Positions 1 through 64,000 are shown, counted from the stretch's first letter. The stretch is DNA of 64,000 nucleotides from a bacterium (GCA_040753555.1 JBFMDZ010000001.1:12693-76692); one strand, 5' to 3'. Notes: a model not told the origin generated them from the letters alone. Translations and numbers: made by a program.

Positions 1-2727
1 ATCTTTATCCCTTAATCCTTCTTTGATTGCACTAATTGCCCATTCATCCTTTATCCCTAAATTAGCTATGGCAGAGATAGCAGGGCCTCGCACCAATAAA
101 TCTTTATCCCTTAATCCTTCTTTGATTGCACTAATTGCCCAGCCATCCTTTATCCCTAATTTAGCTATGGCAAGGATAGCAGAGTGTCGCACAAATTCAT
201 CTTCATCCCTTAATCCTTGCTTAATTGCCTCAATTGCCCATTCATCCTTTATCCCTAAATTAGCTATGGCAAGGACAAGGATAGCAGAGTGTCGCCTCCA
301 TTTATCTTTATCTTTTAATCCTCCTTTAATTGCTTTAATTGCCCATTCATCCTTTATCCCTAATTTAGCTATGGCAGAGATAGCATAGGTTCGCACCCAT
401 GAATATTCATCCCTTAATCCTTGCTTAATTGCCTCAATTGCCCATTCATCCTTTATCCCTAAATCAGCTATGGCAGAGATAGCAGAACCTTGTGATTTTG
501 ATAAAATCGCCTCCCTTATTCTCTCCCTAACCCTTTCTATACTTGAGGCATCTTTAAGTATTCTTGCTGCACGGCTACTTAATCCTCCTATTTTACCAAA
601 GAGAAATTCTATAAGAGAGGAGGTTATCTCATCCACAAGCCCTATCTCTACATTTGCACTACTTGCTAAGCATCTTCCAGCAAGGAGAATATTTTTCTTT
701 AAAATGCCTTCATTGATTTTATCGCCTTTTCCCTCTAATATTTTCTTAAGATAATCTGAGACCCTTTTTGTGCTTGCCTGGGTTATCCCCAATTCAGAGG
801 AAACCAAGATAAATACCTCCTCCCAACGAGAGGAATAAGAAAATTCCTTTAAATATTCAAAATAAAGCTCACCCCTTACAAGCTCAATAGCACAGAGGTA
901 TTCCTCAAAGGATAAATGGGCAAACCCCCAAAAACCCCTTCCTTTTTCCTCCAATAATCCACTTGCCTCTTTAAGCCTTTCTAAAAAATTATTCAGGATT
1001 TCCTCTATTCTTTCTTTAGCTATACCTTTTTCAAGTAGCTTTTGTTTAATAAAATCCCTTAAATTATCCTCAGGGATTATACCGGCAGGGAATTCCTTGT
1101 GTAGCTTAAGGGCTAAGGGAGCAAGGATAGGAATTGCCTCTGTTCTAAAGTCTATTCTCTGTGCCTCAGGCTGGATAATGCTGATACTCCTTGCTTGATG
1201 CCAGGTTTCCACTAGGGTCTGAATCATTCGTTCAAAGAGCTGAATGCGGTAATTGGGTAGATGGGCTTCTGTTTTATGGATAAGAATGGTAAGGGTTAAG
1301 AGAAATGGGTTGGCAATAAAGGGAGAAAGCTGTGGCTCATTTAATACTTCTATAAGCTTTTCTGCCTCATCTTTAGCCATTCTTTCTCCATCTTCACCTT
1401 TACCCCTTAGCCCCTGCTCAATCGCAATCATCCATTTCCTTATCATTGGCTTTGCCTCTTCAAGGGTTAAATCCTCAATAAAATAAATATCCCTATTTTC
1501 AAAAGAAAGCCCGGGAAAGCCAATTATTCGGCTGGTAATTATAAATCTAGCCTTTGGATAAGCTTGGATAAAGGATTCTATTAAGCCTGCTATTTCCCTC
1601 CTTTCTCTATCAGAGGGCACCTCATCCATTCCATCAAAGAGAAATATTGCCCTCTCTATTTCCTCATCAATAAATCTTGAAATATCAATGCCAAGTATTT
1701 TGAAATATAGAATAATTGCCTCCTTTACCCCAATTTGCCTCTTATTTTCCTGCCATATCTGACAGAGATGGCCAACGGATATAGGAAAGGGGAAAAGGGG
1801 CTCGTCTAAGGAAAGCCTCTCCTTAATGTCTATCCTTCCACTTACACAGGATAAAGCAAGGTATTTTATCAAGGTGCTCTTTCCTGCCCCAGGAGAGCCA
1901 AGGATAACCGCATTCTTTCTTCTCTTTAATACCTCTACTAGGCTTAAGGCAGATAAGGCTGGCGCTCTCCTTACAATAATATCTTCTTTGGTAAGACTCT
2001 CTATATCCTTAAAATCTCTCATCCATATATCAACATACTCTGTCCTAAACTTAAGGGGTGAAAATATATCAAAGAGGTTAATAGATATAAGGTGTTCCTG
2101 TCTTAAACCACGAGGGATAATTTTTCCATACCTTTGCTTGATAAAATTAAGGTAGTCTCTCTTTGCCGGATAGGTATCTTGAGAAGGAGGGATAAACATA
2201 TCTTCTTTATCAATCTTACGGGTCTTTGGATAGACAAATAAGGGTGATTTATCCTTAATAGTTGTTCCCAGAAAGCTAAATTCCTCCTTTTCTCTATCAG
2301 GAAGGCTTAACCATCCCTCCTCAGTTAAGACAAGGGAGTCTTTAGGGCAGGCACTTTCTGAATGTCCTGCGAGGTTAAACTGGTCTGATTGAATTTTCCC
2401 AAGCTCTTTTTTAAAATTAACCTTATCTACGCCAATGCCAATCCTGATGTGTGCCTCATATTCTAATGTCCTTCTAATTTCTTCAAGGAGCTTTTTTCCG
2501 GCACAAATGGCATTATAGAGGCCATCCTCTCCCAGGAAATAAACGGTTGCACCATCCCCTTGAAACTCAAATGGTGCACAATTAAATCCTGTTAGAGTAT
2601 TTTCTACAAGGTCATGGTATGCTTTGATGTCATCTTTAAGATTAGTAGAACCTGCCAGATCAAACTTAAAGAGGGCAATGGTTACTAAATCTTTCTCTTT
2701 TATGCCTAATCTTTCATACCATTCCAT
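1..2727 (-). CDS. Signal-transduction STAND NTPase: N-terminal class III nucleotide cyclase-like domain, NACHT/NB-ARC P-loop NTPase, C-terminal HEAT (PBS-lyase type) repeats. Partial; the C-terminus runs past the window start.
   Basis: Reverse-strand translation is open from 2727 (MEWYERLGIKEKDLVTIALFKFDLAGSTN...GDGATVYF, a cyclase-like motif). It shows a verified Walker A (VILGSPGAGKSTL, around 1870-1908) and Walker B (RAIFLFDGMDEV, around 1625-1660). The ~60-bp periodic repeats at 1-760 encode repeated 'GIKDEWAIEAIKQGLRDED..VR..AI.AIAKL' HEAT units. Confidence 0.7.
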   Translation of the reverse strand, partial: MEWYERLGIKEKDLVTIALFKFDLAGSTNLKDDIKAYHDLVENTLTGFNCAPFEFQGDGATVYFLGEDGLYNAICAGKKLLEEIRRTLEYEAHIRIGIGVDKVNFKKELGKIQSDQFNLAGHSESACPKDSLVLTEEGWLSLPDREKEEFSFLGTTIKDKSPLFVYPKTRKIDKEDMFIPPSQDTYPAKRDYLNFIKQRYGKIIPRGLRQEHLISINLFDIFSPLKFRTEYVDIWMRDFKDIESLTKEDIIVRRAPALSALSLVEVLKRRKNAVILGSPGAGKSTLIKYLALSCVSGRIDIKERLSLDEPLFPFPISVGHLCQIWQENKRQIGVKEAIILYFKILGIDISRFIDEEIERAIFLFDGMDEVPSDRERREIAGLIESFIQAYPKARFIITSRIIGFPGLSFENRDIYFIEDLTLEEAKPMIRKWMIAIEQGLRGKGEDGERMAKDEAEKLIEVLNEPQLSPFIANPFLLTLTILIHKTEAHLPNYRIQLFERMIQTLVETWHQARSISIIQPEAQRIDFRTEAIPILAPLALKLHKEFPAGIIPEDNLRDFIKQKLLEKGIAKERIEEILNNFLERLKEASGLLEEKGRGFWGFAHLSFEEYLCAIELVRGELYFEYLKEFSYSSRWEEVFILVSSELGITQASTKRVSDYLKKILEGKGDKINEGILKKNILLAGRCLASSANVEIGLVDEITSSLIEFLFGKIGGLSSRAARILKDASSIERVRERIREAILSKSQGSAISAIADLGIKDEWAIEAIKQGLRDEYSWVRTYAISAIAKLGIKDEWAIKAIKGGLKDKDKWRRHSAILVLAIANLGIKDEWAIEAIKQGLRDEDEFVRHSAILAIAKLGIKDGWAISAIKEGLRDKDLLVRGPAISAIANLGIKDEWAISAIKEGLRDKD

Positions 2728-3865
2728 ATCTTTTGAAGACAAGCCTAAATTCTCCGCCTATAAGGCTTATCTCTGGCGAAGGCAAACCTGCCTTTTTCAT
2801 TAGCCGAAACATTGTGGGAATGCCCAATCCAACATTATGAACCAATTTTAGCCTTAAAGCATGGGCAAAGATGATACGGTTTCTAACCGCATGGCATCCC
2901 AAATATAGCTCCTCAAGCCTTAATGTATTTAACAACCTGCCCGGGCTTAATACCTCTATCCTGTTATCAAAAACAAAAAGCCTGATTTGGGAGGGAAGAT
3001 TATACTCCCGGTGAACCAATGCATTAACAAGCCCTTCCTGAATTGCCGATAATAGAGGATTGGGTTCTGAAGCAGGTTTAAGAATCTCCTCCATTATCCC
3101 AAGATGCCTTTTTACAAACCTTGTTGCCTCCCTTTCCTGCTCATCAATCCTTCCTTCAATCTCTATCCTTTCAAGATACTTATGGCCACCTTCAAGGTCT
3201 CCCTCTGGAAACCTGATTGCGGTAATCTTTGCATAGGGTAGCCTTTTCTGGGGCTCTTTGCCATAGCAGATAAGCCCGCCAAGTGTTAGGTCGTCTTCAT
3301 AATTGCTTATTATTCCACAATCTTTTAGCCTTACCTTAGATGGTTCATCTACTATGCATAGCTCAGGCCAAGCCTTGCCAAGATAATCTAGGTCAAGAAA
3401 AGAGATTCCTGTATCTAAAACCGGTGCTTCATCAGGGTAAAAAGAGCCTGTAGATTGAAAGAGCCTCGCCAGCTCTTGTCTACTAATAATCCTTTTACTT
3501 GCTCCCACACGGATATAATAGACCCCTTTGTTTGTGCGGTATGGCCGGTCTAGCCCTTTAGGAATTCTAATCGCAAGGATGGTATGGCCATTTATCTTTA
3601 GCTTTTCCCAGGTAAGAAGCAAAGAGGGTTCTATATTATTTTGAGAAATATTTTCTATCAATTGTGTTGCCCTATCCATTGCTTTCTTTTCATCAAGTGT
3701 AGCAAGGGCTTCTCCCTTATCCGAAACACCAAGCAGGATAGTTCCACCCTCAGAGTTTGCCATAGCGACAATTTCAGCCGAGAGGTCATCGGGATGGGGA
3801 ATGTCTGATTTAAACTCCCACTTAGAATCTTCACCTATTTCCAATTGATCTTCTATTTTACCCAT
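2714..3865 (-). CDS. AlbA_2 (Schlafen-like) DNA-binding domain plus HATPase_c_4 protein. Putative ATP-dependent DNA-binding regulator, RecG C-terminal-like family.
   Basis: N-terminus WEFKSDIP...AMANSEGGTILLGV is the AlbA_2 signature. C-terminus LVNALVHREY is a HATPase_c_4-like motif. It overlaps the downstream STAND gene by 14 nt and the upstream hdrC-like gene by 13 nt. Confidence 0.55.
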   Translation of the reverse strand: MGKIEDQLEIGEDSKWEFKSDIPHPDDLSAEIVAMANSEGGTILLGVSDKGEALATLDEKKAMDRATQLIENISQNNIEPSLLLTWEKLKINGHTILAIRIPKGLDRPYRTNKGVYYIRVGASKRIISRQELARLFQSTGSFYPDEAPVLDTGISFLDLDYLGKAWPELCIVDEPSKVRLKDCGIISNYEDDLTLGGLICYGKEPQKRLPYAKITAIRFPEGDLEGGHKYLERIEIEGRIDEQEREATRFVKRHLGIMEEILKPASEPNPLLSAIQEGLVNALVHREYNLPSQIRLFVFDNRIEVLSPGRLLNTLRLEELYLGCHAVRNRIIFAHALRLKLVHNVGLGIPTMFRLMKKAGLPSPEISLIGGEFRLVFKRYGMV

Positions 3866-4311
3866 TTCTTTGGAAACAAGGAAATCTTTCCCTTTTTAAA
3901 CATAAGAAGACCAGCAAATATATCCTTAAATGGATTTCCCGATAAAAGATTATACTTAAGAATAAGGCCTAATTCAAATATCCTTCCATTTTTATTTATC
4001 TCATCCTTAAATGTCTTATGGAAGAGAAAGACATTTTTTAAAGCTGGCTTTATATTTTCTTGTTCTGATATGAGCCTTAATCTGCCCATAACACCTGCTA
4101 AATCTATTTCCTTTGGGCATCTAACACTACAGGTTTTGCAAAATGCACAAAGCCATATTGTCTTGCTTTTTAATGCAAAATCTATTTTATCAAGCTGAAT
4201 AAACCTGATAAGCCGATTAGGTGTGTAATCCATAAATTGGGCAATCGGACACCCGGCACTACATTTCCCACATTGGTAGCACTTTGCCAGATCGCTCTTT
4301 ATCGCCTCCAT
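3853..4311 (-). CDS. hdrC: HdrC-like 4Fe-4S dicluster protein (heterodisulfide reductase subunit C family).
   Basis: Two CxxCxxCxxxCP motifs (CYQCGKCSAGCP, CAFCKTCSVRCP). Size about 150 aa. Confidence 0.5.
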   Translation of the reverse strand: MEAIKSDLAKCYQCGKCSAGCPIAQFMDYTPNRLIRFIQLDKIDFALKSKTIWLCAFCKTCSVRCPKEIDLAGVMGRLRLISEQENIKPALKNVFLFHKTFKDEINKNGRIFELGLILKYNLLSGNPFKDIFAGLLMFKKGKISLFPKKWVK

Positions 4312-4315
4312 TGCG

Positions 4316-4531
4316 TTATTCTCTTAAGGCTTCTTGAGGCTCTTTTTCTTTTGCTTCGCTATTTAACTTTCCAGCTAATAGCTCTTCAATGGCGATGGGG
4401 ATTATCTTTACTATGTCTGTTTCAGAACCAACCCATCTATTTAACTCCCTTGACCTTCTTGCGAGTAGGTTAACAAGGTGAAATTTGCTCTTTGCATGCT
4501 TTAGCATCTCATCATAGTTATATAGCATCAT
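4316..4531 (-). CDS. rpoZ: DNA-directed RNA polymerase subunit omega.
   Basis: Motif NYDEMLKHAKSKFHLVNLLARRSRELN. Conserved rpoZ-gmk adjacency. Confidence 0.7.
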   Translation of the reverse strand: MMLYNYDEMLKHAKSKFHLVNLLARRSRELNRWVGSETDIVKIIPIAIEELLAGKLNSEAKEKEPQEALRE

Positions 4532-5081
4532 TTTCTCCTCCTTTTTTATTTAAAATAATTTCTTTTATCAAAGATATTGTTTTTTTTGGTGTTTCATTTA
4601 CAATAATATGGTCATAATGCTTTCCTTCTTCCATTTCATATTCTGCCTTACAAAGCCGCTCTTTTATTTTTTCTTGTGAGTCTGTTCTTCTTGTTCTTAG
4701 CCTCCTTTCAAGCTCTGACATTGATGGTGGAAGAAGAAATATAAGGAGAGCATCTGGATATAGGGATTTTATGTTCTTTCCGCCAACAACATCTATATCA
4801 AGAAGTAAATCATAATCCTTTGCCTCATCTAGGGTATGGCGTGATGTTCCATAATAATCTCCAAATATCTTCACCCATTCAACAAATTCATCATCCTCTA
4901 TCATCCTTTTAAACCTGTTAATATCTATAAACCTGTATTCCCATTTTTCTATTTCTTCCTCCCTTGGTTTTCTTGTGGTATAAGATACAGAAAATCTTAA
5001 ATCAGGGAATTCTTCTAATAGCCCTCTGCAAATTGTTGTCTTTCCTGTTCCAGATGGTGCTGAGATAACAATAATCATCAA
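4518..5081 (-). CDS. gmk: Guanylate kinase.
   Basis: SAPSGTGKTT P-loop and SVSYTTRKPR motif. Confidence 0.9.
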   Translation of the reverse strand: MMIIVISAPSGTGKTTICRGLLEEFPDLRFSVSYTTRKPREEEIEKWEYRFIDINRFKRMIEDDEFVEWVKIFGDYYGTSRHTLDEAKDYDLLLDIDVVGGKNIKSLYPDALLIFLLPPSMSELERRLRTRRTDSQEKIKERLCKAEYEMEEGKHYDHIIVNETPKKTISLIKEIILNKKGGENDAI

Positions 5082-5827
5082 TAATCAATCCCTACTAGAA
5101 AAAGCCCTTGTGAAGGAACAATCCAGGGAGCAAACCTTCTGTCTTTGGCAAGGATGATGGAAGATACATCATCTAAATTAAGAAGCCCGCTTCCAACCCT
5201 AATTAAGGTTGCCACAATACACCTAATCATATTATAAAGAAAGCTTACGCCTGCAATATCAAAAAATATAAGGTTTTCAGAAAAAATGCCCATTTTGGAA
5301 GAGATGACAATAGATTTTATCTCCCTTATACAATTTCTTCCATCTTGTCTTACAAACGAAGAGAAATCCTTTTTTCCAATAAAAACATTTGCTGCCTTTC
5401 TCATCATTTCTATATCAAGAAATTTTGGAAAAAAATAGCTATACCTTAAAAACATAGGTGATTTACAAGAATCATTTAGAACAATATACCTATACCTTTT
5501 TTCTTTACAATGCCTTGGATTAAATGAAAGCCCTACTTCGCTTATATCTTTTATAATTATATCATAAGGAAGAAAAGAATTCAAGGCATTTTTTATGTTT
5601 AAAATTGGAATATTAGAGATTGTTTTAAATGTTGCAACAAAAGCCAATGCATGCGCTCCTTTATCTATCCTTCCTGCACCTAGTATTTTTACCCTCTCCT
5701 TACAAACCTTAAATATAGCGCTCTCAAGCATTCCAGCAACCGTTGGCTTATCCTTCTGCCTTTGCCATCCATAATAATTTGTTCCATCATAGGCTATTGT
5801 AAGCTTGATGTTTCTAAATTTTTCCAA
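5078..5827 (-). CDS. truA: tRNA pseudouridine(38-40) synthase.
   Basis: IAYDGTNYYGWQRQ and GRIDKGAHA motifs. Confidence 0.85.
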   Translation of the reverse strand: MEKFRNIKLTIAYDGTNYYGWQRQKDKPTVAGMLESAIFKVCKERVKILGAGRIDKGAHALAFVATFKTISNIPILNIKNALNSFLPYDIIIKDISEVGLSFNPRHCKEKRYRYIVLNDSCKSPMFLRYSYFFPKFLDIEMMRKAANVFIGKKDFSSFVRQDGRNCIREIKSIVISSKMGIFSENLIFFDIAGVSFLYNMIRCIVATLIRVGSGLLNLDDVSSIILAKDRRFAPWIVPSQGLFLVGIDY

Positions 5828-6458
5828 TAGAGGTTATAAGCAAACTTGCCTCTTTGACACCATCTAATCCCAGAGCCTCGTTGATTTGGTCATCAAAAAA
5901 TGCTCCAATTGCACAACATCCCAATCCCATAGAGGTAGTAGATAAATAGATATTTTCACTTATATGCCCTACTTCTAATAGGACATATCTGTATGCCCTA
6001 TCCTTATATTTCCATTTGGTTCTCTCAAAGATGGCACTCATTATAAAACTTACAGCGCTTTTGTAAATTACATCCTGACCCAGGCAATATTCTGTAAATT
6101 CCTTTGCAAAATCACCCTTTTTTAATTCTTCCAAAGAATGGTCTTTCACAGAATAGTGGTATATTCCTTGGGGTATTTCACTTACGCGATTGATAAGGGG
6201 ATAGATTTCTATTGGATAAAGTGCTCCAGCTGAAGGTGATGCTCTTAATCCAGCCTTGCTAGTTATACCATTCGCACAAAAGAGTAATAAAGAAAGCTCA
6301 TCTAAAGAAATAGGCTCTAAAGAAAAATCCCTTAATGACCTTCTTTTCCTAATTGCCTCCTCAACACATAGCCCTTTATATTTAAAGGTATCTGGAAGTT
6401 TAATCTTTTTTGCCTTTGAATACCCTTTAAAGATAGGAGGTTCAATCATTCCATTCAT
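5814..6458 (-). CDS. Nitroreductase-family / SagB-type dehydrogenase domain protein.
   Basis: RKRRSLRDF motif and nitroreductase-fold length. Confidence 0.55.
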   Translation of the reverse strand: MNGMIEPPIFKGYSKAKKIKLPDTFKYKGLCVEEAIRKRRSLRDFSLEPISLDELSLLLFCANGITSKAGLRASPSAGALYPIEIYPLINRVSEIPQGIYHYSVKDHSLEELKKGDFAKEFTEYCLGQDVIYKSAVSFIMSAIFERTKWKYKDRAYRYVLLEVGHISENIYLSTTSMGLGCCAIGAFFDDQINEALGLDGVKEASLLITSIGKI

Positions 6459-6479
6459 TATATCATTTTATGGATAATT

Positions 6480-7208
6480 TTACAAATTTTTAACCAACTC
6501 CATTAGCCCTTTTGCATTCTTTATAGCATATGCTTCAAAGTCATTATTGAAATAGCAATGGACATCAATGCCATCCTTTAAAAATCCATTTATTTCATAA
6601 GCTAATTGCTTAAGCTCATCTAAAGAATAATCATAATTATACCAGCTAGTTGCTCCATGCATCCTGATGTAGACAAAAGGGCTGGTTGCTACAATATGTG
6701 TTTCAATCTTTGGCGCACTTACAATGCAGGAGGCAATATTGTTTTCCCCTAAAAGGCTAAATGTTTCATTATCAAACCAGGAATTATTCCGAAACTCAAT
6801 GCAATAAGAAAAATTATTGGGAAGCTCCTTAATAAAGCCTTTAAGCCTTGGAATATCCTTTTTAAGCGATGGTGGAAGCTGGAATAAAACAATAGATAAT
6901 TTTTCTTTTAGCCCTTTTATCCTATCTAAAAATATCTTAAGGGCTTCACTACAATTAACAAGCTTTAATAGATGGGTAATTCTACGAGAAGCCTTAAGGA
7001 CAAACTTAAAATTCTTTGGGCTTCTTCTATACCATCCCTTTATCATGCCCTCAAATGGAAGGCGATAGAATGAGCTATTTATCTCTACGCTTTGAAAATG
7101 CTCGCTATAGAATGAAAGCATCTCCTCCCTAGCAAGGGAAGGAGGATAAAAATTTCCATACCAATGCTCATAGCTAAAACCCGATGTCCCAATAAAAACA
7201 TTAGGCAT
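6480..7208 (-). CDS. DUF72 (YecE-like) protein.
   Basis: GTSGFSYEHWYGNFYP N-terminal signature. Confidence 0.7.
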   Translation of the reverse strand: MPNVFIGTSGFSYEHWYGNFYPPSLAREEMLSFYSEHFQSVEINSSFYRLPFEGMIKGWYRRSPKNFKFVLKASRRITHLLKLVNCSEALKIFLDRIKGLKEKLSIVLFQLPPSLKKDIPRLKGFIKELPNNFSYCIEFRNNSWFDNETFSLLGENNIASCIVSAPKIETHIVATSPFVYIRMHGATSWYNYDYSLDELKQLAYEINGFLKDGIDVHCYFNNDFEAYAIKNAKGLMELVKNL

Positions 7209-7438
7209 ATTTACTTTTCTCGTATATGTTTAGGTGGCTAAAATTCATTTACCTTAATAGACTCTTTAGACTCTACAGGCTTTCCTTAAATATTAGCTAA
7301 ACACATACAAAAAGTTCAAGCGTAGTTTGGGTAACCCAAGGCCAACCCTGGTTCACCCATGCCTACACCTCTCCTTTAAGTGCTTTTGCCAAATACATTT
7401 GTGAAAATGATTCATTATTTTTCTTTGCCATTTTAATC

Positions 7439-8602
7439 CTATCCTATTAAAAAATCTTTAGTAAGATATTCTTCAGAAACTTTCTTTTCTGCGGGTAAAT
7501 ATATTCTCACTTGAATATCTAATTTTGATAAATACTTACACATTAAAGCTCCAACATCTTGCCACTTTAAATTCCCAAGTCCACAGCCAAGTGCAGGCAA
7601 AGCCAGAGACTTTATCCCTTCTTTCTTATAGTTATCAACTATCCAATTCAACCCTTTTTCAATCCCTTTGATATCTCCACCTTCTTTCCAATGTTGTTTA
7701 GTTGGAAAAAGTAAAAACCATGTCGCACCATTTCCATTTTTTAAGGTAGATGGCTCATCAGCTAATTGATAATCAAGAGAACCTTCTCGCTTGTAAAGAT
7801 ATGGTTTCCCCATTTGTAATGTATGATTTCTGCATACATATTGATATTGAACATAGACATCGGGAAACTGCCATTTTGCACGAGAGGCAAGACCTTTTCC
7901 CATAATACCAATGCAATTAACACTAATTGTAAGTGTTTGCATTCTTGAAAAGAACATATCTCCGTCTGTTACATATAACAATGGGGTAATTTCTATCTCA
8001 CGAGAAGGTTTGAAAAATATATTTGGTTGGGGAACAACAGATATAGGGAACGATGATAAAAATTCTTTTATTTTATTAGCAATATTATGATCTGCCACAT
8101 AAATCGTATGAATATATTCTGGTAAAACCATTTCTGGAACAAGACACTCTGCCATTATTTTCCTTTTATCGCCGCTTTCTTCAGTCCACCATTCTTTTTC
8201 AAGTATTTTTGTTAATTCATTTAGTAGTGCCTGCTTTCCTTCTTTAGCTGGAAGTATCTCTGTAGCAAAACTAGCTGCATTACCGGTTGAGATAAAAATA
8301 TCATCACGGTTCAAAATGTCTTTCTTAACCGCAATAACTACAATATCTTCAATGGGTTTTTCGCATATAACCCTATATAACATAGGATTTCGTGGTTGAA
8401 AATATAGGTTTGCAAAATCCCACAAATTTTTACCATTTAATAAAATTTTATTACGACGACTTGCTATAATTTCTTTATCATAAATTGGTGTATAGTTGAT
8501 TCGGCGTTCTTCCACCTGATGATGAGATAAAATGCCATAGTTTAATATGGAAGACAAATTATCAATATGTGTGATATAATATAAATGTTTGATTGACGCC
8601 AT
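7439..8602 (-). CDS. Fusion protein: DarT-like ssDNA ADP-ribosyltransferase domain (DUF4433) plus TARG1/DarG-like macrodomain.
   Basis: N-terminus LYYITHIDNLSSILNYGILSHHQ...LYFQPRNPMLY matches the DUF4433/DarT signature. The C-terminal ~170 aa align to the TARG1/DarG macrodomain (ISVNCIGIMGKGLA..., WFLLFPTKQHW, LALPALGCGLGNLKW, IQVRIYLP). Confidence 0.6.
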   Translation of the reverse strand: MASIKHLYYITHIDNLSSILNYGILSHHQVEERRINYTPIYDKEIIASRRNKILLNGKNLWDFANLYFQPRNPMLYRVICEKPIEDIVVIAVKKDILNRDDIFISTGNAASFATEILPAKEGKQALLNELTKILEKEWWTEESGDKRKIMAECLVPEMVLPEYIHTIYVADHNIANKIKEFLSSFPISVVPQPNIFFKPSREIEITPLLYVTDGDMFFSRMQTLTISVNCIGIMGKGLASRAKWQFPDVYVQYQYVCRNHTLQMGKPYLYKREGSLDYQLADEPSTLKNGNGATWFLLFPTKQHWKEGGDIKGIEKGLNWIVDNYKKEGIKSLALPALGCGLGNLKWQDVGALMCKYLSKLDIQVRIYLPAEKKVSEEYLTKDFLIG

Positions 8603-9223
8603 TTTTCCTCCTAAATTTCCAATATTACACCCGCATCATTGCCAAATATGTCCACCACCCGCACAGCAATGGTTCTATTCTTTCTCTTATCCAGTGTTTC
8701 TGTTGCGATGATTGGGACTGTCTTTGCCTTTTTGCCATTTTCCCTGAATACCTGCCACTAGCTTTTGAAGGTGCAGCCATCGTAATCCCAGTCAATTGCC
8801 CAGTAATCTATTAAAACAGCGAAATTGTCCTTTGCCACCTTCATTAAAGCATTATAAGTTTCTTGCTCTCTGGCTGATGTTCGGCTAACCGTAATGTCCA
8901 TTAAGGCATATGTAAATAAGATTTATCTTGCCTTCATATCCTTGAGCAAGGAGGGCTTGCATTGCCAGAAGATTATCGCCCCAGATAAGCCTATTCATCT
9001 TTTGCTTATCAATCTCTTCTTCACCCAATAAACCATCAGTGAAAGATATAAGAATCTGTCTTTTATACTGCGGGTTTGGAATAACCACCTCTGCTGTCTG
9101 GAATTCTATATCCTTTGGATTAGGTGCCCTTCTTGGCTTTGTATCCCAAACCAGCCTTGCACTATCCTTTTTCCTCTGATTATTGCCATTAGCCATCCTT
9201 ATCTCTCTAATATTTCCTTCCAA
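8603..9223 (-). pseudogene. Internally deleted remnant of an N6/N4 DNA methyltransferase (RM-system mod-like).
   Basis: 8885-9223 encodes an MTase N-terminus (NRLIWGDNLLAMQALL...GKINLIYI) that ends prematurely. 8603-8880 encodes out-of-frame C-terminal MTase-like pieces (TVPIIATETLDKRKNRTIAVRVVDIFGNDAGVILEI). The catalytic core is absent. Confidence 0.5.
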
Positions 9224-9969
9224 TAGGGGTCAAATCTCTCTTTAGCAGATTGTAATGAGGGAAATTGTTTTTCGCAGACATCGCTAAAGCGTGCTAGGAC
9301 GCGGCGGTTGATTTTTTCCTGATTTTCAAAAATAGCTGTAGCAACAAAGGGAACTCCAAATTTCTCATATTGAAGACAGGTTATGGTAGCATCCCGACAT
9401 CTATCATTATTTAAAACAGCAAAAACAAAAAGTGGCCGTTTTGCTCCATTAATCCGACAATCAACGATATATTTTTTTGCTACATCGTGTTGGAGATCGC
9501 TATAATTAAATACTCGCCTATCCTCTGGTATCTTTTCCTCTAAAAGGGCTTTAAAATCTTCAAGGAATGCTCCTCGCACACCCTCTTTTGTCCAATAAGA
9601 AATGTCTGTTATCTTAATTAGCCCTTGAATAAAACTATAAAGGGCATCACCATAATTTTCATTTTCAATATAAGCCCTTAACTCACCTTCAATATTTTTG
9701 ATTTTGTAAGACCCAAGAACTGTATCTATAATTTTAGCCCGTCTTCCTTTTTCAATATCAATTTCATCATAACTTATATGCATAAAAGTATGCCCCTCAT
9801 CGCTTAAATACCAATGTCCATTTTCTTGCTTTAAGAGAATGGGCAGGTGGTCTCCATCATCAAACATAAAGGGAGTAAACACGATATACCTGTCTATCCC
9901 TTCGCTTTCAAGACTAATTTTTTCGCAAACCTTTTGACGAAATATTTGGACGATAGTTTCAGGTATCAT
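9199..9969 (-). CDS. Hypothetical protein, DUF1828/DUF1829-like. This family is often linked to RM loci.
   Basis: 256-aa ORF recalled as DUF1828/1829-like; no defining motif was identified. It overlaps the MTase remnant. Confidence 0.3.
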   Translation of the reverse strand: MIPETIVQIFRQKVCEKISLESEGIDRYIVFTPFMFDDGDHLPILLKQENGHWYLSDEGHTFMHISYDEIDIEKGRRAKIIDTVLGSYKIKNIEGELRAYIENENYGDALYSFIQGLIKITDISYWTKEGVRGAFLEDFKALLEEKIPEDRRVFNYSDLQHDVAKKYIVDCRINGAKRPLFVFAVLNNDRCRDATITCLQYEKFGVPFVATAIFENQEKINRRVLARFSDVCEKQFPSLQSAKERFDPYWKEILER

Positions 9970-10293
9970 AGAAAATCACCTCCATTAAAAAGTTCAATTT
10001 GTTTATTTTCTGGCTTTTTAAAATTATTATCTTTAAGAAAACAATTTAGTCCAGAATGAAAATCTTGATATGTTGTAACTGGTAATATTTTTGGTTCCTT
10101 AAGCAATTCTTCTATCTCTTTATCTTTTAAAATTCTCATTAAACCGCACTCTCCAAACCACCTCTCTGGTCTGGAATTCTATATCCTTATTATAACATCC
10201 TTTAAATTTATTATCAAGGATGAGCCGTTTTCTCTCTGAATAATGAAAGAAGCTGATAGGTTAGTTCCGCAAGCCTTATAGGTTTGAATTTCT

Positions 10294-10944
10294 TTATTTT
10301 ATTGAAAGGGAATGAGCCAATCTTAAAGGCTCAGGGATTCTAAATTTAAGAGAAAGTTTTAGGATAAATTCTTTTGTCTCCTCCAGGGTTATCTTATATC
10401 CGGGTGAAGCAAATACAGGTGCTACATTATCCCTTGTTCTTAAAACTATACCGATTGCCTCTTTATTCTTTTTTATAAAGCAAAATGAGCCTTTTTTCTT
10501 ATCTATCTTTCCAAAATCTCCAAATAGATGGCTCTTTGCACATCCTATTGATGGCTTATCCAAAAGGATTCCAATGTGTGTAGCCAGACCCATTTTTCTT
10601 GGATGGGCAATACCCTGTCCATCAAAGAGAAAAAGATTGGGTTCGCTCTTTAGCCCCTTTATCGCCTCTAAGATACAGGGTCCTTCACGAAATGAAAGAA
10701 AACCTGGAATATATGGAAAACCTACCTTTGTCTTTAACTTTACTTCCTCTACTACCTTAAGTTCAGGAAAGTTTAAAACAACAATTGCACAACAACCATA
10801 TTCATCCCTAAATGCTACATCAACGCCAGCAACTGATACTACCTCTTGCTCAATCTTTTTTAAGACAATCCTCTTTGCAAGGTTTTTCTGTATCCTTTTT
10901 GCTTCATCTATGGCTACATCAAATGGATGAAGATTAAAGTATTT
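10294..10944 (-). CDS. nfi: Endonuclease V.
   Basis: The full-length alignment is readable: GVDVAF...YIPGFLSFREGP...DGQGIAHPRKMGLATHIGILLD...LRLAH. No ATG/GTG/TTG start exists upstream of the internal Met at 10593, so the start is uncertain. Confidence 0.6.
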   Translation of the reverse strand, partial: KYFNLHPFDVAIDEAKRIQKNLAKRIVLKKIEQEVVSVAGVDVAFRDEYGCCAIVVLNFPELKVVEEVKLKTKVGFPYIPGFLSFREGPCILEAIKGLKSEPNLFLFDGQGIAHPRKMGLATHIGILLDKPSIGCAKSHLFGDFGKIDKKKGSFCFIKKNKEAIGIVLRTRDNVAPVFASPGYKITLEETKEFILKLSLKFRIPEPLRLAHSLSIK

Positions 10945-11017
10945 CGTAACTATTTTTAGTATTTATGCAAAATATAATATCATTTTTAAGATAAAAAAGC
11001 AAGGGCTTTCACAAAAA

Positions 11018-11212
11018 TTAGAGGCTTCGGTTTCTATTGTTTCTTGTCCATTCTTTAACTATCCATTCTCCATAAATGTTAATAAGTTTTTCTTTACACA
11101 TCTTAAGTCGTTTTGGAGTATACATCTGTGGCGCCTGATGAATCTTTCTATGACAGGTTGGACAGACAACTATAAGATTATCCTCTGTATCTGCTCCACC
11201 TTTACATTTTAG
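11018..11212 (-). pseudogene. HNH endonuclease C-terminal remnant.
   Basis: The reverse strand encodes ...KCKGGADTEDNLIVVCPTCHRKIHQ... There is a stop immediately upstream and no N-terminal region. Confidence 0.4.
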
Positions 11213-11308
11213 TACTATTTAGGTGCCGTAATAATCGTTGTTTAAGGAGCGAATTTTAAAACAGACTTTAGTAGAACCACCAGTATTATCTAACAAAAGG
11301 AAAATATC

Positions 11309-11572
11309 CTAAGGAGATATTTCAGAATAGGAAACCCCGCAATCAGGACAGGATAGGGAGGATGAAAAAACAAGCTCATCCCTTCCAGCAAGGACAATAA
11401 GGCTTCCCTTTGAAATGGCTATTCCTGTCTCAACAGAGCCAGAAAGCCCGGTGATTACTGTGAGCTTATTCCTTGGGATTTCTACATCAATATTCTTAAG
11501 GTTATGCTCCCTAGCACCTTTGATAATAATATTTTCTTTCATAATCCTAAAAAGACAAAAAGGTCTCCTCAA
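11309..11572 (-). pseudogene. uvrA: UvrA remnant. The N-terminal 35 aa are fused to a zinc-finger fragment; the rest of the ~940-aa protein is deleted.
   Basis: [32 protein letters not shown] is followed directly by ...[13 protein letters not shown]. Confidence 0.55.
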
Positions 11573-12770
11573 GCCACATTATGTATCCTTTTATATCTTG
11601 ACTAAAGACATCCTTTGATAAAGGGAAATCTTCTTCACACAAAGAGACTATTCTTCCCTCTTTAATCTTTAATTTAGAAAATAGATCCTTGAATCTCTTT
11701 ATTGGGTCTGCCATCTTAAGATTAATGGTCTTGGACATCTTAAATTCAACAGGATACAATGCCTTATCCCTTTCTATAATCAAATCAATCTCTAATCCAT
11801 TATGGGTTCTTAAATAGAAGAGATTTGGTCTTTGTCCATGGTTAAAGAAGAACTTAACTGTCTCCTGGATGCAATAATTTTCAAAAAGGCTTCCTGCCAT
11901 TGGCCCTTTTATCAAATGCCCCTCATCCTTTAATCCTGTGAGGTAGCAGACCAAACCGCTGTCTAGGAAATAGACCTTTGGGTTTTTGGTAATCCTTTTT
12001 CCCAGATTCTGATAATAGGCTGGCAGAAGGTAAATTAGCTGGCTTGCTTCCAATGCAGAAATCCACTTTTTAACGGTATTTACTGCTACCCCTAAATCTA
12101 AAGAAAGGCTACTTAGATTTAAAACTTGGGCGCAACGGCTGGCTAATAGCTGTAAGAATCTCTGAAAATCCCTTAAATTACCTATGTTATAAAGAGAGCG
12201 AATATCCCTTTCTAGGTATGTAGAGATATAACTTCCATACCAACGAGAAGAATCCCTCTTTTCAAGGCAAACTTCAGGGAAGGTTCCTTGTAGACAACTA
12301 TGGATAAAATAGTCCTGGCTAGTCATTGATTTTAGAAAGGAGATATTTTCTATCTCCCCTTTAGCAAATGGCAATAAGACTAAAATACCAACCCGACCAA
12401 CTAATGTTTCGGTTAGATTTTTCATCAAATTAAAGGCACAAGAACCTGTCATAATGAAACGACCCTTTTTTTGCCTATCTTTATCAATAAGCATCTTTAT
12501 AAAGGAGAGAATTTCTGGCACATATTGAATTTCATCAAATATTACCCTATCTCCTGCTTTTTCTAAGAAGAACTTTGGGTCTAAAAGTGCCCTTTCTCGT
12601 AATAACGGGTCATCAAAGGAAAGAATTTTATGCGACTTGGCAAAGATATGTGCAAGTAAAGTAGACTTTCCTGTCTGCCGTGGGCCAGTTAAGACAACGG
12701 CAGGGAATTCTTTAACAAAGGCTTTAAGTGATTCCTCAATTTGACGATGAATATACACCTTCTTTACCAT
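11547..12770 (-). CDS. AAA+ ATPase with DUF4143 domain (COG1373 family).
   Basis: [16 protein letters not shown]-loop, 407 aa. Confidence 0.7.
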
Positions 12771-12836
12771 AAGTCATATTATAATATAAAAAGGGTTATC
12801 TGTCAAGACAAATTTGCATTCTTATTGCATAATTTC

Positions 12837-14642
12837 CTAATTTTCTGTCTGTGTTCCTATATTTTCTGTTTCTGTCCCTATTTCCATTGTCTCTGTTCCA
12901 GGCTCAATTGGCTCTATTTCCTTTATTCCAAAATATCCTGTTAAAATTTTTCTTGCAATAGGTGCTGCCTCAATTCCACCCTGTCCACCATGCTCAACAA
13001 GGACAACAACAACAATACTTGGGTCTTCAACCGGAGCATAGCAGACAAACCAGGCATGGTCTTTTCCCTGTGGATTCTGTGCTGTTCCTGTTTTCCCTGC
13101 AATCCTAATCCCTGGGATATATGCACCCCTTCCTGTTCCAGAAAGAACAACCTCCTCTAACCCTTTATCCAAGAGGCTTTTGGTTTCAAAAGACATATTT
13201 ATTTTCTTTTTTAAAACAGGCTTTTTCCTTATTACCCTTCCATTTGGCTCTTCTATATATTGGACAATATAGGGCTTAAATATATTACCAGAATTTGCAA
13301 TTGAGGAAACTAAAACAGCCATTTCAATAGGTGTTACAAGAAGGTATCCCTGTCCAATGGAAAGATTTATTGTATCGCCTGCAAACCATCTTGTTTTAAA
13401 AATACGCTCCTTCCAGGATGGAGATGGAATTTTTCCCTTAATTTCATAAGGAAGGTCAATGTCTGTTAGGGAAGAAAGGCCAAATATCTTTGCTTGCTCA
13501 ATTAGTTTGCCTGCTCCTATTTTTAAGCCAAGTTTATAAAAATAGATGTTGCAAGAATGGGAAAGGCCAGAGATAAGATTTACCATTCCATGGCTTTGTT
13601 TCCCAAAACAGAAAAATTTCCTATTTCCTACATCAAACCTTCCTGTGCATTCAATGTATTCGTGGGGGTCTATAACTCCTTCTTCTAACCCAAGATAGGC
13701 ATCAACAATTTTAAATAGAGAGCCGGGTGGATAGCGAAATTGTATTGCCCTGTTTGCTAAGGGATAGGATGGATTAAAAATGGTCTCTTTTGCCTCATTT
13801 GGTGAGAGCTTTTTAAGAAAGAGGGAAGGATTAAAACCAGGCTTACTCACCATACACAAAACCTCACCTGTCTTTGGAGACATAGCAACAATTGCTCCAT
13901 TTTTATAAAGGGCTTTTTCTCCTATTTCTTGGAGGTTTTTATCAATTGTAAGATAAAGATTGCATCCAGAAATTGCCTCTTCTTTCCCCAATATCCGGAT
14001 TGTCCTTCCAGAGACATTTGTCTCAATAACATCCCCTCCCATCTTTCCTTTAAGAATATCTTCGTATGCATTTTCTATGCCACTTTTTCCAATCCTATCG
14101 TCAATAAGATAACCCTCTTTTTCTTTAAATTCCTTCTCTGTGATGGGTCCAATATAACCTAAAAGGTGTGAGGCAAGCTCTGAATTCGGATAATAACGAA
14201 GAGGTTTTGCATCTATAACAAGGGATGGCATATCAAAAAAGGCAAGTGCTATCCTTAAAGCATTGTCCTTTGAAATATTTTCTATAATTGTGGCTGGTTC
14301 AAACCTGCGAAGAGATTTTTTTTTCATGCTTTTCTTTGCCTTTTCTCTATCAAATGGAACAATAGAAGAAATCTTTGATAAAATACCCTCTATTTGTTCA
14401 TCTGAAAGGCTTTCTTGAATAATGGATATGGAAAAATTAGCTACATTTGTTGCCAAAACCTTGCCTTTTCTATCAAATATCATCCCCCTAGATTGGGGGT
14501 GTGGAATTATTCTTATCCTATTCTTCAAAGACCTGGCTTTAAAATAACCTCCCCTTATTATTTGAAGATAAAAAGAGGATAAAAGGAGGATAAAAAATAA
14601 CAGAAAAAATATTATATAAAGGGAGGAAATTTTCCTTTTCAT
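12837..14642 (-). CDS. mrdA: Penicillin-binding protein 2 (peptidoglycan D,D-transpeptidase). It has a repeat-encoded acidic C-terminal tail.
   Basis: N-terminal TM segment plus transpeptidase module. It lies downstream of mreD. The tail is EPGTETMEIGTETENIGTQTEN. Confidence 0.85.
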   Translation of the reverse strand: MKRKISSLYIIFFLLFFILLLSSFYLQIIRGGYFKARSLKNRIRIIPHPQSRGMIFDRKGKVLATNVANFSISIIQESLSDEQIEGILSKISSIVPFDREKAKKSMKKKSLRRFEPATIIENISKDNALRIALAFFDMPSLVIDAKPLRYYPNSELASHLLGYIGPITEKEFKEKEGYLIDDRIGKSGIENAYEDILKGKMGGDVIETNVSGRTIRILGKEEAISGCNLYLTIDKNLQEIGEKALYKNGAIVAMSPKTGEVLCMVSKPGFNPSLFLKKLSPNEAKETIFNPSYPLANRAIQFRYPPGSLFKIVDAYLGLEEGVIDPHEYIECTGRFDVGNRKFFCFGKQSHGMVNLISGLSHSCNIYFYKLGLKIGAGKLIEQAKIFGLSSLTDIDLPYEIKGKIPSPSWKERIFKTRWFAGDTINLSIGQGYLLVTPIEMAVLVSSIANSGNIFKPYIVQYIEEPNGRVIRKKPVLKKKINMSFETKSLLDKGLEEVVLSGTGRGAYIPGIRIAGKTGTAQNPQGKDHAWFVCYAPVEDPSIVVVVLVEHGGQGGIEAAPIARKILTGYFGIKEIEPIEPGTETMEIGTETENIGTQTEN

Positions 14643-15082
14643 AGCCTCTTTCTTATAAAAATAAAGATTAAAGAAGCAAGGAGAGAATTATACAAACCCT
14701 CCTTTAAAAGATGAAAAAAATTAAGCAAAAAACCCTCAAAAAGAAAAAGAAGAAATAAAGAAATAATGCCAGAAAATATGGTTGATAAAAAGACAAGGAA
14801 AAAGATAATATAAACCCTATGGTATATCCTCTTTGAAAAAATGCTTACCAATATTGCTATTATAGAAAAAGACAAAGCGTTTATTCCAAAACGCCTTATT
14901 CCAAGCAAGTCTAAAAGTATGCCGCAGAAAAATCCAAAAAAACCTGCGCTATACGGAATACATTTCAAGGAGGCAAATATTGTTGTTATAAGAAGAAGGT
15001 TGCAAGATGTATTAAAGAGAATGAGTATTCCTGATGCTTGAACAAGAAACGCAAAAAGAATAATTATTGCCAAAAACACCAA
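14639..15082 (-). CDS. mreD: Rod shape-determining protein MreD-like polytopic membrane protein. TTG start.
   Basis: 147 aa, about 5 TM segments, immediately upstream of mrdA. Confidence 0.5.
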   Translation of the reverse strand: MVFLAIIILFAFLVQASGILILFNTSCNLLLITTIFASLKCIPYSAGFFGFFCGILLDLLGIRRFGINALSFSIIAILVSIFSKRIYHRVYIIFFLVFLSTIFSGIISLFLLFLFEGFLLNFFHLLKEGLYNSLLASLIFIFIRKRL

Positions 15083-15132
15083 TTTATTTTAAACTTTTTA
15101 TTTAAAAAATGGCAAGGATTGGTGTATTTGTT
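15056..15132. repeat. Diverged direct repeat, copy A (about 77 bp). It contains the mreD start and a truncated hdrA 5' end (MARIGVFVL*). Its partner is at 34628-34709.
   Basis: aagaataattattgccaaaaacaccaatttattttaaactttttatttaaaaaatggcaaggattggtgtatttgtt matches 34628-34709 with a few mismatches and indels. Confidence 0.8.
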
Positions 15133-15286
15133 CTGTAATTCAGAAATAACGATTAAGTATGTGTTAGCTATTAGCTTTTGGCTTTTAGCGATTAGCCTTT
15201 TAAACAAGAGAAAAAATTTACAAATTTAGAGATACTTGCACCTACGAAGTGCAAATATATTTTTGCGTTTCTGCGGTAGCATGTTA

Positions 15287-16061
15287 TCATTCAATATCTC
15301 CTTCCATCTTTAATATAATATTTTGCAAATGTTTCAACCTTTCTTTTTCTACTTTCCAATACCCTCTTCTTGCGGATTCTAACAGTAGTTCGTTTATCTT
15401 CATAGTGGCATATGGATTGTTCTGCTTAAGTCTGTTTCTCATCCCCTCATCAAATATTAATCTATCAGCGACCTTATCAAATACCCAACTTTCAACCTTG
15501 CCTGTAGTGGCAGCAAAAGCAAGAAGATATTCTACCCTATCTTTTATCTTCTTTGCGCCATGAAAATCATGCTTTAACATCCCTTCTATCCAAATAGGAT
15601 TAAGTGTTCTTGTTCTTGTAGCCCGCTCAATCGCTATCTTTAAATCATCTACAACCACTTCCTCTTCTGTAGAATCTATAACCAAAATCTCTGCCTTTTC
15701 TCCTCTCTTATCCTGAACTGTTCTTGATAGTCCTCCTAAAAATTCATAATAATGATCTAGGTCTGTAACCTCGTACTCTGTGTTATCCCTTTCCTGAGTT
15801 ACAATATCAATGGATTTAAGCAAATTGGAGAATATCTTCTCATTTTTCTCTATTCTTCCTTTGAAATAGGCATAACTCATACTATCATCATAACTCTTGA
15901 CTAAGTCTTTTTCATCTTTCCAAGCACTACTTTCAACTAATGTTCTCATTGATGTCGCATATTCTGTTGGTGAAGGTCCAAAGATTCTGGCAAGTGCGAA
16001 ATCTTTTAGTTCGCCTTTCAATTCTAAAGAATGTTTTCTTATATCCCATTTTTCTTCAATG
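15287..16061 (-). pseudogene. CobN C-terminal remnant. It covers the last ~250 aa of cobaltochelatase CobN and is fused by deletion directly to the 3' end of the upstream chlID gene.
   Basis: The 244-aa ORF aligns to the C-terminus of the intact CobN (SAWKDEKDL, LNPIWIEGM, NNPYA..LLESARRGYWK). Homology continues upstream of its TTG start (EEKWDIRKHSLE versus EEMNFVRKHSLA), across the chlID stop. Confidence 0.65.
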
Positions 16062-18032
16062 TTAAACCTCGGTAAATTCTCTGATTAGACAAGAGACATT
16101 CTCTGCTTTTATCTCTTCTAAAGAATAATACTTCCCACCTAAAGCCAAAGAGAGTTCCTGCAATCTTCCTAAGCGGACAAATCCTCTTTCTGTATCTATT
16201 ACCAGAGATTTTACCCTTGCTTCTTTTATCCTGTAAGCTATAGCCTTTGCTTCTTCAAATGGTTTACCTCCCTTTTCTATAGAGACATTAGCTTTGCCAT
16301 CGCTAACCAACACCATTAGGGTAGCAAGTCTTTTGTTCTTTCTTAATTCTTGTTTAATAATCTCAAATCCTAATTGCAGGCCTGAAGAAAGAGGAGTTCT
16401 CCCTCCAGTAGGCAACTCAGATAGTTTTTGCGAAGCCAATTCCACACTGTTGGTAAGAGGAAGCAAGACCTCTGCTCTATCTTGCTTGAAACTAACCATA
16501 CTTACTCTATCCCTTTTTTGATAGGAATCAGTGAGTAAAGAGAGAATAGCCCCTTTGGCAGCTGACATTCGTTGTGAGGCACCCATAGACCCTGAGGCAT
16601 CTACCACAAAGACTATCAGGTTACCAACTTTCTTCTCCCTCTGCTTTTGCCGAATATCTTGAGGTGTAATAATTATTTTCTGATTTTCTGAAACCTTATT
16701 TCTTTTTATCTGATGTGGTGCTGCTGCTCTGAATGTAGCATCAAAGGCAATATCATCCTTTCTCTCCTTGGGTAAGCAGCTCTTGATATACCTACCCCTT
16801 TTATCATCAGAAATAGTCTTGCTTCTTCTGCCAGTCCCCTCTTTTAGCTCTCGTTCTTTTGCCAGGTTTAACTCTTTTACCTGAAACTGCCTATCTACAT
16901 CAAAGAGAGTCTCTTTGCTTGCGTCTTGCCTGGCCTGAGGCTGGCAATTGTTCATTTCCTTATCCTGATTCTGATAGCCATCTGTCTGTTTCTTCTCTTC
17001 CTTATGCTTCTTAAAGGTCTGTTCCAGCTTTTGTTGTTCTGTCTTTTCTCCCTGGTGAGGCTTTTTTCGTATTCGGTGGGGCAAAACAAACTCTGCTGCT
17101 TCCTTGACATCATCCTCTGTAACTTCTGTGCGTTGGTTGAAAGCGGCAATTGTTTTAGCTGTCTTCACCATAAATATATCTGCTCGGTGGCCATCTACTC
17201 GCATATCGACTGCTATCTTGGCAATTAGGTCTAACATATCATCAGGAAAGACCACATCCTTAAGTAATCTGCGAGCTGTAAGGATTGCTTCACTCAGTCT
17301 CCTTTCTTCTTTTTCCCACTCAGCAGCAAATTTAGCTGGATCTTCCTCAAACTGCTCTCTTCTTTTGATGATTGTAACCCTCTCTTTAGGCTCGTCTATC
17401 CCCTCAATATTCACACATAAACCGAATCTATCAAGCAATTGAGGTCGCAATTCCCCTTCTTCAGGGTTCATGGTGCCAATAAGGATAAAATGGGCAGGAT
17501 GAGAGTAAGAGACTCCTTCCCTTTCAATTGTATTTATACCCATAGCCGCAGAATCAAGTAGGACATCAACAATGTGGTCATCTAAGAGATTTACCTCATC
17601 TACATAGAGTATGGCTCGATTTGCATCAGCCAATACTCCTGGCTCAAACCTCTTTTCTCCAGTCTTTAGGGCATGTTCAATATCAAGGGTTCCAACTACC
17701 CTATCTTCAGTTGAGCCTACAGGGAGATTGACTACCTGTATCTTCCTTTTAATTACTGGAAGGTTTTCTCCTTGGGTCTTTCGATTACGGCATTGCTCAC
17801 ACATCAATTCTTCCCTCTCAGGATGGCAGCTGAATGGGCAGTCTTTGACCACCTCAATCTCTGGCAAAAGATTTGCTAATGCCCTGGCTGCAGTTGATTT
17901 GGCTGTCCCTTTTTCTCCTCGAATAAGTACCCCAGAAATCTGAGTATTTATGGCATTTAAGATCAAAGCCTTCTTCATCCGCTCTTGACCAACAATAGCA
18001 GTAAACGGAAATGTTATAGCTTTACAACTCAT
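16062..18032 (-). CDS. Mg-chelatase-family ATPase, ChlI/ChlD fusion (AAA+ plus vWA/MIDAS), paralog 1.
   Basis: [10 protein letters not shown]-loop and ChlI-like N-half. C-terminal vWA domain ([12 protein letters not shown]). Confidence 0.85.
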
Positions 18033-19138
18033 CTTTTACCTCCTTTAACAGGAAGATTAAGCTCCTCAGGGTAGGTCCAAGTTCCTTGCAATTCCATCTT
18101 CCAAAATCTCTTTAGCATCTCTTTATGCACAGCCTTTGGCAAAAGATCTGGAAAAAGTTCAGGGTGGAACCATTTTGCCTTATAACAAGTACCTATAACC
18201 TGTCTTGGTCCAGCACAAAGCTTTGAATGGATGATGTAAACCCTCCCTTCCTTTACTGCCTTTATAAGATTTAACCCTTCCCTGTGCATGATCTCATCTC
18301 TAATTGCCTTCATAGCTTCTAAAGAAGGTATACTGCCAACCCCTTCAACCCAAGGAATCTTTATGATAATATCAGGGTCTTTCTCTACAACCCATTCAGG
18401 ACTCATTATTGGGGAGCGAACAGGTTGTCTTCCTACACAATTTATCCCACCTGCTATCTCTATCTGAATCTGCGTAGGACTCTTATACATAAATTTCCCC
18501 CATGGTGTTTTCATTGAGTTTTCTCCTTGAGCCGTTGATTGATAGGGTTTGAAGACCTCACAGAATATGCTTGGCTTTTTTTTAACAGGGATACCTTCTG
18601 TTTTCTCCCTAATCATATCTATCTTACTATTTATAAATTCCTTTAGCTGATTTGCTTCTTTCTCTCTACCAAGCAACTTTCCCATCTTTTCAATAAATTG
18701 GAGGGTTTCAGCAAGCGTCCAAACCCTAAAGCAAAGAACCCTTATCTCTGCTCTCTCTAACTTCTCTATCACCTCTTTCTCTGTCCACTGATAGGCTATA
18801 ACCAAATCTGGCTTAAGTTCTATGATCCTTTCAAGATTTGGAGTGACTGTACTCTTTCCCACTGATGGCTTCTTACGAAGCTCAGGAATATATTCACCCT
18901 CAGGGTTGCAGATGCCTACAATTCTTTCTCCTTCTTTTAAGGCACAGATAACCTCAGCAGGATAGCCAGTCAAGACCACAATTCGCCCTGGAATACTGGT
19001 AAAAGCTGCCTTTCTTCCCATTTCATCGGTTATGACAATCCCTTTTGAAAGACTCACTTCCTCTTCTGGTTTTGGTGCGCAACCGGCAATAAAAACCATA
19101 AGAAAGATGATCAATGCTATCCTCATTTTTACTTTCAC
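18029..19138 (-). CDS. ABC transporter periplasmic substrate-binding lipoprotein (FecB/BtuF/CeuE class III), paralog 1.
   Basis: Lipoprotein signal ([11 protein letters not shown]). Class III substrate-binding fold of the Fe/Ni/cobalamin family. Likely ATG start at 19126. Confidence 0.75.
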
Positions 19139-19164
19139 CGTACGTGTTTAGCTTCGCTAAACAA

Positions 19165-19290
19165 TTGCAAATTGTAAATTGCAAATTGTAAATTTCAAAT
19201 TGAGAGAGGATGAATTTTTTATAATCATTATTTTTTTACCTCTTTAAATTTACAATTTAAAATTTGCAATTTAAAATTTACAATTCCAAA
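19165..19290. repeat. AT-rich AAATTGTAAATT-type tandem arrays in inverted arrangement. Related arrays lie at 22187-22312 and 50124-50175.
   Basis: caaattgtaaattgcaaattgtaaatt...aatttacaatttaaaatttgcaatttaaaatttacaatt. Confidence 0.7.
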
Positions 19291-19353
19291 GCTAATGGCT
19301 AAAAACAAGAGCCCGTAGCTAAACATATACTAAAGGAGCTAAACACATACCTT

Positions 19354-20325
19354 TCACCAAAATATTGCCAATCCAAAGATAAATATTATTGTTATTCCAT
19401 TTCTGATTATCTCTGAGATACCCACCAACTGTAAGCCTATCTTAGGACCAAATATTCCTATATAATAGGGCATAATATATTGAAACACCATGACAACACT
19501 CGAAAGAACACTTCCGATAAGGAGTGAAAGCACCACACCCTTTTGGGTAAGCTCGCCAGCTGATAAGAGGCTACCTGCCACAGTATAGGCAGCATTTGAG
19601 TGTGCCAAGAAGGCAGCAACTATTCCCAATCCTTCAGATGGTATAGGGAAATAAAGAATCACTCCCTTAAGTAGATGAGATAATCTCTCAAAAACCCCTA
19701 ATTCTATCAATAAGCAAGAGAGAATCAAGGTTGGAATTATTACCATAATTATCCGTTTAATCGTATAATTAGAATTCTTCAAGGCAGTACAGAACGCCTC
19801 TTTTAAAGGAAGAATCTTTTTCTTTTCAATACTTGTCTTTGAAGCAGCCCTTTTTTTTAGTATAAGTCTTGCCACTATCATTAGAAGTGATGTTTTAACC
19901 AGAGCTACCAGAACCAGAATAAGGAAGTATAAGAGGCCAGCAAGTCCTAAAAGAGGCAAAAGTATAGGCAACATACTCCGCCAGTGCATGAGGATTGCTG
20001 GAAATGTATTGATCATGGCGGCAAGGAATAACTCCTTCTTTTCAATAACCCCCTTATTATAATAATTAGCAAGCATAGAATTGGCAGATGTAGGTGAAGC
20101 AAAGGCAGAAAGAAAGATTATCCCACATTCATCCTGTAGGTGAGAAAATCTTGTAATTGGTCTTGCCAGAAAGGATAGTCTATCTACCCATCCTAAAGAG
20201 ACAATGAACTCAGCCAGTATAACTCCTAAGATAATGATAGGTACTGTCTTCAGAAGCAACCAACCTGCCATTGTTAAACTACTTAATAATATCTGGCTCA
20301 TCCCACTAACTTGGTGAAAGGGCAA
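19354..20325 (-). CDS. Polytopic membrane protein, nucleoside-recognition (Gate) domain-like. Putative transporter component.
   Basis: 323 aa, about 8-10 hydrophobic segments, co-oriented with the ABC genes. Confidence 0.3.
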   Translation of the reverse strand: MPFHQVSGMSQILLSSLTMAGWLLLKTVPIIILGVILAEFIVSLGWVDRLSFLARPITRFSHLQDECGIIFLSAFASPTSANSMLANYYNKGVIEKKELFLAAMINTFPAILMHWRSMLPILLPLLGLAGLLYFLILVLVALVKTSLLMIVARLILKKRAASKTSIEKKKILPLKEAFCTALKNSNYTIKRIIMVIIPTLILSCLLIELGVFERLSHLLKGVILYFPIPSEGLGIVAAFLAHSNAAYTVAGSLLSAGELTQKGVVLSLLIGSVLSSVVMVFQYIMPYYIGIFGPKIGLQLVGISEIIRNGITIIFIFGLAIFW

Positions 20326-21079
20326 TTATATGAGGTCTGCCTGCACTATTACTTACCTTCACCTCTACTCCATAGACCTCCCTTATGTTCTCTTCTGTAA
20401 AGACTGCCTCTACTTCTCCAGCAGAAAATACCCCTCCTTCTTTGAGCATCATTACCTTATGGGAGTATCGAGCTGCTAAGTTCAAATCATGTATAGCCAT
20501 TATGGCTGAAATCCCTCTTTTGTCTACTATATTTGTAATTAAATCCAAGACCTCCAATTGGTGCCTTAAGTCCAGATTGGAGGTTGGTTCATCAAGTAGA
20601 AGAATTTCAGGCTCTTGAGCCAACGCTCTGGCTATTACCACCTTCTGTCTCTCTCCTCCAGATAGCTGACTAAACTCTCTCGTAGCCATACCCTCAAGTC
20701 CCATCAAATTCAAAAGATGTGCCACTACTTCCTTGTCCTTGGTGCTTACAGACCAAGTTATATATGGTCTTCTACCAAGCAGCACAGTGTCAAATACTGT
20801 GGAATAGAAAGAAGAGTTTGCATCCTGTGGTACATAGCCTACAAGTTTGGCAATCTCTTGAGATTTCATCTGCTTTATGTTCTTTTCCTTTACCAAAATC
20901 TTGCCTATCTTAAACTTCAATATTCTGTTTATACATTTAAGGAGCGTAGTTTTTCCTGAGCCATTTGGTCCTACAAGGGCAAGTATTTCGCCATCTCCAA
21001 CTTCTAAACTTACTCCCCTTAATGCCTCAACGCTATTATAACTAAAATATACATCCTTAATCCTAAGTTTCATTGCCAA
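20306..21079 (-). CDS. ABC transporter ATP-binding protein (FecE/BtuD-like), paralog 1.
   Basis: GPNGSGKTTLL, LSGGERQ, LLLDEPTSNLD. Confidence 0.85.
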   Translation of the reverse strand: MAMKLRIKDVYFSYNSVEALRGVSLEVGDGEILALVGPNGSGKTTLLKCINRILKFKIGKILVKEKNIKQMKSQEIAKLVGYVPQDANSSFYSTVFDTVLLGRRPYITWSVSTKDKEVVAHLLNLMGLEGMATREFSQLSGGERQKVVIARALAQEPEILLLDEPTSNLDLRHQLEVLDLITNIVDKRGISAIMAIHDLNLAARYSHKVMMLKEGGVFSAGEVEAVFTEENIREVYGVEVKVSNSAGRPHIIALSPS

Positions 21080-22137
21080 TACTGTTTCCTTCTTGTTATA
21101 AGTAAATAGAGGAAGAATGGACCTCCTAAGAATGCTACCACTATCCCAACAGGAATGACAGTAGGAGCAATGATTGTCCTGCCTACAGTATCACTTGCTA
21201 AAAGAAGAAAGGCCCCTACAATACAAGAGCCTGGAAAGAGGAATCTATGGTCTGCACCAATAAGTGTTCTTGTTATATGAGGTGACATAAGGCAGATAAA
21301 TCCAATAATTCCTGTAAAACAGATGATTCCAGCCGTAGCCAAGGTTGCCAATACCATCACCACATTTCTTGTCCTGGTGGTGTTTACTCCCAAGCCCTTG
21401 GCCACATCTTCACCTGAGGCCATAGCATTCAAGTCCCAGGAGTACTTAGAAATACCTAATGTCACCAAAAGGGTGAGTATTCCTACTATGGGAAGCATAT
21501 CCCATCCTCCTGTACTCAATGTGCCAAACATCCAGTGAACTAAAGCATGGAGCTCTTCTTTTGTAGCAATATACTGGAGCAGAGATACAAAGGCACTTAT
21601 TATATACATAATGGCAATTCCAGCCAAGATAATGGTCTCTGAACTTACCCCCCTAAGCCTTGAAATACCAAGGACAAGAAAGGCAGCTCCAAGAGCAAAG
21701 ATAAAGGCATTTGATATGATGAAGTACTTCCCACTACTAGCTATGCTTGCCCCAAGGACGATGGCTACTGCTGCTCCAAGGGCTGCACCAGCAGATACCC
21801 CAACAGTAAAAGGACTTACCAGTGGATTCCGGGTTATCCCCTGCATGGCTGCTCCGGAGACTGCAAGTCCTGCACCAGCGATGATTGCCATCAGTATTTG
21901 AGGTAGTCTGAGCTGCCAGACGATTGTATCAGCCATCTTTGATGGTTCAAGGTTAAAGAAGGGAAAAGCCTTCTGAATGATTACTGAAAGTACCTCTGTT
22001 CTTTTAATATCTGCTGCTCCCTGAAAAGAAGCAAATACTGCCAGAATTACTATAGCTATAAGGCCTAAGATTATAAAGGCAAATTTCTTTGCTGTAAGAG
22101 TCTTATAGATATCTTTGTATGTGTTTAGTTCATCCAT
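21070..22137 (-). CDS. FecCD-family ABC permease (iron/nickel/cobalamin type), paralog 1.
   Basis: 355 aa, about 9 TM segments, FecCD signature region (RNPLVSPFTVGVSAGAALGA). Confidence 0.85.
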   Translation of the reverse strand: MDELNTYKDIYKTLTAKKFAFIILGLIAIVILAVFASFQGAADIKRTEVLSVIIQKAFPFFNLEPSKMADTIVWQLRLPQILMAIIAGAGLAVSGAAMQGITRNPLVSPFTVGVSAGAALGAAVAIVLGASIASSGKYFIISNAFIFALGAAFLVLGISRLRGVSSETIILAGIAIMYIISAFVSLLQYIATKEELHALVHWMFGTLSTGGWDMLPIVGILTLLVTLGISKYSWDLNAMASGEDVAKGLGVNTTRTRNVVMVLATLATAGIICFTGIIGFICLMSPHITRTLIGADHRFLFPGSCIVGAFLLLASDTVGRTIIAPTVIPVGIVVAFLGGPFFLYLLITRRKQYWQ

Positions 22138-22346
22138 TGTATGTGTTAAGCTTCCTTATGCTAAAGAGCCAAAAACGCTTTCTTTAATTGTAAATTTTAA
22201 ATTGTAAATTTTAAATTGTAAATTTTTTTAAAATACAAAATCTAAATCAAAACTTCTTCATTCCTCATTTCATTTTACAATTTGCAATCTACAACTTGCA
22301 ATTTACAATTATGTTTAGCGAAGCTAAACACGTACTTTCTTTTGCT

Positions 22347-25300
22347 TCAGCCATAAAGAACCTCCTTTACCTCTTTCATCTTTTTATCCCAATCTTTAAC
22401 CTCTTCAGAAGTCAATATATCTACTGAACCTCCCTGAAAGTCTCCCTCAACCTCACCCATCCTTTCCTCCAACAGCCCTTCAGTCTTAAGATAGGCTTCC
22501 TTCAATCCCTGCAGGACCTCCTCATCTGCCTTCCAAAGACCCCTCTGGGCTGCCTCAAGCAACCTCCTTTCTATCTCCTCTAAAGCCCAGGGATTATTCT
22601 CCTCAAAGAATTTGCGATTTTCTTCATTAAGACAAAATGTCTTCGCTATATCATCAAAGATCCAGTCATCAACCTCCTGGGTTGTTGCCTCCCAGCCATA
22701 TACCCTTCCTATACGCTGGGAAATGTCACCTGCCCCTTTGTATCCGTGTTGTTTCATCCCTTCAATCCATTTTGGGTTAAGCAGCTTTGTCCGCACTACA
22801 CGCCTGATCTCGTCTGCCATATCCCGCACCTCAATATGCTCTGGTTCACGGGTATCGCCGTAGTAAGTCTTGACCTCTTTACCCGAGATATGCCGGGCAG
22901 CCGCAGTCATCCCACCATGCGTGCCAAAATAGCAGCAGCAACCAAAAAGATCGTATTCATCAGATACTACTTTATTGTAGGTTATATCTACTGTTTTAAG
23001 ATTCTCTGCTAATTGCTTATGTTTTTCCTCTCCGAATATGCCTTTGCCATAGGCATACCCATTCCAGTAGATAAAGACATCTGAAAGATCTTTTTCATCC
23101 TTCCAGGCAGAGGCATAGACAGCCAGTTGTGTTCCTGCCTGGTAGGTGCCGGGTTTTGATGCAAAGACGCGTAAGGTAGCATTTCGCCAGGCATCATATT
23201 TATTTCCTTCACTCTCTTTTGCCTCTGCTAATTGTGCTAAAGAGTGCTTACGAACAAAGTTCATCTCTTCTGGTTCCGGCAATGAGGCTACTGCTTGAAT
23301 AGCCTCATCTACAAGCTCAATACAGTTTGGAAAGTTATCCCTCGTTATTCCAGACACCCGGATAGTAACATCAATTCGTGGCCTTTCTAATTCTTTTAAT
23401 GGAATTATCTCAAATCCTTTTACCCTTCCATTGGAAAGCCAGATAGGTTTAACTCCAAGTAGATATAATATCTGAGCCATCCCTTCACCGTCAGACCACA
23501 TAATATCATTGCACATCCAATAAATAGCTACATTCTCAGGGATTCTACCTTCTTCTTGCTTGTATTTCTCAATTACTGCCTCAGCAAGCTTCTGCCCAAC
23601 CTTCCAGGCAGCTTTACTGGGAATGCGGTATGGGTCAAGAGAATAAAAATTCCTGCCCGTAGGCAATATATCATCCCTGCCACGGGTGATCAAGCCTGAG
23701 GGACCTGGAGGGATATACCCGGAATCAAAGCCAGCAAGGAGTGCTTCTATCTCTTGTGATTCATCAATCCGGCGGTTCAAATCAGTTACCTTTTCCCAGA
23801 TTATTTTAAGGCTATCTATATACTCTGCATTCTTTAATCTTCCACCTAACACCTCATTAGCTAAGTTGCCTAAATCTTTCTCATTATTTATCATCCTACG
23901 GATGAATTCCTTGCAGATAGTATTTATCTCCTCAAGTAGTTCTCCGTAACTCCTCTTATGGTATGGACAGACCTTACCACCATCGGTTAGTAAATCAGAT
24001 AGATTCATACCCATCATTGCCGAAACAATCTTCCGTAGAGAAACCTCCTCACCGGCATCATAGCGCAAAATCGAATTTATGAACTCTACACGCCTTTCTC
24101 CTTCAGGCAACTGACCGAAGATGTGCATCCCATCCTGAATCTGTGTATTTCGTGTTCGGGATAGCACTAAGTGAGCAGCACAGGCTATCTCGTCAAAGGA
24201 GAGAGATTTGGCTTCATTTTCACTAATGTCTGAGAGCCTTATTCTCTTCTCTATACCTTCGGCATTTCTGCGGTTAATCTTAATCTCCTTGTCCAGATTT
24301 GTCTTCTTTATGGCTTCCATAATCAGATGCTCTAAGGCAGCTGCTCTTCCCGGGTCTAAATTCTTTATCTGTTCATATTCTCCCAAGAACCGGTCTAATT
24401 CTTCCAATTCTTCATAAAGCCCTCCCTGCATCATCACTGTCTGCATATGGTCAACCAAGGTAGCATAGCTCCTTCTTTTGGCAATAGTGCCTTCAGGTGG
24501 GTTGTCAGCATTATAGATATAAAGATGTGGGATGTCTCCAATACCTATATCCGGATAGCATTCGGCGGAAAGCCCTACTCCTTTCCCCGGTAGAAACTCC
24601 AGATTACCATGCGTTCCTACATGTATGATGACATCACCGAAATTTTTCTCCAGATATCGGTAAGTTGCCATGTATTGATGAGGGGGAGGAATATCAGGGT
24701 CATGGAGTATCTTACATACTCGCCCATCACATCTTGCACCCGCACAGCCTCTTTTTGGCTGAACACATACTACTGCATTGCCATACTGAACTCCAGTAAC
24801 CACAATCTTTCCATCATAAACCATAGCTGCAGGTACACCATTCACTTCCCTTCCTGGAGGCTCTCCCCAGGCACCATTCATCCGTTCTTTTACCTTTGGC
24901 GAAAGGGTATTGAACCAACTTTCATAATCCTTGGTGGAAATAAGTGATAGTGCTCCTCCTTTATTTACAATCTCATCAACGGTTGTCCAGCGAAACTCGC
25001 TGATAGCCTTTCGTTCCATAATAGTATCAATGAGTTCCTTGCCATTCTGAGGAGGGGCTACCTTATAGCCTACCTCCTTCATCCGCTGTATTATCCGAGC
25101 GACACTTTCTAAAGTATCTAAATGAGCACCAAGACCAACTGTCGCTTCAACTGAGGCACAAGGATTATTGTGGAAGATGAAAGAAACTTTTCTTTCATCA
25201 ATAGGCTTCTTCTTAAGCCTTATCCAGTTCTTTATTCTTCTTGCTATCTTATGGCATCTATCTTCTAAGGGGACTCTGGCTCGCAAACTTGCCCCTATAT

Positions 25301-26321
25301 CCAAGTCCTTTTCCCAAGATTTAGCACCGGCTATAATTGGCTCAATCCTCCCCTCAAATTCTGGAAAAGCCACATGATAGGCGATATCTTGAGTTAAACC
25401 TTCGGGATTATTTTTCCACTCTTCAATAGTCTTATAATAAGCATCTATAGGCTGAAATACTGGTACCCCTAATTTCTTTAAAACCTCGATACCTTTTTCT
25501 TTTGCATCCTTCGGCTCTTCCATGTTGCCTCTATCGTTCCCAAGAAGCGTCCATTGAAGGTTCACTAACGCATCAATTCTGGGAACTCCATCTTTAAGGA
25601 AATACTCACAAATTATCTCTGCGCTCCCTTTACTCCCCAACTCTTCATCCCTTACTGAGTAAGAAAAGGCAGGGATAACATCCAAATCCTGCTCTTCAAG
25701 TGCTCTTATTAACGCTTCCTCTACCCTTATATTTTCATCGACCCAGTAATTACGGAAGTAAAGAAGACCCACTTTAGGACCCTCTTTCGGCTTGTACTCT
25801 CTATACCATTTGAGATATTCATCCACATCATCAAAGTAAGAGGAAGCATTAGGATGGTAAATTCCTTCCCAAGGAAGTTTCTTGGGTGGTTTTACTTCTA
25901 TTTCCATTCCCGTAACTTCTTTGGCAATATAGCGCAGCATATTAGAGAAGTTTTCCTCCCCACCGAAAGTTACATAAGATTGGCAAGTAGCTACAATCTC
26001 CAGCTTAACCGTAGAAAGACTCCAGTAAGAAGGATCATATCCTATACAAATAATTGGTACTTCCTTTCTTATCTCCCTTATCCTATCTTCAATCTGGTCC
26101 CAGAAACCTTCGGTTGACCGGTGCAAAAAGACTACATCTTGTCCCTTCAGCTCATTCAACACCTCCTCGATTTTCTCTGGATATTCCCTGAGCAAATCCG
26201 CAGGGAACAACTTTAACTCTACAAAATCTAACTTCTTACTTGCCTGAGCTACCATCTCTGTAGAAGTTGCCCATGTAATAGCCCCTAACTTCATATGACC
26301 ACCTCCTTTTTTATATCTCAT
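22347..26321 (-). CDS. cobN: CobN-family chelatase large subunit (cobaltochelatase CobN / Mg-chelatase ChlH homolog), intact.
   Basis: 1324 aa. C-terminal NPKWIEGM...NNPWA motifs and family-wide length. Confidence 0.85.
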   Translation of the reverse strand: MRYKKGGGHMKLGAITWATSTEMVAQASKKLDFVELKLFPADLLREYPEKIEEVLNELKGQDVVFLHRSTEGFWDQIEDRIREIRKEVPIICIGYDPSYWSLSTVKLEIVATCQSYVTFGGEENFSNMLRYIAKEVTGMEIEVKPPKKLPWEGIYHPNASSYFDDVDEYLKWYREYKPKEGPKVGLLYFRNYWVDENIRVEEALIRALEEQDLDVIPAFSYSVRDEELGSKGSAEIICEYFLKDGVPRIDALVNLQWTLLGNDRGNMEEPKDAKEKGIEVLKKLGVPVFQPIDAYYKTIEEWKNNPEGLTQDIAYHVAFPEFEGRIEPIIAGAKSWEKDLDIGASLRARVPLEDRCHKIARRIKNWIRLKKKPIDERKVSFIFHNNPCASVEATVGLGAHLDTLESVARIIQRMKEVGYKVAPPQNGKELIDTIMERKAISEFRWTTVDEIVNKGGALSLISTKDYESWFNTLSPKVKERMNGAWGEPPGREVNGVPAAMVYDGKIVVTGVQYGNAVVCVQPKRGCAGARCDGRVCKILHDPDIPPPHQYMATYRYLEKNFGDVIIHVGTHGNLEFLPGKGVGLSAECYPDIGIGDIPHLYIYNADNPPEGTIAKRRSYATLVDHMQTVMMQGGLYEELEELDRFLGEYEQIKNLDPGRAAALEHLIMEAIKKTNLDKEIKINRRNAEGIEKRIRLSDISENEAKSLSFDEIACAAHLVLSRTRNTQIQDGMHIFGQLPEGERRVEFINSILRYDAGEEVSLRKIVSAMMGMNLSDLLTDGGKVCPYHKRSYGELLEEINTICKEFIRRMINNEKDLGNLANEVLGGRLKNAEYIDSLKIIWEKVTDLNRRIDESQEIEALLAGFDSGYIPPGPSGLITRGRDDILPTGRNFYSLDPYRIPSKAAWKVGQKLAEAVIEKYKQEEGRIPENVAIYWMCNDIMWSDGEGMAQILYLLGVKPIWLSNGRVKGFEIIPLKELERPRIDVTIRVSGITRDNFPNCIELVDEAIQAVASLPEPEEMNFVRKHSLAQLAEAKESEGNKYDAWRNATLRVFASKPGTYQAGTQLAVYASAWKDEKDLSDVFIYWNGYAYGKGIFGEEKHKQLAENLKTVDITYNKVVSDEYDLFGCCCYFGTHGGMTAAARHISGKEVKTYYGDTREPEHIEVRDMADEIRRVVRTKLLNPKWIEGMKQHGYKGAGDISQRIGRVYGWEATTQEVDDWIFDDIAKTFCLNEENRKFFEENNPWALEEIERRLLEAAQRGLWKADEEVLQGLKEAYLKTEGLLEERMGEVEGDFQGGSVDILTSEEVKDWDKKMKEVKEVLYG

Positions 26322-27094
26322 GATAAAGATTTTATTGGTATGATATATGGGCTTACTGAAGCTTTACTTATAATAGCTTCTACCCCATAAACTTCCCTTA
26401 TATTTTCTGGAGTAAATACTTCTTTGGGCTGTCCAATGGCAAAAATCTTTCCCTTCGTAAGAAATAGCATCCTGTCTGAAAATCTAGAGGCAAGATTTAA
26501 ATCATGAATGGCCATTACTATTGCTATAGCTTTCTTCTTTGCTAAAGAGCTGATAAGTTCCATAACCTCAAGCTGATGCCTTAAGTCCAGATTACTGGTA
26601 GGTTCATCAAGGAGCAAAACTTCAGGTTCCTGAGCCAATGCCCTTGCTAAAAGAACTTTTTGTTTTTCCCCGCCACTCAGCTCATTAAAATATCTTAGCA
26701 TCATATCTTCCAAATTCATTTCTTTTAGTATCTGAGAAACAATCTCTTTATCCTTAAAGCTTATACTCCAAGTGATATAAGGTTTTCTTCCTAAGAGCAC
26801 GGCATCAAAAACTGTTAAAGGGAAAGAGTAGGAGGAACTTTGGGGAACATAGCCTAAAAGCTTAGCCAATTCCTTTTGTTTAAACTTGCTTGTCTCATTC
26901 CCATCAAGATAGATAACCCCCTTTTGTGGCTTCAAAATCTTGTTGATGCACTTAAGAAGCGTACTTTTCCCTGATCCGTTAGGACCAAGTATGCTTATCA
27001 CTTCTTCACCTTTTACCTTCACGCTTACATCTTTCAGAGCGGGTCTACTTCCATAGGCGAAGCAAACTCCATTTATCTCTATTCTCATGTCCAA
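26318..27094 (-). CDS. ABC transporter ATP-binding protein (FecE/BtuD-like), paralog 2.
   Basis: GPNGSGKSTLL, LSGGEKQ, Walker B. Confidence 0.85.
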   Translation of the reverse strand: MDMRIEINGVCFAYGSRPALKDVSVKVKGEEVISILGPNGSGKSTLLKCINKILKPQKGVIYLDGNETSKFKQKELAKLLGYVPQSSSYSFPLTVFDAVLLGRKPYITWSISFKDKEIVSQILKEMNLEDMMLRYFNELSGGEKQKVLLARALAQEPEVLLLDEPTSNLDLRHQLEVMELISSLAKKKAIAIVMAIHDLNLASRFSDRMLFLTKGKIFAIGQPKEVFTPENIREVYGVEAIISKASVSPYIIPIKSLS

Positions 27095-28155
27095 TATTCC
27101 TTCCTTCTGGTTATTAAAAGATACACAAAGAATGGAACTCCAATAATCGAAGTTACAATTCCTACTGGAATTATGACTGGAGAAATAATATTTCTTCCTA
27201 TAGTGTCAGCGATGAGTAATAAAAGTGCGCCAAGGATACAGGAAAAGGGGAGAAGAAACCTATGATCCGCTCCGATTAGTAGCCTGGCTATATGCGGTGT
27301 GACAAGACAAACGAAGCCTATTATTCCAGTAAAGCAAATTATTCCAGCAGTAATTATTGTTGCCAATATCAGACAAATTATCCTTACTTGAGGGAGGTTA
27401 ACTCCAAGACTTTTGGCAACTTCATCTCCACCAGATATGGCATTTAAATCCCAGGAATGCTTCATTAAGAAGGGAAAGCAGAAGAAGAATATAATCGATA
27501 CCACTAATACATCATTCCAGCTTGATCCAGTGAGACTTCCAAATGTCCAATGGATCACTGCTTGAAGCTGTTTTTCAGTGGCGATGTATTGGAGTATAGA
27601 GGTAAAAGCTGAAAAAAGATACATCAGCGCAATTCCAGCCAGTATCAAAGTCTCTCCTGTTATTCCTCTCATCCTCGCCAAACCAAGAACTAAAAAAGCG
27701 CTGATTAAAGCGAAGATAAAAGCATTTGTTACCACTATGTATTTTTCACTTCCAAGAAGGCTAAACCCAAGGACAATGGCAATAGATGCTCCAAAGGCTG
27801 CAGCAGAGGAGACCCCAATGGTGAAAGGGCTTACCAAGGGATTTCGCGTAATTCCTTGCATCACTGCACCAGATATGGCAAATCCTGCTCCAGCGATTAT
27901 CGCCATTATAATCCGAGGAAGTCTTATATCCCAGATAATGTCCTCAGTAAACTCTGAAGTTTCTATATTGGCAAAGGGAAAAATTTTAGCCAAAATAGCA
28001 GAAGCTATATCATTTATCTCTATCTGGATAGTACCAATGGTGCAGGCTATAAGCCCCATACCTATAACTGCGCCAATACTGGCAAGAATAAATAATATCT
28101 TCCTTGCAGTAAACCTAAAATACAGGTCCTTTATTTCAGAGGTGGATATGCCCAT
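27085..28155 (-). CDS. FecCD-family ABC permease, paralog 2.
   Basis: 356 aa, collinear with paralog 1. Confidence 0.85.
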   Translation of the reverse strand: MGISTSEIKDLYFRFTARKILFILASIGAVIGMGLIACTIGTIQIEINDIASAILAKIFPFANIETSEFTEDIIWDIRLPRIIMAIIAGAGFAISGAVMQGITRNPLVSPFTIGVSSAAAFGASIAIVLGFSLLGSEKYIVVTNAFIFALISAFLVLGLARMRGITGETLILAGIALMYLFSAFTSILQYIATEKQLQAVIHWTFGSLTGSSWNDVLVVSIIFFFCFPFLMKHSWDLNAISGGDEVAKSLGVNLPQVRIICLILATIITAGIICFTGIIGFVCLVTPHIARLLIGADHRFLLPFSCILGALLLLIADTIGRNIISPVIIPVGIVTSIIGVPFFVYLLITRRKEYWT

Positions 28156-29237
28156 GTTCCTTCAAGTTCTACTCCCCAGAATTTCTTCCACATCTCTTCA
28201 TGTATCTTCTGAGGAGAAATATCGTAAAAGAGATTAGGATGAAACCATTTGGCAAAATAGCAAAGACCAACTATTCCTCTTGGCCCAGCAAGTATTTTTG
28301 AGTAAATGATATAGACCTTCCCTTCCTTTACAGCTTTCACATTTTTCAAAGTTCTCCTTCCAATTACCTCTTCCCATACCTTTTTCATTGTTTCCTCAGA
28401 TGGTGCCCTCCATACTTCTTCATTCTTCCAAAGAGAAAATTTAACGATTATATCTGGGTTTGCTTCCCTAACGAACTCAGGATCTACCTCTAGATAAGCA
28501 ACCGGCTGCTTTCCAATGCAATTTATTCCTCCTGCAAATTCTATCATCCAATTACCAAGATTCTTTGCAGAGTATTCACCCCATGGAGTTAGCAAGGTCT
28601 GTTTTTCTAAAGAGGAAACCGTATGATATTGCTGATAACGTTCTTTGTATACCTTTGGCTTCTTTTCAGGCTTTAAATCTTTGACCCTTTCTTTGATCAA
28701 GTTTAATTTACTCTCTATAAATTCCCAAAGCTCCTTTGCCCTCTTCTCTTTTCCTAACATCTTCCCAAATTGCTCAATCGCTCTATGTACTTCCTCATCT
28801 GTGTAACTTCTGAAGCAAAGAATAGGCATACCCCATTCCTCTAATTTTTCTGCCACTTCCTTCTTAAGATATGGATTAGCTATTACTACATCTGGATTAA
28901 GTTCACGAATCTTTTCCAGATTGGGTTCTACCCAGCTCTCTCCTACAGATTCTTTCTTTCTGAGTTCAGGTAAAAGTTGACTTTTAGGCGAATACATGAT
29001 ACCTACGATTTTATCCCCTTTCCCTAAAGCACAGATTATGTCAGCATTATATGTTCCTGATACGACTACAATTTTCTTAACCGGTTTTGATAAAGAGGTT
29101 TCCCTTCCTAAGTCATCAACAATGGTTATTTTCCCTCTAGGTGCCTTCTCAATCTTCTTCGGAACGGAAGAGAAGACCAAGCTTACTATTAAACCAAATA
29201 TCACTATGGCTATTATAGGCATTATTTTCACTTTCAT
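28131..29237 (-). CDS. ABC transporter periplasmic substrate-binding protein (FecB/CeuE-like), paralog 2.
   Basis: N-terminal signal/TM segment. Collinear similarity to the 18029-19138 protein. Confidence 0.75.
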   Translation of the reverse strand: MKVKIMPIIAIVIFGLIVSLVFSSVPKKIEKAPRGKITIVDDLGRETSLSKPVKKIVVVSGTYNADIICALGKGDKIVGIMYSPKSQLLPELRKKESVGESWVEPNLEKIRELNPDVVIANPYLKKEVAEKLEEWGMPILCFRSYTDEEVHRAIEQFGKMLGKEKRAKELWEFIESKLNLIKERVKDLKPEKKPKVYKERYQQYHTVSSLEKQTLLTPWGEYSAKNLGNWMIEFAGGINCIGKQPVAYLEVDPEFVREANPDIIVKFSLWKNEEVWRAPSEETMKKVWEEVIGRRTLKNVKAVKEGKVYIIYSKILAGPRGIVGLCYFAKWFHPNLFYDISPQKIHEEMWKKFWGVELEGTWAYPPLK

Positions 29238-29293
29238 CCTGCTTTTCCCCTTCCTACTAAAGCTTCTGTAATTTAACCACAGATGAACACAGA

Positions 29294-29740
29294 TTAAATT
29301 ATTAACCTTTCATATTCTAACTTTGGCTGAGCAAAATTTAAAATTAAACCAATCCGGTAACCAGATATCCTTAAATAATTAAGTAACTGTGCTCGATGAA
29401 CATCAGTAATTGTTTCTACTGATTTCACTTCTACAATAACTTTTTCTTCAACTATCATATCAGCAACATATAACCCTACTTCTTTCTTACGATAAAATAC
29501 TTTAAATTCTTTCTGTGTTACAACTTTCTTTTCTCTGAGAGTCAATTCCCAAGTAAGCCCATTTTCGTATACTTTTTCTAATAATCCACAACCCAAGGTA
29601 TTATGTACCTGAAATGCTGCATCTAATATCTCACTAGTTAGTTCCTTATAGAGAAATTCTTGTACTTTATCTGTGTTTACCTGTGGTTTCATATCTGTGT
29701 TTACCTGTGGTTTCATATCTGTGTTTACCTGTGGTTTCAT
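29294..29740 (-). CDS. GxxExxY protein (PD-(D/E)xK superfamily). Its N-terminus is built from a 24-bp x3 tandem repeat.
   Basis: [27 protein letters not shown]-terminal MKPQVNTD x3; the start could be any of the three Met codons. Confidence 0.6.
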
Positions 29741-31706
29741 TTTTTAAGTTACAAAACCCTACTAAAGGTTTCACTACATTCATTAAATTTTGAGTATCAA
29801 GTTTATCCAAGCTATAATATTGTCCTCCACTTATCTCAGCCAGTTCTCGGTTATATCCAAGATTCAAAAAGCCACTGTTGCAATCCACAACTACTAAATT
29901 TATCCCCTGCCTTTTTATCTCTTCTCCAAGAGAGATTACCTCCTTTCTAACATCATTCCCTAAAGGAATATTTCCTCTTCCATCAGAGATTAGCACCATA
30001 ATAGGGATGATATTTTTACTCTTTCTCATCTGGCTCTTTAATATTTCCAGGCCTTTATACAGACCATCGGAAAGGGGTGTTTTACCTCCAGTAGGAAGTT
30101 CCTTAAGACAATTTGCTGCAAGCTCTTGGCTTGAAGTGGGCGGTAAAAGAACCTCAGCCCTTTCCTTTCGGAAGGCAACAAATCCTACCTTATCCCTTTT
30201 CTGATAAGCCTCTTCAAGCAAAGCCATAACTGCTCCCTTTGCCACTTCCATTCTTTGCATCGCTCCCATTGAGCCTGAAGCATCAACTACAAATACAATG
30301 GTTGAGGAAATTTTCTTCTCCCTTACCTTCTCCCTTAGGTCTTCCTCTTCTATCTGGAGACTTCCCTTTCTGATTATTGAAGCTCTCATAGTAGCATCCA
30401 CAGCAATGTCGCTTGCTTTTTCTTGTGGAATTTTAGATTTGATATACTTACCACGGCAAGAGCTTAAGGTTTTAGCTCTTCTTCCTGAACCAATCCTTTG
30501 TTTTTTATCCTTCCTTAGTTTAAATTTTAGCTTCCTTTGCTCCCCGATATCGAAAACCTTCTCTAAATTTCCTTTACTGTTATCTTGTTTGTCTTGATTT
30601 GAACTAGATTCTTGTTGCTCTTGCTGTCTGTTATCTTGATACTTGTTATTTTCCTTCTGCTTAGATTCTTCTTTTTTACCAATTATTCTCTCTATTTCTT
30701 GCCACAGCAGGGGCTGAGGTTGCTCAAATGGTTTTTTCTTCATTCGGTGAGGAAGAACAAACTCAGCTGCCTCTTTCACATCCTCTTCAGTTACCACTTT
30801 TCGCTCATTGAAAGCAGCTATAGTCTTAGCAGTTCTGGCAATAAGAAAATCAGCGCGGTGGCCGTCAACAGCAAAATTGATGCAAATCTCAGCTATTTTA
30901 CATAATAATCTCTCAGGAACTACAACCTCATTCAGCAATTCCATCGCTTTTATAATGCTTTCTCTAAGCTTTCTCTGTTTTCCCTCGTAGCGTTGAGAAA
31001 ATTGCAAAGGTGCTTTTGCAAATTCTTCCACTGTTTTTATAATCTCTATCCTTTCCTCAACTTCTCTTAGTGTTTTAACTTCCACGCTGAGCCCAAACCT
31101 ATCCAGAAGCTGTGGACGGATTTCTCCTTCCTCAGGGTTCATGGTCCCTACAAGAATGAACTTGGAAGGATGAGAAAGTGATATTCCTTCTCTCTGGATG
31201 ATGTTTATGCCCATAGCCGCCGAATCAAGCAGGATATCCACTAAATGGTCATCAAGCAGATTCACTTCATCGATGTAAAGTATTCCTTGATTTACATCAG
31301 CCAGTATGCCTGGCTGCAAAGCTTTTATCCCTTCCTTCAAAGCCTTCTCGATATCCACAGTCCCTATCACTCTATCTTCTGTGGCTCCTAAGGGAAAATC
31401 CACTACTCTCATCTTCCTCTTTTCCTTCGGGAGTTTCTCTTTTCTCCTCCATTTCTCGTTACAAATCTCACACTGAAGTGAGGGATCATGCGGGCTGCAA
31501 TTGAAAGGACATTTTACCACCTCTATCTCCGGCAGAAGCTCAGCCAATGCCCTTACCGCAGTTGACTTGGCTGTTCCTTTCTCTCCTTTAATCAAAACAC
31601 CCTGCAAGTTTGGATTTATAGCATTCAGTATTAAAGCCTTCTTTAGCTTCTCCTGCCCTACTAAAGCAGTAAAAAGCAAAACAGTTCTTTTCATATGGTG
31701 TGCCAT
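29667..31706 (-). CDS. Mg-chelatase-family ATPase, ChlI/ChlD fusion, paralog 2.
   Basis: [10 protein letters not shown]-loop and vWA domain ([12 protein letters not shown]). The C-terminal tail ETTGKHRY x3 is encoded by the same tandem repeat. Confidence 0.85.
29677..29748. repeat. Perfect 24-bp x3 tandem repeat (atctgtgtttacctgtggtttcat).
   Basis: Read directly from the sequence. It spans the chlID-2 stop and the start of the GxxExxY gene. Confidence 0.9.
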
Positions 31707-31718
31707 CTGGCTACCTTC

Positions 31719-33944
31719 CTAAAAACCTAATCTTATTTCCCCAAACCATGAGCGCCCAGGTTCCTTCCAGAAACCGAAATAGTCTTTGTCAAAGATGTTG
31801 TCTATTGAAAGAGACAATGTAGCAAACTTTTTAATCTTCCAAGAGACCTTTGTATCAGCTACAAAATGAGGATCATAAGAAGTATAGATATTGTTTACTG
31901 TATCTTTGTTCTCATCTGTTGCATAAATTTTACTCATATATCGGCCGGTTAGACTTGCGGAAAAAGGCCCTTTTTCAAACTCTGTCCCTACATTAAACAT
32001 CTTCTCAGGCATAAAGGTTAGTCTTTTGCCAACTGTCGCAGGTTTTGCTTCATTCTCTTTTATCTTTGCATCATTATAAGTAAAGTTGGAAAAAACCTTA
32101 AGCCACTTATCAAATTTTTGTTCTACCTCAAGCTCTAAACCTTTACCCTCTGCCTTACCAACATTTATATACTCTTGATAGGTAGGGCTAACTGTCTTTA
32201 AGTAGATGAGATCATCCATCTTGTTCTCAAAATAGCTAATCCCTATTTTTGCACCCTTCCATAAGTCCTGTTTAACCCCAACATCCCAGGAAAAAGTTGT
32301 CTCTGGTTTTAAGTCAGGATTTCCCGCATAAGTAACATTTCTCAATGATGTCCATGTCTTATAGAGCTCAGAAATTGTTGCTGATCTGAATGCTTTGCCA
32401 ATAGATGTTCGTAAAGTAGTTTTTTCAAATGGTTTATAGACAAAGGCAGCCTTTGGACTAAAGGATGATTTCTCTCTTGGGTCATAGTATTTTGGATAAC
32501 CACTGATGCCTACCTGATTTACATAGCCATCATAGGTCTTCCACCAGTCCTGCCTGAACCCAAGATAAGCAGTAAGATTTTCACGAAGAACTATCTCATC
32601 CTGCAAAAACAAGGCATATGTTCTGTCTTTTCCCTTTGATTGATAAGTAAGTTCAGTCTTTGACTCCTTATCCTTCCAGTTTGTAAGATTGTAATCCTTT
32701 GAGTCTGCCCATCCCTGTCTAAATGAGCCACCAAAGGTAAGGATGTGCCTTCCAAAGACAGGGGAAGTGAATTGAAGATCTATGTTATAGCTTTCACATG
32801 GGGTCTCTGTGACCTTACCCGGCCCACCTGCTCGGGTTGCTGTATCAGAAGGCACTGTATTCCAATATTTTTCCCGATCAACCAACCCAAGGGTCAGTTT
32901 TGTCTTGAAAGAAGATATCTTTGTTTCGCAAGTTAGGTTATAATTGTTTTGTTCTGTGCCTAATGAACCGGAAAGAAATGAAGACTCATTTACAGTTTTT
33001 GTTTTAGTTCCAATTACAGTTACATATGACCAGACTGGATTTCCGGCTGCATCTTTAAGATATGTCTTGGGGTTATCATAGTTGTATTCGAAGCCGATTC
33101 TATGAAATGAGAAATTAATCTTTGATGCTTTGCTAAAGTCATACCCTGTCTTGAAGGTAAAATTTTTATCCCACCAGCTGTTGTCTCCTTTGTCTCCAAT
33201 TAAGTAGCAAGTGTTCCCTCCTCTATCTTTGGTCTCTGTCCATCCAGTGATATTTGCAGGAGGTTTGATCCCTACCACACTAAGATCTGTGGGATAACCT
33301 TTGGTTGCCTTATATCCATAACTTAAAAAGAGGCTCAATTTGTCTTTTAACTTATCAGCGTAAGAGAAATAAAGGTTTCCTAAATCATCCATAGCTTCTC
33401 CTCTATTCCAGCCTGAGCCATAGCCACTTTTGAGAAAAAATTCTCTCTTTTCTGGCATCTTGGTGATGATATTTACTACCCCTCCCATGGCATAACCGCC
33501 ATAGAGGCTTGAAAATGGACCTTTAACCACCTCAATCTTTTCTATATCCTCTGGCGCTAAGCCAGCAAAACGGACACTACCAGAGTAAGCATCATTGAGA
33601 GGAATACCGTCCATTAAGATTAATGTTCTATCTTGTGACGGGAATCCCCTCAAAGTAACCTTAGCGATACTATCCATAAGTCCTTTAGTTCGCTTGCTAT
33701 AGACACCAGGAACCATATTCAATGCCTCATCAACTGCTTTAATATTTCTTTTTTCCATATCCTTTTTCTTAACCACAGATGTAGATGCTGGCACTGCCTC
33801 TATTTCCTTCTCTACCCTTGTAGCCGTAACCACTATCTCTTCACCATAGATGGTAAGGACTGACTCCTCTCTCTCTTCAGCCTCAAGAGTTGAGGTCAAG
33901 CCCAACACCAAGATATTTACCCCCAAAAGTATCCTTCTTAACAT
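31719..33944 (-). CDS. TonB-dependent outer-membrane receptor.
   Basis: Signal peptide, plug domain (IVVTATR...), 741 aa, C-terminal ...RLGF terminal Phe. Confidence 0.85.
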   Translation of the reverse strand: MLRRILLGVNILVLGLTSTLEAEEREESVLTIYGEEIVVTATRVEKEIEAVPASTSVVKKKDMEKRNIKAVDEALNMVPGVYSKRTKGLMDSIAKVTLRGFPSQDRTLILMDGIPLNDAYSGSVRFAGLAPEDIEKIEVVKGPFSSLYGGYAMGGVVNIITKMPEKREFFLKSGYGSGWNRGEAMDDLGNLYFSYADKLKDKLSLFLSYGYKATKGYPTDLSVVGIKPPANITGWTETKDRGGNTCYLIGDKGDNSWWDKNFTFKTGYDFSKASKINFSFHRIGFEYNYDNPKTYLKDAAGNPVWSYVTVIGTKTKTVNESSFLSGSLGTEQNNYNLTCETKISSFKTKLTLGLVDREKYWNTVPSDTATRAGGPGKVTETPCESYNIDLQFTSPVFGRHILTFGGSFRQGWADSKDYNLTNWKDKESKTELTYQSKGKDRTYALFLQDEIVLRENLTAYLGFRQDWWKTYDGYVNQVGISGYPKYYDPREKSSFSPKAAFVYKPFEKTTLRTSIGKAFRSATISELYKTWTSLRNVTYAGNPDLKPETTFSWDVGVKQDLWKGAKIGISYFENKMDDLIYLKTVSPTYQEYINVGKAEGKGLELEVEQKFDKWLKVFSNFTYNDAKIKENEAKPATVGKRLTFMPEKMFNVGTEFEKGPFSASLTGRYMSKIYATDENKDTVNNIYTSYDPHFVADTKVSWKIKKFATLSLSIDNIFDKDYFGFWKEPGRSWFGEIRLGF

Positions 33945-34075
33945 TTTTTTACCTCCTTTTATGTTACTTTTTTAAAATTCATGCTACCAAAAGTCTACCA
34001 AAAAAATTTATCTCATGTCAATAAAAATTTATTACCTTTTTAAAATTCGTGCTACTTAAAAGAAAAAAAATATCC

Positions 34076-34495
34076 TCATACTATCTCTTCCCCTGTAGTA
34101 GCCATACTCAGACTGCCGTATTTTACCCCTTTGGTGGACTTCAGTCTAAAAGCAAGTCTCTCTACTTCTTTAGGCATACCTTTAACTGCAATTATCTCCA
34201 AGCAATTATTATGATCTAAATGGATATGTTGTGATGAAAGGATAAGTTTATGCTCCCCATGTTGAATATCTGTTAACTTATTCACTAACTCTCTTCGGTG
34301 GTGGTTATAGACAAGGACAACTGCTCCACCTACTTCCCTTTCATCGGTCATCCACTCGCGCTTTACCAAACTCTCCCTTATTAAATCCCTTATTGCCTCT
34401 GAGCGGTTAGGATAATCCTTCTCTTCAAGCAGTCTATCAAATTTAGTCAGGAGTTCTTTATCAATTGATATCCCAAAACGAACCAACTGCGACAT
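34076..34495 (-). CDS. nikR: Nickel-responsive transcriptional regulator NikR.
   Basis: Ribbon-helix-helix N-terminus (RFGISIDKELL...NRSEAIRDLIR) and C-terminal metal-site residues (HIHLDHNNCLEI). Full-length alignment to E. coli NikR. Confidence 0.85.
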   Translation of the reverse strand: MSQLVRFGISIDKELLTKFDRLLEEKDYPNRSEAIRDLIRESLVKREWMTDEREVGGAVVLVYNHHRRELVNKLTDIQHGEHKLILSSQHIHLDHNNCLEIIAVKGMPKEVERLAFRLKSTKGVKYGSLSMATTGEEIV

Positions 34496-34570
34496 AAGTC
34501 AGACCTCTTTTATAATATTACTTTTATAAAAATAGTAGCACAAGCTTTAAAGAAATGTCAAGCAAAATTT

Positions 34571-34638
34571 TTGCAATGTTTAGTTACAATAATAAAATGT
34601 TAATCTTTTTGAAAAAGCAATCACAAGAAAGAATAATA
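34571..34638 (+). promoter_or_regulatory. Candidate sigma70-type promoter(s) for hdrA. The nikR leader lies on the opposite strand.
   Basis: TTGCAA-16-TAAAAT at 34571-34598 and TTGAAA-17-AATAAT at 34610-34638. Confidence 0.25.
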
Positions 34639-34709
34639 ATTATTGCCAAAAACACCATCTTATTTTAAACTTTATTCTTAAAAAATGGCAAGGATTGGTG
34701 TATTTGTTT
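34628..34709. repeat. Diverged direct repeat, copy B. It contains a truncated mreD start (MVFLAIIII...stop on the minus strand) and the intact hdrA start.
   Basis: Matches 15056-15132. Confidence 0.8.
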
Positions 34710-36655
34710 GTCATTGCGGTGTAAATATTTCTGGGATTGTTAATTGTCCTTCTGTAGCAAGCGAATTGCTTAAAATCCCAGGGGTTGTTTATACAAGGGA
34801 TTATCAATATATGTGTTCCTTGCCAGGACAATCCTTAATAAAAGAGGCAATAAAGAATTATGGGCTTAACAGAATTGTTGTCTCTGCCTGCTCTCCAAGA
34901 ATGCATGAAGAGACATTTAGAAATTGCATAAGCGAAGCAGGTCTTAATCCATATCTTTTTGAAATGGCAAATATAAGGGAGCAATGCTCCTGGGTTCATC
35001 AGGATAAAGAAAAGGCAACCAAAAAGGCAATTGAGCTTACAAGGATGGCTGTTTTTAAGGTAGCTAAAAATATCCCATTGACTAAATTGAAGGCAGGTGT
35101 TTGCAAGAAGGGATGTGTTATTGGCGGTGGAATTGCAGGGATTCAGGCAGGATTAGATTTGGCAAATGCTGGAATTTCTACAATAATTGTAGAGAGAACG
35201 CCCTCCATCGGTGGAAAGATGGCTCAGCTTGACAAGACATTCCCAACCCTTGATTGCTCTGCCTGTATTCTAACCCCAAAGATGGTTGAGGCCTCAAGGC
35301 ACAAAAACATAAAGATTTATACATATTCTGAGATTGAAGAGGTCTCTGGCTTTATGGGAAACTTTAAGGTTAAAATAAGAAAAAAAGCAAGGTCAATTGA
35401 TGAAAGTAAATGCACAGGTTGCGGCTTGTGCCTTGAAAAATGCCCTGTAAAGATTCCATCAGAATTTAATATGGGTTTAGGAAATAGGGGTGCAATATAC
35501 ATTCCATTCCCACAGGCTGTTCCAAGGATTCCTACAATTGACCGGGAAAATTGTCTATATTTCACAAAGAAAAGGTGTGGCTTGTGCAAAAAAGCCTGTG
35601 ATAGAGATGCAATTAACTATTATCAGGAAGATGAGATAATCACAGAGGATGTAGGAGCAATCATTGTTGCAACAGGGTTTTCCTTGTTTGACCATTCTGT
35701 TTATGGAGAATATGGGGGAGGAAGATTTAAGGATATTCTCTCTTCCCTCTCCTTTGAAAGGCTTATAAATGCATCTGGTCCTACAAAAGGACACATAAAA
35801 AGGCCATCAGATGGGAAAGAGCCAAAATCCGTTGCATTTATCCAATGTATTGGTTGTAGGGATGATGCAAAAGGCATTTCATATTGCGGAAGGTTTTGCT
35901 GTATGTACACCGCAAAACAGGCAATTCTTTTAAGAGAACATATCCCAGATTGCAAGGTTCATATTTTTTATATTGACATAAGGGCAGCTGGAAAGGGGTA
36001 TGAGGAGTTTGTAGAGAAGGCAAGGACAAAATATGGGATTTCATATATCAGGGGAAGGGTATCTAAGATTTATCAAAAAAAGGATAGGCTTGTTGTAAAG
36101 GGTGCGGATACATTGGCAGGCATTCCATTAAGTGTTGAGGTAGATATGGTTGTTTTGGCAAACGGTGCTATTCCACAAAAGGATTCAAAGACCCTAGCCC
36201 AAATTTTAAAAATCCCTTATGATGAATATGGCTTCTTTACAGAATTACATCCAAAGCTAGCACCCTCTGAAACAACAACCGGAGGCATATTTCTAGCTGG
36301 CTCTTGCCAATTCCCAAAGGATATTCCCGATTGTGTGCAATCTGCAGGAGCAGCATCCTCTAAGGCAATCTCCCTTGTTTCAAAGGATTCCCTTGAAATA
36401 GAACCTGTGATTTCCAGGGTAAATCCTGAATTTTGTAAAGCCTGCTTTAGCTGTATTGATGTTTGTGCATATTCTGCAATTGAGAAACAAGAAATAAAGG
36501 GAAGGGTATCAGCAAAGATAAACCCTGCCCTATGCCATGGCTGTGGCTCTTGCTTATCCATATGCAGATGCTCTGCCATAAGCCTGGATGGATTTTCATC
36601 TTTTAGCATATTCAATCAGATTGAGGCATTAAGTGAAATGTATGAAGGGTTTTAA
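34685..36655 (+). CDS. hdrA: Heterodisulfide reductase subunit A-like flavoprotein.
   Basis: MARIGVFVCHCGVNISGIV N-terminus, FAD-binding GGGIAG, multiple ferredoxin-type Cys clusters, 656 aa. Confidence 0.9.
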   Translation: MARIGVFVCHCGVNISGIVNCPSVASELLKIPGVVYTRDYQYMCSLPGQSLIKEAIKNYGLNRIVVSACSPRMHEETFRNCISEAGLNPYLFEMANIREQCSWVHQDKEKATKKAIELTRMAVFKVAKNIPLTKLKAGVCKKGCVIGGGIAGIQAGLDLANAGISTIIVERTPSIGGKMAQLDKTFPTLDCSACILTPKMVEASRHKNIKIYTYSEIEEVSGFMGNFKVKIRKKARSIDESKCTGCGLCLEKCPVKIPSEFNMGLGNRGAIYIPFPQAVPRIPTIDRENCLYFTKKRCGLCKKACDRDAINYYQEDEIITEDVGAIIVATGFSLFDHSVYGEYGGGRFKDILSSLSFERLINASGPTKGHIKRPSDGKEPKSVAFIQCIGCRDDAKGISYCGRFCCMYTAKQAILLREHIPDCKVHIFYIDIRAAGKGYEEFVEKARTKYGISYIRGRVSKIYQKKDRLVVKGADTLAGIPLSVEVDMVVLANGAIPQKDSKTLAQILKIPYDEYGFFTELHPKLAPSETTTGGIFLAGSCQFPKDIPDCVQSAGAASSKAISLVSKDSLEIEPVISRVNPEFCKACFSCIDVCAYSAIEKQEIKGRVSAKINPALCHGCGSCLSICRCSAISLDGFSSFSIFNQIEALSEMYEGF

Positions 36656-37583
36656 GATACTTATTTTTATTATAGTTTTTATAGGTTGTGGATTTTTATT
36701 TCCAGTTATTAAATTCCCTCTTAAGAAAGAGAAATTTCTTATAGGAGAAAAGAAATATCTTCTTATTGCCACGGTTATTAAAGAGCATAATATAGATATT
36801 CAGCATAGAAGTGAGAAAAGCAAAGAAAAAATCCTAAAAAATACAATTTATAAGGTTAGATTAGGCGATACACTTTGGTCAATTTCAAGGAAGTTTGGGT
36901 TGAATGTTTCTACAATCATTAGTGTGAACAATATAGCAAGCAATATTATAAGAGAGGGAATGGAAATTAAAATTCCAAGCCAAAATGGTATTCTCTATAA
37001 GATAAAATCTAAAGATACACTTTTAAAGATTGCAAGGATATATAATGTTTCATTAGAAAAGATAATTGAAGCTAATGGCTTAGCTAACACAACTATTCGG
37101 GAAGGAAAGACAATCTTTCTTCCGTGTGCAAAATTACCAGAAAAACCCCAAATATTTTGTGCCAACAAAAACCATCAATCTAAACCCTCTCTTGTCTTTA
37201 GTAAGGAAGATATTGGTAATTGTGAGATTGTAAAGATTGCTTGTAGCTTTCTAAATATTCCATACAAATATGGAGGAATGAGTAATAACGGTATTGATTG
37301 CTCAGGATTTGTAAAGATTGTATTTGGTCAATTGGGTGTGTCTCTTCCTAGAACAGCATCTTCTCAGTTTAAAGAAGGGTCTTCTGTTAAAGAATTACAA
37401 CCAGGCGACCTTCTGTTTTTTGCTAGAAAAGGAGATATTCCTTCCCATGTTGGTATCTATATGGGAGAGGGAAGGTTCATCCATGCATCCTCTGGAAGAG
37501 AAAAGAAGGTGATAACAACAGAGCTTAATAAATACACCCAAAGATTCATTGGAGCAAAAAGGATTTTTTATGAAAATTTATAG
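36633..37583 (+). CDS. Cell-wall hydrolase: LysM repeats plus NlpC/P60 peptidase.
   Basis: Three LysM motifs (YKVRLGDTLWSISRKFG..., YKIKSKDTLLKIARIY...). NlpC/P60 catalytic region (GIDCSGFV...HVGIYMGEGRFIHAS). Confidence 0.8.
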   Translation: MKCMKGFKILIFIIVFIGCGFLFPVIKFPLKKEKFLIGEKKYLLIATVIKEHNIDIQHRSEKSKEKILKNTIYKVRLGDTLWSISRKFGLNVSTIISVNNIASNIIREGMEIKIPSQNGILYKIKSKDTLLKIARIYNVSLEKIIEANGLANTTIREGKTIFLPCAKLPEKPQIFCANKNHQSKPSLVFSKEDIGNCEIVKIACSFLNIPYKYGGMSNNGIDCSGFVKIVFGQLGVSLPRTASSQFKEGSSVKELQPGDLLFFARKGDIPSHVGIYMGEGRFIHASSGREKKVITTELNKYTQRFIGAKRIFYENL

Positions 37584-38646
37584 ATTGGGATTATTTTTAG
37601 TAATCCCAGCATTTTTTATTGAAACCACCACCCTTTTTTCCCAAGATGCAATTTCAGAAACAAAGGAGTTAAAATCTCATTCCTTTCTAATTAAAGGAAC
37701 TAAATCGCTTATAGAGCTAAAAAGAAAAATTGGAAGCAAGGGGATGCTTGTTGTTTTAAAGATTAACAGAATAGATGAAAAACATATTAAGGCTGGAAAT
37801 AGCATTATTGTTCCTGATACTTTTGACAATATCCTTGATTTTTCACCTTTTCCTTTTTATATTGAAGAGCTTGTGGAAGTAGAAAAATTGCTTCTTGTGT
37901 CAATTCAAAATCAGGCATTTGCTGCCTATGAATTTGGCAAGCAGGTTTGGTGGGGACCTGTAAGCACGGGAAAAAAGGATACACCAACACCCACTGGCCT
38001 TTATTGGACAAACTGGAAGTCAAAAAAGAAAAAAAGCACCTCTAATCCCGAATGGATACTAAATTTTTACTTTAATATTGAGAACAAAAGGGGAATTTCT
38101 TTTCACCAATTTGCCCTTCCAGGCTATCCTGCAAGTCATTCCTGTATCCGTATGCTTTCCGAAGACGCCCAATGGCTTTATAATTGGGCAGAAGAATGGA
38201 GCCTTTCAAAAAATGGCTGGTCTATCCTTTCATACGGAACACCAGTTATTATTTTTGGTGAATATTCCTATGAAGAAGGAACACGATCTGTAGGTTTTCC
38301 TTTAGAAACAGATACAACAACCATTAAATCTGAAATTAAAGAATGGTTTGGATTAAAACCAATCTTGGAAAAAGTAATGGGTACGGATACAATTTATCCT
38401 GTGTTCTATTTTAATACAAAACCTGGAATTAAATCTTTAGAATTAGAAATATCAAAGGATTCCTCATTTGGTAGTTTAACTTATTCTGCACATCTACCAT
38501 CTATGACAGGAAGTTATACATTAACAGAAACAATCCTTCCTCCTGGTAAATGGTATTCTCGAATAAAGGGCATTACACCAAAATTTCCTCCTGTTTACTC
38601 TAATATAGTTATGTTTGAGATTGTTCCAAATAGAAATGATGAATAA
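37549..38646 (+). CDS. L,D-transpeptidase (YkuD domain) protein.
   Basis: FHQFALPGYPASHSCIRM catalytic motif. Signal/TM N-terminus. Confidence 0.7.
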   Translation: MEQKGFFMKIYRLGLFLVIPAFFIETTTLFSQDAISETKELKSHSFLIKGTKSLIELKRKIGSKGMLVVLKINRIDEKHIKAGNSIIVPDTFDNILDFSPFPFYIEELVEVEKLLLVSIQNQAFAAYEFGKQVWWGPVSTGKKDTPTPTGLYWTNWKSKKKKSTSNPEWILNFYFNIENKRGISFHQFALPGYPASHSCIRMLSEDAQWLYNWAEEWSLSKNGWSILSYGTPVIIFGEYSYEEGTRSVGFPLETDTTTIKSEIKEWFGLKPILEKVMGTDTIYPVFYFNTKPGIKSLELEISKDSSFGSLTYSAHLPSMTGSYTLTETILPPGKWYSRIKGITPKFPPVYSNIVMFEIVPNRNDE

Positions 38647-38873
38647 TAGATGCTCAACACAAAAGATGTAATGAACACGACAAGCACAACTTTTTTAAGT
38701 AAATTACAGTTATAACCTAAAGATATTATAAAATTCTAAATACATAAGCACTTTATAAATGCAAAATGTAAAACGAAAAATGCAAAACTTATGGTAAGGA
38801 TTCAATAAAATGCAATGATTACCATGGATGGATTTTCATCTAATGGATTATTTCATCAGATTGAGAAATCCTG

Positions 38874-38902
38874 TTGACAGAGGATTATTCCAATGGTATA
38901 TT
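38874..38902 (+). promoter_or_regulatory. Sigma70-type promoter for the Uma2-family gene.
   Basis: TTGACA (38874-38879), 17-nt spacer, TATATT (38897-38902). RBS aaaggaggt before the ATG at 38952. Confidence 0.4.
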
Positions 38903-38951
38903 TATTTTAGTAATGAAAGGGTGAGATAAATTCTAAAAGGAGGTATTATTT

Positions 38952-39536
38952 ATGGGTCTTCTGGCAAGAAAAATAAAAGAACGATTCACTTATGAAGATT
39001 ATCTGAAATGGTCAGATGAAGAACGATGGGAACTGATAGATGGAGTAGCTTATGATATGAGCCCCTCTCCTTCAAGAAGGCATCAGAAGGTAGTAGGTAA
39101 TATATTTGCTGAATTCCATAATTATTTAAAAAACAAACCTTGTGAGGTGTATCTTGCCCCTTTTGATGTCCGATTGCCAGAGGCTGATGAGGCAGAGAAA
39201 GAGATAGAAACCGTGGTTCAACCAGATATTGTGGTTGTTTGTGAGCGGAATAAACTTGATGATCGTGGATGTATCGGTGCTCCGGATATCATTATAGAAA
39301 TCTTATCTCCCTACACCGCCAAAAAAGACCTTATCACCAAATATCATCTATATGAAAGGCATAAAGTTAAACAATATTGGATATTTGACCCAGCCACAGA
39401 GGAGGTGGTTATATTTAAACTTAAACAGGATAAGTATGGAAAGCCTGAAGAATATAAAAAACAAGAGGGGATAAAAGTGGACATCTTTGAAGATTTAAAA
39501 ATAGATTTAAACACCATATTTTCCTCTGGAGAATAA
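38952..39536 (+). CDS. Uma2-family (DUF820) putative restriction-endonuclease-like protein.
   Basis: WELIDGVAYDMSPSPSRRHQ, the Uma2 signature. Confidence 0.75.
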   Translation: MGLLARKIKERFTYEDYLKWSDEERWELIDGVAYDMSPSPSRRHQKVVGNIFAEFHNYLKNKPCEVYLAPFDVRLPEADEAEKEIETVVQPDIVVVCERNKLDDRGCIGAPDIIIEILSPYTAKKDLITKYHLYERHKVKQYWIFDPATEEVVIFKLKQDKYGKPEEYKKQEGIKVDIFEDLKIDLNTIFSSGE

Positions 39537-39607
39537 AAATAAATTTTAAAGATTAAACCAACAAATGCTACCATTATGGATACTATCTGAAGGATTATTT
39601 CATCAAA

Positions 39608-40030
39608 TTGAGTGATATGAAAGAACCTAAAATTATTGCATTTTTATGTAATTGGTGCACATATGCGGCATCTGACCTTGCTGGGACATCTCGGCTAAAA
39701 TACCCTGAAAATATAAGGATAATCAGGGTTCCCTGTTCAGGGAGGATAGATTTTCTTCTAATCCTCAAAGCCTTTAAGGAGGGTGCTGACGGAGTTATGG
39801 TCTCTGGTTGCCATCCAGGTGATTGCCATTATGTATCGGGAAATTATTATGCAAGGAGGAGGTTTGCAATACTCGCAAGACTTCTTGAATTTATGGGTAT
39901 AGAAAAGGAAAGGCTACAATTTTTTTGGATATCAGGGGGAGAGGGTGTAAAATTTGCAGAAAGCGTTTCTAAAATGGTAGAGGAAATAAAAAGGCTTGGC
40001 CCATTTGAGGGATTTAAGGATGAAAAATAG
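39608..40030 (+). CDS. mvhD: MvhD/FlxD-like protein (methyl-viologen-reducing hydrogenase delta-subunit family).
   Basis: MKEPKIIAFLCNWCTYAASDLAG...VSGCHPGDCHY. Likely ATG start at 39617. Confidence 0.85.
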   Translation: MSDMKEPKIIAFLCNWCTYAASDLAGTSRLKYPENIRIIRVPCSGRIDFLLILKAFKEGADGVMVSGCHPGDCHYVSGNYYARRRFAILARLLEFMGIEKERLQFFWISGGEGVKFAESVSKMVEEIKRLGPFEGFKDEK

Positions 40031-40538
40031 CTTGGTTCCCATTGAAAGAATAGAGGGCAAGATTCTTGTGATAAGAAATAAAAAGGTGATGTTAGATAAA
40101 GATTTGGCAGAGCTTTATGGAGTAAAAACATCTGCGTTAAAACGGCAGGTCAATAGAAATATAGAAAGATTTCCAGAAGATTTTATGTTTCAACTGACAA
40201 AGGAAGAGCTTGAAAACTTGAGGTGCCATTTTGGCATATCAAGTTGGGGTGGAGTTAGACATCTTCCTTATGCCTTCACAGAGCAGGGTGTTGCTATGCT
40301 ATCCTCTGTGCTTAATAGCAAAATGGCAGTTAAAGTAAATATCCAGATTATGAGAGCCTTTGTAAGGTTAAGGGAAATGGTCTTAAGCAATGAGGAATTA
40401 AGGAAAAAGGTTGAAAATATGGAGAAAAAATATGACCAGCAATTTAAGATTATCTTTGATGCCATAAAGGGTATATTATCCACCCCTGTTTCTAATATAA
40501 AGAAAATAGGATTTAGAGAAAAAAATGGAAATAAGTAA
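39996..40538 (+). CDS. ORF6N-domain protein, associated with mobile elements and phage.
   Basis: VMLDKDLAELYGVKTSALKRQVNRNIERFPEDFMFQLTKEE. Likely start MKNSLVPIE at 40020. Confidence 0.65.
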   Translation: MAHLRDLRMKNSLVPIERIEGKILVIRNKKVMLDKDLAELYGVKTSALKRQVNRNIERFPEDFMFQLTKEELENLRCHFGISSWGGVRHLPYAFTEQGVAMLSSVLNSKMAVKVNIQIMRAFVRLREMVLSNEELRKKVENMEKKYDQQFKIIFDAIKGILSTPVSNIKKIGFREKNGNK

Positions 40539-41328
40539 ATTAGCATATGAATTATTGGAAAAAGGCGATATTTCCTTAATTATTGGCTATGAAGAAAATA
40601 ATGGAATAGTATCTCCCTGTTTTATTAAGGATAAAGAGGATACCAAAAGGCTTATCTTTAATGATAAGTGCTTTCATAACCTCTCTGTTTATTTAACAAA
40701 AATGAAAGAAAGGGTTGGAATTATCGCAAAGGGTTGTGATATAAGGTCTATAATTGGTCTTGTCCAGGAAAATCAGATAAAGAGAGAGGATGTTGTAATA
40801 ATTGGCATTGCTTGCCCTGGCTTAAATTTAAAAAAATGTAGCTCTTGCCCTGACAAAAATCCAAAATTTTATGATTACTTAATTGGTGAAAAACAAGAAG
40901 AAATCAAAGGAGATAAATTTTCTGAGGTAATTGAGATAGAGAAAAAAAACCCAAAGGAGAGATGGAATTATTTTAAAAATGAATTTAGCCGATGTATAAG
41001 GTGCTATGCCTGCCGGCAAATTTGTCCCCTTTGTTATTGCGAAACCTGTATTGTGGATGTAAGCATTCCACAATGGATTTCAAAGGCTAATTCAAGCTCA
41101 TCCAATTTTCTCTTTCACATAACAAGGGCATTGCACCTGGCAGGAAGGTGCGTTGGTTGCGGAGAATGCGAGAGGGTCTGTCCAATGAAGATTCCCTTGA
41201 GCCTCCTAAATCTAAAGATAGCAAATGATGTATTAGAGCTATTTGACTACAAAGCAGGAGAAGATGTAAATCTCAAGCCTCCACTTCAGGAATTTAAAAA
41301 AGATGACTACAATGAATTTATTGGATAA
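40525..41328 (+). CDS. 4Fe-4S cluster protein (sulfhydrogenase-beta/AsrA/FlxC-like).
   Basis: CIRCYACRQICPLCYC and CVGCGECERVCP motifs. Confidence 0.5.
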   Translation: MEISKLAYELLEKGDISLIIGYEENNGIVSPCFIKDKEDTKRLIFNDKCFHNLSVYLTKMKERVGIIAKGCDIRSIIGLVQENQIKREDVVIIGIACPGLNLKKCSSCPDKNPKFYDYLIGEKQEEIKGDKFSEVIEIEKKNPKERWNYFKNEFSRCIRCYACRQICPLCYCETCIVDVSIPQWISKANSSSSNFLFHITRALHLAGRCVGCGECERVCPMKIPLSLLNLKIANDVLELFDYKAGEDVNLKPPLQEFKKDDYNEFIG

Positions 41329-42274
41329 GAAGGATTTAAAGGGTTTTATTGAGGAACTAAAAAAGGAGGCAGATGTTTTTGCTCCCTTTTCTTCTGATGG
41401 GCTTATTTTCTTTAAAGAAATTAAAGATAAGATGCCTGAATTTACCTATCTCAATACCACTATTCCCCTTAAATCCCTATTTCTTCCCCAAACAGAAGAA
41501 TTATTAAGATTTAATATAAAAAAGGATGGTATTGAAATTACAGAATCGCCGCCAGATAATAAAAAAAGGATAATCATTGGGTGCAGGCCTTGCGATGCAA
41601 AGGCTTTAAACATCCTTGATAAGGTCTTTTTGGATTTTCCAGAGGATTCTTTTTATAAAAAAAGGAGGGAGAATACGATAATCATAAGCCTTCTATGCAA
41701 AGAGCCAGACAAAACCTGCTTTTGCACATCTTTTGGCTATGATATGTCTTGTGGCAGCGATATTTTAATGGCTGAAGATGGCAATAATTATTATTTTGAG
41801 CCAATAACCGAAAAAGGGAAGGCAATTGTTCCTGATGGATCAGGGATTAAGGATCAGGGCTTAGGGATTAGAACAAAGACCCACATTTCTTTAGATAATC
41901 TTTCGCTCTCATTTAATTCACCAAAATGGGAAGAAATTTCTTTAAAATGCCTCGGCTGTGGGATTTGCACCTACCTTTGTCCAACCTGTTATTGCTTTGA
42001 TATTGCTGATGAGAAAAATAGCCGTTTTAGATGCTGGGATTCCTGTGCCTTTGCTTTTTTTACAAAAATGGTAGCCCATCAGCCAAGAAAGGAACAATTC
42101 CAAAGGTTTAGAAATAGAATAATGCATAAATTTTCATATTTTAAGGAGAGATTCGGCGAATATGCCTGTGTTGGCTGCGGAAGGTGCATAAGGCATTGCC
42201 CTGTTTCTATGGATATTTTAGAGGTAATTGAGAAGTCAGGAGTCAGGAGGAAGAGATCAGGAGTCAAGGGGTAA
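41303..42274 (+). CDS. 4Fe-4S cluster protein (AsrA/HydB/FlxB-like).
   Basis: CLGCGICTYLCPTCYC and CVGCGRCIRHCP motifs. The C-terminal tail is encoded by the GAGTCAGGAGG junction repeat. Confidence 0.55.
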   Translation: MTTMNLLDKKDLKGFIEELKKEADVFAPFSSDGLIFFKEIKDKMPEFTYLNTTIPLKSLFLPQTEELLRFNIKKDGIEITESPPDNKKRIIIGCRPCDAKALNILDKVFLDFPEDSFYKKRRENTIIISLLCKEPDKTCFCTSFGYDMSCGSDILMAEDGNNYYFEPITEKGKAIVPDGSGIKDQGLGIRTKTHISLDNLSLSFNSPKWEEISLKCLGCGICTYLCPTCYCFDIADEKNSRFRCWDSCAFAFFTKMVAHQPRKEQFQRFRNRIMHKFSYFKERFGEYACVGCGRCIRHCPVSMDILEVIEKSGVRRKRSGVKG

Positions 42275-43082
42275 AATGGAAAATATATATAGACCAAAGG
42301 TTTTGGAGATTATTGAGATATTTAAGGAAACACCTGATATCAAGACATTCAGGCTTGGTGCGGATATTTCCTATATGCCGGGTCAATTTGGGCTATATTC
42401 TGTATTTGGTGAGGGAGAGGCTACATTTTGCATTGCCTCATCGCCTACCCAAAAGGGTTATATTGAATGCACAGTAAAAAGAATAGGGAAGGTTACAGAT
42501 GCCTTACATAGCCTTGATGTAGATGATAAGATTGGTTTTAGAGGACCATATGGCAATTCATTTCCTATTGATGTGCTTAAAGGAAAAAATCTATTGTTTA
42601 TTGGCGGTGGGATTGGATTAGCACCCCTTCGTTCTTTGCTCTTATATTGCCTGGACAAAAGGGAAGATTTTGGCGAAATAACCTTGCTTTATGGAGCAAG
42701 GAGCGTGAATGACCTGGTTTATAAGAGAGAGCTTGAGGAATTAAAAGAAAAAATAAACCTTGTTTTAACCGTTGACCCTGGTGGAGAAAAAGAGGGTTGG
42801 ACTGGAAAAATAGGCTTTGTTCCAAAGGTATTGGAGGAATTATCTTTAAAGGCAGAAAATTGTTTTGTTATTACCTGTGGGCCTCCTATAATGATAAAAT
42901 TTGTTTGTGCTTCATTAGAAAATCTTGGATTTTCAGAGGATAAAATTATAACAACCCTTGAGATGAAGATGAAATGTGGGATTGGCAAATGTGGAAGGTG
43001 TAATATTGGAAAAACCTATGTCTGCAAGGATGGCCCTGTATTCAGCCTGAAGGAGATAAAGGAGATGCCAGATGAATTCTAA
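42228..43082 (+). CDS. FAD/NAD(P)-binding oxidoreductase with C-terminal 2Fe-2S cluster (PyrK/HydG/AsrB/FlxA-like).
   Basis: FRGPYGNSF, LLFIGGGIGLAPL, CGIGKCGRCNIGKTYVCKDGP. Probable true start MENIYRPKV at 42276. Confidence 0.65.
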   Translation: MRSQESGGRDQESRGKMENIYRPKVLEIIEIFKETPDIKTFRLGADISYMPGQFGLYSVFGEGEATFCIASSPTQKGYIECTVKRIGKVTDALHSLDVDDKIGFRGPYGNSFPIDVLKGKNLLFIGGGIGLAPLRSLLLYCLDKREDFGEITLLYGARSVNDLVYKRELEELKEKINLVLTVDPGGEKEGWTGKIGFVPKVLEELSLKAENCFVITCGPPIMIKFVCASLENLGFSEDKIITTLEMKMKCGIGKCGRCNIGKTYVCKDGPVFSLKEIKEMPDEF

Positions 43083-44223
43083 TATAATCCTTGGAATAAC
43101 GGGAAGCATTGCCGCATATAAGGCTTGCGAGCTTATAAGAGCTCTTAAAAGCCTAGGATGTAATATTCATCCTGTAATGACAAGACAGGCCAAGAAATTT
43201 ATCAGTCCACTTACAATTGCAACCCTGTCAGAAAACCCTGTAGCGATAAAGCCCTCATTCCACATCGAGCATATAAAAAAATGCGATTTGATAATTATTG
43301 CACCTTGCACAGGAAATATTATAGGAAAAATTGCACAAGGCATCGCAGATGATCTCTTAACAAGCATTGCTTTGGCAATGAAAGCACCTCTTTTGATTGC
43401 ACCAGCAATGAATGAGGGGATGTATCTAAATCCTATAACACAAAGGAATATTAAGATTTTGAAGGAGAACGGCGTAATTATAATAGAGCCAGAAAAGGGG
43501 AAATTGGCAAAAGGTGAAGGTTATGGAAGGCTTGCTGATGTTGATGTAATAGTTAAGGAGGCAATGTCTCTTCTTGAAATAAGCAAAATTGCCTCTTTAA
43601 AAAAGGTTTTAATAACAGCAGGTGGAACAATTGAACCAATAGACCCGATAAGGTTTATCTCAAATCGCTCATCAGGTCTTATGGGGCATTCCCTGGCAAG
43701 CAGATTTTCTTTATTTGGAGCCGATGTAAGCCTAATAACCACAACAGATATTCCTACTCTGTCATCTATAAAAAGATACCAGGTAAAAACAGCCTCTGAT
43801 ATGAAAAAAATGGTTGATGAATTATTTGATAATTGCGATATTTTTATCTCAACCGCCGCTGTTTGTGATTTTAAGCCAGAGAAAAAAGCAAAAGAGAAAA
43901 TAAAGGATAAAGAAATTACCTTAAAACTTACAAGAAATCCTGACATTTTAAAGGGGGTTGGAAAAAGAAAAAAGCATCAAAAAATTATTGGATTCTCTGT
44001 TGATACGGAAAATAGAGAAGATAATGCAAAAAAGAAATTAAAAGAAAAAAACCTTGATATGATTGTTCTTTGCACAATTGATGATATGGGAAGAGAAACA
44101 ATCATCCCAAAAATCCTTTACAAGGATGGAAACATTGAGGAATTTAGCGAAATCTCAAAAACAGAATTTGCCACCTGCCTTATTAAAAGAGTCTGGGGGT
44201 CAGAGGGTCTAAAGAGTCTATGA
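43072..44223 (+). CDS. coaBC: Bifunctional phosphopantothenoylcysteine decarboxylase / phosphopantothenate-cysteine ligase.
   Basis: ILGITGSIAAYKACELIR flavoprotein N-terminus and the ligase C-half. Confidence 0.85.
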   Translation: MNSNIILGITGSIAAYKACELIRALKSLGCNIHPVMTRQAKKFISPLTIATLSENPVAIKPSFHIEHIKKCDLIIIAPCTGNIIGKIAQGIADDLLTSIALAMKAPLLIAPAMNEGMYLNPITQRNIKILKENGVIIIEPEKGKLAKGEGYGRLADVDVIVKEAMSLLEISKIASLKKVLITAGGTIEPIDPIRFISNRSSGLMGHSLASRFSLFGADVSLITTTDIPTLSSIKRYQVKTASDMKKMVDELFDNCDIFISTAAVCDFKPEKKAKEKIKDKEITLKLTRNPDILKGVGKRKKHQKIIGFSVDTENREDNAKKKLKEKNLDMIVLCTIDDMGRETIIPKILYKDGNIEEFSEISKTEFATCLIKRVWGSEGLKSL

Positions 44224-44933
44224 CAGAAGTAAGGATTTTTAGGACAATTGGCTTAAAAGAGGATAGGATAAAGAGGACATTAGAGGATATTACAAAATGG
44301 GGAAAGGCTGTATCCATTGGGCTTAAAAGCACAGGGTTTGGCGTTGATATAGAGCTTATTGTCTCATCAGATAATGAGGCTGTGGCTTCCTCACTAACAA
44401 AGTCTGCATCTGATAATATAAAAAAGCGCCTCGGTGATTCTATATATGGGACAAGCAACGATGAGACATTAGAAAAGGTTTTAGGCTACATCCTTTACCT
44501 TAAAAAGCTTACACTAGCCATTGCTGAGTCTTGCACAGGTGGCTTTGCCTCACATCTCATTACAAATGTTTCAGGGGCATCATCTTATTTTAAGGGTGGA
44601 ATAATCGCTTATGCCAATGAGATAAAGATAGGTCTCCTTGGGGTTTCAAAAAAGACAATAGAAAGATATGGTTCGGTTTCCAAAAAAACAGCAGAAGAAA
44701 TGGCTATTGGTGTAAAAAAGGTCTTTAATGTAGACCTAGGGCTTTCAATTACAGGGATTGCTGGTCCTTCTGGAGGAAGCCAGGAAAAACCAATTGGTCT
44801 TGTTTATATTGGTTTAGCAAGGCAGGATGAAATAATTGTAAAAGATTTCTTGTTTTCTGGGGAAAGGGAACAAATAAAAGAACAAGCCTCTTACTATGCC
44901 ATTGATTTGGTAAGAAGAACCCTCATTAGATAA
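44220..44933 (+). CDS. CinA C-terminal domain (PncC-like) protein.
   Basis: LAIAESCTGGFASHLIT...SYFKGGIIAYANEIK. Confidence 0.7.
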   Translation: MTEVRIFRTIGLKEDRIKRTLEDITKWGKAVSIGLKSTGFGVDIELIVSSDNEAVASSLTKSASDNIKKRLGDSIYGTSNDETLEKVLGYILYLKKLTLAIAESCTGGFASHLITNVSGASSYFKGGIIAYANEIKIGLLGVSKKTIERYGSVSKKTAEEMAIGVKKVFNVDLGLSITGIAGPSGGSQEKPIGLVYIGLARQDEIIVKDFLFSGEREQIKEQASYYAIDLVRRTLIR

Positions 44934-44952
44934 GACACATACCCTCATTTTT

Positions 44953-45312
44953 TTAACCAGAAGCAACCATACTTTTTCCAAAAAGCCTTTCCATAAATTC
45001 CCTTCTCATTTCCTCTTGAACACCCTCAAGTTTGGATAGCCTTTGTGATAAATCAAGCTTTGTGTTTATCTGTCTTAAATCCTCTCTTACAAGTGACAAT
45101 TCTTTAAAAACTACCTCAAATCTTTTATTTGTTTCTTCCCTTGTCTCTTTCATTTCAGCAATTAACATCTCAAATCTTTTGTCAACCTGCTCAAATCTTT
45201 CGCTATGCTCCTTTAAGATAACACTATGCTCCTTTAAGGTATCCTGAATAACCCTTAACTCAGGAACCAAGATTTCCTGTAAAACCTTTCTTAATCCCTC
45301 AACAATGTTCAT
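44953..45312 (-). CDS. Hypothetical coiled-coil protein.
   Basis: 119-aa ORF, Glu/Lys/Arg-rich heptads. Confidence 0.3.
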   Translation of the reverse strand: MNIVEGLRKVLQEILVPELRVIQDTLKEHSVILKEHSERFEQVDKRFEMLIAEMKETREETNKRFEVVFKELSLVREDLRQINTKLDLSQRLSKLEGVQEEMRREFMERLFGKSMVASG

Positions 45313-45313
45313 T

Positions 45314-45511
45314 TTACTCTTCCTGACCTACAACACCCAATCTTTTTCTATAATTTATTATAAGCTCAATTAGTTTGTCAAGTGGCTCTTTGACCACATA
45401 CTTTTGTCCTGAGTTTAGGGTGACTACAGTATCTGGGGTTTCTTCGATTATCTCTATTTGATGGGGGTTTAGGGCAAAGGTTTGACCATTAAGTCTCGTA
45501 AGAATAATCAT
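45314..45511 (-). CDS. flbD: Flagellar protein FlbD.
   Basis: MIILTRLNGQTFALNPHQIEIIEETPDTVVTLNSGQKYVV. Confidence 0.7.
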   Translation of the reverse strand: MIILTRLNGQTFALNPHQIEIIEETPDTVVTLNSGQKYVVKEPLDKLIELIINYRKRLGVVGQEE

Positions 45512-45559
45512 TTATCAACCAACGACAGCTTTAACTATGAACTATGAACTATGAACTAA

Positions 45560-48500
45560 CTACCTCTTCATATTGACTATTTCTGTCAATATCTGGTCGT
45601 CTGTTACAATTATACGAGAATTTGCCTGAAATGCACGCTGGGCAATAATAAGGTCTGTAAATTCCTCAACAAGGTCAACATTTGCCATCTCAAGCTGATT
45701 AGGTTGGATTTTACCCCTTCCACTCTCACCTGGTTTTCCAATTAGCGCCTCTCCTGAATTTAGGGTTTCAGTAAAGAGGGTAGCTGATTCTTTAAGTAAG
45801 CCTGATGGATTAGAAAATGTTGCTAAGGCTATTTGGCCAAGGTTCTGAACCTGGTCATTTGTATATTTACCAACAATTACACCCTCTGAATTTATGCTCT
45901 TTGACTCAAGCTTTCCTGTTGTATAGCCATCCTGAGAGGAAATTTGTGCATTAGACTTTGAGGCATTTGGGCTATGATCAACAGAAAACTGATGTATCTT
46001 TGTAAAATCAGCGGTTATTTCAACAGAATCTGCGCCCTTATCACTTCCCTCTGGATCAAAGAGAAGACCTTTAAATTTTGTTCCCGATGTCCTCTCATCA
46101 GATGGTGATTCAAATACCTTAGAATTATCCTTATCATAATCTCCATTTTCATCAAAAACAGCAATTCCATAACCCGAAAATTTTTCATCAGATGAAGATG
46201 GATTTAGAACATTCCAAAGCCATCTATTGGTAGACAATTTTTCAAATTTATAGGTAATATCCCATCCCTTTCCAAGGCTATCATAGATTTGTTTTGAGAC
46301 AGAATATATATAATCGCTGTTTACACTTGTAGTAACAGGAGAGCCTGTATCAGATGTCTTATAGCCTGAGTATGTTGTATCAATTGATGTATTTGGTGTA
46401 AATATAATAGCTTCTGGTCCTGAATTTCCATTTGGAACAAATACATCAGCAGATAATGGCGAAACCTGGCGATAGTCAACCTCAACCCTTCCTGTTCCAT
46501 AAGACCTGTCAAGGATTACCCTGTCAACGCCATTTGCACCTGAACCATCCTGGAATGTAAAGTCAGAAACATCCTGAATAACACCATTAACCTTAAGGAC
46601 TAGTGTTGTAGAATCAACATCTGGGTTATCAAGGTCAAATGCATTGAGCCTTGTATAATCTACCCAGATATAATTACTATTTGGTGGATTCCCTCCTACC
46701 TGTGTTATTCTAATTTGATCCTCTCCACCTGTTCCTGTATTATCTAAAAATGTTACCTGAGAACTTGAAAGCATTGTAGGAGTGTCTGGAGTGGCGTTGT
46801 CAGCATAATAAACAGCAATTGTATCACTATCAACATCTCCATGGGGAAGGGAAAGCGTCCATTCTGCTCCTGAAGAAGGTAAAGGACTAAATGGGTCATT
46901 ATCTGTTGAATCACCATCAATGGGTTGTTTAATAACCTGTGTTCCTGGCTTTCCACTTCCTGCTGTTCCAAGGCTTTCAGCCTTTACCTCATTTGAGGTT
47001 GCATTTAGCCTAATAAAATCTCTTCCTGTTCCAGCCGCAGATGTTGTATCAGACCATCCATCAGATGGTGTTGGCCTTTCTGTTATAAGGTCCATAACAC
47101 CATTGTTATTTCCTCCCTCAACGGTTCCCAATGTTATATTTATCTCTGAGAAGAATGGTGTTGTTCCTGTTTCAGATAAAGAAATCCTTGCGCCCTCTGT
47201 CCTTGACTTTATGGTAAATTTATCTGTGGTTGGGTCATATTCTATTATGATTTTGGCATCTGAGGCATTTATCTCATTTAATAAAGACTGGACAGTTGGA
47301 TAATTTGATATATTTATCTCTCTGGATGTATATGTTCCAGAATCTGTTGCTATGGTTATTGTTCCATTTATTGTCCCTGCATCAAATTGGCTCCAGTTTC
47401 CAGCAAGGTTGACACTCTCTGCTCCATCTATTACCTCTATGCTTGAGCTAACCTCAGGCACTGCCTCTGTATCCTTAAAGTTGTTGATTGCCTTATAGTC
47501 AGAATTAAGCTGTAAAATGCCCTTTGCCTCAACCGTCTTATTGTAGTTATAGTTAGCGGTTGTAACCCCTCCACAACTGACTGGCGATACAGGAACATCA
47601 ACTGCCTCCAGACCTGTAGTTAAAAGCTTTGTCTTGGTTAGAAATCCATCAAGGGTTGCCTGTCTTACCGTTACTGATGAGTTTGTATTCATAATTGTAA
47701 ACCTATCATTCTTTGAGTCATATCTTAATGTTATTCCAAGTGGCAATGTTGTTCCTCCTGTCATATCAACCGCCTGATTAACATCATCAATAAAATTGGC
47801 TACTGAGGTATAAGAAGCTAGGTCAGCTGATGTCCAGCTAGCAGCCACTCCCGTTGAAGTTGTCCAGGTGAATTGTATAGTTCTTGCGGTTGGTGGAACT
47901 GGCGGCTCTGCATCCTTAAACCCATTATTAAACCCTGCCTTTGGAAAAATCTTATTAAGGTCTAGGCTATTAACCACAACATCCTCCCTTGACTTTGGAT
48001 TTGTATATGCAGCAAGGTAGACTGAGGTAATATCTCCCTCACCTGGAAGCTTTGCATGGGTTAAAAAGCCTTCTTCATGAGACTGTGAAACATAGATACC
48101 TTGAGTATTTTCAAGTTCAAACCTATCGGAAACAGGATCATAGGTAAGGCTTATAAGGTTTGTTCCCGCCTTTCCATTTACACCTGCTGTAACTGCGGCT
48201 AAAAAGTCAGCCACAGTTCCATAGCTTTGAAGCTGGGCAGATGTCCATGTTTCACCTCCACCACTCCAAGCAATAGTTATGGTTGAGGTTAAAGCATTAT
48301 TTGGCATTACAAGACCTGTTGCTGAGTTAAACCCTGCTCTATTAAATGGTTGAGAAACATCAAGGGAATTTGAAACAACCTCCTCTGTGCTTGTGGTTGA
48401 AAAGAATGTTATCTGGTCCTTACCACCTATACCTAAATTGTTGTTAAATGTATAATTTGCTCTATCTTGTGTCGCACCATCTACTTTTATTTGTAAGGTT

Positions 48501-58620: not shown

Positions 58621-59275
58621 TTAATAAATCTGGTCTTTTTTCCCTTGTTAATTCCTCTCTTTTTTTCCTTCTCCATTCCTCTATTTTTTTATGGTCTCCT
58701 GATAAAAGAATATCAGGAACCTTCATTCCCCTGAATTCGTAAGGCCTTGTGTATTGAGGCCCTTCAAGATAAAAGGATGTAAATGATTCATCCTTTAAGG
58801 ATTCAGGATTTCCTAATACACCTGGAATAAACCTTCCTATAACATCAATTGCAACAAGAGATGGAATTTCTCCTCCTGTTGTAATATAATCTCCAATAGA
58901 AAGCTCAAGGTCAATCATTGTTTTTACCCTCTCATCAATTCCTTCATAATGTCCACAAAGAAAGATAATATGCTCTTTTTCTGCTAACTCCTTTGCCAAA
59001 GCTTGATTTAAAACTTTACCCTGTGGACTTAAATAAATTACATATCCCTTTTCCTGTGCCTCAATTGCCCTAAATAGGACATCGGGCTTAATAACCATCC
59101 CAGGGCCTCCACCATAGGGATAATCATCCACCTTTTTATGGCTGTTTTCTGAAAAATCCCTTACATTATGTATATGGATATCTAATATCCCTTTTTCCCT
59201 TGCCCTTCTAATAATGCTTACATCAAGAGGCCCCTTAAATATCTCAGGAAATAGTGTTAGAACATCTATTCTCAA
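58610..59275 (-). CDS. trmD: tRNA (guanine37-N1)-methyltransferase.
   Basis: [13 protein letters not shown]...[10 protein letters not shown]. Confidence 0.9.
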
Positions 59276-59502
59276 TCAAGCATTTCAACAACAACCCTTT
59301 TTCCCTTTTTTGCTGCTGCTGCTTGGAGGATGGTTCTTATTGATTTAATTATCCTTCCCTGCTTGCCTATTATCTTTCCAACATCAGCTTCATCCACCTT
59401 TACTTCTAAGATAGTAGTCTTTTCGCTCTCCATCTCAGTAAGCTTTACCTTGTCGGGATTGTCAACAAGCGATTTGACAATGTACTCACCTAGTTGTCTC
59501 AT
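59272..59502 (-). CDS. KH-domain RNA-binding protein (YlqC/UPF0109).
   Basis: VGKIIGKQGRIIKSIRTI. Confidence 0.7.
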   Translation of the reverse strand: MRQLGEYIVKSLVDNPDKVKLTEMESEKTTILEVKVDEADVGKIIGKQGRIIKSIRTILQAAAAKKGKRVVVEMLD

Positions 59503-59746
59503 TTTTTTCTCCTCCTTTTCTATAAGATTCCACCAATCTATTTACAGTGGTGGTTAGTTGTGCTCCTTTTTTTACCCAATCATCTATTTTTGAAAGATTA
59601 ACAAAAGTGGGTTGTTTTGTCTTTGGATGATAATGACCAATCTCGTCAATTACCCTTCCATCCCTTTTAACTTTTTCCTCCATAGCCACAATCCTATATG
59701 ATGGGCTTTTTTTAGCCCCTATTCTCTTAAGTCTAATCTTTACCAT
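59486..59746 (-). CDS. rpsP: 30S ribosomal protein S16.
   Basis: MVKIRLKRIGAKKSPSYRIV. Confidence 0.9.
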   Translation of the reverse strand: MVKIRLKRIGAKKSPSYRIVAMEEKVKRDGRVIDEIGHYHPKTKQPTFVNLSKIDDWVKKGAQLTTTVNRLVESYRKGGEKNETTR

Positions 59747-59786
59747 TTTTAAACATAAAAATTATAAGCAAAGGAATTATCTTTAG

Positions 59787-60419
59787 TCAAGGGTTTTTAT
59801 GGGATAGGGCTAAAAGCTTCTCAAAAACAGAAGATGGATTTTCTGATTTAAATATCTCTGAGCCAACAGCTGCAATATTAACCCCTGCCTCTTTTATAAG
59901 GGAAATGTTTGAAAGCTTTATGCCTCCATCCATCTCAAGGTAAAGGTCTGGTTTTTTTTCTTTAATCTCTTTTGCTTTCAAAAGGACATCGGGAATAAAT
60001 TGGCTTCCATAAAAACCAGGGACAACACTCATAATAAGCACAAGGTCTATTTTTTTAAATAATGGCTCAATTTTGAGAATTGGTGTTTCTGGATTAAGGG
60101 AAATGCCTACCTCTAAACCCTCATCCTTTATTTTTTCTATTGTCTTTTCTGGGCTATCATTTGATTCAATATGAAAGATTATCCTTTTTGCCCCCCTTTT
60201 TTTAAAGCCTTCTACATAATCTATTGGAGAGCTAACCATAAGGTGTATTTCCATAAAAAGGTTTGTCTCAACAAGATCGTCGTAACTTATGCTTTTAGAA
60301 GGGACAAAAGCACCGTCTGTAATGTCTATATGAACATTCTTGCAAAAGGCTTCTGCTATCTTTAACATCCTTTTTAGCTCTTCTTTTTTATCTGTTAAAA
60401 TGGCTGGATAAACAAACAT
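59787..60419 (-). CDS. rpe: Ribulose-phosphate 3-epimerase family protein.
   Basis: TIM-barrel epimerase pattern (ILTDKKEEL..HIDITDGAFVP..HLMV). Confidence 0.7.
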   Translation of the reverse strand: MFVYPAILTDKKEELKRMLKIAEAFCKNVHIDITDGAFVPSKSISYDDLVETNLFMEIHLMVSSPIDYVEGFKKRGAKRIIFHIESNDSPEKTIEKIKDEGLEVGISLNPETPILKIEPLFKKIDLVLIMSVVPGFYGSQFIPDVLLKAKEIKEKKPDLYLEMDGGIKLSNISLIKEAGVNIAAVGSEIFKSENPSSVFEKLLALSHKNP

Positions 60420-61045
60420 TAAAAATCCTCTTTCAGCTCTGTTGATGGTTTATAGAGGTGATGTGTTTCATTTAGGCTTTGAATAATGAATTTATTATCC
60501 ACAAATTCAATCCTTGTTATTCCACAAGGGTCTTGTCGCACAGCCCAGAAAGATGAAAGAGGAAGCCCCATAATATGAAGAAGAATAATTTTAATTACAA
60601 TCCGATGGGTTACAATGATTGAAAGGTTGTTGTTCCTTACAATCTCCTCAAAAACAGGAATTACCCTATTTTTAACATCCTCCAATGATTCTCCACCTGG
60701 AAACTTGACACTTTCAGGTTTTGTTATCCAGTCTGAATAGAGCTTGCTATCCTTCACATCATCCTCTGAAAGCCTTTGCCATTCTCCATAATCAATATCT
60801 ATAAGATTAGGAACTTCCTTTACAACTGCATCAGAATGGGGTCTTTTCAGGATTTGGGCTGTAATCAATGCCCTTTTAAGGGGGCTTGTATAAATCATCT
60901 CAACAGGAAGGTCAGAAAGAATGGTTGATGTTTTTTCAGCCTGACGAATTCCTGTTCTATTTAACTCAACCTCTATCCTTCCCCTAAAGACCTTTCTTTT
61001 ATTCCAATCTGTCTGGGCATGCCTTATCAATACGCACTCACTCAT
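60419..61045 (-). CDS. Histidine phosphatase (phosphoglycerate mutase family) protein.
   Basis: LIRHAQTDWN catalytic RHG motif. Confidence 0.65.
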   Translation of the reverse strand: MSECVLIRHAQTDWNKRKVFRGRIEVELNRTGIRQAEKTSTILSDLPVEMIYTSPLKRALITAQILKRPHSDAVVKEVPNLIDIDYGEWQRLSEDDVKDSKLYSDWITKPESVKFPGGESLEDVKNRVIPVFEEIVRNNNLSIIVTHRIVIKIILLHIMGLPLSSFWAVRQDPCGITRIEFVDNKFIIQSLNETHHLYKPSTELKEDF

Positions 61046-61535
61046 AGATTCCTATTGCCTCCCTTGATTTAAATGTTGGTCTGTGAATCTTTATTGTCTT
61101 CTTATAGCCAATCTTGTTATCAGATGAAAGCTCTCCGCTTTGTGTAAATCCCATTTTTTCATAAAAGCTTATAGAACCAATATCGTCTGGTGTATAAACT
61201 ACCAATGTCTCTGCTGAAAGACCCCTTACCCTTTCCTCAAGGTGTTTTATTAGCCTTTCTCCTATGCCCTTTCTTTTAAAATCCGTTCTCACAGCAAGCC
61301 ATGTAACCTCAAATTCATAGGGATTTTTTAGGCTTTTTACATATCCAATAACACCCAATACCTGATGCATTTCCTTTTCAACAAAGAAGCACCTTTTTGA
61401 AAAATCTGGATTATTGATATGTTCACTAATCTCTTCCTCAAGCTTAATAAGACCAAGTTTATTAAAATGATGTGGATATGAATAAAATATTGCTTTTACT
61501 TGTGAAATATCATCAATTGTCATCTCTGTAATCAT
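61038..61535 (-). CDS. GNAT N-acetyltransferase.
   Basis: WLAVRTDFKRKGIGERLI. Confidence 0.65.
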   Translation of the reverse strand: MITEMTIDDISQVKAIFYSYPHHFNKLGLIKLEEEISEHINNPDFSKRCFFVEKEMHQVLGVIGYVKSLKNPYEFEVTWLAVRTDFKRKGIGERLIKHLEERVRGLSAETLVVYTPDDIGSISFYEKMGFTQSGELSSDNKIGYKKTIKIHRPTFKSREAIGIYE

Positions 61536-61969
61536 CTAAGTGTTTTAAAAAAATCAGAAAGCAACCTTGCACATTTTTCTTTCAATACTCCAGATTTTAT
61601 CTTTATCTTATGATTAAAACCCGATGTAATATCTACCACAGAGCCGCAGGCACCAAACTTTGGATTATCTGCTCCAAAGATAAGCTCTTTTATCCTTAAG
61701 AGAACCATAGAGAAAAAACACATACAACAAGGCTCAAGGGTAATATATAAAGATGTATTGCTCATTTCCCTTCTTCCAATTGTCCTTAAAGCCTTCCTTA
61801 ATGCCAAAATCTCACAATGGTTCATTGGATTACCCCTCTTTTCAACCTCATTATGGGCTTTGCTTATAATTTCTCCTTTAAACACAACAACACAACCTAC
61901 AGGCACCTCTCCTTTGTTTCTTCCTTTCTCTGCTTCCTTAATGGCAGATTGCATAAACAAATCATCCAC
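61532..61969 (-). CDS. tadA: tRNA-specific adenosine deaminase.
   Basis: HCEILALR...TLEPCCMC zinc motif. Confidence 0.85.
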   Translation of the reverse strand: MDDLFMQSAIKEAEKGRNKGEVPVGCVVVFKGEIISKAHNEVEKRGNPMNHCEILALRKALRTIGRREMSNTSLYITLEPCCMCFFSMVLLRIKELIFGADNPKFGACGSVVDITSGFNHKIKIKSGVLKEKCARLLSDFFKTLR

Positions 61970-62097
61970 ATTATATATTGTAATCTTTACTCAATAATTT
62001 TGTCTAGTTTTTTTGTTAAAGCGATTCTAACAAAAAAATCTTGACAAAAAACCTATTTTAAGGTAAATTTTATTTATAATAATTATGGGAGGTAATT

Positions 62098-64000
62098 ATG
62101 ATGAAGAAGATTTGGTTGTTTTTGGTAGTATTAGGGGTTTGTAAAGGGTTTGGAGCTTATAAGGAGTCTTCCTTTTATTTTGATAATGGGAAGACCCCTC
62201 GTGCAATCCATTACACAGCACAGGGTTTTAAGGCAAGCACAACATATTTGCTTAAGCTCTATGTGAAAGATAAAGAGGAGGGAATCCCTCTATATTTTGA
62301 GACCCTCTCAAAGGATGAACAATGGATTAAACCCGATGAGGATACCTGGCAGGAAAGCCTTCCCTCATTTACAACCCTTGATAACGGTTATCAAGAGGGC
62401 TGGGTCTATGTAAGGAATAGCGGAATAGAAGCTGGCACATATAATACCTGTGCCTTCTCAGTCAGAGAGGGAACATCTGGCGAGACAATGAAACCAGGGG
62501 TATTTAGACCCGCAACAATTATGGAAAATCCTGGTTGGCTTGAGGGAATTGTCAAGAAAGATGGAGAGGCTTGTGGAAATAGCCATATTGTTTTTCTTAA
62601 TGAATATGGGAGCGTTTCTGGATGTGCTAAATCAGAACAAAATGGCTATTTTAAGATTGCCCTTCCAGATGGAATAAAAATTGCAACAATAACAGATTGG
62701 GATGGCAATTTATACGATAAGTTTGAGATAGCAGAGATAAAAGGTGGAGAAGGTATAAGTATTTCTTCAAATGAAAAAATAACCTCGCCCTGGCCCATAT
62801 TTGCAGGAAAAATAACAACCCTTGGTTATGAGGTGTTAAATGGTGTTACAAAGAATGTTGTTATAATAAATGAAATAATGTATGATGCCCCGGGTACTAT
62901 TGGCGATGCATACGGTGAATGGATTGAGCTTTATAACCCGGCAACAGGGACAATAGACCTTACAGGTTGGAAGCTATATGACCCAGTCACAAGAACCCTA
63001 TCAGGCACTATCTCAGGAGGAGGGTATCTTGTTTTGGTTGAAAGCACAGAAACATTTACATGTGGTACTTATGGTTATAACCTTAATGGTGTTTCTTATA
63101 TAGATGTTGGTGCATTATCTTTAGAGGATAACTTTGACACATTAGTCTTAAAGGATAATTTTGGCAAAATAGTTGACATCCTTCATTATAATAAAAATTG
63201 GGGAACAGGGGCTCCTGATTCAGGAAGGACCTTGGAGAAAATATTGGCTAAGGGTCCTAATGTTGATGGAAACTGGGATTCAACCCTTGATCTTTATGGC
63301 ACCCCGGGTAAGGAAAATAGCGTATCTGGACGAGGGACAATCTGTGGAACTGTGAGGGATAGCCAAGGGGGTACTATTTCTGGAGCCTTGGTTATTGCAA
63401 GGCCTTATAACCTTCCAACAACGGATATTGATGATGGTTCAAATATAGGTCATAGGTTTGGGACAAAGACAGACAGCAATGGCTTTTATACCCTTTTTGT
63501 TCCACCCGGGAACTACATTGTTATTGCAACAAAAGAGGATTATGCAAGGGCTGTAGCAACTGCAAGCGTAACAAAAGATAGCACAACAGAGGTTAATTTC
63601 TATCTAAAGAGGCTCGGAATTATTACTGGAACAGTTGGTTCTGGAACCACTGGCATTGCTGGTGCAAAGGTTGAGGCAATCATAAGGTGGAAGGGAGGTT
63701 TACACTATGTAGCAAAGGGAACATTTACAGATAATAAAGGTAGCTACACAATATCAGGGCTTAAAGATGGAACATACACAGTTGTTGTATCGCATCCAGA
63801 ATATAAATCAGGAACAAGAACAGCCGTTGTTAGTGCATCAGAGACAACAACCTGTGATTTTCAGCTTGAATATAAAGGGCCATTACCAAACCTTACAATG
63901 AAGAATGCAAGGGAGGATATATGGTGGAAGCCAAAATATCCAACATCAGGGGCACTGATGAGAATCTTTGCTAGGGTATGGAATTTAGGAAGTGAGACAT
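62098..64000 (+). CDS. Secreted protein with lamin-tail domain and CarboxypepD_reg-like beta-sandwich repeats. Partial; it runs past the window end.
   Basis: Signal peptide MMKKIWLFLVVLGV. LTD motif (VIINEIMYDAPG...EWIELYNP...IDLTGWKL...DTLVLKD). CarboxypepD_reg-like units (GTICGTVRDSQGG...TDSNGFYTL). This ORF is not in the ORF track because it has no stop inside the window. Confidence 0.55.
   Translation, partial: MMKKIWLFLVVLGVCKGFGAYKESSFYFDNGKTPRAIHYTAQGFKASTTYLLKLYVKDKEEGIPLYFETLSKDEQWIKPDEDTWQESLPSFTTLDNGYQEGWVYVRNSGIEAGTYNTCAFSVREGTSGETMKPGVFRPATIMENPGWLEGIVKKDGEACGNSHIVFLNEYGSVSGCAKSEQNGYFKIALPDGIKIATITDWDGNLYDKFEIAEIKGGEGISISSNEKITSPWPIFAGKITTLGYEVLNGVTKNVVIINEIMYDAPGTIGDAYGEWIELYNPATGTIDLTGWKLYDPVTRTLSGTISGGGYLVLVESTETFTCGTYGYNLNGVSYIDVGALSLEDNFDTLVLKDNFGKIVDILHYNKNWGTGAPDSGRTLEKILAKGPNVDGNWDSTLDLYGTPGKENSVSGRGTICGTVRDSQGGTISGALVIARPYNLPTTDIDDGSNIGHRFGTKTDSNGFYTLFVPPGNYIVIATKEDYARAVATASVTKDSTTEVNFYLKRLGIITGTVGSGTTGIAGAKVEAIIRWKGGLHYVAKGTFTDNKGSYTISGLKDGTYTVVVSHPEYKSGTRTAVVSASETTTCDFQLEYKGPLPNLTMKNAREDIWWKPKYPTSGALMRIFARVWNLGSET

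Follow-up and report, generated by a model that had tools for sequence, protein, structure and literature searches.

Integrative elements and cis-mobilizable elements (CIMEs) can accumulate in tandem at the 3' end of a protein-coding gene, as do ICESt1/ICESt3 at fda in Streptococcus thermophilus, and integrase-less members exist among such ICE/CIME accretion arrays. [quoted passage not shown]

The interrupted hdrA-mvhD operon in the 64,000-nt stretch of bacterial DNA analyzed here (the window, W) is a new case of a known type of arrangement, resembling 3'-end displacement. As in the rhs and T6SS arrays, a conserved upstream gene is the anchor, a new module consists of an alternative 3' tip with downstream gene(s), earlier tip and cargo are moved downstream, and old tips stay as ordered "orphans" with the youngest next to the gene. 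Unlike in those arrays, the anchor encodes a housekeeping redox enzyme instead of a polymorphic toxin, the displaced tips are functionless stretches of only 46–58 nt, the cargo comprises cell-wall enzymes (LysM-NlpC/P60, YkuD) and a Uma2 nuclease instead of toxin/immunity pairs, and the insertion splits an operon. The arrangement works like a displacement array but is no polymorphic-toxin locus. Its features, with those of the parallel junctions discussed below, are as follows (c1–c3, copies of the hdrA 3' end; evidence in parentheses).

15053–15132, + strand: left copy of the parallel case at mreD/hdrA, comprising the mreD 5' end, the intergenic region and the first 8 hdrA codons.
34685–36655, + strand: hdrA, 656 aa (Pfam; 86–90% aa identity to L002, L167, and L169; junction alignment).
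36568–36625, + strand: c1, the hdrA 3'-end copy in present use, attL-like (alignment).
36602–38841, + strand: 2,240-nt block absent in L167/L169 (empty-site comparison; independent assembly L170).
36633/36642–37583, + strand: peptidoglycan hydrolase with two LysM domains and NlpC/P60, lipoprotein-like signal (Pfam; L170 gene call with the 36642 start).
37549/37570–38646, + strand: YkuD-family L,D-transpeptidase, LDT (Pfam; exact product in L170 with the 37570 start).
38732–38751, + strand: 20-mer AATTCTAAATACATAAGCAC in the LDT-c2 spacer (exact match search).
38808–38865, + strand: c2, stranded hdrA end, attR-like for the LysM-LDT block and attL-like for the Uma2 block.
38874–38902, + strand: sigma-70-like promoter of the Uma2 block (promoter scan; conserved in L167 and L169).
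38952–39536, + strand: Uma2-family (PD-(D/E)XK) endonuclease gene (Pfam; 95%/90% aa identity to the L167/L169 copies).
39567–39612, + strand: c3, decayed relic of the ancestral hdrA end (alignment; compare the canonical junction in L084).
39617–40030, + strand: mvhD (FlpD), leading the displaced operon remainder (Pfam; synteny in 155 loci).
56472–56970, + strand: ftsK' relic of the second parallel case, stranded behind hicBA.
57273–57506, + strand: MITE-like palindromic repeat with terminal inverted repeat (TIR) TTGTAYGTGTTTAGCT (fold z = -5.6; second 20-mer copy inside).

The three hdrA-end copies reported in the earlier note were all found close to where it had placed them, and Pfam confirmed the hydrolase and L,D-transpeptidase pair between c1 and c2 as well as the Uma2 gene between c2 and c3. 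The 2,240-nt block contains, in order, a replacement hdrA tip, the LysM-NlpC/P60 gene, whose start overlaps the new hdrA tail, the YkuD gene, a 161-nt spacer, a short hdrA-like arm and the core. The strong promoter ascribed to Uma2 is the best hit in the region (11/12; TTGACA-17-TATATT with a TG extension), and its -35 box shares bases with the stop codon that closes the c2 reading frame. Downstream of mvhD follow ORF6N and the Fe-S, Fer4_22, and FAD/NAD subunits of the operon remainder.

The source is a metagenome-assembled genome, and an assembly artefact, the objection raised in the earlier note, is unlikely. In an independent Logan assembly of SRR29635778, contig L170 reproduces 36233–38751 at 99.96% and L001 reproduces 39116–50030 at 99.98%. 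The contigs break at 38751 and 39116, leaving 38752–39115 in one assembly only; the c2-promoter-Uma2 part (from 38825) is contiguous in L167 and L169. A chimera of strain variants with a common hdrA end is hardly credible: the c1 and c3 junctions are each reproduced at identities of at least 99.96%, the left arm of c2 is unique and is not the hdrA of any known strain, and the longest identical run among the copies is 17 bases, too short a stretch for mis-joining at usual k-mer sizes. Assembler k-mers are normally longer than this.

Contiguity of hdrA and mvhD is indeed the typical state of this energy-metabolism operon. In 155 related loci the order hdrA-mvhD-FeS-Fer4_22-FAD is contiguous; the median hdrA-mvhD spacing is 18 nt, and just 2 gaps exceed 200 nt. 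An intermediate state is preserved in two sister genomes, L167 and L169, where an intact hdrA with the c2-sequence end precedes the promoter and Uma2 gene also present in the window. The c2 plus Uma2 state is common to three genomes, and c1 plus LysM-LDT occurs only in the window. Compared with the empty site of L167/L169, the window has exactly 2,240 extra bases, lying between two identical 17-nt cores; positions 4405–4445 of L167 align to c1 and also to c2. The contiguous loci and the intermediate support the view that insertion at the hdrA 3' end took place twice in succession, and the displaced tips lie in age order, c3 adjoining mvhD as in canonical loci and c1 with LysM-LDT being the youngest. 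After ...QIE(A), six close relatives each have a different sequence, which makes this position a hotspot.

Pairwise alignment placed the similarity of c1 to c2 and of c2 to c3 above the maximum reached by shuffled sequences. Copies c1 and c2 match in register at 38/48 bases with an offset of 2,240 nt (null maximum 30/48, 200 shuffles) and have in common the exact 17-mer TGGATGGATTTTCATCT (36585–36601 and 38825–38841). Copies c2 and c3 match at 25/28 bases (null maximum 21), or over 46 nt with two small gaps; their common exact 14-mer GGATTATTTCATCA (38845–38858 and from 39592) is not significant if taken alone. Beyond the 17-nt core the resemblance falls off. The right arms of c1 and c2 agree at only 17/24 positions. 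For the left arm of c2, agreement with the hdrA of the window itself is only 5/12, vs 8/12 with another hdrA allele (L002, P ~0.01). A 17-base identical run in so diverged an alignment is unlikely under uniform drift (P = 0.002–0.008 in 58–71-nt frames, 0.075 in a 48-nt frame). To the left of the c1 core, 70 nt are close to L169 (2 differences, alignment read by eye), so the left flank of c1 is sister-genome-like and its right arm is new; from the core onward, c2 shows 96.5% identity to L167 across 724 nt and ~96% to the hdrA end in use in both sister genomes. The arms that adjoin the cores (on the right in c1, on the left in c2) are block-borne and not drifted duplicates.

The hdrA codons up to 36601 are orthologous to those of the sister genomes, and the last 18 (36602–36655, ...FSIFNQIEALSEMYEGF*) are part of the inserted block. 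Copy c1, described in the earlier note as the native end, is not native, the distal half from 36602 belonging to the LysM-LDT block. The end still serving hdrA in the sister genomes is c2, and c3 is the ancestral end attached to mvhD. It reads ...SEGLFHQIE*, with one base (T) between its stop and the mvhD ATG (39617), carries small deletions, and retains the ancestral character states GAA and CCATTA, as in L002 and L082.

We consider it somewhat probable that the operon was opened twice near the hdrA end by recombination with 3'-end displacement. Both openings would fall within the last ~20 hdrA codons, the incoming DNA bringing a substitute tip and the old tip being shoved downstream. In the older step, common to the two sister genomes, a promoter-bearing Uma2 gene would have been placed directly after ...QIE, leaving on mvhD a copy of the former hdrA end, 46 nt long (c3), that has since decayed. 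In the younger step, the 2,240-nt LysM-NlpC/P60 and YkuD block may have entered via one reciprocal crossover within the 17-nt identity, between the chromosomal hdrA end and an hdrA-end-like sequence on the block (Campbell-type or unequal homologous recombination). The block could have come from a circular intermediate, or by unequal crossing-over from a donor or sister chromosome carrying the block followed by an hdrA-end relic. As a result the last codons of hdrA (c1) would be block-borne, and the end it had before (c2) would be stranded ahead of Uma2. The gene remains full length (656 aa) although its tip is replaced, the sister genomes using the c2 tip. The earlier note's statement that each insertion regenerates its target holds insofar as hdrA stays intact and an end copy is stranded; the LysM-LDT event was no target-site duplication, because the block comes with a diverged hdrA-end sequence of its own to the left and right of the core.

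The exact boundaries and the block-borne arms are established; the enzyme and donor involved, and the form in which the DNA arrived, we infer. Since the blocks encode no recombinase, the host's general homology-driven recombination would be the agent, acting on DNA swapped among closely related recombining lineages. The hdrA genes of L167 and L169 are mosaics of 95–100% tracts and 62–80% patches, which indicates that these lineages exchange DNA by homologous recombination. An identity of 17 nt is short for RecA-type recombination, however, and searches found neither a donor with the order hdrA-LysM-LDT (related loci and genomes) nor a circular form of the block, the joined sequence being absent from viral contigs. 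The order of the states is clear, yet for the youngest block one precise core-to-core loss in an L167/L169 ancestor is as parsimonious as one gain in the lineage of the window, because W, L167, and L169 are about equidistant (88.6–89.9% nt). Overall, the locus is a clear instance of gene insertion driven by recombination, of a fairly ordinary sort.

The same pattern had been claimed at mreD/hdrA and ftsK, and both parallel cases are real. At mreD/hdrA, the left copy (15053–15132) lies at the left border of a 19.5-kb island and the right copy at 34629–34708; the ftsK' relic is 85–96% identical to 55075–55705, with a 135-nt internal deletion. The repeats are ~100 nt and ~630 nt long, respectively, with no shared motif, and the same architecture with such different repeat lengths argues for homology over one specific site. 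A possible 13-nt microhomology at the ftsK'/hicA junction recalls homology-facilitated illegitimate recombination as outlined in the account cited above. Unlike in that process as there described, the two LysM-LDT junctions adjoin one and the same 17-mer, and the distal arm is hdrA-like, so the second joint looks homologous (misaligned) and not illegitimate.

The 20-mer recurs near the hicBA/ftsK' border, as had been noticed, with exact matches at 38732 and 57334 (0.01 expected by chance). It had been suggested as an element terminus, but the second copy (57334–57353) lies ~60 nt inside a 234-nt TIR-bounded palindromic repeat (57273–57506). The 29-nt TIRs of this repeat are 79% complementary, and their motif recurs at 7292 and 22115 and also in L165 and L167; the repeat is MITE-like, being a TIR-bounded short non-coding unit in several copies. 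The 38732 copy is TIR-less and hence a fragment of the interspersed palindromic repeat; it lies 85 nt past the LDT stop and 73 nt ahead of the c2 core. The 20-mer thus marks neither an element terminus nor an insertion border.

Two other classes of element were rejected. The locus is like integron gene-cassette arrays in its small or promoter-less cassettes in one orientation with recombination-site-like repeats between them; unlike in integrons, the repeats are coding 3'-end copies, there is no attI/intI, and there are only two cassettes. No attC-like hairpins were found in c1, c2 or c3, which fold no better than shuffles (z = -0.18, -0.29, and +0.25), and no integrase was found in the 64-kb window. 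A transposon or insertion sequence does not fit the lack of TIRs at the block ends and of a transposase, or the 46–58-nt imperfect flanks with block-borne arms.

Site-specific integration with tandem accretion we regard as rather unlikely. In this reading the hdrA 3' end would be the attB of an integrase whose gene lies elsewhere in the genome, and both blocks would be integrase-less, cis-mobilizable (CIME-like) elements with an attP mimicking the hdrA end. The order attL-element-internal att-element-attR and the restoration of the target 3' end by the element are as at ICESt1/ICESt3, and identical-core direct repeats flank each block, of 17 nt (36585/38825) and 14 nt (38845/39592), as in CIME accretion. 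Two events fell within the same ~45 nt, their relics start at about the same hdrA position, and the DNA from core to core is precisely what separates the occupied from the empty state, as expected of reversible att recombination; the adjacent cores and the common relic start also count against homology-driven displacement. The cores are nevertheless distinct (36585–36601 vs the equivalent of 36605–36618), repeat length ranges from 17 to ~630 nt across the parallel junctions, and the blocks are only 0.7 and 2.2 kb long. By Pfam, no integrase, recombinase or transposase domain occurs in any ORF of at least 90 aa in the whole 64 kb, including the blocks and the 19.5-kb island. The hotspot would be expected of an att site, but selection can explain it too, since the hdrA stop and mvhD start abut and only insertions at the very end spare both genes.

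Duplication of the target at insertion followed by drift, through fill-in of a staggered break or replicative template switching (exit from hdrA near its end, re-entry ~50 nt upstream), is improbable as a general account. Flanking direct repeats of 45–60 nt are what template switching would produce, and c3, with its ancestral states and small deletions, looks like a decaying duplicate, so that the older Uma2 event could have been an insertion-made duplication that then decayed. For the LysM-LDT event this course is effectively excluded: the stranded c2 has barely drifted from the sisters' working end, the c2 left and c1 right arms differ from their partners at 30–60% of positions with sharp switches at the 17-mer edges, and it is c1, the copy under selection, that is aberrant, where drift would lead one to expect the reverse. 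Homing, in which the Uma2 protein would cut the hdrA end and its gene be copied in by break repair, is very improbable. Three genomes do have Uma2 immediately behind hdrA, each with a different downstream flank, W and L167 are much more alike at third codon positions in Uma2 (94.9% identity) than in hdrA (78.0%), and a homologue (81% aa) in an unrelated context is similar only within the ORF. Homing leaves no duplicated target ends, however, a high-identity tract is not special in recombination-mosaic lineages, the family is without known activity, a literature search gave nothing on its mobility, and the LysM-LDT, hicBA, and island cases would be left unexplained.

Beyond displacement by the host's own recombination, it is conceivable, at a low probability, that a dedicated trans-acting recombination system targets the hdrA end, along with further gene termini of this Desantisbacteria-like lineage, and moves integrase-less, terminus-mimicking cassettes, with Uma2-type PD-(D/E)XK nucleases perhaps part of the machinery. 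If so, such a system would represent a new kind of cassette mobility, by which operons are reshuffled while the target genes are kept intact.

Three copies of the 3' end of hdrA (c1, c2, and c3) punctuate the region between hdrA and mvhD, and two small blocks of genes lie between them. The arrangement in window coordinates is as follows.

Features of the hdrA-mvhD region
34685-36655, hdrA
36568-36625, c1, first copy of the hdrA 3' end
36642-37583, hydrolase with two LysM domains and an NlpC/P60 domain
37570-38646, YkuD L,D-transpeptidase (LDT), followed by a 161-nt spacer
38808-38865, c2, short hdrA-like stretch between the LDT spacer and the Uma2 promoter
38874-38902, strong promoter (TTGACA/TATATT) of the Uma2 gene
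38952-39536, Uma2-family nuclease gene
39567-39612, c3, second hdrA-like stretch, between the Uma2 gene and mvhD
39617-40030, mvhD
3' of mvhD, remainder of the operon: ORF6N gene, Fe-S protein, Fer4_22 protein, FAD/NAD protein

The three copies form the top repeat family of the region, and their pairwise alignment confirmed all of them as real. Copies c1 and c2 are identical in register at 38/48 positions (null maximum 30) and have the exact 17-mer TGGATGGATTTTCATCT in common (36585, 38825); c2 and c3 are identical at 25/28 positions (null maximum 21), with the exact 14-mer GGATTATTTCATCA in both (38845, 39592). These exact words are too short for a k-mer mis-join and independent Logan assemblies (run SRR29635778) match 36233-38751 and 39116-50030 at ≥99.96% identity, so the three-copy observation is not an artefact. 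Derivation of c2 and c3 one from the other was rejected, there being no common flank outside hdrA (local alignment P about 0.97). No attC-like or other structure and no hairpin potential were found in c1, c2, or c3.

The ancestral order is seen in the surroundings of HdrA relatives, with one genome sampled per species and JGI metagenomes added. Among fetched loci containing the hdrA 3' end, mvhD follows hdrA directly in 155, with a median of 18 nt between alignment ends and more than 200 nt in only two, and the Fe-S, Fer4_22, and FAD/NAD genes usually come next; the contiguous relatives expected in the earlier note thus exist. A 71%-identical relative, L084, has overlapping hdrA stop and mvhD start codons (...EIEVI and stop, ATATGA). 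Copy c3 reads ...SEGLFHQIE and stop, with one base between its stop and the mvhD ATG, and because of this near-abutment, in the same style as the L084 junction, c3 is recognised as the remnant of the canonical hdrA-mvhD junction. The JGI metagenome scan with HdrA gave no relative above 60% identity, and all close comparisons therefore rest on six short contigs. Exact-protein look-ups returned no match for HdrA and Uma2, and same-sample contigs only for MvhD and LDT.

The ORF6N (anti-repressor-like) gene (40020-40538) separates mvhD from the Fe-S subunit gene and overlaps each of them. It is also present in the sister-genome contig L166 (10404-10922), fragmented in another, L165 (2537-2955), and absent from L084, and tblastn detected none in more distant relatives. 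An echo of the mvhD end (~20 nt) at the ORF6N 3' end (GGATTTAAGGATGAAAAATAG vs GGATTTAGAGAAAAAAATGGA) was discarded as too short and weak; IGF may be native to ORF6N proteins.

An intermediate state is preserved in two sister contigs reached by a search with the Uma2 protein, L167 (GCA_040756715.1) and L169 (GCA_040757735.1), with HdrA 88 and 90% identical, respectively, to that of the window at the amino acid level. Their intact hdrA ends ...LDGFSSNGLFHQLEKSC and stop, which is the c2 sequence; the TTGACA/TATATT promoter of the window comes next, and then a Uma2 gene 95 and 90% identical, respectively. Copy c2 is consequently the hdrA end still working in the sister genomes. Positions 4405-4445 of L167 align to both c1 and c2, and the window differs from L167 and L169 by exactly 2,240 extra bases, located between the two 17-mers (36602-38841; the LysM-LDT block). 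The three genomes diverge completely from about 11 nt past the Uma2 stop, and among them only the window keeps c3 and mvhD after Uma2. The sister genomes have mvhD on separate contigs, where it follows recG (L165) or an unrelated gene (L166), and neither contig has an hdrA relic upstream of mvhD. Just upstream of mvhD in MAG236 (L166 9924-9970) is a short ORF, MKIVLAYSGGLDV..., presumably resembling the first codons of argininosuccinate synthase, which may be another gene start stranded at a synteny break. The ancestral and intermediate states together bear out the main proposal of the earlier note, that successive insertions took place at the hdrA 3' end.

The junctions of the LysM-LDT block were resolved by lining up c1, c2, and the empty sites of L167 and L169. 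Over the 70 nt that precede the c1 core (the common 17-mer), the window is close to L169, with 2 differences when read by eye. Identity to L167 and L169 is about 96% in the sequence that begins with the c2 core and runs to its right (L167: 96.5% over 724 nt). The arm right of the c1 core (TTTAGCATATTCAATCAGATTGAGGCATTAAG...) is identical to its partner at only 17/24 positions. The arm left of the c2 core (...AATGCAATGATTACCA) agrees with the window's own hdrA at 5/12 positions and with the hdrA allele of L002, the closest relative, at 8/12 (P about 0.01). Because c2 has changed very little since being stranded, these two arms are not decayed duplicates; they belong to the block, and left arm, core, and right arm read as one continuous diverged hdrA end, ITMDGFSSFSIFNQIEALSEMYEGF and stop. 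A target duplication made at insertion is thereby excluded for this event, the arms being block-borne and c2 scarcely changed. The labelling of c1 as the native hdrA end in the earlier note is wrong, as its right arm came with the block and the working end of the sister genomes is c2. An apparent drop in identity between the window's genome and L002 at the hdrA 3' end was uninformative as a sign of an imported tract, every pair dropping there.

Both switches of similarity flank the same 17-mer, and a perfect run of 17 bases in so diverged an alignment has P = 0.002-0.008 (0.075 in the narrowest frame). The LysM-LDT event would thus have been one reciprocal crossover inside a short identical core. 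The partner of the chromosome may have been a circle bearing a mimic of the hdrA end or, under unequal crossing-over, another chromosome that already had an hdrA relic behind the block. Because the window's genome, L167, and L169 are about equidistant, a single gain and a single precise loss through the cores are equally parsimonious; either direction implies the same recombination. No donor or second location of the block was found among 170 fetched loci or in viral contigs, the latter also lack the joined attP-like 30-mer, and the PHROG matches of the LysM-NlpC/P60 protein are generic lysin domains. Evidence for the older Uma2 event is thinner than for the LysM-LDT event. Here c3 keeps ancestral character states and carries small deletions, as expected of duplication followed by decay of c3, which is a possible course for this event. 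Synonymous divergence of Uma2 is lower than that of hdrA; as a sign of cassette mobility this was discarded, the genomes being recombination mosaics, and nothing on Uma2 mobility was found in the literature.

Two further junctions in the window have the same architecture.

Parallel junctions
15053-15132 and 34629-34708, copies of mreD-5'/intergenic/hdrA-5', about 100 nt
15133-34628, 19.5-kb island flanked by these copies
55851-57085, hicB and hicA directly behind ftsK, then an ftsK' pseudogene fragment

The island carries two paralogous CobN/ChlD-like chelatase and ABC-uptake modules, a TonB receptor, and NikR, and no integrase. L002, in which mreD directly neighbours hdrA, matches the left copy almost exactly; the right copy has diverged, and its mreD' relic is common to the window and L167. 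The island is not a tidy element, because its left end cuts a cobN gene (cobN', 15287-16021, C-terminal 224 residues only). At the other junction about 630 nt of ftsK are stranded, 85% and then 95-96% identical to 55075-55705, with a 135-nt internal deletion and the gamma domain lost, and the hicA/ftsK' joint has a 13-nt near-match (ATTTAAAGAGCT / ATTTAGAGAACT), a possible microhomology. The DUF4143 AAA ATPase (11547-12770) has 95-97% amino acid identity to its L002 counterpart and its neighbours mrdA, mreD, and hdrA 86-88%, which suggests, on identity levels, that the ATPase gene may have been exchanged recently.

As to the agent, a dedicated site-specific system at the hdrA end would account for two events inside the same ~45 nt, for both relics beginning at about the same hdrA position, and for the sequence after ...QIE(A) differing each time in six close relatives. 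Selection can also yield such a hotspot: as the hdrA stop and mvhD start abut, both genes survive only when an insertion falls at the extreme tip. Among ORFs of ≥90 aa in the 64-kb window, none encodes an integrase, serine recombinase, or transposase domain, and the window also contains no tRNA genes or Rfam families (known RNAs) as integration targets. The sister genomes combine 95-100% tracts with 62-80% patches in a mosaic, and hence exchange DNA by homologous recombination. Given this mosaicism, the lack of recombinase, structure, or RNA target in the window, and the very different repeat lengths of the parallel junctions (about 100 and about 630 nt), host homology-driven recombination is favoured over a site-specific system, which is the less likely agent. 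A dedicated system of this lineage that carries integrase-less cassettes into the ends of genes is a residual, improbable possibility.

A 20-mer, exact at 38732 and 57334, had been proposed as an element terminus, and this did not hold. The 57334 copy is part of a 234-nt unit (57273-57506) that has 29-nt inverted repeats at its ends (TTGTAYGTGTTTAGCT...) and a fold much stronger than that of shuffled sequences (z = -5.6). No such termini accompany the copy between LDT and c2. Located 85 nt past the LDT stop and 73 nt short of the c2 core, this copy is a fragment of an interspersed palindromic repeat and not the end of an inserted block; the Logan contig L170 breaks off precisely at the 20-mer, as a repeat would predict. 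The 234-nt unit belongs to a MITE-like palindromic repeat family with the terminal motif TTGTATGTGTTTAGCT(AAT), of which further copies or single termini lie at 7292-7310 (-), 22115-22133 (+), and ~15157, and in L165 (1900) and L167 (2320). Several synteny breakpoints have members of this family beside them, among these the island's left border and the regions preceding mvhD in L165 and hdrA in L167.

Other repeats in the window include long AT-rich intergenic hairpins of 14-nt periodic words (AATTGCAAATTGTA...; 19163-19299, 22172-22310, 50120-50170), five to six 99-nt tandem repeats at its start (1-571), and heptanucleotide runs (GGAGTCR)n at 42233-42267, 51560-51594, and 52692-52726, and at ~12640-12675 in L166. 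The runs form the C-terminal tails of two unrelated genes, encoding the Fer4_22 protein and shikimate dehydrogenase, and one sits inside serS; the Fer4_22 orthologue ends in (GGGGTCA)4 in L166 and is without a run in L165. Three perfect tandem copies of a 24-nt unit (29668-29740), exactly at the chlD-like gene end and PD-(D/E)XK_3 gene start, encode MKPQVNTD x3 (N-terminus of one protein) and ETTGKHRY x3 (C-terminus of the other). An Endonuclease V ORF (10294-10593), beside DUF1828 and unknown ORFs, covers profile positions 104-197 of 198 only and is probably a broken gene. The window also encodes a Schlafen/AlbA_2 ATPase (2714-3865), a fused DarT-macrodomain protein (DarTG-like; 7439-8602), and an unusually long FlgE hook protein of 1,514 aa (45560-50104).

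Among known systems, the hdrA locus is closest in logic to C-terminal displacement in rhs genes and T6SS effector-immunity clusters, in which new tips and cargo enter at a conserved gene end and older tips are pushed downstream as orphans; this has been attributed tentatively to homologous or homology-facilitated illegitimate recombination (PMC5361080). Like these, it has an anchor gene, ordered orphans, and no integrase found; it differs in gene class and cargo, and its tips are tiny and functionless. Its layout also recalls the tandem accretion of integrative or cis-mobilisable elements at the 3' ends of genes, but the locus differs on two defining points, having no recombinase in the 64-kb window and differing crossover points. 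The locus is not an integron array or a transposon insertion. The case is a further example of known recombinational insertion, well preserved and not mechanistically surprising.

Its value is that of an unusually legible record of operon break-up, with the ancestral state in relatives, the intermediate in two sister genomes, and the stacked state in the window, the stranded gene ends being time-ordered footprints. Such relics serve to rebuild earlier gene order (c3 by mvhD, the 8-codon hdrA' by mreD, ftsK' behind hicBA), act as annotation traps in the form of short spurious ORFs and extended gene tails, and mark where MAG assemblies tend to break. Displacement at 3' ends had so far been described for polymorphic toxin loci; here it has also reshaped a core operon of energy metabolism, the HdrA-MvhD electron-bifurcating module of an uncultivated lineage.
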